A stretch of 64,000 bases of DNA, taken from the NCBI GenBank assembly GCA_038087875.1, contig CM075988.1:1922001-1986000 (forward strand). Direction: 5' to 3'. The stretch comes from Malacoraja senta. Taxonomy: Eukaryota. This document shows, piece by piece, positions 1 to 64,000 of this stretch (position 1 is its first letter; each line of letters starts with the position of its first letter). The notes below the pieces were generated by a model. That model did no database searches and was not told the origin of the DNA. It saw only the letters and a program-made list of their open reading frames with translations. Both the position numbers and the translations under genes were made by a program.

Positions 1-147
1 AATATTCTAAATGCAGTCTCAGCAACGTTTTATACAACTGCAACATGACTTCCCAACTTCTATACTCAACCTTATTCACGGTAGTTTGTTTGTTTTTTAA
101 AACTACACAAAACATGCTGACTTCTATGTCTTTGTATCCGACGACAT

Positions 148-358
148 TGCCACAGACGACTGTGGAGGCCAAGTCAATGGATATTTTTAAGGTGGAGATT
201 GACAGATTCTTAATTAGTGAGGGGTCAGGGGTTATGGGGTGAAGGCAGGAGAATGGGGTTGAGCGGGAAAGATAGGTCAGCCATGATTGAATGAACGGAG
301 TAGACTTGATGGGCCGAATGGCTTAATTCTGCTCCTATCAGTTATAACCTTATGACCT
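148..358 (+). mobile_element. CR1 (HER1-like) LINE 3' fragment
   Basis: Encodes the CR1 C-terminus (LPQTTVEAKSMDIFKVEIDRFL), followed by the CR1 3' UTR motif gggccgaatggcttaattctgctcct. Confidence 0.8.
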
Positions 359-2829
359 GTCAACATGCATGTTCCAGTTGCTGAACTTCAGTGGATTTAC
401 AGCACTTGCTGGAACAGTTTGGAGTTGCACTAAATATTCACAGGATCTAACTAAAACTAAGCACCGAAGCTCAGGTAAACACGTGTCCAAATGAGGCTGT
501 TGGAAACCAATGGAACAAATCCTCCCCGGGCTACACAGTGTAAGGACCTGCTGAGGATAGCAGGGGAGGCTGAGTGAGCAAACCCAACCTGAGCTCCTTT
601 ACCCTGTCCCATACAAAAGTCCCGGGAAGACTGCTCCAATGAAGATATCAGACAGGGTCATCTCAAGCTAGTCAGGGACTTGAAGGAACTATCCACGTCT
701 GGATACATGACAAGAGAGACAGAGAGGACACACAAGGAACTGCAACTGCTGGAATCTTGAACAAAACCACACATATTGCTGGAATAATTCAGCGGGTCAG
801 GCAGCATCTGTGGAAAGAATGGAAAAGCAACGTTTCGAGTTGGGACTCTTCTGGTGCAGAGAATGGGCTGGAGTCGTCTTACAGCTTCCAGCCAACACTA
901 ACAAACTAAACGGTGCAAGTTAGCAGTTGGCTGGTTCAGTTAATGAGAAGATGTGGTCTGTGTTTTTGTTACAAGGGGTTGTAAAATCTTATAAAAGAAC
1001 TGTTATATTGAGATATTTAGCTTTGTGTATGAAAACCAGCCTCCTCATTGACGGCAGCCGAGCTGACAAAGGGGTCTCCTTCCTCCCCCGTCCTTACTGT
1101 CCCATCAGGGACTCTGGCACCTGGAACAGATCTCCTGGTTGCTCAATGCACATCAGGGGCACCTCTGCCACTGTGGAGAGTTGGTAGGGAAAGATTAAAA
1201 AAAACTTTAAACCAGACCCAATGTAACAGATCTATTCTCCATGTATAAATCTTATTTGCGTGTTTCCAAGTGCTCTAATGTTCCTGATATTGATACATAA
1301 TAGGTACTTTGTTTGGATGGAAGCAATTAATGGTAATTGTCCATTTAAAGAGTCAAAGACCCTCGTCTCATGGATTTAAGAGTGTCAGTCACCATGAACT
1401 GAGAGGTGGGACACCAGGAATCATAAGCTGACTGAAGCAATGAATGTTTTCTGGCATGGCCACTCCGCACTAGGAGACCTGTAGCCATGATGCACTGTAG
1501 CCAACGGCTCTGGACTTAGATCACAAAACTCTAGGGTGGGGCCTCTTAACTGTAGGTTTAATTGCTCAATAACTATCAACACTACCATGCTTTTCCACCA
1601 AAGCTGGTGATGAAACAGGATTAATGATGTCCCATCCATCTGCACTCACATGTTGAGTCACGTTGGTGCCTGCGGCCATCTTCCTCGACATTGTGTAATG
1701 CTGCTGCTTTGTGATTGAAGTTCAAGTTCTTCAATAAAGTCCTTTGGAAGCATTTACACCAGACCTTGTAATTTTGCTCCAACTGAGTGTAGAGTGGTGG
1801 CTCTAGGTGATAGACCCTCATTGGAGACCCTTGACTATCTTTGATCGGACGTTACTGGACATTATTCACGATATTCTCTTTATGAGGTATAAATGATAGA
1901 TGGCTCGATTGTAGTCCCGTATTGCCTTTTCGCTGATTGGTTAGCACGCCACAAAAGCTTTTAACTGTACCTCGGTACACGTGACAATAAACTAAACTCA
2001 AAACTCAACTGAGGCACCAGGCCCAGAGTCTGGGCTGTACCAACACTGTTGTATGACCTGGGAATGGAGTGAAACATGATATCAAACTTATACAGAAGGG
2101 CCCTGTGACTGGAGCTCCCCAGGTACGATTGAGAAGCCGGTCTCTCACTCTCATAAACTGCCTTGTGGGTGTCGAGCAGGTCCTGGTACCCAGGGGAAGG
2201 GACAGTGGGGCCGGTGATAATATGTGTTGAGGAGAGACAAGAGGATGAACGTTGGACAAGAGATGGACTTTGGTGTCAACTTCACCACCGAAGGAGAGCG
2301 TCTATGCTCCAACTGCATCTACCAATGTTCCCCTCATATCTTATAACGACATTGGTCTACAAAAATCATTTATCTCTGATTGAAAATGAACAGCTAATCC
2401 AGCATCAATTACCACCTGTACATTGGAACGCCATGCTTCCACTACTTTCACATTGTGAAAGTTTCCTTTCTTCACTCCTGAGATGATGTAGCCCAACCCT
2501 TGTTATTCCTACAACTAAAGAAGTATTTTCTAACCCCATCAAATATCTTGAAAATGACAATACATCTGCAGCATAAATGACCGGCAATCTGACCTGAGCA
2601 TTTTCACCTAGACCACGGTGTTATTCCAAGGCCAATCCATCCTTACAATGGTGTGGTGATCACAGTGTGATCTGGCCAAGAGTCATAGTGTCATACAGTA
2701 TGGAAACAGGTCCTTCGGCCCAACATGCCCACGTTTGGCCCATATCCCTCTAAACCTTTCTTATCCATGTACCTGTTCAGATGTCTCTTAAATGTTAGAG
2801 TCATAGAGTCATACAGTGCAAAAACTGGT

Positions 2830-3725
2830 CCTTCATTCTCGTACTCCCCAACCACCCCCGCCCTCTCCCCGCCAGTTCCCCTTTCTTGTTGTCAGCACCA
2901 ACCCCCGCCCTGCCCCCTCCGCCAAGTCCCCCTTCATTCTCAGCAGCCCTTAGTGTGGTCAAAGCTTCGTGCCTGGGAGAGAACACCTGTCCCTATACCT
3001 CCTTCGTCCACTCCATCCAAGGACCCCGACAGTCTTTTCAGGTGTGGCAGAGGTTCACTTGCACCGCCTCCAACCTCATCTACTGTATCCACTGTTCCAG
3101 GTGCGGACTCCTGTAAATTGGCGAAACCGAGCGCAGTCTCGACGATCGTTTCGCTGAACACCTCCGCTCAGTTCGCCTAAACCTACCTGATCTCCCGGTT
3201 GCTCAATACTTTAACTCCCCCTCCCATTCCCACACTGACCCTTCTGTCCTGGGCCTTTTCCATTGTCAGAGTGAGGCCCAGCGTAATTTGGAGGAACAGC
3301 ACCTCATATTTCGCTTGGGCAGCTTATACCCCAGCGATATGAACATTGACTTCTCCAACTTCAAGTAGCCTTTCCTTTCCCTCTCTCTACATCCCCCCTC
3401 CCCCTTCCCAGTTCTCCGACCAGTCTTACTGTCTCCGGCTACATTTTATATTTGCTATGTTGTTACCTTCTTCCAACTAACAATGATCTATTCTACATTT
3501 TCCTTGATCTCCATTCTTTTGGTCCTGTTTTCACACCTTACCCTTCCTTATCTATACACTTCCTTATCTATGTACCGCACACTCCCATAACAGCAGTCAA
3601 GAAGGGACTCGACCAGAAATGTCACCCATTCCTACTCTCCAGAGATGCTGCGTGTCTCGCTGAGTTACTCCAGCATTTTGTCTATCTTCGATTTAAACCA
3701 GCATTTGCAGTTCTTTCCTACACAG
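2830..3725 (+). mobile_element. Penelope-like element (Neptune-type) 3' part: GIY-YIG endonuclease remnant plus pseudo-LTR
   Basis: Reads FTCTASNLIYCIHCSRCGLL*IGETERSLDDRFAEH...LEEQHLIFRLGSLYPSDMNIDFSNFK* (GIY-YIG with CxxC). A pyrimidine-rich UTR follows, then the terminal repeat ending ccagcatttgcagttctttcctacaca. Confidence 0.85.
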
Positions 3726-3728
3726 TTT

Positions 3729-4125
3729 GAAAATTGATTTCTCTAACTTCAAGTAACTCTTGCATCCCCTCTCTCTCCACCCCTCCCCCACCCTAATCGT
3801 TGTACTAGTTTAGTTTCACTGTTGTCCTATTGGGTTTCACTGTCTGTACAACTCGTTATCACCTAGCCCATAGCCAACAATGAACCACTGTGCGTTCATT
3901 TTTTGCAAATGAACCATCAGTTGATTCATTGATTTGTTCCATATTTCTCTTTATCACCATCTATAATCTCGTTTCCCTTTCCACTGACTCTCAGTCTAAA
4001 GAAGGGTCCGACCCGTAACTTCACCTAATCCTTTTCTCCAGAGATGATGCCTGATCCGCTGGGTTACTCCAGCATTTTGTGTCTATCTTTGGTGTAAACC
4101 AGCATCTGCAGTTCCTTTCTACATA
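3729..4125 (+). mobile_element. Second tandem Penelope-like pseudo-LTR
   Basis: Restarts at attgatttctctaacttcaagtaa (ORF end IDFSNFK*) and ends with the same terminal repeat. Confidence 0.7.
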
Positions 4126-4451
4126 CGCTTTTCCCTCCTGTTCTTGGTTCCCCACCCCTTTACTTTCAACCTGTGACCATCACCACCACCCCCCCCCCCC
4201 CCACCAATGGAAAAGGCTTCCCACTCTCACACCATCCAGACCCCTCACCGTTTGAAACGTTCCTATCAGATCTCCCCTGCGTCTTCTCTAAAGAGAGTCC
4301 CGGTCTCGCAATCCTGTAGTTGTCCCAGGAAACATCTTCTTGGAGACTCAACAAACTGCAGATGCTGGAATCTTGATCAAAACACATGGTGCTGGTGTAA
4401 CTCAGCGGGTCAGGCAGCATCTGGAAATGGACTAACAATGATAGCTGGTTA

Positions 4452-5598
4452 GACAATAGACAATAGACAATAGGTGCAGGAGTAGGCCATTTGGCCCTTC
4501 GAACCAGCACCACCATTCAATGTGATCATGGCTGATCATCCCCAATCAGTACCCCGTTCCTGCCTTCTCCCATATCCCCTGACTCCGCTATTTTTAAGAG
4601 CCCTATCTAGCTCTCTCTTGAAAGCATCCAGAGAACCTGCCTCCACCGCCCTCTGAGGCAGAGAATTCCACAGACTCATCACTCTCTGTGAGAAAAAGTG
4701 TTTCCTTGTCTCCGTTCTAAATGGCTTACTCCTTATTCTTAAACTGTGGCCCCTGGTTCTGGACTCCCCCAACATCGGGAACATGTTTCCTGCCTCTAGC
4801 ATGTCCAAGCCCTTAACAATCTTATATGTTTCAATTAGATTCCCTCTCATCCTTCTAAACTCCAGAGTGTACAAGCTCCATTCTCTCACATATGACAGTC
4901 CCGCCATCCCGGGAATTAACCTTGTAAACCTACGCTGCACTCCCTCAATAGCAAGAATGTCCTTCCTCAAATTAGGAGACCAAAACTGCACACAATACTC
5001 CAGGTGTGTTCTCACGAGGGTTCTGTACAACTGCAGAAGGACCTCTTTGCTCCTATATTCGATTCCTCTTGTTATAAAGGCCAACATGCCATTCGCTTTC
5101 TTCACTGCCTGCTGTACCTGCATGCTTACTTTCATAGACTGATGTACAAGGACCCCCAGATCCCGTTGTACTTCCCCTTTTCCCAACTTGACACCATTTA
5201 GATAGTAATCTGCCTTCCTGTTTTTCCTACCAAAGTGGATAACCTCACATTTATCCGCATTAAACTTCATCTGCCATGCATCTGCCCACTCCCCCAACCT
5301 GTCCAAGTCACCCTGTATTCTCATAGCATCCTCCTCACAGTTCACACTGCCACCCAGCTTTGTGTCATCTGCAAATTTGCTAATGTTACTTTGAATCCCT
5401 TCATCCAAATATATTATAAATAGCTGCGGTCCCAACACGGAGCCTTGCGGTACCCCACTAGTCACTGCCTGCCATTCTGAAAGGGACCCGTTAATTCCTA
5501 CTCTTGGTTTCCTGTCTGCCGACCACTTCTCTATCCATGTCAGCACTCTACCCCCAATACCATGTGCCCTAATTTTGCCCACGAATCTCCTATGTGGG
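4452..5598 (-). mobile_element. CR1/HER1 LINE, 5'-truncated (RT C-terminal half, 3' UTR, tail)
   Basis: ORF 4536-5786 contains SGVPQGSVLGPQLF and SKFADDTKL. The tail is (TCTATTG)n at 4452-4472. The ORF N-terminus beyond ~5598 is unrelated read-through. Confidence 0.92.
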
Positions 5599-6456
5599 AG
5601 TGGTTGGAGTAAGTACCTGAGTTTACAGGTGAAAAGGAGACAAAGGGTGTTAGAAAAGGAGAGCGTTTCCCCCCTCCTCCAATCAGTATAAAGAAGGGTT
5701 CTGATCTGAACCATTCCTTTCACAGATGCTGCCTGACTTACTGAATTTCTCACAAATTTTTCCTTGACCCCCTCCAACGGTTTCATATTTTTCCTCTAAG
5801 GAGGTGACCAGAATTGGGACAGTGTGTAATAACCTCCCTGACTTTACACTGTGGGCCTTTAATAATAAACCACAGAATTAACCGCTTTCCAAACCTGGCT
5901 TGCCTCTCCCAAAGGGAAATATCACCATCCTACATGAGGTGAGATTCTGTACATCCTTCGACCACTGCAACACAAGGCCACGTCCTCTGCCTGCAGCGGC
6001 CATCCCGTGGATGAACGGCCGGAGGAGAGGCTCAGGAGGGGTGGACGGAGAGGGGTGGGGTGTGTCTGGGCATGCTGGAGGGGGCATCACGGGGTGAGTG
6101 TCCATGGCAAGTGAGCAGGGTCATGGCGCTCGGCACAGGGGGAGGCCGAGTGCGGCCGCTGTCATGGGGATGTTAGCGGTACTGATGGAGACAGAGCCTG
6201 GTCGTTGGTTATCTCCTCCAGTACCTGCCATGCCCACACCACATGCCCATGCACGAGAGGCTGCCCCTTACATGCTGCCATAGGGTGGCACATACAAACA
6301 TAGAAAATATGTGCAGGAGTAGGCCATTCGGCACTTCAAGCCAGCACCACCATTCAATATGATCATGGCTGATCATCCAAAATCAGTACCCCGTTCCGGC
6401 ATTTTCCCCATGTCCCTTGATTCCCTTAGCCCTAAGAGCTAAATCTAGCTAAATCT

Positions 6457-6655
6457 CGCAGCGGTAGAATTGCTACCTAACAGCGCCAGAGACCTGGGTT
6501 CGATCCTAACGACGGGTGTTGTCTGTACGGAGTTTGTACATTCTCCCTGTGACCGCGCGGGTTTTCCTCGGGTGCTCCAGTTTCCTCCCACACTCCAAAG
6601 ACCTACGGGTTTGTAGGTTAATTGGCTTTGGTAAGATTGTAAATTATCCCTAATA
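6457..6655 (+). mobile_element. tRNA-derived V-SINE (HE1-like)
   Basis: tRNA-like head with B-box gggttcgatcc and V-SINE core gtttgtacattctccctgtgacc...tttcctcccacactccaaagac. Confidence 0.85.
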
Positions 6656-6671
6656 ATTGTAAATCGCCCCA

Positions 6672-6895
6672 TACACTAGCACTATCCTATCCACTAGGGA
6701 CAATGTCCAGAAGCCAATTAACGTATAAACCTGTACATCTTTGGAGTGTGGGAGGAAACCGGAGCACCCGGAGAAAACACCCAATTACGGGGTGAACGTA
6801 CAAACTCCATACAGACAGCACCCGTAGTCAGGATCGAACCCGGGTCTCTGGTGCAGTAAGGCAGCAACTCTACCGCTGCACCACTGTGCTGCCCA
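6672..6895 (-). mobile_element. tRNA-derived V-SINE (HE1-like), inverted relative to the neighbouring copy
   Basis: Reverse complement of the same head and core (ggatcgaacccggg...aactctaccgctgc). Confidence 0.85.
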
Positions 6896-8091
6896 TGTTG
6901 CTGTGTCGGATGCATTGTGACTCTGATGGCACAGAGTTTGTGCAGTGATTTGGACAGAGCAAGGGTGAGCAGTGAACACATCTGCCAACCAGTGTCCACT
7001 CTCACTGACCCACCACTGCCCTGTATCCTGGTCACCCACCATGTCCACAAGAGCTCTGGGTAACTCGAGACACAGAGCCACCTCGTAAACCACACCTTGC
7101 TCCTGTCCCAAGGCTTTCAATACTTGTCCTGTATAAAATGTATCCCTTTGACCCAACATAGATCATTAAGAGTATAGCACAGAAACGGGTTCTGCGGCCA
7201 CCATATCTATTTGTGCTGTCATCTACAGTGATCTATGAACTTGAACACCAAGATCCCTCTGCTCATTAATGCTGTTAAGGGTCTTGCCATTAAACATTAC
7301 ATTCAACTTCCCAAAGTCCAGCACCTCACACGCTGGGATTAAACTCCATCTGCCATTTCTCAGACCATTTCTGCAGCTGGTCTATATCCTGATGTATCTT
7401 GTGGCAGCCTTCCTCACTGCCTGCAACTCCTCCAATGTTGGTGTTGTTGGCAATCTTATTCACCAACCCATCTACATTTACGAACAGGTCATTTATATAT
7501 ATATATCACAAATAGCAGAGGTCCCAGCACAGATCCCTGCGGAACACCACTGGTCACAGAATAACTACCTTCCACCACAACCCTCTATCTTGTACGAATA
7601 ACTCTGAATCTATACGACCAAGTCATCATAAATCCCATACATCTTAATCTTCTGGATCAGCCTACCATGAGGGACCTTATCAAAAGCCTTACAAAAATCC
7701 ATCTCTGATGAGATATCGCCCTCTCTCATCAATCTCTGTGAACTAAAAAAAAACAATCAAATGACACAACCTGCCACATACATAGATGTTGATAGAGGCC
7801 ACATTTGGAGTGCTGTGTACAGTTCTGGTCACCCTGCTACAGGAAGGAGGTCATTAAATTGGAAAAGATGCAAAAAGGATTTACAACGATGTTCATACCG
7901 AAGATAGGTATACAAAGCTGGAGTAACTCAACGGGTCATGCAGCATCTCTGGGGAAAAGAAATAGGCGACGTTTTGGGTCGAAACCCTTCTTCAGACTGA
8001 GAGTCACGGGAGAGTGAACTGAGAAATATGAAAAAAAGTAAATGAACAAATAAATGAAATTTATGCAAAAAGACAGATCAAAGCCTGTAAC

Positions 8092-8540
8092 GATGTATCT
8101 GGACTTTCAAAAAGCCTTTGACAAGGTTCCACACAAGAGATTAGTGTGCAAAATTAGAGCACATGGTATTGGGGGTAGGGTATTGGACATGGATAGAGAA
8201 CTGGTTGGCAGACAGGAAACAAAGAGTAGGAATTAACGGGTCCTTTTCAGAATGACAGGCAGTGACTAGTGGGGTGCCGCAGGGCTCGGTGCTGGGATCC
8301 CAATTATTTCCAATATATATTAACGATTTATAGAAACATAGAAACATAGAAAATAGATGCAGGAGGAGGCCATTCGGCCCTTTGAGCCAGCACCGTCATT
8401 CATTGTGATCATGGCTGATCGTCCCCAATCAATAACCCGTGCCTGCCTTCTCCCCATATCCCTTGATTCTACTAGCCCCTAGAGCTCTATCTAACTCTCT
8501 CTTAAACCCATCCAGTGATTTGGCCTCCACTGCCCTCTGG
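8092..8540. mobile_element. CR1 RT fragment (+, 8092-8330) abutting a CR1 3' end (-, 8332-8540)
   Basis: YLDFQKAFDKVPH...SGVPQGSVLG on the plus strand, then a (CATAGAAA)n tail and CR1 3' UTR on the minus strand. Confidence 0.8.
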
Positions 8541-9169
8541 AAAGAATCATGTGTTTGACCTGTACCCTGAATCAGGCTTTTATGTGGGCCTCAGTCACCC
8601 TCCCAATTACTGTATGTACTAGGATGCACAAAGTGTTTCCCTGACTCACAGCACCTGCAGCCTTTTACACTCAGTGACACACACAATGGTTACTTGCAGA
8701 CCGTACATTTGTGAAATAATTCCTCAATGATCAACGTTTCCTTGTAATCTTTGATACTTGTTTTATTTCTGGAGACACCTTTAACTTCCTGTTAACCTTT
8801 AGAAAACCGTTCTCCCATTTGACTGATAAATGTGTACAATAATGTGACTTCTCCTATCTCAGGTTCAGTTTTATTAGCAGGTACACAAAAAAATGCTGGA
8901 GAAACTCAGCGGGTGCAGCAGCATCTATGGAGCGAAGGAAATAGGCAACGTTTCGGGCCGAAACCCTTCTTCTTTATTAGCATTAGCCTGGTTTACAACC
9001 TTTACTCCAGCTAGCTGTACCTTGCAATCTAACCATTCTAACCATTCCCACCAGCCCTGCCTGTCACCAGATTCTCTCGCTAGTCCCATCTCTACACTGG
9101 TTTTGCCAACACTGTGGGAAAGATGTGAAGGTGTTTGTGGGAGTTGACAAGAATTTTGCTGGGTTGGAG

Positions 9170-10990
9170 AAACAGAAACATAGAAACATAGAAATTAGGT
9201 GCAGGAGTAGGCCATTTGGCCCTTCGAGCCTGCACCGCCATTCAATATGATCATGGCTGATCATCCAACTCAGTATCCCGTACCTGCCTTCTCTCCATAC
9301 CCTCTGATCCCTTTAGCCACAAGGGCCACATCTAACTCCCTCTTAAATATATATATATATATATATTTTTTTCTTTTCTTTTTTTCTCTATTTTATTTTT
9401 TTATTTTAGAGAAAGAAAAGATTGAAAGAGAGAAGAAAGTGAAGGAAAAAGTGCAAGTGTAGAAAAGTGTAGAAAATGTAACAACAAAAAAGGACGAAGA
9501 CCCTATAATTAAAAACAAAAAGAAAAAGAGTTAAGAAATAGGCCCTAAGAAAAGAAAAGAGAAAGAGAAAAAAAAGAGAAACAAATGTTTTTTTTTTGAG
9601 CATCACGTAAATAGGACATACCAACTCTTCAACTATCATCCCCCCTTACCCGACCTCAATTTTTTATTTTTTTAAAGTACTTTTGCACCCTATGTTTGTA
9701 ATAATTCTATAAATGCAGACCACGTCAGGTGGAAGTGATCTGGTTTACCTGCTAGGAGGAGTCTTATCTCTTCAAGGTGTAATGTTTCAAACATATTTGA
9801 AATCCACATATTTATAGTTGGTATTGGAGCCTTCTTCCAAAATGTTAGAATTAGCTTTTTTCCAGTTATTAACCCATAGTCCATTAATTTCTTTTGAAAC
9901 ACATTTAGTTCTGGATCATCTTCCGTTATTCCGAAGATAATCCATTCTGCTTTGGGTATCAGTCTTGTTTTAAATAACTTTGTAAAGATTTCAAAAATTT
10001 CATTCCAAAATTTTTGAATTTTTGTACAGAAGACAAATGAGTGCGCTATAGTTGCTTCTTGGGATTGACATTTATCACAAATAGATGATACGTTTGGGAA
10101 AATTTTATGAATTTTAGTTTTCGAATAATATAATCTATGTAAAATTTTAAATTGTATTAAAGTGTGTCTTACATTAATCGAGCATTTATGCACTTTTAAT
10201 AAGTATTCATTCCAACTTTCCTTTGAAATTTTAATAGCTAACTCTTGTTCCCAGTCTCTTCTGATACCCTCCGTAGATGGTATTTGTGCATTTAAGATAA
10301 TATTGTACAAATATGATATTAAGTTTGCTGATTCCGCTTTTATCTGCATTGCCTCGTCCAGTACATCTGCTGGGTTATTATGATGATCTTTTGTATATTT
10401 TTTCAAATAGTCGCATATTTGAAAGTATTTAAAATATTGATTATTTCCGAGTTTATATTTTATTTGTAATTGTTGAAATGAAAGTAATTTTCCAGTTTCA
10501 TACAAGTCACCAAGCGTTTTAATTCCTAGTCTATCCCATTGTGTATAAGCTTTATCTATAATAGAAGGACTAAACGAAGGGTTATTGACTATAGGTAATA
10601 AAAGTGATAAGTTGCTCCCTCTTAAATATAGCCAATGAACTGGCCTCGACTACCCTCTGTGGCAGAGAGTTCCAGAGATTCACCACTCTCTGTGTGAAAA
10701 AAGTTCTTCTCATCTCGGTTTTAAAGGATTTCCCCCTTATCCTTAAGCTGTGACCCCTTGTCCTGGACTTCCCCAACATCGGGAGCAATCTTCCTGCATC
10801 TAGCCTGTCCAACCCCTTAAGAATTTTGTAAGTTTCTATAAGATCCCCTCTCAATCTCCTAAATTCTAGCGAGTACAAGCCAAGTCTATCCAGTCTTTCT
10901 TCATAAGACAGTCCTGACATCCCAGGAATCAGTCTGGTGAACCTTCTCTGCACTCCCTCTATGGCAATAATGTCCTTCCTCAGATTTGGA
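9170..10990 (-). mobile_element. CR1 LINE 3' fragment interrupted by an L1 insertion
   Basis: QRRFTRLIPGMSGLSYEERL... (10582-10953). The 3' UTR and (CATAGAAA)n tail continue at 9170-9351. Confidence 0.88.
9352..10614 (-). mobile_element. L1-clade LINE, 5'-truncated (ORF2 C-terminus with zinc knuckle)
   Basis: ORF 9690-10505 (QFKILHRLYYS...CDKC...AHSFVFC). Flanked by a 16-bp TSD CTCCCTCTTAAATATA at 9336-9351 and 10615-10630. Confidence 0.92.
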
Positions 10991-11959
10991 AGGAGAGTTA
11001 TAGTTATGAGGAGAGTGCAATAAAGAGGAGATTATGGGAGATTTATGGGAGATTTAACAGAGGCATACAAAATATTAATGGCCACTCATAGGTACCAGGA
11101 AAGAACTAATTTGTGGGCAGATAGATTAACCGTGAGATGGTAGAGATATAATTTAATTGGTGGAAGGGTGTGAGGAGATAGAGAGAACTGTGGGATGTGG
11201 ATCTACCATCAGGTTTAGGAGGCAGATTGATGGAGCTGAGATCAGCGAGGAATTGGGCCAAGAAATGGGAAGTAGCAGCATGGAGACGTCCACGTTTGGC
11301 TGCCGTGGATGTGATGGGGAATGGGCACCTTCTTGGCCTGAGGTCTCACAATGTAGGCCACGTGCACCTTGGCCTACATTGGCCTACATGGAAGGGAGAC
11401 ATTCCAAGTTTCAGGTCGGTGACTCTTTATCAGAATTGGAAAATGGATGAAACAAGTTATTTCAGGGCAGGAGCTGGTGCTCGTGATATGGGCCTGGTTT
11501 CTGGGAAAGATCTCGTCAGGTTCTGGCACACTTACAGACTATGGCCCAACAAAGTGCTCTTTGTTTCTTGGCCTCCCCAGGGCTGGGTGTTCCGTTTAGT
11601 TTCCCATTCTGTATTCACCATCGTAATCCTCAAGCCACATAAACATCGTTGTTATCTACAAACCAGTTAGTCACAGTTTAGCGATTGTTACAGCATGCCC
11701 CGTATTTAATTGACGGGCTGCCTTTAAGGAAGAACCTGAACATAACCAGCCACATTCCTGTTGAGCACAAGCAGATTTGATGGAATGTAATGAATCTTGT
11801 TTGTCCAGCATCCTAGAACTCGCCAGCTAATAGTTTTGCTGCGTTTGAGAGGCGCCCGAGAAGGCGCAAGATGCCCTGCCCTGGGGTGGAAGGCCTGACA
11901 TCCCAATACGCCCTGAAAACTATATCGCTGCTGGGTACACCAGGTGAGGACTAGAGGAC

Positions 11960-12406
11960 ATTAGCTACACGGAGAGCTTGGATACACTTGGACTGTTTCC
12001 TCATGAACGCCAGAGGTTGGGGGAGGGGGGGGGGGGGGGGGAACCTGATAGAAGTATATAACATTTTTGAGAGGCATAGACATGGTAAACAGTCAGGACC
12101 TTTTTCCCAGGATGGAAAAATAAAAGACTAGAGGGTATAGCTTTAAGGTGCAAGTTTAAAGGAGATGTGCAGAGAAAGTGTTTTACACAGAGAGTGGTGA
12201 GTGCTTGGAATTAGCTGGGAGGTGGAGGCAGATACAATAGGGGCATTCAAAAAACGTTGAGATAGGCACATGGATATGCAGGGAATGGAGGGATGTGGAT
12301 CATATGCAGGCAGAGTAGATTAGTTTGTGTTGGCATCATGTTTGGCACAGCCATTATAGATGGAAGGGCCTGTTGCTGTGCTGAGCTGTTCTGTGGTCTA
12401 TGTTCT
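11960..12406 (+). mobile_element. Old CR1 3' fragment
   Basis: Degenerate CR1 C-terminus (ttttacacagagagtggtgagtgcttggaa) and 3' end gaagggcctgttgctgtgctg...tctatgttcta. Confidence 0.75.
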
Positions 12407-12779
12407 AAGTGCTAAGAGAAAAGTTCTACCACCATAGCTGGGCAGAAGTGATATCAAGGAGTGTTAAAGTCAGGCGGACCTGCCCTCTGGACCTAGATCA
12501 CCCTCCTCCATGCAGCCTCTGCCCACCTGCAACCCCAAGATACATATGGAAAGGTGGAGATCCTCAGCAGGTGGGTGGTACCTGTGTCACCCACTGGAGC
12601 AGGTCTCTCTGCTGAAGGGCCGAGCCGGCCGCAGCTGGAGGAAGCCAGTCGGCTGACCAGGTGAGCTCGGCGATAGACACAAAATGCTGGATAACTCAGC
12701 GGGACAGACAGCATCTCTGGAGAGAAGGAATGGGTGACGTTTTGGGTCAAGACCCTTTTTCAGACAGGTGAGCTCGGCG

Positions 12780-13190
12780 TTGAGTCCGGAAGGCTGCACC
12801 ATGCCCAGGCAGTAGGTAATGTGCTGTTCCTCACACCTGTGCTGAGCCTTGCTCTGACAGTGCCGGGGACACAGGGTGATGGGTCAGAGTGGGGGTGGGA
12901 TGGGGAATTACAGCGGCGTCAACAGCATGCTCAGGGGCACTGCTGTGGGCTGACCACAGATACTCCACAGTCAGCGGGCTGCGTTTGGTTTCTCCTGGTT
13001 GTTAAGGTGACCACACAGGGTGCAGGACACGAGACCAGAGCACACGCACGCGGATCGTGCTTCACCTGGGTGGACAGTTGTGTCCCTGGATCGTGGGTGG
13101 GATGGAGGAAGAGGTGAAAGGACAAGTATCACATTGCCTGTGAATGTGGGGGAAAGTGTTCTGTCCACACAGGCTGAGTGTGTCAACAAG
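12780..13190 (-). mobile_element. Old Penelope-like GIY-YIG relic
   Basis: Diverged reverse-complement match to 3000-3340 (gtgctgttcctc...ctctgacagtg...ggtcagagtgggggtgggatggggaatta). Confidence 0.6.
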
Positions 13191-13719
13191 TTCTCTTTGG
13201 ATTTTGGATTTCTAATATTTTTATATTTTCCCTTCAAAACCCACCTGTTTAGAACTATAACGCTGCTTCTGAATCCAACATCACTGTAGATCCTCTATAA
13301 AAACTGCCTTAACCTAAAGCACAATAATCATTCAAACGCATACCTCTCATTCCTCTATAACATGTCATTCTTCTTGTAGCTCAACTCTAATCCTAAATAT
13401 ATCTACAGTCATCTGTACATTCAACCTGTTCTCCTTGCACTTGTTATCAAATCTCCACTCCCTGATGTAGTTGTGTCCCTCTGTTGATCGATCTCAATCA
13501 ATGCTAGACCCTACAATACCAATACCGTAGGGTCATCCCTACCCTTCCTAAATGCCCTTTGAAGTCAAGGCGCCGAGCACACAAACTATATAAAAGCCAA
13601 TCCCTGATGCTCCCATCAATGTTGATCTTGAGTTTTTTTAGTTTAATTTAGAGATGCAGCGTGGAAGCAGGTCCCTCGCCACACCGGGTCTGTGTCACCG
13701 ATGGTCCCCGCACACTGAC

Positions 13720-14178
13720 ACTAACTTCCCACCTCCCGGCAGGAGGGGCCGAGGCCAAAGCATCCCGAGTCGGAGCCTGCGGCCGGCCCCTGGATCGATG
13801 GAGCCCGTAGCTGGGGCCTGGGTCAGCGCCATGGAGAGGACCCAGCCACAATAGTGGAGAGGTCGGTGTGGCAGTTGATGATTGAGCCGAATGACAGACG
13901 AGGACAGACCATGTGGGATTGAGGACGCCGTTGCTGGTGGAAAGAACAAAGGAGGACATGGCGTGGAAGGTCCGCCATGAGGGAGGGGGAAAAACAATGG
14001 GGACCCAACATGGGGGGACCACCGTGAGGGGTGGAAACAAAAGGAGACCTGGCACGGATACTTAGTGACTTTGTCAGTGCCCTTTATGTAGCGATTATTT
14101 GCATACCTTGGGAACGCAAGCAAAGAATTTCACTGTGACTTGTCACATGTGATAACAAAGTATTAATTCATTCATTCC
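13720..14178 (+). mobile_element. GC-rich non-autonomous retroelement with a Rex1/Babar-type tail
   Basis: Ends agaatttcactgtgacttgtcacatgtgataacaaagt followed by (ATTC)n. It sits inside an HE1-like SINE whose pieces flank it. Confidence 0.5.
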
Positions 14179-17138
14179 TACACACATTAGGAGCAATTTA
14201 TAATTATACCATGCCAATTAGCCTAGAAACATGTACATCTGTGGAGTGTGGGACGAAACCAGAGCACCCGGAAAAAACTCACAGAGAGAACGTACAAACT
14301 CCATACAGACAGCACCCGTAGTCAGGATTGAACCCAGGTCTCTGGCACTATAAGGCAGCAACTCCACCCCTGCAGCACCATGTCGGTCTATCTAGAACCA
14401 GAACTCATCTTGAAGGCCTTTGCATACCATTCTCATTTGCCATCAGAATCCAATCCTCTCTCATTTTGCTGCTGGATCAAATCCAATCCCAGAACTCCCT
14501 AACCTTCTTTCAAATATCATCCAATTCCCCCACACCCCTACCAAAACACCCCCCTTCAATAACTACACTCTCTCACCACAAATCTTTAACTTTCTCTCAT
14601 TCCTTTGCAATTCTAAATCTCCCCACCTCTCCACCACAGCTCACTGTCTAAGGACACTAAGACTTTCTCAGTCTCATGTAAACCCTGGCCCTACCACCTC
14701 AGCTCAGCTCGGATGAAGTCTGGAAGTTGTCTTTGTACATTTCTCTCTGTGTGACAACATGTACATTTATATAAATGGAGGAGGGAAGGATCTCACCATG
14801 ATGACTCCAGAGTGTGGCGCGGCGAATCTTTACATGCAGGACCTCGAAGAGGATCTACCATCATCCAACACAACCATTGTACTCTTCCCCTGTGTGCGGC
14901 TTGATCATACTCATGTACTATGATACGAAGATAGACACAAAAGGCTGGAATAACTTAGCGGGACAGGCAGCATCTCTGGAGAGAAGGGTGAAGAAGGGTT
15001 TCCGACCGGAAACGTCACCCATTCCTTCTCTCCAGAGATGCTGCCTGTCCCGCTGAGTTACTTCAGCTTTTTGTGTCTATCTTCGGTTTAAACCAGCATC
15101 TGCAGTTCCTTCCTACACATGTTATCTAATTTAATTGGATAGCTTGTAAACAAAAGCTTATCGCTGCATCTCTGTCCAGGTGACAATAAGAAACAAATAC
15201 TAATGTCATCTCACCCATTCAACTTGTACTCTCTAGTTTAAATTTGATTTGATTAGTGAAAAATATTTTGGCATCGCTTACTATTTTGCAATCTCCTCAG
15301 CCTGCATTCCGAATGTTTCTTCTCTGAGGCACTCCCTCAAGATCCAGGATGCCTTGCTTGTGGTTCAGTTCTATGATGTGCCGATGCCACTGTGAGATGC
15401 TTCAACGTGACGTGTTTCCTGACCTGGCCCATGTTGTCCTGTAGGTGAGGGACATTGATGCGATGACCAGTGGGGTTCAGTCTCCTCTGTACAGACAGAG
15501 CACACACAGAGGCAGTCTAACCTCAAACCATGATCAGGCTCACACCATTCCTGTGCCATCACAGGGCAGAGAGCCACCTGGTCACCTGCAGGACACCAGC
15601 AGACACCTGCAGGACACCAGCAGTGCTGGGTGAGCAACAGAGGGTTCTCCGGAGGTTTTGCTGAACGCTCTGGGCCAGATGGGGGGCTTCAGACGGGTGC
15701 TGTTAGTGGGGACACCCGGAGGGGGGTGGGTGGGCAGAGACCCTGAGGAGGTCGGGCTGTGGAGGGCAGGAGCAGCTCACAGTGGAGCGAGAGCCAACTC
15801 AGTGGCTGGAGCTCAGGGGAATCAGGAGGGGCTGAAGGCAGGGACTAAGAGGGGAGGAGGTGAGTGAAGGATAGGGAGGGACACAATGAGGAAGACTGAA
15901 GGAGGGAGGGGATCACAGTGGGGGCAGGGGCTGGGGGTTTGGGTTGGAGCGAGGGGAGGGAGAGCCCAGGGATCACTCATGTACAATTCAGTGTCTCCAT
16001 TTAGGACGTCCTCACCACTGCCTTTTGCATCTTATCCAACGCTTCCATATCACAGATAGTTCACAAAAAGCTGGAGTAACTCAACAGGTCAGGCAGCGTC
16101 TTTGGAAAAAAGGAATAGGTGACGTTTCATATCACAATGTGGATGAACAAAGCGAAGAAGCCGGATCTCAACCTACTATTTGTGGAATTCCCTGCCACAG
16201 AGGGCAGTGGAGGCCAAGTCACTGGATGGGTTTAAGAGAGAGTTAGATAGAGCTCTAGGGGCTGGTGGAATCAAGGGATATGGGGAGAAGGCAGGCACGG
16301 GTTATTGATTGGGAACAATCAGCCATGATCACAATGAATGGCGGTGCTGGCTCGAAGGGCCAAATGGCCTCCTCCTGCACCTATTTTCTATGTTTCTATT
16401 GAAGCAGCACACATGCGCTTCATGAAGGGAATCATTCAAAAACCCACAAGGCAAATGTAAACTACAAACTCAAATTATTAGAAGATACATAGAAATGAAG
16501 TATTTTGCAGGCATAAAAGTAACAAAGAGAACATCAAGGAAGGTAGTGAACCATTAAAAGTTGACTCAGATAATGACAGGTAGGTGATGGACATGTAGTA
16601 TAATTACTTTGCTCCTATGTTTACCAGCACGCCTGACAAGGGGAACCTGACAAGGAAATGAGAGGAAAAAGAGCGATGAAGTCATTTGAAGTAGAAACTG
16701 ATTAATACAATTCTGAAGGTACACAAAAATGCTGGTGAAACTCAGCGGGTGCAGCAGCATCTATGGAGCGAAGGAGATAGGCAAAACCTTTTGGGTTTCA
16801 GCCCGAAACGTTGCCTATCTCCTTCACTCCATAGATGCTGCTGCACCCGCTGAATTTCTCCAGCATTTTTGTGTACCTTCGATTTTCCAGCATCTGCAGT
16901 TCCTTCTTAAACAATAAAATTCTGAAGAGCTTAAACATTTGTTCTGAATAGATAACATTGGCACTTGATGTCAAGTGATAGAGATACACTGTTGCACCTT
17001 TGCAAGGAGTTTATTACTAGAGTCTTGTGTAACACCAGGTGACTGGAGAACAGGAAATGTCACTCAATTATTTGCAGTAAGCGGGAGAACACAGAAGTAA
17101 TTAGCATAACATTGTGGTAGGAAAGATATTAGAATATA

Positions 17139-18756
17139 CAGTGGCTTGCAAAAGTATTCATACCCCTTGAACTTTTCCACATTTTGTCACATTGCAACCA
17201 CAAACGTAAATGTATTTTATTGGGATTTTTTTGTGATAGACCAACACAAAGTGGCGCATAATTGTGAAGTGGAAGGAAAATGATACATGGTTTTCAAATT
17301 TTTTTACAAAAAAAACCCTGAAAAATGTCGCGTGCAAAAGTATTCAGCCCCCTTTACTCTGATACCCCTAAATATAATCCAGTGCAACCAATTGCCTTCA
17401 GAAGTCACCTAATTAGTAAATAAAGTCCCCTTGTGTGTAATCTAATCTCAGTATAAATACAGCTGTTCTGTGAAGGCCTCAGAGGTTTGTTAGAGAACAT
17501 TAGTGAACAAACAGCATCATGAAGCCCAAGGAACACACCAGACAGGTCAGGGATAAAGTTGTGGAGAAGTTTAAAGCAGGGTTAGGTTATAAACAAATAT
17601 CCCAAGCTTTGAACATCTCACGGAGCACTGTTCAATCCATCATCCAAAAATGGAAAGAGTATGGCACAACTGCAAACCTACCAAGACATGGGCGTCCAAC
17701 TAAACAGACAGGCCAGGCAAGGAGAGCATTGTTCAGAGAAGCAGCCAAGAGGCCCATGGTAACTCTGGAGGAGCTGCAGAGATCCACAGCTCAGGTGGGA
17801 GAATCTGTCCACAGGACAACTATTAGTCGTGCACTCCACAAATCGGGCCTTTATGGAAGAGTGGCAAGAAGAAAGCCATTGTTGAAAAAAAGCCATAAGA
17901 AGTCCCGTTTGCAGTTTGCCACAAGCCATGTGGGGGACACAGCAAACATGTGGAGGAAGGTGCTCTGGTCAGATGAGATCAAAATTGAAGTTTTTGGCCT
18001 AAATGCAAAACGCTATGTGTGGCGGAAACCTAACACTGCACATCACCCTGAACACACCATCCCCACTGTGAAACATGGTGGTGGCAGCATCATGCTGTGG
18101 GGATGCTTTTCTTCAGCAGGGACAGGGAAGCTGGTCAGAGTTGATGGGAAGATGGATGGAGCCAAATACAGGGCAATCTTGGAAGAAAACCTGTTAGAGT
18201 CTGCAAAAGACTTGAGACTGGGGCGGAGGTTCACCTTCCAGCAGGACAACGACCCTAAACATACAGCCAGAGCTACAATGGAATGGTTTAGATCAAAGCA
18301 TATTCATGTGTTAGAATGGCCCAGTCAAAGTCCAGACCTAAATCCAATTGAGAATCTCTGGCAAGACTTGAAAATTGCTGTTCACAGACGCTCTCCATCC
18401 AATCTGACTGAGCTTGAGCTATTTTGCAAAGAAAAATGGGCAAAAATTTCAGTCTCTAGATGTGCAAAGCTGGTAGAGACATACCCCCAAAAGACTTGCA
18501 GCTGTAATTGCAGCGAAAGGTGGTTCTACAAAGTATTGACTCAGGGGGGCTGAATACTTTTGCACGTGACACTTTTCAGTTTTTTATTTGTAAAAAAATT
18601 TGAAAACCATGTATCATTTTCCTTCCACTTCACAATTATGCACCACTTTGTGTTGGTCTATCACATAAAATCCCAATAAAATACATTTACGTTTGAGGTT
18701 GTAACGTGACAAAATGTGGAAATGTTCAAGGGTATGAATACTTTTGCAAGCCACTG
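17139..18756 (+). mobile_element. Tc1/mariner DNA transposon, IR/DR type, Passport-like
   Basis: TA|CAGTGGCTTGCAAAAGTATTCATACCC ... GGGTATGAATACTTTTGCAAGCCACTG|TA. TIRs are about 210 bp with an inner repeat of TGCAAAAGTATTCA. TA TSD at 17137-38 and 18757-58. Confidence 0.97.
17519..18553 (+). CDS. Tc1 DD34E transposase with a +1 frameshift in the last ~20 codons
   Basis: Paired-like HTH, GRP motif, WSDE, FQQDND and SPDLNPIE (34 residues between D and E). An extra C in tacccccaaaaga diverts the expected end KRLAAVIAAKGGSTKY*, which is readable in the other frame. Confidence 0.93.
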   Translation: MKPKEHTRQVRDKVVEKFKAGLGYKQISQALNISRSTVQSIIQKWKEYGTTANLPRHGRPTKQTGQARRALFREAAKRPMVTLEELQRSTAQVGESVHRTTISRALHKSGLYGRVARRKPLLKKSHKKSRLQFATSHVGDTANMWRKVLWSDEIKIEVFGLNAKRYVWRKPNTAHHPEHTIPTVKHGGGSIMLWGCFSSAGTGKLVRVDGKMDGAKYRAILEENLLESAKDLRLGRRFTFQQDNDPKHTARATMEWFRSKHIHVLEWPSQSPDLNPIENLWQDLKIAVHRRSPSNLTELELFCKEKWAKISVSRCAKLVETYPQKTCSCNCSERWFYKVLTQGG

Positions 18757-18769
18757 TATCATCAAAACT

Positions 18770-21700
18770 GTTTCAATAAAATCATGCCAGGAATATATTA
18801 TTAAACAGATTCAAATATTTTTTGAGGTAAATGACAACCCTGACACACCTACTTCTCTTATGTGGGAAACGTTTAAAGCGTATGTTCGAGGTACATTAAT
18901 TTCTGCTCAAGCATTTTATAATAAAGAGAACAGGATTAAGCAACAAACATTGGAAAGCGAAATCAAGCAACTAGATATAGAAAATGCGAGAATGCCATCT
19001 ACTTTAAAACATAATAAAATTGTTGTATTGAAATATAAATTAAATAAAATGTATTCAGAACAAGTAATAAAACTTTATCAAAAAACCAAACAATTACATT
19101 TTGAATTTGGAGACAAACCACAAAAACTATTAGCACGTCAGTTACGAAAAATGGAAGGGGGAAAAATAATTCATAAAATTAGAACAGAGACAGGAGAATT
19201 ATTTAAAATGCCCAAGGACATAAATGATAGATTTCTCCAATACTATTATAACCTTTATTCAACTAAAACAGTAGCACAATCAGAAGGAATAGCAGATTTT
19301 TTTACTAAAATGTAATTTAAAAGGTTTAGATTCAAACGATAGAGAATTATTAGAAAGGGAGATTTCGATAAAGGATATTGAAGAGTCTATTGGTTCTTTA
19401 AAAAATGGTAAAGCAGTAGGACCAGATGGTTTAGGCTCCGAATTTTATTAAAAAAATTATGATTTGCTTTGCCCACGTTTACAAAGACTGTATGAATATA
19501 TCTATACTCAACAGAAACTTCCAGACACTTTAAATGAATCTATAATAACACTTATTCCTAAAGCTGATAAAGATCCGGAAGACCCGGGATCATACAGAGC
19601 AATTGCACTTTTAAATACAGATCAGAAAATATTAACTAAAATACTAGCGCATAGATTAAGTACAGTGATGAATAAATTAATACACCCTGACCAAACAGGC
19701 TTTATTCAGAAACGGTATTCATATTATAATCTAAGAAGATTATTTAATATTATATATTCCAAGAGAATTATTAACGAAGATCTAGCAATAATCTTACTTG
19801 ACGCTGAAAAAGCATTTGATCAGGTGGAATGGTCTTATTTATTTTCGGTGATGGAAAATATGCAGCTAGGGGAGAAATTCTGTACATGGATAAAACTGTT
19901 ATATACAAATCCCACGGCTAGAATACTTACAAACCAAAGGTTGTCATCTAAATTTAGCCTATCTAGAGGTTGTAGACAAGGATGCCCGTTATCTCCATTA
20001 TTATTTGCGCTTGCTATTGAGCCACTGGCAGAAAGAGTTAGGGGGCATCCGGAAATACATGGGTATAACACAAAGGACACAGTGAATAAAATTTCTCTAT
20101 ACGCAGATGATGTATTAATTTACATTACAAAACCAGAAATTAGTATTCCAAACTTATTAAAGCTAATAACCCAATTTGGTTCACTTTCAGGATACAGAAT
20201 AAATTGGAATAAAAGTGAAATTATGCCAATAAGGGAACATAACAAACAGATAATACAACAATTTCCATTTAAAATAGTAAATGAAAAATTTAAATATCTA
20301 GGTATTTATATAACTAAGAGATATACATCATTATTTAAAGCAAATTTCCCCCCATTACTGCACAAACTACATAAGAATATTCAATACTGGAAAACACTTC
20401 CTATCTCAATGGTTGGCAAAATTAATGCTATAAAAATGATTTTTTTACCGCAAATATTATACCTTTTTCAGACAATTCCGATATATCTGACAAAAAACGT
20501 TTTTAAAAAACTGGACTCTATTGTTAATGATTTTATCTGGGATTATAAGAATCATAGGATAAACAAAAGACACTTGTGTAAATCAAAAATAAATGGAGGC
20601 TTGGTTTTACCCAACTTTTTGTTTTATTTCTGGGCTGTTAATATTAAAAATATGAATTTCTGGTTGGAAGAAATAGATCATCAACCAAAAATGGAAAAGG
20701 AAGATTGTTTACCTTTTGATATCGGTTTGATATTATTTGCTACGTCTAAATTAAACAAAAAAAATTATAGGGAAAACCCTATAATATTTAGTGCTATACG
20801 AATTTGGAAACAATTAAAAAAGACATTAAAATTAGATAATTTATCACTTTTTCTTCCAATTGTGAATAACCCTTTGTTTAAGCCTTCATGGTTGGACGGG
20901 GGTTTTACACAATGGAAGAATTATGGAATTAAAAATATGGGACAACTTTATAAGGAAGGCACCTTTCTGACATTTCAGGAGTTGCAACAGACTTATGGAC
21001 TTCGAGGAAATGATTATTTCAGATATCTTCAACTTAGAGATTATGTAAAATCGAACTCTCAAAATTTTCGATTTAGAAATTCAGAAATTCTTGATGAATG
21101 TTGGAACAAACATCCTAATACAGAAAAATTAATATCTTATATATATAATATCTTATTAGACAGTGACATTCCTTCGACGGAATTACACAGACAAACATGG
21201 GAAAAAGAATTAAATCAAGTAATAACGAAAGATACTTGGGAAGAAAGTTTGCAACACATACATCAGTGCTCACTAAACGCCAGACATTCTCTAATACAAT
21301 TTAAAGTAATACATAGGTTACATTATTCAAAAACAAAACTACATACAATTTTTCAACATATCTCACCTATATGTGATAAATGTCAACATTTAGAAGCTAC
21401 ATTATCTCATATGTTTGCAAACTGTATAAAAATTAAAAAATTCTGGGTAAATATTTTCAGTATAATATCTAAAGTAACCGGCGCACAATTGGACCCAGAT
21501 CCAAAATTAATAATACTCGGAATATTAGAATTAAATCAAACATTTAGAACAACACAAAGAAACTTTATTGATTATAGTTTAATAACAGGAAAAAAATTAA
21601 TTCTAAAATTTTGGAAAGGCCCTACGGCCCCCACAATCAAAATGTGGATTATAGAAATGACGGAGACCTTAAACGTGGAAAGAATCAGATTTTCCCTGTT

Positions 21701-21788
21701 GGACAAACAGGAATTATTCGTAGGAACATGGTCTCCTTTTATTGATTACTTAAAGGGTCTGAATAGTTCAGCACAGGAACCTGACTAG
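18770..21788 (+). pseudogene. L1 ORF2 (RT plus C-terminal cysteine domain), frameshift near 19310 and stop near 19449
   Basis: LDAEKAFD, RGCRQGCPLSPLLF, LYADD, KYLGI, CDKC...HMFANC. The endonuclease domain is absent. Confidence 0.93.
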
Positions 21789-21891
21789 CACTCGGGCTAA
21801 AGAATGGATGAAATGCTATACTCTGAAATGTACGAATATATCTCGAATGAAGCTTTTTATTTCAATAAATTTTTCCATTCTTCTTTAACTA

Positions 21892-21924
<33 letters not shown>

Positions 21925-22150
21925 CTCTTTGTTTTTTTTATTTTTTTTTATTCTTCTTCTCTTTCTTTTCTTTCTTTACTTCATCTATCTCTTTAGTTCT
22001 ATCTAGTTAAAAAAAAAAAAAGGCAAAAGGTATTGGAGACAATGTAATAATAATTGACAATATTATCAATTTAAAAATGTTAGACTGTAATGATGTAAAT
22101 AAGTTGTGTACTTATCTCCAATAATAAAAAATATTAAAAAAAAAAAAAAA
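18770..22150 (+). mobile_element. L1-clade LINE, 5'-truncated, with T-rich 3' UTR and poly(A) tail
   Basis: ORF2 pieces 18716-19315 and 19464-21788. AATAAA near 22123 and an A-tail at 22137-22150. Confidence 0.95.
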
Positions 22151-24197
22151 TAAAGCATCCAGTTACCAAAACTAGAAGAGGAGGCACCACGGATCTTGTC
22201 TGACCAAATCCTCTGTGGAGATAACAAAGGTTATTTGCTGAGAGGTCATGGACATGAAACCTTTCTCACCACAGATGCTTCCTAACTGTTGCAGCTTCTC
22301 TGCTTTTATTTCAGAACTTCAACGTTCTCAGTATTTTAATTTGTTAACAGAAAAGACAATGGAACAATGACAATGGAACACAAAGATCTACACTGGTGTT
22401 GCTCTACATTGATGGTGTCAAAGTAGAGATGGTCAAAAGTATCACGTTCCTGGGAATGAATATCATCAGCAATTTGTTCTGCTTGGACAAAGTTGGGCCG
22501 AAGGGCTTGTTTCTACACTGTATCACTCTATAACTTGAATTTATCCATCGATAAATGATTGCACAGCAAACTCATGACTGGGGTTAGACAAGTAGAGTCA
22601 GGGAATCAACAGCATCAAACATGATGGGTCTTATGAATGGTCTCTCTTCCCCAAAGTTAACTGGTTCCTCCGTCCACAGATGCTGCTTGACTGGCTGAGT
22701 TTTTGATTCAGAATCGACACCCTGTGGGATACAAACTGGAAATATGGGTAAGCAGGTTACAGGTGGTTTCTGTGTCTGCATTAAGGACAGGCAGTGAAGT
22801 TATGCTGTTCGCCATAGATTCATACAGTAAGAAACGCCCTTCCTTCCAAAAACATCCATGCCAACCAAGATGTCCCATCTAAGCTAGTCCCATTTGCCCG
22901 TGTAAGTACCCTATCCCTCTAAACTTTCCTATCCGTGTTCCTGTCCAAATGTCTTTTAATTGTTCTTATAGTATCTGTCTCAACTGCCTCCTCTGGCAGC
23001 TCATTCCATATACCCTTCACCCTCTGATTGCAAAAGTTGCCCCTCAGTTTCCTATTAAATCTTGGCCCCCTCACTGTAATCCTATGTCCCCTACCCTGGG
23101 TAAATGACTGTGTGCATTCACCCTGTCGATTCCCCTCATGATTTTTTACACTGGAACTCAATAATTGGAAAAACATTTGCACAATTTGGTTGCAGCACCA
23201 AATGTAGGGGTACAGGTGATACGTCAAGAATGTTTAATTGCCATATGTACTGAGAGAAGAACAATGTAGATTGATTGATTCTTCTCTCCAGAGATCCTGC
23301 CTGAGTTACTCCAGCTTTTTGTGTCTATCTTTGATTGAATGATTGAAAGATACCGCAGGGGAACAATCCTTTTGGCCTACTGAGTCCACACCGACATCAC
23401 TCATTCATGCAAATTCAATGTTACGTCAGTAGGGGCAATTTACAGAAGCCAATTAACATACCAGCACGCTCATCTTCGGGATGTGGGAGGAATCCGGAGC
23501 ATCCGGAGGAAACCCACGCAGTCGTTCCACACAGACAGCACCCGAGGTCAGGATCGAACCTGGGCCTCTGGCACTGTGACACGGCAGTTCTACTGCTTCT
23601 TAAATGATTCTTAAAGAATCCCGACTCTTAAAGGAGAAATGTGAAGAGTTCAGGAGACTGCAGTTGCAAATGTTTTATTTTCAGTAAAGACAAGCGTGTG
23701 GTGGTGCCATTTGGAGAGAGAATAAGGAGATAGCATTATCTTAAATAATTCAGTTCATGGGGATAAAGTGATCTAAAAGTAATGATCCGTTAGCAAGGGC
23801 AAAAGATTGCAAACAGAGCTTTGATTCGATTTGGAAATAATTGCCAAACAGGACGAGTTTACTAAAGTTACATACATTCTGGTAAGAGCAACTGAGTACT
23901 CCACCTACATCTTGCAAAATAGTTATAGACGTATTGACGAAACCACAAACTCATTTACCAGATGATCCCAAAATCTGGTAGCAAGACTGTCAGAAAGGAT
24001 TAAATATGTGGAGAGTGAAGGGTGATGGGTCCCGACACAAAACATCCCCTATCCATGTTCTCCAGGGATGCTGCCTGATCCTCTGAGTTACCCCAGCAAC
24101 TGTGTTCTGCACTAAGTTTCTCACGCCTAAAGCTCCGTGTATCTTCAATGTTCATACTGTTGGGTTGTGGGCTGTAGATACAATGAATAACCTTGGT

Positions 24198-24406
24198 AAA
24201 CACAAAAGGCTGGAGTAACTCAGCGGGACAGGCAGAATCTCTGGAGAGAAAGAATGGGTGACGTTTTGGCTCGAGACTGAAAAAGGGTCCCGACCCAAAA
24301 CGTCACCCATTCCTTCTCTCCAGAGATGCTGCCTGTCCCGCTGAGTTACTCCAGCTTTTTGTGTCTATCTTCGGTGTAAACCAGCATCTGCAGTTCCTTC
24401 CTACAC
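24198..24406. repeat. Palindromic Penelope-like terminal-repeat insertion
   Basis: An arm of about 75 bp (aaacacaaaaggctggagtaactcagcgggacaggcag...) is followed by its reverse complement. Similar structures lie at ~14930-15118, ~16720-16912, ~30700-30899 and ~59394-59552. Confidence 0.8.
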
Positions 24407-27316
24407 AATGGCCTATTGGATCAGGTTAATGGGCAGGTGTGTTGGATGAATACATTACTTCAAATGGAACAGGAACTGGAGCACCTGCACTCCCCTCAGG
24501 CAGCTAGGGCCAGCGTGGACTGGTGTGTGCGTTACCACTTGTCAAAACAAGTGGCATTTGCTTTTCACCAGCGACATCCTCAGGGATGAGCTGCTGACTT
24601 CTCCCCTGCATCTTCTGCTCTACGAACTTTCACACAAGGTAGGGTTCTTCAGCAACTACCCTCTTTGTTAACTGGGGAGACCACAGTTCAGCATCAGAGT
24701 GGGGTTGATGAAATGGTCGGGTGAGAAAATGAATGAGGAAAGTAAATAGAGATGATTGAAGAAGCTGGGGTGAAATATGTGTCAATTCACCAACTCGACT
24801 GTGGAACAGTTTCTGTAACTGTCTTTAAGCTTGTACGGTTGCCAATTGGGTGTACATGAGTTGGGCCAAGGGGTCTGTTCTGTGCTGTATGACTCTCTGC
24901 TTCGAGTCACGGAGTCATATATAGTGCAGAACAAGCCATTCGGCCCATCTTATCCATGTCTACCAAGATGCTCCATATATGCTAGTCCCATTTGTCCTCG
25001 TTAGATGCAGATGCTTTGGGAAGTTTAGAGGGATGTGGGCCAAACAGGCAAATAGGACTAGTTTAGATAGGGAACCTTTGTCAGCATGGACGAGTTGGGC
25101 CGAAGGGCCTGTTCCGTGCAGTATGACTCTTTGACAGAAATATTTCCAATTGGTGTACCTGGCCAAATGGTGTTTAAATGTAGTTATTGCGCCAGTCTCA
25201 ACTACCTCCTCTGGCAGTTAATTCCATATACTCACCAACCCCTGTGCAAAAATGTTACCTATCAGATTTCTATTAAATATTTCCCATCTCACCTTAAATG
25301 TATGTCCTCTAGTTCCTGATTCCCCAACCCTGGGATAAAGACTATGCATTCACCATATCTATTTCCAGAATCATTTTATACACCTCTATATGATCACTCC
25401 TCAGCCTCGTACGAGCCAAGCAATAAAATCCTAGCCTATCCAGCCTATAGGGTCCGAAAACTGAGGACCTTGTGTCCTCGATAGTTTTTTCTGCACTCTT
25501 TCCAGCTTAATGTCACACAAAAGTTTCAAAACTGAACACAGATTACAAGTCTGAAGAAGGGTCCCGACATGTTCTCCAGGGATACTGCCTTGCTGCTGAG
25601 CACTTTGTATCTTTTTTTGTAAACCAGCATCTGCAGTTCCTTGTGACAACATAACATTCCACGTGCAACCTCTCCAGTGTCTTGGATAACTGCAACATAA
25701 CATCCAAACCTCTATACTCAATAACCTGACTGATGAAGGCCAATGTACCAAAACCCTTCATGACCACTCTATCTACAGTGCCTGTGACACCACTTTCAGA
25801 GAATATGCCATGTACTGCTAGATCCTTCTGCCGTACAACACTACCCAGTTCCCTACTGTCTACTGTGAAGGTCCTGCCCTGGTCCTGTACTAAAATGCAA
25901 CTCCTCGTACTTGTCTGAATTAAACTCCATTAGCCATTCCTCAGCCTACTCGCTCAACTGATCAAGATCCTGCGGTAATTCATGATAACCATCTTCGCTG
26001 TCTACGACACCACCTATTATAGTGTCATCTGTAAATTTATTAATTACGCCTTGTACAATCTCATCCAGATTGTTGATATGGATAGACACAAAATACTGGA
26101 GCAACTGAATGGGATGGGCAGCATCTCTGGAGAGAAGGAATTGGTGACGTTTTGGGTCGAGACCCTTCTTCAGACTGGTGTCAGACATTTTGTGTCTATC
26201 TTTGGTTTAAACCAGCATCTGCAGTTCCTTCCTACACGTTGTTGATATGGATGCCAAACGGCAGTGGGCCCAGCACTGAGCCTGGAGGCACACCACTAGT
26301 CTCAGGCATCCAGTCCGAAACTTTATTCTGATCATTAACCCATTAACTCGTTACGTAAACAGTACACAAAGCAATTCCGCTTTGCAAAGCATCAGTGTGG
26401 TGTGGATAGCCAACCGATTGTTTTGGAGACGTTTTGTGATGGTTCTGGAAGTTTCCGCCCATTGGCAGCTGCCTGGGTGGATCTCACTGTCAGAGACACT
26501 GAGCTGGTTGGGTTATGATGTTTAAGGGCTTTGGGCTGCCTTTCTCTAAATGCATGGCTGAGAATGCACACCCTCAAACCCCCCCCCCCGATGCGGCTCC
26601 TAAATTGACCAAGAATGTTAAGTGGAGTCTGACCTACTTGCGAGCGGAGTCAGTGGGTGCGGGAGGCAGAGGGAACTGGAGACCGTTTGCTCGCCACCCT
26701 GTAATTAGTTGTAAAGAGCATTGTCACAATTGGCTCCATTGTTCTCTCTGCCCTGTCCTGAGACACAGATGGGAATTTCCAACAGCTGTTAACAGATCGC
26801 TTTACATAAAAAATAAACTTGCTTTAACATCACAATCCGATTTTAGACAGCGTTACTTGGTTTCATTTGGAAGCTGAGTGCAAGTCCCTAATGTGTTTTC
26901 CTAGAATATTTTGAAAATGCGAACTGTGCGTTTGGAATGGTGCCTGCTTTAACCAGGATTATTGAATCTGTTTGCTGAATAGCTTAAAGGGAAGATGATT
27001 AGTTGTTTAATTTCCCACTGATATATCGCTCATTACCTATAATTGAAAACTGTCACGTTTGAAATTGCACCTCAGGCAAGGGGAACATAAAGAAGCATTT
27101 GTCTGTCTTCCTATGATTTGTTTTCAGATCTCAGCATTCGCGGGTAGATGCACAGTCAATGTTTGCAGAAGGCCTTGGGTGAGTACTCTGCTATAAAGAG
27201 CTCACAGCCTGATGCCTGCAACACACAACAGGACATGTTAACCCCTGTCCCCACAACACAATCCCACACCTTCAAGCATGGTACTTTCCAATGGTTGATC
27301 TTTCCACACCAGGGGT

Positions 27317-27923
27317 TGTTGTGTTCAATAAATCACTGGATTCAGACAACAGTTTTGATTCTCTCAGTAAATTATTACATTACTAATTAAGGCACATACA
27401 CTCACGTTTCCCTGAATATCCCCGAATGCACTTGCAAAGCCTGAGTACTCAGCAGAGCATGCCGCAGGGTATTTCTACACACACTCACGTAAACCTGTAC
27501 GCAATCGCAAACTCATCACAGCACACCACAGAATGGTCCATTCAAGATCACCTGGCACTGTTGGTGACACGGTCCAAGGCTGAAGTTCTCTCCCTGAAAG
27601 GGCGCCCAACACCATCCTTTATGGCATTTCTTATCAGAGCAGACCGCGCCACTGCCCCCTCCCCGAGCCAATTATAAGCCCCCCTTGTCTGCAACGTTTC
27701 TGCACTACTGGTGGCAGGGGGCGCGGTTGTCTACCCAAATATTGCTGTTGTGTTGTGTTTGCCAACGTTACACTTTCCCATAGGATGGTCTTGAAGACTG
27801 CGTTCCCAGGCAATGATCACAGGTAACGCATCTGGAAACTTGTTTTCGTAGACCGTGGAATGTAGGTCTGATAACTCCATTTCACATTTTAGCTGAAATT
27901 GCCCGTTTAACCCTTACACTACA
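27317..27923 (-). repeat. ERV 3' LTR
   Basis: On the minus strand it reads TGTAG...CAACA. It is preceded by PPT AAGGGGTGGAG (27924-27934) and is homologous to 29974-30510. Confidence 0.9.
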
Positions 27924-28094
27924 CTCCACCCCTTGGAGTCATCAGTCTACATTAGCACCCATCTAACAACATGTTACTGAGAATAATAATCAAAAGTACA
28001 GTATAATAATTCTATCTATGAATGTGAGGTGATTATGTGTCAAACCCATGCCATAAGGGCGTGAGTTATGTGATCTACCAGTAATTCATTGTAA

Positions 28095-28235
28095 TCCGGT
28101 ATGTAAGTGTAGTCTTCTCTCCCAATGATGACACAAGTCCTCATTTTCTAGGCTAGTTGGAAGTCCAGGGCCATGCGATTCTGCAAGACGATAGTTTGTA
28201 TTGCCACCATTTCGGCACTCAGTGCTTGGATAGCT
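28095..28235 (-). pseudogene. env: env TM remnant with an immunosuppressive domain
   Basis: AIQALSAEMVAIQTIVLQNRMALDFQLA*KMRTCVIIGREDYTYIPD matches the gamma-type LQNRxALDxLxAxxGGxC...CC motif in decayed form. Confidence 0.85.
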
Positions 28236-28699
28236 TGCCTGCCTCTACTAGCCCCAGAGTGGTCCTGCTGTCTGCGATGTGGGACCTGTGCACAAACTCA
28301 GTTTAAATAGGTATGTGTACAGGAGCGAGAGATAGGTGTTTGATTCAGTGCAGACAAGCGGTGCAGCAGCCAGCACTGCCAGAAATATCAGCCCATGCCT
28401 TCATCCGGTATACATGATGCGCCTCACGGTTCTTCTGTAAAGAGAGGGCAGAGCAGGGTCACTCTCGCCTGGTCAAGTGCTGTAAAGGTACTGTAGGTTT
28501 ATCCTCCCCAGTCACCATCAGCCACCGCGTATTGCCCTGCGCTGTGGCAATAACTTCCCCCTTGCCAGGGGCCCCCATCGGGGACCGAAACCCACACCTT
28601 CCGGGCGTCTTCCTGATGTTCTTTCGTCAGTGTGGCTTCATCTGGCTCGACTGTAACAGACAGATGTCAGCTCTTGGGTGTGCCCCCTTCCATTGGTCA

Positions 28700-29465
28700 T
28701 TGGTTCAAGTTGTTTACTGCTTGCTGTAACACAAGGGCCCACCCCTTTAGCGTGTGGGAGGAGGTTAGTGTGTGTATCTGCTCTTTTAGTAGACTTTTCA
28801 TCCGCTCCACCAGCCCTGCTGCTTGCGGGTAATACGGGATGTGGCCAGTCCACTGCACCCCATTGTTGCACTCTGTTACCAGTAAAGTGGGACCCGTTGT
28901 CTAACTGAATCTCCCATGGTGGACCATACACAGCCATTAGCTGGTGCAGTCCATCTATCTCCCACCCCTGGGACTGCCACTGTGTCATCCATACAGCCAT
29001 ACCGTCTGCAACTGCCCAGGAGATGGTGTACAGCTGGACTGGAGTATTGTCGTTGGACAAAGGGAGGGCCATGACCTCCTCGTGCAGACAGCGAACACCG
29101 CCGGGGCCTCTGTCAACCCTATCCGAGATGTACCATTTCCATTTTACAATAGAGGAGCGCTGTGCGTGTTCCTGATTATGGGAGATGTTGGCAGACTTAA
29201 CTCAGGTCATAATAGGTAAGTGAGGGCACATAACCACTATCCCACCCGCCGTAAGGTGCTCGGTAGCAAGGAGTGCCAAGTAACATGCAAACCACTGTCG
29301 CTCAAAGGCCGGGATCAGGCAATCCAGAAACCGAGACGCACCTGCCGTCCATCATGTTGTTGCCACAGACTCCACTCCTCGTTACGAGCAGTAGCCGACA
29401 CCTGCAATTCAAACGAGACATTCGCCCGCTGTAAAGCAAGCGGGAGCGCCTGTTCCACCATGTAG
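28700..29465 (-). pseudogene. pol: pol remnants (RT connection, RNase H and integrase fused by deletions)
   Basis: FELQVSA...WSLWQ...RLGFW, then VQLYTISWAVADGMAVWMTQWQSQGWEI, then GLHQLMAVYGPPWEIQLDNGSHFTG, and YPQAAGLVERMKSLLKEQI in another frame. Confidence 0.85.
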
Positions 29466-29523
29466 TGGGGCACAGCGACCCCATCGGGGAGGGTAACGGG
29501 CATAAGGCCTAGCATCACCTGGT

Positions 29524-29925
29524 CTAGCGAGGGCCGCCGAGAATACCCGCCGGGGAGCCTGGCCACACCCCTAGTCCAGGGGAACCGGCACGATCCATCC
29601 CCGGGGGGCTCTCATCTTGTGCCAGGTTTTTTACTTCTTGTTCCTTTTGTTTAAGATTCTCATGTTGAGATCTAACTATTGACAGCAACAGCCAGAATTC
29701 TCCTTTGTCGCTCCCCTTTTCCTTGGGGAACTCACTCTCTTTTAACTGTGTCAATATATTATGTCCGATTGTAACATTAGGATTGTTGTTTAGTGCATCG
29801 GACCTGTCGATGGGCGTCTCGGACTTAGCAATTAATTTGGCCAAACTCGCAAACACGTCCCTATTATCCACCCACCCTAGGATCCAATAAGTTTCAGGCT
29901 CCACTGCTTTCTTTGACTTGCATGT
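29524..29925 (-). pseudogene. gag: gag N-terminal remnant (putative)
   Basis: First open frame after the PBS. It contains WLLLSIV followed by a coiled-coil-like stretch. Assigned mainly by position. Confidence 0.55.
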
Positions 29926-29953
29926 TATTTATTACTGAGTGTATGTTATCTGA

Positions 29954-29971
29954 ATCCTGCCGACTACGCCA
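29954..29971 (-). promoter_or_regulatory. Primer binding site, tRNA-Ser
   Basis: TGGCGTAGTCGGCAGGAT lies 2 nt after the LTR end and is complementary to the vertebrate tRNA-Ser 3' end ATCCTGCCGACTACGCCA. Confidence 0.92.
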
Positions 29972-29973
29972 AC

Positions 29974-30510
29974 TGTTGCGTTTGATAAATCCCTGGTTTC
30001 AGACAACAGTTTTGATTCAGTAATTTATTGCACTACTAAATAAGGCACATACACTCACGTATCCCCGAATATCCCCGAACGCACTCGCAAACCCCGAGTA
30101 CAGAGCAGAGCACGCCGTAGAGTGTTTCTACACACACTCACGTAAACCTGTACGCATTCGCAAACTCATCACAGCACGCCACAGAATGTTTCATTCAAGA
30201 TCACCTGGCACCATTCGCGACATGGTCCAAGGCTGAAGTTCTCTCCCCGAAAGGGCACCCAGCACCATCCTTTATGGCATTTCTTATCAGTGCAGACTAC
30301 CCCTCCCCGAGCCAATCATAAGCCCCCCTTATCTGCAAATTTTCTGCGCTACTAGCAACAGGAGGCGCAGGTGGTCTACCCAACTATTGCTGTTGTGTTG
30401 TGTTTGTCAACGTTATGCTTTCCCATAGAATGGCCTTGAAGACTGCTCCAAGGCAATGATCACAGGTAACGCATCCAGAAACTTGTTTTCGTGGACTGCG
30501 GAATGTAGGG
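29974..30510 (-). repeat. ERV 5' LTR (outer boundary uncertain)
   Basis: Homologous to the 3' LTR up to ggaatgtagg (~30509). AATAAA lies on the minus strand near 30023-30028. Confidence 0.85.
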
Positions 30511-32089
30511 CTACTAACTTAGCTGATAACTAAGTACGGGCCCAAGATAACCTTGTAAACACCACTGTAGACCCCTGATACTGTGTGAACGTTTCACTGG
30601 CAAACTGAGAGGGTAACCATGGCACAAATTCATGGATGGGTTCAGTGGATATCACTGCTTCACCAAGTCTGGCTTCACACCGGGCCTGTGGCCGGGCTCT
30701 GTTGTGTAGGAAGGAACTGCAGATGCTGGTATAAACCAAAGATAGACACAAAATGCTGGAGTAACTCAGCGGGTCAGGCAGCATCTCTGGAGAGAAGGAA
30801 TTGGAGATGAAGAAAGGTCTTGACCTGAATTGTCACCCATTCCTTCTCTCCAGAGATGCTGCCTGTCCCGCTGAGGTACTCCAGCATTTTGTGTCTATCG
30901 CTTGTCGGGCTACTGGTCACTGGCCAGAGGTAGCTGCTCAGGACGGGGCTTAGACTCATCCAGAGTCACAGCCTGAGACCACAGCAAAGCCCTGACCAGA
31001 CGGAGAAGCTGGGGTGAGGCCGTACTAATGGGTCAGAGCCTGGGCCGCAGTGGGATGAAGCAGGCTGAGAGGCAGGTCCAAGCCACACTGTGACCTCAGC
31101 ACTGGGCCACAGCTAGTGTATAGATGATTAACGAGATGAACAACCGTCCAAAACGTACACCAGCCGGTTTTGCAACGCAAAGCTTTGTTGTAATTAGTGA
31201 CAGGAACGCGGTACAATTAACTCTTAATTTAGCTCAACAATGCTCCCCGGCTTGGTCTCCCTTGTGCCACCATGAGTGAATTCTTCATGCCAGCTTTAAA
31301 TACAGAAGGCACCTGTGCTGTCTGTGCAGCTGCCAGGAAAATATGTCTTTCACCAGCTTCACTGCAACCCTACACCAACGCTCAGCTCACCTTCCCTTAA
31401 GTACAAGAATACATTACAGTGAGTCTAACAATACACCCAGTGGCTTGCACTGTGAAGGCCTTTGTCTCGCTGCAACTTCTGCACTGAATCACAGTGAAAC
31501 AACTAAACCTTCTAACACCAAGCAAGTTGTGAGACACATAGCCATTGTACCTCAGGCAGCAGATTCTGGAGGGATCTTGGCTCAGGCAGAGTTGATGATC
31601 TGCTCATGATGCTCCCTATAGATAGAGATCATACATGACATTGGCAGGAGGTAGCGCTCAAACATGCTTTCACATTGCCCACGTAAGTACTATATCCCTC
31701 TAAACCTTACTATCCATGTACCTGTCCAAATGTATTTTAAATGTTGTTATAGTACCTGCCTCAACTACCTCCTCTGGCAGCTTGTTCCATGTACCCACCA
31801 CCCTCTGTGTGAAAAAGCTGCCCCTCAGGTTCCCAATAAACCTTGCCCATCTCACCTTAAACCAATGTTATCTTGTTTTTGAAAATGCAGAGAGTTGTGG
31901 ATGTAGCCCAGACCATCACACAAACGAACCTCCCTTCCATTCACTTTATCTACACTTCACGTTGCCAGCGACGTCAAGGACGAGTCTCACCCCCAATCAC
32001 TCCGTCTACTCTCCTCTCCCATCAGGCAAGAGGTACAGAAGTGTGAAAACGCACACCTCCAGATTCAATAACAATTTTTTCCTAGCTGT

Positions 32090-32610
32090 CCTGTCTATGC
32101 CGCATCTGCGCCCAGGATGAGGTGTTCCATACCGGGATCTCGGAGATGTCCTCATTCTTTAAGGAAAGGGGGTTCCCTTCTTCCATCATATTCAAGGCCC
32201 TCACTGGGATCTCCTCGATATCCCACAATTCCGCTCTTGCTCACCCTCCCTCCATTCATAACAATAACAGAATCCTTCACCTTCCACCCCATCAGCCGTC
32301 GCATACAGCACACAATTCTCCGACATTTTCGCCATCTCCAACAGGATCCCACCACCAGCCATATCTTCCCATATCCACTCCTTTCCGCTTTCTGCAGAGA
32401 CCGTCCCCTCTGCAACTCTCTGGTCAACCTGTCCCTTCCCACCCAAACCAACCTCTCCCCAGGTACTTTCCCCTGCAACCGCAGAAGATGCTATCTCCCT
32501 CTCCCCTGACATCAGTCTGAAGAAGGATCTCAACCCGAAACGTCACCCATTCCTTCTCTCCAGAGATGCTGCCTGTCCCGCTGTTACTCCCATATTTTGT
32601 ATCTATCTTC
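32090..32610 (+). mobile_element. Penelope-like fragment nested in a Rex1 3' fragment (31880-32780)
   Basis: RICAQDEVFHTGISEMSSFFKERGFP (PLE RT thumb), then the terminal repeat. The Rex1 sequence resumes at agctgtcatcaggcaactgaacc. Confidence 0.75.
32513..32548 (+). ncRNA. Minimal hammerhead ribozyme motif of the Penelope pseudo-LTR
   Basis: CTGAAGA-AGGAT-CTCA-ACCC-GAAAC-GTC. Other copies in the window give stem II as GGGT-CTCG-ACCC. Confidence 0.6.
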
Positions 32611-33149
32611 CGAGCTGTCATCAGGCAACTGAACCATCCTATCACCAACTAGACTGTGGCCCTGATCTCCCATCTACTTGATTGGAGACTCTCAGACTAT
32701 CTTTAATTGGACTTCAATGCGATCTTTATCCGTATCTGTGCACAGTGGATACTTGAATGTATTCATGCACAGTCTTCTCACTGGCAACTGATGACAATGA
32801 CATTGACAGGAGGTCGAGCTTAAACATGCTTTCACATTATTACTCATAAAGTGTGTACTTCCACAGCACAGGCTGATAAAGTGTGTCCATGATCGGCATT
32901 GCTGATGTTAATTCTGGTCAAATTGGAGTTGCCAGGACACTAAAATTGAGTAAAGGCTTCTGTGCTGCTAGGCCATTTGGTCAATTTAAATGTGCCTTCT
33001 GCAGAAATGGGACAAGCTGCAGAATGGTGTCAGCTTGTCTAGAGCCCAGTTAAGAGTTGCAGGGAAAGAATGGGACATCTGCAGATTCTTACAATTAGGT
33101 GTAAAATCGCATGAAAGGGATTGGGTGAATGCAAACCAGACATACACAT

Positions 33150-33669
33150 TGTAAATATCGTTGCGCAGCTTTACTTTGCAAGATGTTGATTGGGTTAAGT
33201 GTAGAGCCTTGTCTGGGTTTCTTGAATATCTGGGCAAATGTTGCTATATTTGCTTTCTTCCAGAAGCTCCATTTGAATGCAATGTATTGGTTACTGTATT
33301 ATTGGGTTAGGGATATGTCTATCATGTACTGTGTTAATCGATATCTGTTATTGGACTGTAAAGAGACCACCCCCATATGGTTCGGCCCCTCAAGGTTCGG
33401 GGACCTATAAAAGGTAGCTCCCACGAGGTCCTGTGTCGATCTTCTGGAAGAACGCTTGGGACTGCGTGAACTTTTGGAGGGTCTCTGCTTGCACGAGGCT
33501 AGAAGGGCTTGGCCAAGCAGATACAAGGATCGAACCCGCGGTGGTTAGGTATAGTCGTGGGGAACTGTTATTGTGTTTTTCCAAAATAAGGTTTAGATGC
33601 ACAAGTGCTTGAATCAGTATCTTATTGATTGAAACTAGACTGGGGGAAGCTTAGAACAAGCTATTTACA
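33150..33669 (+). mobile_element. Probable solo LTR
   Basis: TGTAAATA...TATTTACA inverted termini, TATAAAA near 33406 and AATAAG near 33585. No matching TSD found. Confidence 0.55.
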
Positions 33670-33914
33670 CTGAGACACTAGGTTTTGTCAGATTTAGAAT
33701 TCATTCCATGAGAAATATAATAGCACAGAGCTTCAGGTGAATATTGTATTGTCCAAGATCAACCAGGGTGGGCTGGAACCTTGTACGAGGTGTTGTTATA
33801 CTTCACATAGTGGGTATTCAGCGAGCTGTCTGACTGTGATAGCCCAAACACAAGGTACTGTAGCAATCAAAGGCGACAGAGAGTACTGTAGTCACCAGGA
33901 CTCACGCAGTGAGC

Positions 33915-34200
33915 ATTTAGAGATACAGTATATGCTCTTCGGCCCACTAAGTCCAGGACGACCAGCGATCCCTGCACACTAACACTATCCTACACACTAG
34001 AGACAATTTTAAATTTTTACCAAAGCTAATTAACATGCAAACCTGTACGTCTTTGGAGGGTGGGAGGAAACCGGAGCACCCAGAGAAAACCCACGCAGTC
34101 GCAGTAATACAGCTCCATACAGACAGCCTCATAGTCAGGATCGAACCCGGGTCTCTGGTGCTGTGAGGCAGCAACTTCACCGCTGCGCCACCTTGCCGCC
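33915..34200 (-). mobile_element. HE1-like V-SINE, near full length
   Basis: Head, core and CR1-like tail are present. Further copies lie at ~14180-14385, ~23340-23600, ~44050-44240 and ~57430-57590 (all minus strand). Confidence 0.85.
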
Positions 34201-35489
34201 CATAATCTGTTGTCATTCACTCACAGAGGACCATTGACTAAAGTTTGTGGGGGAGGTGGTGAGTACCAGCAGCCCGTGAGATGAAGGCTCAAGGTAAGTT
34301 ACATGCCAGCAATGAGATGGAACATTAGAGTAAGAGTAGGAGCAGAGGCACAGGCAAATGCAGATGCTGCAATGCTGAACAAAACACGAACAAAACACGA
34401 TGTGCTGGAGTAATCCAGTGGGTCAAGCAGCATCTGTGGAGGGAATGGACAGGCAATGCTTTGGTCGGGAACCTTCATCAGGCTGTGAGAGGTCATAGCC
34501 TCAGAATAAATGGACGTCCCTTTGGGAAGGAGGTGAAGAAGAATTTCTTTAGTCAGAGGGTGGTGAATCTCAGGAATTCATTGCCGCAGAAGGCTGTGGA
34601 GGCTAAGTCAATGGATATTTTTAAGGCAGCGATAGATAGATACTTGATTTGTACGGGCATCAGGGGTTATGGGGAGAAGGCAGGAGAATGGAGTTGAGAG
34701 GGAGAGATAGATCACTTGATGGGCCGAATGGTCTAATTCTGCTCCTATCACATGAACTTATGAAGCAGGCGTGGGTCAATGGGGCTCGGACATCCACTCC
34801 ACCATTCCATGAGACATGGCTGACCTTTCCCCTCAGTGCCACTCTCCTGCACCAAACCCGTATGATTGTTGTGTGAAGTTCTGGTCGCCCGATCACAGGA
34901 AGGAGGTGGGGGTTTGGAGAAGGTGCAGAGGAGGTTCACCAGAATGATGCCTGGATTAAAGGGTATTAGCTACAGGCGGGACTAACTTGGATTGTTTTCT
35001 CTAGAGTACCAGAGGTTGAGGGGTGGTGACCTGATAGATATATGTAGAATTATTGGAGGAATGGATGGGGTAGACAGTCAGGATCCTTTTCCTAGGGTCT
35101 AAATGTCAAAGACTAGAGGGTTTTGAGGTGAGAGGGACAAAGTTAAAAGGAGATTGGCAAGGAGATTCCAAGTCCGGACTTAGTTTTGTTTAGTTTATTG
35201 TCACGTGTACAGTGAAAAGCTTCTCAAAATTCTCAAAGATGGTGAGCTACAGCCCAAACCACAGTGTGCTGTAAATAATTTCCCTCAGTTCCCTTTGAGA
35301 CACATGGGAGAGGTGTCCACAGAGAGCATACTGGCACAGTGGTAGAGTTGCTGCCTTACAGCTCCATAGACCCAGGCTGAATCCTCACTACAGGTGCTGT
35401 CTGTACAGAGTTTGTACGTCCTCCCCTTGACCTGTGTGGGTTTTCTCCGGGATCTCAGTTTCCTCTCACACTCCAAAGACGTATAGGTT

Positions 35490-37688
35490 CTTTCTATCTT
35501 CTCGACTCTTGTGAGGGTGATATCATACATGGTTAGTGGCCACATAAGGCGAGGCAGTAACCCAAACTGCAGGCACCAGATTTTCAGCTTTCCAGGCAGC
35601 ATGGATCGGTCGATGTTCGCCAGACCTATGATGACTTCTTGCCTAAACTCGTTAGCCTGATCAGTGTCCTTCAGTTTAGAATAATACCATCTTCCCAGAC
35701 TTTTGATTCGCTTCTCTGACACAGTTGGCATAGGTTCTTCATCAATGAAGAACCTTTGATCTGTCAGTTTGCCTTTGATTATGGAAATGTTTCTTGATTT
35801 GGATGGCTTGAATTTCATTCTGACCCCAGTGATGTTTTCTTGAAGCTTTCCTAAAAGGCGCCTGGTGCAAGGTGCTGTTGTTGTTATAATTGTCATGTCA
35901 TCCATGTAGGCCCTGATGGGTGGTAGACGAACTCCAGACTTCAGCCGCTCGCCACCCACCACCCACTTGGAGGCCCTTATGATGACTTCCATAGCCATTG
36001 TAAAAATCAATGGGGAGATGGTACACCCCACCATAATGCCAATCTCCATGCAGTGCCATGTGGTCGTGAAGTCAGGCGTGGTGAAACAGAGCTGCAGATC
36101 TTGAAAATAAGCCTTAACAAGGTTTGCGATAGTCTCTGGTATACTGAAGAAGTCAAAGGATGCCCAGAGGAAACTGTGAGGGACAGTTCCGAACGCATTG
36201 GCAAGGTCAAGAAAAATGACATGCAGATCTCTCTTCTCTTTTCTTGCAGTCTGGATTTGCTGCCAAATCATGCTGGTATGTTCGAGACATCCAGAGAACC
36301 CTGGGATGCCTGCTTTTTGGACTGTTGTATCCACAAGGTTGTTTCTCTCTAAATAGCTGGTCATCCTCTGGGCTATGATGCTGAAGAAGATCTTACCCTC
36401 TATATTGAGGAGACTGATAGGGCGGAGTTGGCTGATATCTGTGGATTCCTTCTCTTTCGGAATCAGGATTCCTCCTGCCCTGCGCCATGCTTTGGGTATG
36501 ACTCTCTTCTCCCAAGCCACTCTCATTAGCCTCCACAGGAAGCAAAGGACATCAGGAGCACCCTTGTAGAGTCGATACGGAACCCCATTTGGCCCTGGGG
36601 CTGAAGTTGCTCTTGCCCGCTTTACTGTCTGTTCCACCTCCCTCCACTTTGGAGGACTAATGTCCATCTTATGCTCTGGTTGTTCAATTGGTGGGATGTC
36701 CGATGGAATAGCTGTCTTCTGGTGTCTCTGGTCATCCGCATGCATTCTTTCCAGATGCTCGTCCAGCTCCTGCCTTGTTGTTTTCAGGTTTCCTCCCTTT
36801 TCTTTGATGAAAAGTGATTTTACGAATATATAGGGGTCCTTGAAGAAGCGTGATCTCGTTCGTTCTTTCTTTTTCCGTGATTTCCGCAGGTACTCTGGTC
36901 GTCTCAGGGTTGCTAAACGGTTTTTGATGTTTCCCTGGAGAATGTTGATGCCCTCCTTCTCACTATCAGAAGCCTTCCTCCACTGCTTCTTGAGCTGCCT
37001 TCCGGATTAGGCATTCCATCTCCTTTTGCCGTCTGGACTTGCTTTCCACAACTGGTGCCTTTTCCTTTTTCTCCCTTATTCCATATCGTTCTGCTCCATA
37101 GCTATAGATGATGTCCCCCATCTTATCAAGCTTTCTTTCAACTGTACCCCTTACACCCTGTAAGATATGGGTCAGGTCTTAATATATGTTCTCCCATTCT
37201 TTCTTCTCTGAGGCTCCAGGCCATTTGACCCGAGATTTTCTTCCGCTGATCTTTTTCTCCATTTTCTGGTTTTCTTGGCTGGATGGGCTCCATATCTTCC
37301 TCTGCCTGCGTAACTGTGCTTGAGTTTCCTTCATCAGGGGGGCTGATGCCCTGCGAACTTTGGTGAGACTCCAGTTGCTGGACTTCATTCGACTTACTTG
37401 ATTGACTTCTCAGGAAGTACTTATCAATGCGATGTCCCTGTTTTCCATCTCTCAAGCACCCTTTCTTTCCTTGATGTATTTTCAAGCCCTTTGAAGATGT
37501 TATTTTCATCCAGCTGCAGGAGCAGACCTGAAGCCTCTTCTCGGATGATGATTGGGCGCATGGTTCTTGTTGAGTGCATGTATTGCTCATGGTCTTTTCC
37601 GTTCCTAGGTCTATAGCAGTGAGTCATCTTCCGCCCCCGCTCTAGCAGACTCTAGGGGTATTCTTTCTTTAATTCTTTTCGCAGCCAT
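35490..37688 (-). pseudogene. HERO-like ORF (zinc finger plus RT), frameshifted, ending in the thumb region
   Basis: SAPGPNGVPY, RPISLLNIEGKIF, QKAGIPGFSGCLEH, FLDLANAFGTVPH, GCTISP, AYMDD, IKSLGRWY. Confidence 0.9.
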
Positions 37689-38005
37689 ATGCGGGTGTCT
37701 CCAAAATACTGAATAGTATTGGATCCTGCTGACATGGGTAGCTAGCCCATGCCTGCCCCAGGTGGGGTCTATTTCCTCCTGTCAGCTGTCTTTCCAGCAG
37801 TCACAAGGTCTTTCCCTTGTTGTCAGCCATTCTATTCACGGCAGTCACTGGATAATTCCAGGGTAAATGTTTACAAATTCACAGGACTAGATGTTAAAAG
37901 TCCAAAGTGTCAAATATCAATTTACTCCCGATGGTGATGGGAGCCTTCTGCACTCAACTATGCTCCTCCGATGTTGAGAAAGGCTAGGCATACACGTCAT
38001 TGGGG

Positions 38006-38075
38006 TTATCAAGTGGGCACCTACTTTCATCGACGTTTCGCTGATGGAACCCACGACGTCTCCAGTAGGCTCAGC
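38006..38075 (-). ncRNA. Candidate pseudoknotted, kink-turn-containing hammerhead ribozyme
   Basis: GCUGA-GCCUAC-UGGA-GACGUC^GUGGG-UUCCA-UCAGC-GAAACGUC-GAUGAAA-GUAGGU-G-CCCAC-UUGAUAA. Four complementary helices plus the core nucleotides. Confidence 0.6.
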
Positions 38076-39032
38076 GGTGCAATCTGGCGTCCCAGAACCA
38101 CCCCCCTCTGCATCTGTCTAGTCGGTTATTTGGGAGATCAAATGGGGTCTTTCCTCTTCAGCCAGAGCCAATGGCTACTCCGCTCTGCCACCCGTGATGT
38201 TTCTCAGTTTCCTCTAACACTCCAAAGACGTATAGGTTTGTAGGGTAATTGGCTTGGTATAATTGTAAATTGTCCCTAATGTGTGTAGGGTAGTGGTAGT
38301 GTGCGGGGATCGCTGGTCGGTGTGGACTCGGTGGGCTGAAGGGCTTCTAAACTAAAAAGCAGAAAGGTTGGCCAAGAAGACACTTGGGCGGTTGTCCTTT
38401 GTTGGTTGAGACACTGAATGGAAACGATGCAGAAATGATAGAGCTATACTAGGCCACAGCTGGAGTTCGGTCTCTTGCTCGGGCCGTCAAACTGCGGGGA
38501 GGGATGAAGGCAGTGAGAGTGTGGATGATTTGGGGGAGAGCTGAGGCTTAGCTGGAAACCACTGGCGCCATTGGAAGAGGTGGGTGAAAGGCATTTAACT
38601 GAGATTTTACTTCGGAGTCACGTGAGTGACTACGTGAAGAAGAGCCCGTCCAGCCGCACACGCGTCATATCGTCAGACGCATAGCGCAGTGACCGATGTG
38701 TTTGGAGTGAGCAGAGCTCCTCCAAACCGGGAAGTAAAAAGCCTGAAGGTAAGTGTTTACTTACGTTTTTCAGGTCGCTTTCTTCAGAGAACTTGTAGTT
38801 GGAACAACACGTCAGAATGGAGAAAGGATGTTAGAGGCCCAGGTACCACAGGTAACCTCGAGAAAGACCGCGGGTCTGCGAGTAGCGGGCGCCCTTTAGA
38901 ATTTTTAAATAGGTTAAAAAATATACCGTTGCAGCGCCATTAGGGCGTAAGAGACAAAAGGCCAGGTGGCCAGTAGACTCTGAGGAGTCAGACCGGAGGA
39001 TCCCCGACTCAGACATTTTGTCTATTCGGGTC

Positions 39033-39405
39033 CGCGTTGGGAGAGCCAGCGCAGGGAATGCCTGGGGAAGGTCCGGGCTTAGCGTTGGCCTATAGGAGAG
39101 CCAGCACATGGAGTGCTTTAGAAGGTCCGGCTCAGCGTTGGCCTAAGGGAGAGCCAGCGCAGGGAGTATTTGGAAAGGTCCGCTCAGCTCTTGCCTACAG
39201 GAGAGCCAGCGTGAGCAATGCCTGGATAAGGGCATTTTTATGCGTTGGTCTACAGGAGAGCCAGCGCCAACTATGTCTGGAGAAAGACAGTTTAAGCGTT
39301 GGCCTACAGGTGAGCCAGCACCAGCAGCACCTGAAAGAGGGCTGCCTATGCATGGGCCTACAGGAGAGCCCGCACGGCGAGCACCTGGGAAAGGGTTTAC
39401 TATGA
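39033..39405 (+). repeat. About 7 diverged ~54-bp tandem repeats in the DIRS gag-like region
   Basis: Core cgttggcctacaggagagccagc, encoding an 18-aa unit such as RWPTGEPAPAAPERGLPM. Confidence 0.8.
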
Positions 39406-40299
39406 GCACCTGGGAAAGGGTTTACTACTACCTGAAGCAGGATGCCAATTCTTCCCCTCCATGAGGAGGATTATTTCACGCAAAGATTCAGAGACGAATC
39501 ATATGAGGACCAGAGCCCAATAACAGAGCCTAAAAGACCAGGTTTGGCACAATATATGAAATTTATGGTTCCAAAACTATCAGGGGAACCATTGGGAGAT
39601 AAATTAGCAATGTCAATAAATTACTCGCTCTCCCAGCAGCTCCAGGTTCTGACCATGCATGAGCTCTCAAAAAAATGAAACCCGCAGTATTGAGCACTGC
39701 AAGCAGTCTCAGCGGTGAAAAAAAAATTAAAAAATGACAGAGGGTGTTGAAATTGCTCGTCAGGCATTACGGCTTTGGCCAGAGGTTTGGATGGAGACCA
39801 CGTGTCTGTATCACAACAAGGTTGACTTAGCACTCATGTGTAATGCGCACTTTGAAATAAACTGTATTTATAAAAGTGCTATAAGACCTAACATATACCC
39901 TAAGTTTGCGGGGCTCTGTAAACCATCTAATATTTAATTGCCTAAAATCTGTTTTTGGAAAGAATCTAGCCAAAAAAGGGTAAAAGACCTAGATGAACCT
40001 GTCGGTGATTGGCAGATCAAATCGAAGGCAGTTTTCCCTACCAATGTGTGCTGACTGGGGACAGTGAAGGATCAAATCGGTCTTTCCCATATTTGCGTTA
40101 TTGGCGCACTCCTCCTGAGGTACGTGGAGGTTACAATATTCCACTAAGATCAGGGGATAACAATTGCCATAGGCAAACCCTGAGGTAGGGGAGGCTGGTT
40201 CTGTAAGAGACATATTAATGTTTTACACTTACAACATAGAAACATAGAAACATAGAAAATAGGTGCAGGAGTAGGCCATTCGGCCCTTCGAGCCTGCAC

Positions 40300-42156
40300 A
40301 AGTTGGGGAAGATTACAATTCTTCCTAAAAGAATGGCAATCTGATGTATTTATACTGTACAGTATTGTGGGGTTTAGAATTGAATTCTACCCATATTTGG
40401 ATTCTCCTACTCAGGTATTTCAAACCGGACACATATTTCTCAAAATAAGAGAATATGCAGATTCAGGCAGAACATGAAATATTGTGTAAAAAGGGATAAT
40501 TAAGAAGTCAGTTCATCATCACCACCAATTTATGCCAAGTGTTTTATTAGAGCAAAAAAGGATGGTTGGTGTAGAATTATTCTAGATTTGACAAGTCTTA
40601 ACCCTTTTTTGTACAGTATATAAAACAGTTTTTGGAGACATTTGCCAATACTATACAGCCAATTTCAAGAAAATGCTATATGGCTAGCATAGATCTTAAG
40701 ATGCATATTACTGTGTGGCTATATATGGTAATAATCATAGATATTTAAAATTTATTTGGATGAGTCAATTATGGCAATTTAAAGCATTGTATTAAGGTTT
40801 AGCCTCAGCTCTGAGACTATTTGCCAGGTTGTTGGAACCAATTTTAGCACTACTAAGAGCTCAGGGCCATTTGGTAATGGCCTACATTGATATATTCTGA
40901 TTGTAGGAAACACTCGGGCTACAACAGAACCATGAGTGTCAAGAATCAAGCTCACTTTGGAGAGGCTGGGATTTATTATCCATCCAGATAAATCCAAACT
41001 ATTACCAAGCACAGTAATTGATTACTTGGGTTTCATTATTAAATGAGAACACATGGTAGCGATTCCGCCCAAGGATAAAGGCTGCATTTAATTGGAAGTT
41101 GTATTAAGCTCATTACAGAGCACCAACCCTCAATTAGGCAGGTAGCGAGCCTGCTTTGCAAACTATTTGCTTATTTTCGGCTGTACAATTTAGACGCCGC
41201 ATTATCAGCATTTACAGCAAGCATAGGTACAGGCATTGAGAATACATTCAAGGCATTTTGCCAGGCCCATGTAATTGCCAGTTGCAGTTATTACTGGAAT
41301 ACTATGGTGGATCATGAGTGTCTCAAATGCTTCCAGAGAGATCCTGGTTGAAACACCTTCCATTATTCTACAGATTAATTTTAGTGCTCTAGGTTGGGGT
41401 GATACTTATAAGTATTTCCAGCTGTGGAGGTAGATGGAAGTACCTTTGATCCAATAACAAGGGATCATTTAATGAGAGTTTTAGGACCATTTTATGGGCC
41501 TAAAGCTTATTGCTCTAATATGCAAAGTTTGCATGTTTAGGTACAGATTGACAACACTACGGAATAGAAACGTATGTTAATCATTTGAGTGGTATTAAGT
41601 CAGAATCTTGTGATAGATTGGCTAACGTGATCTGGACCTGGTGTTTTTACCAGAAATATTTGGTTTCGGCAATCTACCTACCAGGTAGATTCAAAATAGT
41701 TGCAGACTCAAGGTCACGTAAATTCAATGACAATACAGAATGGATGTTGGATCGTGACAAATTTAATAATATTGTTGCATGGTTGGGGATGCCAAAGATT
41801 GACTTGTTTGCATCCAGACTTAACCACCAATTACCTAAATATGTGTCATGGGAACCTGATCCTGGGGCAGTAGCGGTGGATGTTTCTCGCTGCATTGGGG
41901 TAGAATGTTTTTTGTATACATTTTCTCCATTTTGCCTCATTTAGTCAGTGTATACAGAAGATCAAACAGGACTCCGCTTCGGGAGTATTGGTGGTACCAG
42001 ATTGGACCTACACAACCATGGTACCCTCTGGTGTTAAAAATGATCACAATGCCTCTTATGATTTTCCCAAACAGAATTAATCTGTTAGTGCACCCTATAA
42101 CTGATGATTCACATCCTTTACATAATCATATTGGTTTGTTGGTTTGCAGATTCTAA
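40300..42156 (+). pseudogene. DIRS RT, RNase H and methyltransferase-like remnant
   Basis: KKDGWCRIILDLTSLN, YMASIDL, VMAYID, VQIDNTT, ADSRSR...EWML, PKIDLFASRLNHQLPKY, QPWYP. Many stops and frameshifts. Confidence 0.85.
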
Positions 42157-42159
42157 GGA

Positions 42160-43090
42160 GTGCCATATCTCAGAAGAGGACTATCAGATCGTACTGTGGA
42201 TGTTATTGCGGCAACCTGGAGGGATAGTACCCAGAAGCAGTACATTTCTTACATAAGGAAATGGGAGGTGTTTTGCTTAAGGCAGAATATTACATATCAC
42301 ACTGCAGACATCTCAGACGTGTTAGAGTTTCTGTCAACTCTTTATTTTGATTGGCAGTTAAGCTATAGTGCTATCAATACTGCAAGGAGTGCCCTCTCTG
42401 CATATCTATGGATGGAATCAGAACAAAATCTTGTAGGGTCACACCCTTTGGTCTGTAGATGTATGAAGGGAATTTTCAATTCTAAGCCTCGTAAACACAG
42501 GTATACAGAAATCTGTAATGTAAGAGATGTGCTAATGCTCTTTCGTCAATGGACTCCTATTGCAGCGCTGTCCTTGGCCGAAATTACCATGAAGGTAGTC
42601 ATGCTCAGGGCACTGGTTTCAGCACAGAGAGTGTAAACATTGCAGAAACTATGAATAGACATGATGGAAATAGCAACAAATGCTATTACGTTCTATGTCT
42701 ATGATTTGCTTAAACAGACCTGGAATCACAGGATGTAAGTTGGGGTTTTCAGCATATCCTACGGATCCACGTCTATGTGTAGTATCACATTTACGATGTT
42801 ACATTGAAGCCACCAGAACCTTAAGAGGTGCAATATCAGCATTCTTTATCAGCCATAAATAACTGCATAAGAATGTGTCGGTTCAGACTATTTCAAGATG
42901 GCTGAAGCAGGTGTTGCTTGATGCAGGTATTGATACTGACAAATTTAAATCTCATTCCACCAGGGCACCATCAACATCGGCGGCCAAGGATTGGGATGTT
43001 CCAATAGAACATATCCTCGCGGCCGCACGACAAAGTGAAAGGATGTTTCACAAGTATTACCATAAGGAGATTATAGTACCTGCGGTTATT
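42160..43090 (+). pseudogene. DIRS tyrosine recombinase remnant
   Basis: SYSAINTARSALS, LVSAQRV, LCVVSHLRCY, SVQTISRWLK, KSHSTRAPSTS, FHKYY. Confidence 0.88.
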
Positions 43091-44999
43091 TGGTGGTGCT
43101 ATTTTGGATTCATTATTAAGTTTCCCCTTGTGATAAAGGGGTTACTATTGTGGTGATAAATTAACCATTAACTGGTTGCATCCATGTTGTGGTTATGCAT
43201 TGTTGATTGCTTTACTTATTTAGAGTCAATCAATGCAGTGAGACGCCAGGATTTGAATCTACGGCCTGAAATCACAGAGCTTTGAAATCTTCACGTAGTC
43301 ACTCACGTGACTCCGAAGTAAAATAGTAAGATTAAACGAGAACTTACCAGTCTGAAGTTTGATCTTTATTTTATGAGGAGTTACGATGAGGGACTACGTG
43401 CCCTCCGCTCCCACCCTCATAAAGATCGAGCTGGTAGTTCTAGTCTTTACGTATCTTACTATCATACTTCAGTAATTGTTGTCTGTGATTGCACTCCGTT
43501 GCTTTGAAGATTGACGTGTGTGCGGCTGGACGGGCTCTTCCTCATTGTAACTCCTCATAAAATAAAGATCAAACTTCAAACTGGTAAGTTCTCGTTTAAT
43601 CTTACTTTTATAAAACATTGAGAAACCTTGGTAAAATCAACAGGAAAAATATCGTTCCCTTGACTGAGGTAAACCACAGAGTTGTAGAGCCTCTATGAGA
43701 CAGAAGGAGGCCACTCAGCCCATCGTGACTGTGTAGGTTGAGCAAGCCCAGCCTGATCCCACCTTCCAATGATGTCCCAACTCTTATACTCAATACCTCA
43801 ACCTATGGAAACAAGCACGCCACATACCTTCATCATTACCCGATCCACCAGTGTCACCACTTTAAGTGAGGGTTCTGTGGGGTAAAATAAAGAAATGTGA
43901 TTAATGTAAGATTAGTGCGAATGCTAGTTGTTGGTGAGTGCGGACTCAATGGCGGGATGGTCTGTTTCTGTGTTGCATGGTTATTGTCCCTATGGTTGTT
44001 CGATCTCCAAAATATGTTCTCCATTTCTCCTGCCAATTCCTACAACAAGACCAATTAACCTCCATAACACGCACAACCTGGGATGTGGGAGTAAAGTGGA
44101 GGAAACTGAAGCGGAGGAAACCCACGCGGTCACAGGATGATTGTGCACACTCCACAAAGACAGCACATGAGGTCAGGATAGAACCTGGGTCTCTGGTGCT
44201 GTGAGACAGCAGCTATTTCTACTGCACTGCTGCAGCACCCTGTTGTTTACAGCTGAGTCACTACCCACCGCCCGGTGCAGAGCTGTGTGGCGGTCTGTGG
44301 TGGCTGTGGCACTGGTGAGGGTGACAACACAGTAGAACGTGTGCCCATTGTAGAAGATGACCCATACACATATTTGGAAGCTGCACTGAGCTCAGGCTAC
44401 TTTGCGGGAGGATATTTAAAGCAGATTCTCAATGTTGCTATCTGATGGGAGGGCATCAATCAGAGATATGATGAACGATTGATTAACTGTGACAGAGTGA
44501 TGTACTGTCATGGTGATGAATGGCAGGTCAGGGATAGAGGGAACTCCCTTTGTTTTCCAGAATTCCAGAAACCAGGCAAGTGTGATATTACTGATCCCAT
44601 CACATCGTGTCGTTCAGGGTGAAGGGAGGCAGTGCCGGACAGGTTATAACCAGAGCTGGCTGCACTCAGTGACCCCATGGACCCTGGCTGCACCCTTGTA
44701 CAGTTGTAACACTCTCTCCATCTAGCACTTAGCAGCTGTTTATTTTCCTCAGTTTCATTATTAACATATACTTTCATTTGAAAACTTGAATCTGTCAACG
44801 TTCTCAACTCTTAAGAGTCATAAAGTCTTACCGCATGGAAACAGGCCCTTCTGCCCAATTTGCCCACATCGGCCAACATGTCCCATCTACACTAGTTGAA
44901 CCTGCCTGCCTTTAGCCCATATCCCTCTAAACCTGTCCTATCCATGTGCCTGTACAAATGTTTTGGAAACATTGCAATAGTGCTTTCCCTTCTGTCTCT

Positions 45000-45486
45000 A
45001 CTTGAAAATTTTAATCATATTCATGTCAGGCGAGTTGCCAGGCCAGTCAAAGACCATACGTTTCCTTCTGCTGGAAAAGCTGGGTCACCATCTTTGATGT
45101 GTGGCATGGTGCAAGGTCTTGCTGGAATATCCCAGATCCATCTTGAAAAATCCTTACCATCTACCGCACCATTCTTTGCAATACGTCAATATATTGCTGT
45201 CATCTCATCATTCTCTCAACTAGATGCAGCAGACCAACACTGTCATAGCTGAAACAATCCCAGAACATCTTCATTTCAAGATGTTATACAAACTGGTCAC
45301 TGTGGCATTTTCTCACCGACTGATCGCTGAACATGCCACGTTGATGGACTACTTTGGCCCTGAATCAGGGAATGACTTTCATCACTGAATAGCACCTTTC
45401 CCCAGTCTTCACATGTCCAATCTTTATACTTTCAGGCCCACTGCTATAATTTCTTCTTCATTGCAGCAGTTAGAAGTTGTTTTCTC
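45000..45486 (-). pseudogene. Old Tc1-family transposase relic
   Basis: The minus strand reads VLFSDESH, IFQQDLAPCHT and DWPGNSPDMNMI in the expected order. Confidence 0.8.
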
Positions 45487-46037
45487 ACAGGTCATAGTCA
45501 TAAGGGATAGGAGTAGAATTAGGCCATTCGGCCCATCAAGTCTACTCCGCCATTCAATCATGGCTGATCCATCCCTCCCTCCTAACCCCATTCTCCTGCC
45601 TTCTCCTCATACTCATACTAACTCGTACTAATCAAGAATCTATCTATTTCTGGCTCCCATGGTCCCATGGGACTCAAACTCCCTCTGATGAGATCCGTGA
45701 GCAGACAGGCAGGTTCCTGCATGGGGTGATGTCCGTGTAGCTGAACACGTAAAGGTGGTGACCATTTCCCCCAGCCAGGGGACGATGCATCTTCTGCCTC
45801 GTTACAATATTTTCTGTCGGGGCCTGGGACGTTCAGGATTCAGCTGAGATATGAGATGGTGGCCTGCTATCCCGCAATCAATATTCCGACCTCAACCATC
45901 ACCAACTCAGATTAACCCGAGGTGTTTCTTCAGGAGTAGAATTTACTCCCATTTGGAGGAATTGTTTAAGAAGGAACTGCAGATGCTGGAAAATCGAAGG
46001 TAGAAAAAATGCTGGAGAAACTCAGCGGGTGAGGCAG

Positions 46038-46622
46038 TGTAGATTGGCTATTTCATTGTTAGGAGTGACTCCGCCTAGTATGTGCTTTATATTATCAAGA
46101 GCTTGACTATGCTGGTTAGTATGAGTAGCAGCTTGGAAACGTAAGGTTCTGCAGATCCTTGCTGTAAGTAGATTTAATGAACGTGTGTTGTATCTTTATA
46201 TGTGTTTGTGTCACCTCATTACATGGTGTCAGAAGTGGGATTCGAACCCACGCCTCCAATTTTGCAGCCAGAAGTTCGTTCCCCGCCTGCAGTCCAGAAA
46301 CAACTACAATTCAAACCTGACACACAGAAACGCTTCTTTGACAAATCCAGCAAGCCACTTCAACCTCTTGCACGTGGACAAGTGGTCCATCTCCAGACCA
46401 ACAAGGGCCATGCACGTCTGGGTCACATCTACGTTCCTGCTAAAGAACCACGCTCTTATCTGGTTGAAGCGGACGGAGCCATCTACAGACGCAACCGTCA
46501 ACATATCCTTCCAGTGAAGGAAACGCGTCCTGCGACTCAGTATCCAGATTCTCGCGTTTCGTATACCCTCTCATGGTCATATCTCCATGCATCTTTATAT
46601 GTGTTTGTGTCACCTCATTGCA
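46038..46622 (+). mobile_element. Miniature aberrant Gypsy LTR integrant
   Basis: TG...CA termini and a 5-bp TSD GGCAG (46033-37, 46623-27). 186-bp LTR (46038-46223), tRNA-Leu PBS, an integrase C-terminal piece (QKRFFDK...PRSYLVEADGAIYRRNRQHI), and only the last 32 bp of the 3' LTR. Confidence 0.88.
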
Positions 46623-46775
46623 GGCAGCATCTATGGAGCGAAGGAAATAGGCAATGTTTTGGGTCGAGACCCTTCTTCATTTGGAGGAGAGTGGGTTAAT
46701 TATGAACAGTTAGCATAGCTTTGTCTGCAGCAGATCATGTCTTGTAAACCTAATTGAATTTTTTGAGGTGACAAT

Positions 46776-47338
46776 GGACAATAGACAATAGGTGCAGGAG
46801 TAGGCCATTGGCCCTTCAAGCCAGCACCGCCATTCAATGTGATCATGGCTGATCATCCACAATCAGTACCCCGATCCTGCCTTCTGCCCAAATACCCTGA
46901 TCTTTAAGAGCCCTATCTAGTTCTCTCTTGAAAGTATCCAGAGAACTGGCCTCCACCGCCCTCTGAGGCAGTGAATACCACAGACTCACAACTCACTGTG
47001 TGAAAAAGTGTTTCCTCATCTCCGTTCTAAATGGCTTATCCCTTATTCTTAAACTGTGGCCCCTGGTTCTGGACTCCCCCAACAATGGGAACATGTTTCC
47101 TGCCTCTAGCATGTCCAAACCCTTAATAATCTTATATGTTTCAATAAGATCACCTATAATCCTTCTAAATTCCAGCGTATACAAGCCCAGCCGCTCCATT
47201 CTCTCAGCATATGACAGTCCCGCCATACCGGGAATTAACCTTGTGAACCTACGCTGCACTCCCTCAATAGCAAGAATGTCCTTCCTCAAATTTGGAGACA
47301 AAAACTGCACACAATACTCCAGGTGTCGTCTCACTAGG
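46776..47338 (-). mobile_element. CR1/HER1 3' fragment
   Basis: HLEYCVQF...EGVQRRFTRLIPG, 3' UTR and a gacaata tail. Confidence 0.88.
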
Positions 47339-48029
47339 ACGAAGGAGATTGATGAAGGCAGGGCAGTGGATTTTGTCTACATGGATTTTAGTAAAGCATG
47401 TTATAAATTCCATCATGGTATGCTTTCAGATATGGAGTGATGGAGGGATGTTGATCATATGCAGGTAGTGGAGATTAGTTTAACTAATATTTGGCAGGGA
47501 TGTAATGGGCCAAAGGGCCTGTTCCTATGCATACTGTTTTAAGTTCAGCTGTCATAGTGGGACCTAACTGCATACAGGTTGGTCAGCATGTTTAACGATG
47601 GAAGATGATGAACAGTTTATCCCTGGATCGATGAAGTGTTTCAGTCATTTCCTTTACTCTGTACAGCCACAATTTACACAGTAGCTTTACCCAGGTCCAC
47701 CTCATTATCCCTCTGTTTGGCAAAGCCTCGATGAAGAAAAGAGAAGGGGGTTCACACAACAGATGGATGATCGATGTTCACTTTGGCCATTGGACAAGCC
47801 ATCTCTTACTACCACCAAATATCCTGAGGTCAGGTTTAGTATGAAGGATAATGCTGGTAATGAAGGCAGCATCACCCACACCCTCACTGGGACACACACA
47901 AACCCATGTTGAACAAGATATTGTAACCTCTTCAAATCTATCAATCCAGCAACCTCCACTGGCACCGAGTAGCGACAACCCTTCTCAGTCTCCCTCTTCA
48001 TAACCACTCCCAACCTCATAAAGTGTTGC

Positions 48030-49330
48030 CACTTAAAACTTGCATGGACCAACTGGATGGAGTTCTCATGGACATCTTCAACCTCTCATTATTATGGTCC
48101 ATGGTCCCCACTTGCTTTAAAATGATATGCATAATACCAGTGCCCAAGAGAGTAAGGTGACATGCCTCAGTGACTATTGATAGGTGGCACTCATATCTGT
48201 TGTGATGAAGTGCTTTGGAAAGTTGGCTATGCCACAAATCAATTCCTGCCAATGCAGTAACCTGCATCCACTACAATTCACCCACCACCACAACAGATCA
48301 ACAGAAGATGTGATCTCACGGGCTCTCCACTCTGCACAGGACCACTTGGACACCAAGAGCATGTACGTCAACACATTGATGCAATCACAAAGAAAGCTCA
48401 CAAATGCTTCTACTTCCAAAGCAGATAGTTGTTCATCATCTACAGCGCAGTGTTCATCACCATCATCCCCTCTAAACCTATCATCAAACTCAGGGCACTA
48501 GGTCTCTTCACATCTCTTTGCAATTGGATCTTCGACTTCCTCGTTGGTAGACCTCACTCAGTGTGAATTGGTAACAACACTTCCTCCTCGATGACCATCA
48601 GCACAGGGCACTTCAGGGTGTGTGTGACGAATCCCCCACTCCACTCACTCTATACCCAGACACAGCTCCAACACAATCTTCAAACTCGCAAACAATCCCC
48701 CCATTGTTGGGTGAATAATGGGTAATAATGAATCAAAGGAGTGAGATCAAGGATGTCAGCAAGACTGAGGAGCTGATTGTTGACTTGAGGATGGGAAGGC
48801 CGAGGATCCACGAACCTGTCTTCATTAACGGGACGGTGGTGGAGGGAGTCAACAGCTTCAAGTTCCTGGCCGTGCATATCTCTGATTATCAGACCCAGGC
48901 CCAGCACATTGATGCAATCACAAAGAAAGTACACAAATGCATCTACTTCCACAGCAGATTGAAGAGATTTGGTTTGTCGACAATTGTCAATTGAACCTCT
49001 ACAGGTGTACAGTAGAGAGCATATTGACTGGTTGCATCAAGGTCTGGTTCAGTAATTCAAAAGCCCACGAACAAAGGAGACAGTGGAAAGTGGTGAATAC
49101 TGCCCAATCCATCACTGGTACTGACTGACCTCCTCACCATTGAAGGGATCTACAGGCGAAACTGCCTCAAAAACAGCATCATACATCATCAAAGACACAT
49201 ACCACCCTGACCATGCTCTCATCTCACTGCTACATTGGGAGCCTGAGAACCATAACCTCCTAGTTCAAGAACAGCTTCTTCTCATTAACATTTAGGATCT
49301 TGAACAACCCTGCACAACCCGAACCCCAGC
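48030..49330 (+). mobile_element. Rex1/Babar LINE relic
   Basis: VALISVVMKCF, LHPLQF...NRSTED, SKTEELIVDLR, SFKFLAVHIS, YRCTVESILTGCIKVWF. Confidence 0.8.
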
Positions 49331-49664
49331 AATAATCTTCCATGGACTTTGTGTTGGTTGCTCTACATACTTCAGATCACACTATTATGGTCTGGTCACC
49401 TAGTATTGCTAATAATTTATTATATTACTATTAATCGTGTTTACCTGTCGTGCTGTTACATTGATGAGCCTGTGAAGCTGCAGCAAGTAAAAATGTTCTT
49501 CAGTTCCTGGTGCACTTAAACACTCTTGACTCTCTTGACTCTTGACCCCTGCCCATGATTGCACACCGTCCACCCTTCTCTGGAGGCAGGGGAGAATGGG
49601 TGAAGAGGAAGGGGTTCAGTTGGAGGTGATGAAGTTGTTGAGTATAATACTCATCTCTGCAATA

Positions 49665-50520
49665 GAATCCTCAACTTCCTGACCAATCGGTGAGGGTATG
49701 GGACACATTATCCTCTACGATAATCCTCAACATTGGTGCTCGTACAAGGCTGCGTTCTCACCCCCTTTCTTTACTCCTAGTACACCCACAACTGTGGAGC
49801 CATGTTCAAATCTACTTCAATTTAATTCAATTTACAAATTCGCAGATGACACCACCATTGTGGGCCGGATATCAAATAACGATGAGATGAAGTAGAGATG
49901 GTTGAAAACTTCAAATTCCGAGGAGTAAATATCACCACCTCTACCTCCTTAAAAGGTTTAGGAAGTTCGGCATGTCCCCTATAACTCTCACCAACTTCTA
50001 CAGATGGGCCGTAGAAAGCATTTTATCGGGATGCATCACAGCTTGGTTTGAGAACAGCTCCATCCAAGACTGCAAGAAATTGTAGAGAATTGTGGACGTA
50101 GCCCAGACCATCGCACAAACTAACCTCCCTTCCATTGACTACATTTATACCTCACACTATCTTGGCAAGGCCAGCAGCATAATCAGGGACAAGTCGCACC
50201 CTATGAAGTCATCCCTCTTCTCCCCTCTCACATCGGGCAAAAAAACGCATACCTCCAGATTCAGGGATAGTTTCTTCACAGCTGTTAACAGGCAATTGAA
50301 CCATCCTACCATAACTAGAGGGCAGTCCTGAACTACAATCTATCTCTTTGATGACCATCGGACTATCTTTGATTCGACTTTACTGGTTTATCTTGCACTA
50401 AACGTTATTCCCTTATCACTTATCTGTACACTGTGAATAGCTCGATTTTAATCAGGTATTGTCTTTCTGCTGACTGGTTAGCATGCAACAAAAACTTTTC
50501 ACTGAACTAAACTGAACTAC
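49665..50520 (+). mobile_element. Rex1/Babar LINE relic with 3' tail
   Basis: IYKFADDTTIVGRISNNDE and TSRFRDSFF, with the tail actgaactaaactgaac. Confidence 0.75.
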
Positions 50521-51262
50521 AAGGCCTGGTGCTGAAAGGACAAGAGATCAACTTGTGGAAGTAGATTACCACCTTCAGTAAGACAGTTAAGTTACTAGAC
50601 TAGTCACCTGGAAACATAGATCAATACACTGCAGGAACAGGCCCTTCGGCCCACAACTGTTGTGCCAACCACAATGCCAATACAAACTGTACATCTGCCT
50701 GCACCTGGTCCATGACCCTTCAAACCTCAATTCATAACCTCAAGTCTGAGTTCAAATCCCACCCAGGCCACTGTCGAATTCAGATTCAGCCAATGATCTG
50801 AAATATCATAACATAATCTTTGCAATGATGATGATGAAATGACTGGATTGCCATAAAAAGCCATCTTGTTTATGAATGCTCTTTGGTGGAGAGGAAATTT
50901 GTCACCTTAGCCTGACCTATATATGTAGGTATGTTACAAAACTTACCTTCAGCGGCGCTGCAGTTCTGTCACTGCCCGTGTGCGCGACTTTGGCGCCTTT
51001 GAGAGGGGGGGGGGGTTTAAAATGCGATATCTCGGCAGCCTATTCAAATCAATGTCTGTCAGGTAAATTAGCTGCTAAAGAAAAATCGCTTCGACTGCTG
51101 TTTTATTAAGTTTATTAAAATTAGCGCTTTATAATTTAATTGTTGGAGTAAAATTAAAATCATCTTCAAATGCCGTCAACGCCGACAACGGGACGGATTT
51201 CACGCACGGGATGGCAAGGTACGCCGTTTATTTTTTCATATAAAGTTGCTTCTTAGGATGCC

Positions 51263-51462
51263 NNNNNNNNNNNNNNNNNNNNNNNNNNNNNNNNNNNNNN
51301 NNNNNNNNNNNNNNNNNNNNNNNNNNNNNNNNNNNNNNNNNNNNNNNNNNNNNNNNNNNNNNNNNNNNNNNNNNNNNNNNNNNNNNNNNNNNNNNNNNNN
51401 NNNNNNNNNNNNNNNNNNNNNNNNNNNNNNNNNNNNNNNNNNNNNNNNNNNNNNNNNNNNNN
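51263..51462. other. Assembly gap (200 N)
   Basis: Run of N. Confidence 1.
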
Positions 51463-52823
51463 TTTACATATTCTGTTGTGCTGCTGCAAGTAAGGATTTC
51501 ATTGTTCTAACTAGGACGTGAGAGAATAAAACACCCTTGACTCTTCCCTTGACTCTTGACTTACTCCGCTAATGTGTGGGATAGAACTAGTGTACGGGTG
51601 ATCGGTTGTCGGCCTGTTTCCACGCTGCATCGTTAAATTAAACTAAAAACACTAAAACCAGAGGGAGTCTAAAGAAGGGTCTCTACCCGAAACCTCACCC
51701 AATTTCTTCTATCCTGAGTTGCTGGCTGCTCCACGGAGTTCCCCCGCACAATTAAAGCATGGAATAGTCTTCACCCTTCCATAGTTACCCAACCAGATGC
51801 AACTAAATTTAAGGTACCTCTTTTTTCCCCAAGAACCCCTTTTTGCTTAGGTCCAAGTCATGAGTCAAGAGAGTTTTATTGTCATGTGTCCCAGATAGGA
51901 CAATGAAATTCTTGCTTGCTGCAGCACAACAGAATATGTAAACATAATACAGAACAGGAGATAAAAGTTCAGTGTGTTTATATACCATAGACCATATATA
52001 TACACATAAATAAACAGATAACACTCAATAGGCTGTTATTGTTCAGCTCTCCACCACCTCCAGTTTAAATTCCATTAAGAATATTTATGGAGGACCAGGA
52101 AACCAGAAGCAAGAGTTACTCCAGGGAGTTACTCCAGATCCGGAGTGATTCTGCATTGATTTTCAGCAGTCGCTGCGAGGCGGCGACCGGACAGCAATGG
52201 TGGCCAGATCTCCCACAATTCAAAGCAAGGGAGAAAGTGCCCAGCGCCGACAGGTTGCGCATGGGCAGGGGGAGGATGTGCTGGCTGTAGCAGTGCGCAT
52301 GTGCAAGGAGGCTGGCCGTGCCGGCGGATGAGGAGCAAGCAGAGAGCGCAGAGCGGAGAGCGGAGACCTGGCGGCCTGGACACGGATACGGATGGCGGGC
52401 GGAGGCGGAGAGCTGACAGAGAGAGAGAGATAGAGAGGGGGGTGCTCTGAAGCCTAAGTAAGTAAGTAAGTAAGTTAGTTTATTGGCCAAGTATTCACAT
52501 ATAAGGAATTTGCCTTGGTGCTCTGCCCACAAGTAACAACATGACATACAGTGACAGCTACGAATGAGTCAGAAAACACTAAACATTAATAATAATAAAA
52601 CATTTATGATAAAACACCATTGATTAAGTATGTGAACCAACAAAATACCAGATCAAAGGGAGGCTACAGGATTTGGCTGTTGAGTAGAGCAACTACTCGT
52701 GGATAAAAACTGTTTTTATGTCTGGCTGTGTTTGACAGTCCGGAGTCGCCTTCCAGAGGGAAGTGATTCAAAGTGTTTGTGGCCAGGGTGAGAGTGGTCA
52801 GAGATGATCTTGCCCGCTCGCTT

Positions 52824-55800
52824 CAAGTCAAGTCAAGTCAAGTTTATTCGTCACATACACATACGAGATGTGCAGTGAAATGAAAAGTGGCAATGCTCGC
52901 GGACTTTGTGCAAAAAACAAACCAACAAACAACAAACTACAAACAGAATGGAACAGAATCACATATTCTTTTACATTTTACATATTGTGGGAGGAATGGA
53001 AAATGGAAAAAAAACAGCAATTTAAAAAAAACAGTAGAATGGTCCAGTAAAGTGAGTCCCTGGTGAGGTAGGAGTTTACAGTCCTAATGGCCTCTGGGAA
53101 GAAACTCCTTCTGGCCCTTGCAGTGTACAGTTCATCAATGGAGGAAGGTTGCAGCCAATAATATTCTCTGCTGATCGGACGATTCGCTGCAGCCACCAGG
53201 TGTCGTGCTTGGTGGTTGAGCCAAACCAGACCATGATGGAGAAGGTGAGAATAGACTCTACGATGGCCGTGTAGAATTGGACCATCATTACCTGTGGCAG
53301 ATTGTGCTTCCTCAGCTGCCATAGGAAGTACATCCTGGGAGCTGGGAGTACATTACTGGGAGCCATCTTGTGGGAACGGCTGCTAACCAGCAGCTGTCCG
53401 TTAAATTCACTTTTTTTCTTCGTTTTCAGTGAACTTTGTCTATGTTTGTTGGGGAATTTGACTTTTCATGTGGGGGGGTAAGGGGGAAACTATATTCTAG
53501 GTCCCTACCTGGTTGGTGAGGCAGGTTTTTCTCCGGGCTGCCCCGTCGACCCGCAGTCCCGCAGCCCGGAGGTGTTGAACTCGGCGGTCACAGCTCACCG
53601 GAGCTCCAGCACGTCGATCCAGCGCGGCGAACCAGGCAAGGCACCTTTTTCTCCGGGCTGGCCCCGTCGACCCGTCCTTGCGGCCTACCAGCGGGCCTGG
53701 AGCGGCGTTTCCTGGTGGGGACCGCCCAGCACCTTCAGCTTCGGTGGCGGCACAGCGCTGGAGCGCTATCGCGGAGCGGAGCGGGCGATGCCTTGCCTGG
53801 GTCGCCGCGCTGGATCGACGCGCTAGAGCTCCGGTGAGCTGTGACCGCCGAGTTCAACACCTCCGGGCTGCGGGACTGCGGAGCGGCCAGCCGCGGGCGG
53901 CGACGCCGATTCTAACATCGGGAGCTTCGGAGCTCCAAATCGGCACGGCCTTGTCGGCTTCAGAAGCCACGGACTCCGGTAGGGAATTGGCCGTTCCAGC
54001 TGTCCCAGCCACTGTGAGGACTCTCCCGACGCCGGTGCAACTGCACCCGGCGAGAATGGCCAGGAACATTGGGCCTCCGTAGAGGCAACTGTGGAGGCCT
54101 CAATAGGGCCTGACTTTGGGAGAACTGGGGTTGGGGACTGGACATTGTGCCTTCCCCCACAGTAGTAATCATTGTGGGGGGATGATTTTTGTGTGTAAAT
54201 GATTATTTTATTCTGTGTCCAAGATGGCTGCCAGAAGGGAGAGTGGACACTGGTGCGCTTTAGCAGCCGCTGCTCTCTCTTTCATATTGTGATTTTGATT
54301 TTTGTTTTCGGATTGAATTCTGTCTTTAATTTGTGTACTGGTGATGTCTTTACTATTTATTTCATTCCGCTTACATGTTTTTACACTATTTGTTAAATTT
54401 TGTAAGGTGTCCTTGAGACTCTTGAAAGGCGCCCATAAATAAAATGTATTATTATTATTATTATTATCCTCTGTTGTGCCTTTTTGACTGTGGAGTCGAT
54501 GGTAGCCCCCCCCCACTTAAGGTCCTTGGAGATGATGGTTCCCAGGAACTTAAAAGACTTCACAGATGTGACTGTGGTGTTGTTGATGGTGAGTGGGGTG
54601 AGGGGAGGGGGAGCTCTCCTAAAGTCTACAACCAATTCCACTGTCTTAAGAGCATTGAGCTCTAGGTTGTTGCGACGGCACCAGGACGCCAGCCGTGTCA
54701 CTTCCTGTCTGTAGGCAGATTTCTCCCCATCCTGGATCAGTCCAATCAGGGGTGTCGTCCGCAAACTTGAGAAGCTTGACAGAGGTGTCTGTGGAGGTGC
54801 AGTCATTGGTGTAGAGAGAGTAGAGGAGAGGAGAGAGTACGCAGCCTTGCGGTGCTCTATGCTGAGCGTTTGCGGGTCCAAGATGTGCTTTTCCAGCCTC
54901 ACATGCTGCTTCCTGTCTGTCAGGAAGCTGGTGATCCACCGACAGAGAGGTTCAGGCACAGTCAACTCGGAAAGTTTGGAGTGTAGTAGCTCTGGCAAAA
55001 TGGTGTTGAATGCAGAGCTAAAATCAACAAACAGGATCCTCGCATGGGTCCCTGGTGGTCTAGGTGCTGTAGGATGAAGTGCAGGCCCAGGTTGACTGCA
55101 TCATCCACAGATCTATTGGCCCGATATGCGAACTGCATAGGATCCAGCAGGGGGATCGTGATATTTTTCAGCTTGGCCAGCACAAGCCTTTCGAGTGTCT
55201 TCATGACTACAGAGGTCAGTGCGACAGCCTGTAGTCATTAAGACAAGTCCTTGCCTTTTTGGGTACAGGGACAATAGTGGAGACTTTGAAGCAGGCAGGG
55301 ACAGTACATGTTTGCAGGGACTGGTTAAAAATGTATGTATAGACCGGTGCCAGCTGTTTGGCACAGAGCTTAAGAGTAGAGGGAGAAACATTGTCAGGTC
55401 CTGGAGATTTCCGGCTCTTTTGTCCTCTGAAAAACCTCTCCATCTCCTCTATTTTTATTGTTGATATTGGATAAGTGATGTTGTGGCACACAGAGGGTGT
55501 GGGTGATTGGGTGTGGTAATTGGAGGGGGGTGGGTGAAGAAGGGCCCAGTCTTTGCAGACTGAGGTCAGGCTGTGAGTGGGTGTGAAGTGTTGGTTGGGG
55601 TGGGAAATGGTCCAGTCTTTTCATACTGGAGTCTTGCCTTAAGTAGGTGTGAAGTGGTGAATGGGAAGGAATGGGTGCAGGGTCCATTCTTTGTAGACTG
55701 GGGTCTGGCTGTGTTGGTTGGGGAGGGGGGGAGGGGGTACCAGGGTTATGTTTCTGATTTTCAAACCTGCAGTAAAACTCATTCAGGTCGTTGGTCAGCT

Positions 55801-56440
55801 GACGATTGTCCAAAGAGCGGGGGGCTTTCCTCTTGTAGCTGTTCATTTCTTGCAAACCCTTCCAAACTGAAGAAGAGTCACTAGCTGAGAAGTTGCTCCT
55901 CAACTTCTCAGAGTACCTTTCCTTGGCAGCTCTGATTCCTCTTCTCAGCTTGTACTTGGCCTGCCTGTAGAGGTCTGCATCCCCGCTCCTGTAGGCCTCC
56001 TCTTTAGACTGTCGGAGCTGTCTGAGTTCTGCAGTGAACCAGGGCTTGTTGTTGTCGAACCATGTCCGGGTCTTAGTTGGAATGCAACTGTCCTCACAAA
56101 AGCTGACATATGATGATACAGTGACCGTATACTCATCAAGGCTTGTGGTTGCTTCCCTGAACACATTCCAATCCGTGCAGTCAAAGCAGGATTGTAGGTT
56201 CTCAATGCCCTCGCTTGTCCACCTTTTCGTTATTCTCATCACAGGCTTAGCAGCTTTTAGTTTCTGCCTGTAGGTCAGAATAAGGTGAACTAGACAATGA
56301 TCAGAGAGACCCAGACCCCCCCGGGGAACAGAGCGATATGCATTCTTGATTGCCGTATAACAGTGATCGAGTGTTCTCTCCCCTCTGGTGGGGCAGGTAA
56401 CATGAAGTCTGTATTTTGGAAGGTCACGGCTGAGGATAGC
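52824..56440 (-). mobile_element. Rex1/Babar LINE (endonuclease end plus RT), interrupted
   Basis: [32 protein letters not shown]...DPMQFAYRANRSVDDA, APQGCVLSPLLYSLYTND, LKFADDT, and a (GACTT)n tail near 52824-52843. Confidence 0.9.
53337..54465 (+). mobile_element. 1.1-kb CpG-rich non-autonomous retroelement with an L2-type 3' tail
   Basis: Ends tgtaaggtgtccttgagactcttgaaaggcgcccataaataaaatg(tat)n. ATCCT is duplicated at 53332-36 and 54466-70. It splits the Rex1 ORF at AQQR/MYFL. Confidence 0.75.
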
Positions 56441-58277
56441 TCAGTGGTAGTGGTAAGCCTAATGGTAAATCCGGCTCTGCGAGGCCCCCCTAGATCTCAA
56501 GGCCCAAGCTTATACGTAAATCCGGTCCTGAGAGAGAGTAAGCGAGAGAGAGAGGGGAGGGGCGGGGAGGGGGGGAGTGAAAGTTAAAGGAAGGGCTAGA
56601 TGTGCTTGTGTTGGGGGCCTGTGACTGGCCCAGCAACGTAGTGGCCAAAATAAAGGGATGCAGAGACAGAGGAAATCATTACGGGAGGTATGTGCCGACA
56701 GACAAGAGCACATTTATTCTTTACGTAAGTTACTGTCACAGAAGTTAACATCCCCTGAGATTATGCACAGAAAGCTGAGTAAACAAGAAGAGATACTTAC
56801 ATGAGCTATTGAATTTCAACCACAGAGTGGGATTGTGTAAGGGATTACTGGGTGCTGGTAGAGTCTGCAGTGGGTCGAGTGGCAGCCAGCCTCTCCCTCC
56901 CCTGAGGTAAAACATGGGCAGGTCTGGCAAACAGCCCGCAACTTCAAACACAACCAGAACAGCCAGAGTTTGCAGCTGGGGATCCTGGTGCTGGGAGCAG
57001 TCACCGATCTGTGGACTACGGGACCCTGGTGGGGTGTGTAAACCCGAAGCCCATCCAGACACAGGTCAGGGGATGGCTGAGTCACTGGCCACCCTCGCGC
57101 GTGGAACAGCAGCAGGTCTGGAGCAAGAGGAAGCGGCCACCTCTGTTTGTGAATGGGCAGGGAGATGGGACCACAGATACCTCCAAACCCTCTCCACCGC
57201 AGACTATCCAACTCCCAGTGCCCTGTGGCCACCCACATCAGTCTTCCACCGGAAACACAAATACTGTCAAAGCACACCCCAGGACTAGACAACACTACTG
57301 CATTCTTCAGCTCTCCCTATGATATAGAAGGAGATCTTTTGTCCCACAGAGGCTATGTTGACTCACAGACCAATTCCATTCCCACCTATTGACTTCAACT
57401 CCCCCAGATCCCACCCCTCAGCAAAACATTCGGGGCAATTTACATCAGAAAATTAACCTACGCACCTTCACGTCTTTGGGATAATGGAGGGAACTGGAGT
57501 ACCCAGAGGAAACCCACATGGCCACAGCGAGAACATGCAACTCCACACAGACAGCACCCGAGGTCAGGATTGAACCCAGATCTCTGGAGCTGGATCCGTG
57601 GGTTCAATCCTGGTGTAGAGGGGTGCTGAGAAGAGAACTGCAGATGTTTTGGCAGCTGGGATGCCAGATGTAGAGGAGGGTTGGTTTTTAGCTCTAGGGA
57701 CAGATGAGGGAGACTTTGGTAACAGTGAGAGCAGGATTTACCAATGGTCCCGGTGTATTTCTGGGCCGCTGATGTTGTGTTTGGGGAAGCGAGGGGAATG
57801 GGCTGCTGCCGGCTGCATTCCCACGCGCTGACGGTGAATGCCTCCAGCGTTCATCCCCATTGGTTCCCACTGTACCGCAAAGACAGCTCGCAAGTCACCG
57901 ATGGGCCAGAGTTTGCCAAAGCGCCCTGGAGCACCCTGTTGACCCGGGCCAGAGCCCACCGGTGAGAGTGGAGGGGACCACCGCTGATGCCCACTGCCTC
58001 ATTCAGCACCACGGACAGCTAGCAGAGATCTTCACACTGCCACAGCAACCACTGAGGGCAGAGACAGCCTGAGACGGCTAGGCCTGGGTACGGCACTGTA
58101 GGGGTCTGCGATGGGGGGCTGCCCACATGGACTCTGTGGGAGTTATGAGTGGTAATTCAAGACTTGTCCCATTCCTTCTTCTCCATGCTCCCATCCAGCA
58201 GGTGGTACATAAGTTTGAAAGTGCACACTGGCAGACTCAGGAACAACTTTCTCTCCTCTGCAAATGTGCAGATGACT

Positions 58278-59206
58278 CAAAGCTGGGTGGCAGTGAACTG
58301 TGAGGAGGATGCTATGAGGATGCAGGGTGATTTGGACAGGTTGGGTGAGTGGGCAGATGTATGGCAGATGCAGTTTAATGTGGATAAATGTGAGGTTATC
58401 CACTTTGGTGGCAAAAACAGGAAGGCAGATTATTATCTAAATGATGTCAAGTTGGGAAAAGGGGAAGTACAACGGGATCTGGGGGTCCTTGTTCATCAGT
58501 CATTGAAAGTAAGCATGCAGGTAGAGCAGGCAGTAAAGAAAGCGAATGGCATGTAGCCTTCATAACAAGAGGAGTTGAGTATAAGAGCAAAGAGGTCCCC
58601 CCTGCAGTTGTATAGGGCCCTAGTGAGACCACACCTGGAGTATTGTGTGCAGTTTTGGTCTCCAAACTTGAGGAAGGACATTCTTGCTATTGAGGGAGTG
58701 CAGCGTAGGTTCACAAGGTTAATTCCCAGAATGGCGGGACTGTCATATGTTGATAGATTGAAGCGGCTGGGCTTGTATACTCTGGAATTTAGGATGAGAG
58801 GGGATCTTATTGAAACATATAGGATTATTAAGGGTTAGGACACGCTCGAGGCAGGAAACATGTTCCCAATGTTGGGGAGTTCAGAACCAGGGGCCATAGT
58901 TTAAGAATAAGTGGTAAGCTATTTAGAACAGAGATGAGGAAAAACGTTTTCACACAGAGAGTTGTGAGTGTGTGGAATTCTCTGCCTCAGAGGGTGGTAG
59001 AGGCTGGTTCTCTGGATGCTTTCAAGAGAGAGTTAGATAGAGCTCTTAGGGATAGTGCAGTTAAGGGATATGGAGAGAAGGCAGGAACGGGGTACTGATT
59101 GTGGATGATCAGCCATGATCACATTGAATGGCGGTGCTGGCTCGAAGGGCCGAATGGCCTACTCCTGCACCTATTGTCTATTGTCTATTGTCTATTGTCT
59201 ATTGTC
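58278..59206 (+). mobile_element. CR1/HER1 3' fragment
   Basis: MQGDLDRLGEWADVWQMQFNVDKC...; (TCTATTG)n tail at 59170-59206. Confidence 0.92.
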
Positions 59207-59550
59207 TTCATGCTTCTGAATGGTTCTTCGATATGCTAGGCCACTGTCTGATTCACCTCTACCCTATTGCGGACATTGGACTTTGTCTCTGTATCTGGTG
59301 GGCTACAATGCTGAGAACTATATTCGGAACTCTATATCTTCCCCTTTGCTCTACCTATTGTACTTGAGTTTGGCTTGATTTTATCTATGTATAGAAGATA
59401 GACACAAAAAGCTGGAGTAACTCAGTGGGTTTGGCAGCATCTCTGGAGAGAAAAAAAAGTAACATTTCGTGTCGAGACCCATCTTCAGACTGTTGTCTCA
59501 ACCCAAAATGTCACTTATTCCTTCCCCAGATGTTGCCTGACCTGCTGAGT

Positions 59551-62286
59551 TATAACCATATACCCATATAACCATAACAGCACGGAAACAGGCCATCTCG
59601 GCCCTTCAAGTCCGTGCCGAACATTTTTTTATTTTTTTATTTTTTTAATTAAAAATAAATACTTCCCCCTAGTCCCATCTACCTGCACTCAGACCATAAC
59701 CCTCCATTCCTTTCCCGTCCATATACCCATCCAATCCATTTTTAAAGGATAACATCAAACCTGCCTCCACCACTTCCACTGGAAGCTCATTCCACACAGC
59801 TACCACTCTCTGAGTAAAGAAGTTCCCCCTAATGTTCCCCCTAAACTTCTGTCCCTTAATTCTCAAGTCATGTTCCCTTGTTTGAATCTTCCCTACTCTC
59901 AATGGGAAAAGCTTATCCACGTCCACTCTGTCTAACCCGCTCATAATTTTAAAGACCTCTATCAAGTCCCCTCTTAACCTTCTGCGCTCCAAAGAATAAA
60001 GACCTAACTTGTTCAACCTTTCTCTGTAACTTAGTTGCTGAAACCCAGGCAACATTCTAGTAAATCTCCTCTGTACTCTCTCTATTTTGTTGACATCCTT
60101 CCTATAATTAGGCGACCAAAATTGTACTCCATACTCCAGAATTGGCCTCACCAATGCCTTGTACAATTTTAACATTACATCCCAACTTCTATATTCAATG
60201 CTCTGATTTATAAAGGCCAGCACACCAAAAGCTTTCTTTACCACCCTATCTACATGAGATTCCACCTTCAGGGAACTATGCACAGTTATTCCTAGATCCC
60301 TCTGTTCAACTGCATTCCTCAATTCGCTACCATTTACCATGTACGTCCTATTTTGATTTGTCCTGCCGAGAGGTAGCACCTCACATTTGTCAGCATTAAA
60401 CTCCATCTGCCATCTTTCAGCCCACTCTTCCAAATGGCCTAAATCTCTCTGTAGACTTTGAAAATCTACTTCATTATCCACAACACCACCAATCTTAGTA
60501 TCATCTGCATACTTACTAATCCAATTTTCCACACCATCATCCAGATCATTGATGTACATGACAAACAACAGTGGACCCAACACAGACCCCTGAGGCATCC
60601 CACTAGTCACCGGCCTCCAACCTGACAAACAGCCATCCACCATTACTCTCTGGCATCTCCCATTCAGCCACTGTTGAATCCATCTTGCTACTCCACCATT
60701 AATACCCAACAATTGAATATTCTTAACCAACCTTCCATGAGGAACCTTGTCAAAGGCCTTACTGAAGTCCATATAGACAACATCCACTGCTTTACCCTCA
60801 TCAATTTACCTAGTAACCTCTTCGAAAAATTCAAGAAGATTAGTCAAGCATGACCTTCCAGGCACAAATCCATGTTGACTGTTCCTAATCAGACCCTGCT
60901 TATCCAGATGCTTATATATATTATCTTTAAGTATCCTTTCCATTAATTTGCCCACCACTGACGTCAAACTAACAGGTCTATAATTGCTAGGTTTACTCTT
61001 CGAACCCTTTTTAAACAACGGAACAACATGCGCAGTACGCCAATCCTCCGGCACTAATCCCGTTTCTAATGACATTTGAAATATTTCTGTCATAGCCCCT
61101 GCTATTTCTACACTAACTTCCCTCAATGTCCTAGGGAATATCCTGTCAGGACCTGGAGACTTATCCGTTTTCATATTTTTCAAAAGTGTCCGCACCTCCT
61201 CTTCTTTGAATCTCACAGTTTCCATTGCTACTCTGCTTGTTTCCCTTACCTCACATAATTCCATATCCTTCTCCTTCGTGAATACCGAAGAAAAGAAATT
61301 GTTCAATATCTCCCCCATCTCTTTTGGCTCTGCAGATAACTGTCCACTCTGACTCTCCAATGGACCAATTTTATTCCTTGTTATCCTTTTGCTATTAATA
61401 TAGCTGTAGAAACCCTTTGGATTTACTTTCACCTTACTTGCCAAAGCAACCTCATATCTTCTTTTAGCTTTTCTAATTTCTTTCTTAATATTATTTTTAC
61501 ATTCTTTATACTCCTCAAGCACCTCATTTACTCCATGCTGCCTATAATTATTGTAGATCTCTCTCTTTTTCCGAACCGTGTCCAATTTCCCTTGAAAACC
61601 ATGGCTCTTTCCATTTTTTACTATTTCCTTTCAACCGAACAGGGACATAAAGATTCTGTACTCTTAAAATTTCACCCTTAAATGTCCTCCATTTTTCTTC
61701 TACATCCTTCCCATAAAACAACATGTTCCAATTCACTCCTTTTAAATCCTTTCGCATCTCCTCAAAGTTAGCCTTTCTCCAAACAAAAATCTCAACCCTA
61801 GGTCCAGTTCTGACCCTCTCCATAATTATATTGAAACTAATGGTATTGTGATCACTGGACCCGAAGTGCTCCCCGACGCATACCTCCGCCACCTGCCCTG
61901 TCTCATTTCCTAACAGGAGGTCCAGCACTGCCCCTTCTCTAGTAGGTACCTCTATGTATTGCTGCAAAAAACTATCTTGCACACATTTTACAAACTCCAA
62001 ACCATCCAGCCCTTTTACAGAATGTGTTTCCCAGTCTATGTGTGGAAAATTGAAATCTCCCACAATCACTACCTTGTGCTTACTACTAATATCTGCTATT
62101 TCCTTACATATTTGCTCTTCCAATTCTCGCTCCCCATTTGGCGGTCTATAATACACCCCTATAAGTGTTGCTACACCTTTCCCATTTCTCAGTTCCACCC
62201 AAATAGCCTCCCTAGACGAGCCCTCTAATCTATCCTGCCAAAGCACTGCTGTAATATCTTCCTTGACAAGCAATGCAACACCCCCG
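59551..62286 (-). mobile_element. CR1 LINE, 2.7 kb (APE endonuclease plus RT), inserted in a Penelope repeat
   Basis: GGVALLVK, YRPPN, VGDFN, GSSDHN, KSPGPD, YRPVSLTS, YMDFSKAFDKVPH, KYADD. Frameshifts near 61580 and 60800. Tail is (GGTTATAT)n. Confidence 0.95.
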
Positions 62287-63409
62287 TTACTCCAGCTTTT
62301 TGTGTCTATCTTTGGTTTAAACCAGCATCTGCAGTTCCTTCCAACCTCAGTAAATGTGACAATGATTGTCAGATGCACCGACATCAGAATAATTAAATTC
62401 TTACCTGCAGCAGCATTACCATGCCTGTAAACACAATACTCATAGATTATGAGAATGAGAATGAGAATGAATACGTTTATTGGCCAAATATGTACACATA
62501 CAAGGAATTTGCCTTGGTGCTCCGCTCGCAAATATCAACACGACATACAGTAACAATTAAGAATGACACATGAGACATTAAACATTAATGGACAATAGAC
62601 AATAGTGCAGGAGTAGGCCATTCGGCCTTTTGAGCCAGCACCGCTATTCACAGTGATCATGGGTGATCATCCACAATCAGTACCCCGTTCCTGCCTTCTC
62701 GCCATATCCCCCGACTCTGCTATTTTTAAGAGCTTGATCTAACTCTATCTTGAAAGCATCCAGAGAATTGGCCTCCACTGCCTTCTGAGGAAGAGAATTC
62801 CACAGATTCAAAAAGCTTTTCCACATCTCCGTTCTAAATGGCTTACCCCTTATTCTGATGCTTGTTGGGAAGAGGCTGTTCCTGAACCTGGTGGTCATGC
62901 CTCTTAGACCCCTATACCTTCCTGGTACGAGCAAAGTGAGAACATGGCCAGGGTGGTGTAGGTCTTTGTGATGATGTTGGCAGCATTGTTGAGGCAGTGC
63001 CTCTTACAGACCCCTTCAATGGTGGGGGTTAGTACCTGTGTCCACCACTGTCTGTGATGTTTGTCACCCAGTGGTCTCACTGCCCCCATCCCAGGGACAT
63101 CTCCTGACCACCCAGAGTGAGGGAGGTCCATGGAAGAAGGATCAGGGAAGCCTGACTAAGGCAGCGACTGTAGATGTTGAGACTGGTGTTTGTGAGGGAG
63201 CAGGGACAAGAGCATTGACTGTTATATAGTCCAGGCAAGTCCAAGCAAGGCCCGGATGAGAGCCCGAACATGACATCACTGTGGTCCTCACCACAACATG
63301 ACAGGTCAACTAAGATTACACGCGTGAAGTTTAACATGCAGCCAGCATGAGGGCCCGTGCCTGATGTCTGCCTGAACACTCCCTGTTTGAAAAGATGTTT
63401 TAAGAAATA

Positions 63410-64000
63410 CTAGACTAAGTGGGATTTGTTGGGTCCCTGTCACACGGGAGGCCTGGTCCCCCAACGCAACCCATTCCCCAACGCAATATTCCACCACTCA
63501 CTTGTTCCCCCAATGCAACCAGTTCCACAATGCAATATTCCACCATTCACCCATAGCCCCCAACTGCGCAGGGGCGGCTCATTTCCCCTCATCCCCCAGC
63601 ACTCCCTCCCCCTCCTCTCCACCCTCCCTCTTCATTCCCCTCACATCCTCCCCTCCCCAATCCCTCCCTCACCTCTCCCTCCCTCTCCATTCTCCTATCC
63701 TCAGTCACTCCCTCCCTCCATAACTCCTCTCCCCTCACCTCCTCCCTTCCCCAATCCCTCCCTCACTTCTCCCTCCCTCTCCTTTCTCCTATCCTCAGTC
63801 ACTCCCTCCCTCCATAACTCCTCTCCCCTCCCTACCCTCCTCCTATCCCTCTATCCCCCACCTCCTCTACTCCTCACTTCCCCCGATCCACCCCACAATC
63901 CCTCCCCACCTCCCCCACTGCCCTCCTCTCCCTCTATTCCCCACACCCTACCTCCCCCACTCCCCCTCCCTACCCCCTCCTCTCCCTCAATCCTCCCACT
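63410..64000 (-). mobile_element. Probable non-autonomous Helitron 3' end followed by a CT-rich minisatellite
   Basis: The minus strand ends GGGACCCAACAAATCCC-ACTTAGT-CTAG|T (subterminal hairpin plus CTAG). A pyrimidine unit of about 95 bp is repeated at ~63652-63830. Confidence 0.6.

What the first reader, a model, noticed from the sequence alone, without database searches (positions are those of the whole stretch)
27317..30510. Class III (ERV-S-like) provirus with a serine PBS and gamma-type env in a probable elasmobranch
Seen: a perfect tRNA-Ser PBS, ERV-L/S-type RNase H (LYTxSWAVAxG) and integrase (DNGSHFTG, PQAAGLVER) motifs, and an LQNRMALD env domain. Established: class III pol with a Ser PBS and gamma-type TM is the HERV-S pattern of amniotes, whereas fish ERVs are mostly epsilon-like or foamy-like. 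Inference: this may extend an ERV-S-like lineage deep into jawed vertebrates or record a cross-class transmission.
Basis: partly seen in the sequence, partly recalled or inferred. Interest (0 to 1): 0.7.

Follow-up and report, generated by a model that had tools for sequence, protein, structure and literature searches.

The report
Gutted ERV-L-type provirus in a skate
This is a dead, 3.2-kb, heavily deleted fossil of a class III (ERV-L/ERV-S group) retrovirus in a ray-type genome, likely a skate, that was likely copied around the genome by helper viruses; it sits on a ray-specific branch rather than with the ERV-S-like elements of birds and frogs, and a member of this group was already reported from a shark, so it is a new member of a known kind.

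Summary
It lacks protease, RT core and most of gag and env, and the motifs lie in broken frames. The host is a batoid, probably a skate. Its pol groups with skate and stingray elements (99/97) inside the ERV-L/ERV-S radiation. Union with a chicken ERV-S-like proxy, XtERV-S or a white-shark relative is rejected (AU p<=0.0002); union with MuERV-L is not. The Ser PBS and the TM type are shared with a co-resident class I family, so they do not mark ERV-S descent. Two large deletions recur at the same breakpoints in many loci: likely a non-autonomous subfamily spread in trans. Class III pol with gamma env (XtERV-S) is published, and a 2018 tree lists a whale-shark element beside HERV-L/S. What looks new is the batoid branch. 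The scan's notes showed no earlier finding of this.

The parts
29974..30519 (-). 5' LTR (546 nt; first ~50 nt of the full LTR not alignable, so no target-site duplication can be read)
29952..29971 (-). primer binding site, 20 nt complementary to tRNA-Ser(AGA/CGA) 3' end plus CCA, 2 nt after the LTR's CA
29614..29919 (-). gag N-terminal remnant (ERV-L/Fv1-like Gag; residues 5-105 of the stingray polyprotein)
   Evidence: Fv1-like names of cluster members
29462..29627 (-). likely gag-end remnant between a window-specific gag deletion and the shared protease-RT deletion (inferred from sister copies)
29055..29458 (-). RT connection (tether) remnant, frameshifted
28950..29040 (-). RNase H remnant, degenerate motif, ends at the shared RNase H-integrase deletion (~28952)
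28462..28958 (-). integrase core C-terminal half and C-terminal domain, frameshifted, no dUTPase between them
28052..28249 (-). env TM remnant: immunosuppressive domain and decayed cysteine motif; SU and membrane anchor absent
27924..27934 (-). polypurine tract
27317..27923 (-). 3' LTR (607 nt, TG...CA)

Best explanation
It is a dead, internally deleted provirus of a ray-specific branch of the ERV-L/ERV-S group of class III retroviruses, in a batoid host that is likely a skate, and it was likely spread in trans by complete helper copies after losing protease, RT core and part of RNase H-integrase. Shown: anatomy, decay, tree position among the sequences on hand, shared breakpoints at different integration sites, 5-bp target-site duplications of the family, and a Ser PBS and TM type shared with a co-resident class I family. 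Inferred: the deletions arose once (perhaps by RT template switching at 3-4 nt microhomology), the deleted RNA kept LTRs, PBS and PPT and was packaged and reverse-transcribed by helper proteins in an ancient burst, and env has been exchanged between class III and class I lineages in elasmobranchs (direction unknown).
For: Pol tree, 39 rows x 807 columns, LG+G4: window + two sister copies 100/100; these with three more skate class III loci and two stingray proteins 99/97; inside a 29-row group (97/97) with MuERV-L, XtERV-S and chicken ERV-S-like; class I excluded 100/100. AU tests. Closest database protein is stingray Gag-Pol, 59% over 276 shared columns versus 45% for MuERV-L. RNase H-IN junction identical in 14 of 18 loci with both sides found, the other 4 carrying 406-552 more nt; 35 of 39 other genome matches run across it. 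Protease-RT junction shared in 10 of 12 loci with both sides and 21 of 40 other matches. Copies with both deletions have different 3' flanks (window, L062, L065, L068). 5-bp TSDs at 6 of 28 LTR loci, 5 distinct. LTR pairs 0.11-0.14 apart in 4 of 5 two-LTR copies measured, similar to inter-copy distances of 0.12-0.20. TM core 78-82% identical to class I env L055 and sawshark envs; class I family also has a Ser PBS.
Against: HERV-S, SnRV and foamy sequences are absent from the tree; ERV-S is represented by a chicken proxy identified by eye. The AU test used LG+G4 only, and the mixture-model run did not finish. Junction searches used joined queries, which favour joined copies, and many matches are segmental duplicates on unplaced contigs. 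No complete helper copy of this LTR family was found (RT survives only in broken copies). The TM tree is a polytomy, so env exchange is not shown by a supported branch; the ISD core is conserved anyway, and the lower identity to the sister class III env (52-64%) compares two decayed sequences.
Confidence: 0.75

Rival explanations
1. It is a true ERV-S member: class III pol, Ser primer, gamma TM and lack of dUTPase were inherited together from an ancestor shared with HERV-S.
For: All four structural features are met. The stingray Gag MHR matches the HERV-S row at about 11 of 20 positions by eye, similar to MuERV-L (about 10). The TM belongs to the broad gamma-type subgroup that also holds HERV-S and XtERV-S TMs (by eye).
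Against: AU rejects batoid + chicken/pheasant ERV-S-like (p 0.0002) and batoid + wider XtERV-S group (p 0.00015). Over a 28-residue ISD-to-cysteine stretch a family copy matches the class I env at 25, XtERV-S at 18 and HERV-S at about 13 positions (by eye). The Ser PBS is shared with class I elements here.
Confidence: 0.1
2. It belongs to an already catalogued chondrichthyan family such as ERV-SA.a-Ppe (class III pol with class I gamma-type env) or the whale-shark Rh_ty_ERV3 lineage.
For: Chen et al. report ERV-SA.a-Ppe with class III Pol and gamma-type Env; Ppe may be a sawfish, a batoid (my guess). Rh_ty_ERV3 has an ERV-L-type Gag with motifs like the stingray protein (by eye).
Against: Chen et al. 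call their class III group SnRV-related. The white-shark relative on hand groups with killifish and toadfish (100/100), and union with the batoid clade is rejected; in Xu's figure Rh_ty_ERV3 is listed beside a killifish element. Four of the five little-skate representatives whose RT could be read look unlike this family, and the fifth is listed in clade Mu.
Confidence: 0.2
3. The shared deletions reflect DNA-level segmental duplication of one deleted provirus, not retrotransposition in trans.
For: Several copies lie in repeated blocks with identical flanks (C864, C2711, C2302, C1662 groups).
Against: Copies with both deletions lie on different long contigs (C12, C13, two places on C1, C5841) and four have different 3' flanks; their two LTRs have diverged independently.
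Confidence: 0.1
4. The element records a cross-class jump from an amniote or amphibian into a ray.
For: The wider group mixes hosts without following host phylogeny (owl with frog 100/96; shark with teleosts 100/100), so jumps do occur in it.
Against: The nearest relatives are skate and stingray elements forming a deep batoid-only clade, with at least three lineages in this genome; no tetrapod row falls inside.
Confidence: 0.1

Closest known systems
XtERV-S of Xenopus tropicalis (Yedavalli et al. 2021, PMC8278194)
   Same: Class III gag-pol, gamma-type TM, tRNA-Ser(AGA/TGA) PBS, 5-bp TSD, deleted derivative copies.
   Different: XtERV-S is intact, young and has a dUTPase; this family is dead, old and has none. 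Pol is on a different branch; TM core 18 of 28 identical by eye.
MuERV-L / ERV-L
   Same: Fv1-like Gag, connection, RNase H and IN motifs; 5-bp TSD; sister grouping with the batoid clade not rejected (AU p 0.27).
   Different: ERV-L is env-less and has a dUTPase (PMC8278194); its Leu primer is recalled. This family has a TM remnant, a Ser PBS and no dUTPase.
HERV-S / ERV-S
   Same: Class III pol, Ser primer, env present, no dUTPase (features from PMC8278194 and PMC5210030 passages).
   Different: Not sister to the ERV-S-like proxy on hand; TM clearly different by eye; HERV-S itself not tested in a tree.
Rh_ty_ERV3 (whale shark) and No_fu_ERV1 (killifish) in clade Huo (Xu et al. 2018, PMC6001957)
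   Same: Non-foamy, non-SnRV-labelled class III elements of fishes listed beside HERV-L/MuERV-L/HERV-S; ERV-L-type Gag.
   Different: The shark + teleost branch in my tree is separate from the batoid branch; env and PBS of Rh_ty_ERV3 were not seen.
ERV-SA.a-Ppe (Chen et al., bioRxiv 10.1101/2021.11.23.469661)
   Same: Class III Pol with a class I gamma-type Env in an anamniote survey.
   Different: Described under SnRV-related class III; host and sequence not seen (supplements closed).
Stingray (Hemitrygon akajei) uncharacterised Gag-Pol cluster, P0002/P0173
   Same: Best protein match over gag, connection, RNase H and IN; same short IN tail without dUTPase.
   Different: Annotated with long open frames in 13 cluster members; not described as a retrovirus in its database names.

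Membership tests
Class III ERV (ERV-L/ERV-S radiation) | Pol groups with MuERV-L/XtERV-S, away from gamma and epsilon | tested here: met
   (97/97 group; class I excluded 100/100); foamy RTs rank first among solved structures, 75.8 vs 65 bits for MLV
Class III ERV (ERV-L/ERV-S radiation) | 5-bp target-site duplication | tested here: met
   6 of 28 LTR loci, 5 distinct; not readable at the window copy
Class III ERV (ERV-L/ERV-S radiation) | ERV-L/Fv1-like Gag without zinc knuckle | tested here: inconclusive
   window keeps only residues 5-105; the stingray relative is named Fv1-like and has no zf-CCHC hit
ERV-S (HERV-S) | tRNA-Ser primer binding site | tested here: met
   also present on a class I family, so not diagnostic
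ERV-S (HERV-S) | gamma-type TM env | tested here: met
   sister copy PF00429 E 1e-4, 21.6 bits, just under the 22.5 cut-off; window stub E 7e-15 to class I env
ERV-S (HERV-S) | no dUTPase after integrase | tested here: met
ERV-S (HERV-S) | Pol monophyletic with amniote ERV-S-like elements | tested here: not met
   AU p 0.0002 against chicken/pheasant proxy, LG+G4; HERV-S itself unavailable
ERV-L proper | dUTPase present and env absent | tested here: not met
ERV-L proper | Pol sister to MuERV-L | tested here: inconclusive
   open fork; AU p 0.27
SnRV-like or foamy-like class III | Pol groups with snakehead retrovirus or foamy viruses | not testable with these tools
   no named SnRV or foamy sequence was returned; nesting among MuERV-L and XtERV-S argues against
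Epsilon/gamma (class I) | Pol groups with class I | tested here: not met
Non-autonomous deleted ERV subfamily | same internal deletions at independent integration sites, cis signals kept | tested here: met

The most novel reading that the evidence does not exclude
Skates and stingrays carry their own deep branch of ERV-L-related retroviruses, possibly the enveloped sister of mammalian ERV-L, that has persisted in batoids since before the skate-stingray split, died long ago in this skate while keeping open frames in a stingray, and traded envelope and serine primer with co-resident class I retroviruses.
Probability: 0.3. Interest if true: 0.5.

Novelty: new member of a known kind. Interest (0 to 1): 0.3.

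Why it matters
It adds a batoid branch to the ERV-L/ERV-S radiation and shows that serine primer plus gamma-type TM is not a safe label for ERV-S descent, since class I and class III families in one ray genome share both. If orthologous insertions span skates and rays, the family would give a minimum age for enveloped ERV-L relatives and a calibration for slow elasmobranch clocks. The locus itself is a non-functional fossil.

Tried and rejected
Pfam on the three whole frames gave only weak integrase hits; the first env Pfam try was in a wrong frame and was repeated. Viral-contig scan with a sister copy's RT found nothing. No tRNA gene in the window. No named HERV-S, SnRV or foamy protein came from three homologue searches and one representative search (30 proteins looked up for names). 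treekit AU test did not finish; the C20 mixture AU run timed out. No RNA holder listed among sequencing runs, which says nothing on expression. Two runs of one study cover the locus as contigs, and one contig in each crosses the right boundary; they may be the source and are not independent support. No target-site duplication could be read at the window copy or at L065. RAG2 locus was fetched but not used. TM trees did not resolve the direction of env exchange. Absolute dating was rejected as unreliable for want of a lineage rate. Literature: searches listed no paper describing a batoid ERV-L-like branch; the library lacks most subscription journals, Repbase and Dfam.

Full report
Observation. 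The element lies on the minus strand from 30519 to 27317. The two LTRs align over 545 columns with 484 identical; K2P distance is 0.123-0.125, or 0.095 outside CpG sites. The 3' LTR is 607 nt, starts TG after a polypurine tract and ends CA; the 5' LTR lacks about 50 nt at its start, so no target-site duplication can be read here. Two bases after the 5' LTR comes a 20-nt site complementary to CCA plus the 3' end of host tRNA-Ser genes; 3 of 4 genome hits of an extended pattern are tRNA-Ser(AGA or CGA) genes by ARAGORN. The internal part is only about 2 kb: against a 1577-residue stingray Gag-Pol it covers residues 5-105, 963-1104, about 1200-1235 and 1402-1577. Protease and RT core are missing, frames are shifted, and env is a stub of about 60 codons.

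Host. Two globin exons from the same genome score highest, among single-domain chains, against PDB 1cg5 (85 and 75 bits); for the first exon 1gcv (70) and 3mkb (58) follow, ahead of other chains at 57 or less, and for the second the next single-domain chain scores 41. That these entries are stingray and shark haemoglobins is recalled. A co-resident env is 95% identical to a thorny-skate protein, and locus L057 matches a little-skate ERV in Xu et al.'s data by eye. The host is a batoid, most likely a skate.

Family in the genome. The LTR search scored 40 of 435 candidates and returned 44 matches at 75-100%. Five-base TSDs are readable at 6 of 28 LTR loci examined, 5 distinct; XtERV-S and ERV-L also make 5-bp TSDs (PMC8278194). 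RT survives only in a few broken copies: 5 of 150 listed matches exceed 45% identity to a sister copy's RT. Two large deletions recur. The RNase H-integrase junction near 28952 is identical in 14 of 18 loci where both sides were found among 40 examined; the other 4 have 406-552 extra bases, and 35 of 39 other genome matches cross it. The junction near 29461, where the start of protease abuts the RT connection (about 370 codons lost; L063, L065), is shared by 10 of 12 loci with both sides and 21 of 40 other matches, with 18 more starting at or just after that point. These queries favour joined copies and many hits are segmental duplicates, but four copies with both deletions have different 3' flanks. 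The undeleted copies show 3-4 nt of microhomology at the first junction, weak support for template switching. A further gag deletion of about 630-790 nt relative to 7 other loci is not shared with them. This is the anatomy of a non-autonomous subfamily that kept LTRs, PBS and PPT and was likely mobilised in trans; that step is inference.

Age. Four other two-LTR copies give 0.061 (187 columns only), 0.114, 0.133 and 0.141; window LTRs differ from ten other LTRs by 0.12-0.20, which fits one old burst. With Han's assumed shark rate of 2.2e-10 per site per year (PMC4422223) the window copy dates to about 280 million years, with the mammalian 2.2e-9 to about 28. The epaulette-shark pedigree rate (7e-10 per generation, PMC10587355) favours the slow end. 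I do not commit beyond tens to a few hundred million years.

Phylogeny. Homologue searches returned relatives from stingray, white shark, killifish, medaka, toadfish, bichir, lungfish, frogs, caecilians, newt, turtles, birds and mouse. P0047 is taken as MuERV-L (Mus cluster, dUTPase), P0012 as XtERV-S and P0016 as the 'chicken ERV' row closest to chimp ERV-S, both by eye against Fig. S1 of PMC8278194. Broken copies entered the alignment as their alignable pieces (281 of 838 columns for the window). The RT-IN tree (39 of 47 rows; 8 short, redundant or distant rows dropped) puts the window with sister copies L045 and L046 (100/100), these with L050, L051, L052 and two stingray proteins (99/97), in an open fork with MuERV-L and an amphibian-teleost-shark-lungfish-bird group (85/96). 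XtERV-S and the chicken proxy lie outside that fork but inside a 97/97 group; class I is excluded at 100/100. The white-shark protein joins killifish and toadfish (100/100). AU tests on 26 rows reject batoids + chicken/pheasant (p 0.0002), batoids + a wider XtERV-S group (0.00015) and batoids + white shark (5e-54), but not batoids + MuERV-L (0.27). The model was LG+G4, which can over-reject, and HERV-S, SnRV and foamy viruses were missing.

Envelope and primer. The best genome matches to the family's TM outside the family belong to a class I family (L055, L056; zinc-knuckle Gag, pol in the class I clade). Over a 52-residue core, better-kept copies are 78-82% identical to L055 and sawshark envs, and 52-64% to the env of the sister class III family, both sides decayed in the latter case. 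That sister family carries SU and TM homologous to the class I env directly behind a class III pol (L031, L032, L050). The class I family also has a Ser-type PBS. The TM tree places the window family (99/97) in an unresolved group of 23 rows (genome copies plus shark, ray, teleost and unnamed envs). So pol class and env type are uncoupled here, as Chen et al. report for anamniotes generally; exchange is likely, its direction unknown. There is no dUTPase: the integrase core runs into the C-terminal domain in both the window and the stingray protein.

What is known. Read: Yedavalli 2021 (passages, section 11, supplements 1, 7, 9 and hits in 6); Chen 2021 preprint (passages, sections 7 and 8; supplements closed, so ERV-SA.a-Ppe could not be compared and may bear on novelty); Xu 2018 (passages, S2 Fig label text without topology, hits in the sequence file, where long runs are cut); Han 2015 (first part of the whole text); Blanco-Melo 2024, Naville and Volff 2016, Ruboyianes and Worobey 2016, Song 2023, the 2023 env-recombination review PMC10536682 and PMC10587355 (passages). 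Class III pol with gamma env and a Ser PBS is published for frogs. Chondrichthyan ERV RT hits are mostly clade III, 2843 versus 2018. Naville and Volff list HERVS/L-like elements for tetrapods only, but Xu's figure lists whale-shark Rh_ty_ERV3 and killifish No_fu_ERV1 directly above HERVL, MuERV-L and HERVS, and the former has an ERV-L-type Gag. Their five little-skate representatives do not look like this family. My searches listed no description of a batoid branch.

Verdict. A real but gutted class III provirus. It works like a non-autonomous derivative of an enveloped ERV-L-group retrovirus, fails the phylogenetic test for ERV-S on the proxy available, and extends a group already seen in a shark to a batoid-specific branch. 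New member of a known kind; interest 0.3.

Noticed in passing
window 17507-18553 (+): Tc1/mariner transposase open frame of 348 aa with Tc3 and Sleeping Beauty HTH and DDE_3 Pfam hits.
   Followed up: partly
window 18710-21788 (+), 35285-37006 (-), 4536-5795 (-), 59669-62534 (-): Several LINE RT/endonuclease frames of different families; two have RVT_1 hits. No obvious host exon among frames of 180 aa or more.
   Followed up: partly
L055 1097-8012 (+), L056, L080: Class I ERV family with open gag, pol and env frames in many copies, Ser-type PBS and a TM core close to the class III family's. L080's primer site continues into about 40 further tRNA-like bases.
   Followed up: partly
L031-L036, L050, L052: A second decayed class III family in this genome with a different LTR, Ser PBS (L052) and SU+TM env homologous to the class I env.
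   Followed up: partly
L057 993-9719 (+): Retroelement with four open frames (630, 1411, 444, 353 aa) whose RT falls outside both class I and ERV-L groups and matches a little-skate ERV of Xu 2018 by eye; the two frames behind pol were not identified.
   Followed up: no
L040, L041, L049 (contigs C385, C1651, C3027 and others): About 18 near-identical LTR-less fragments of the deleted family begin at the protease-RT junction on unplaced contigs, apparently within a larger duplicated block.
   Followed up: no
P0002 cluster (stingray): Thirteen annotated proteins, several named Fv1-like, from an ERV-L-type Gag family; possible co-opted Gag genes were not examined.
   Followed up: no
window 39035-39427: Tandem array of about 53-nt units.
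   Followed up: no
window 24020-24408, 26081-26237, 30702-30899, 32506-32609: Very abundant short repeat with internal inverted arms; extreme contig depth over the two copies inside the stretch laid.
   Followed up: no
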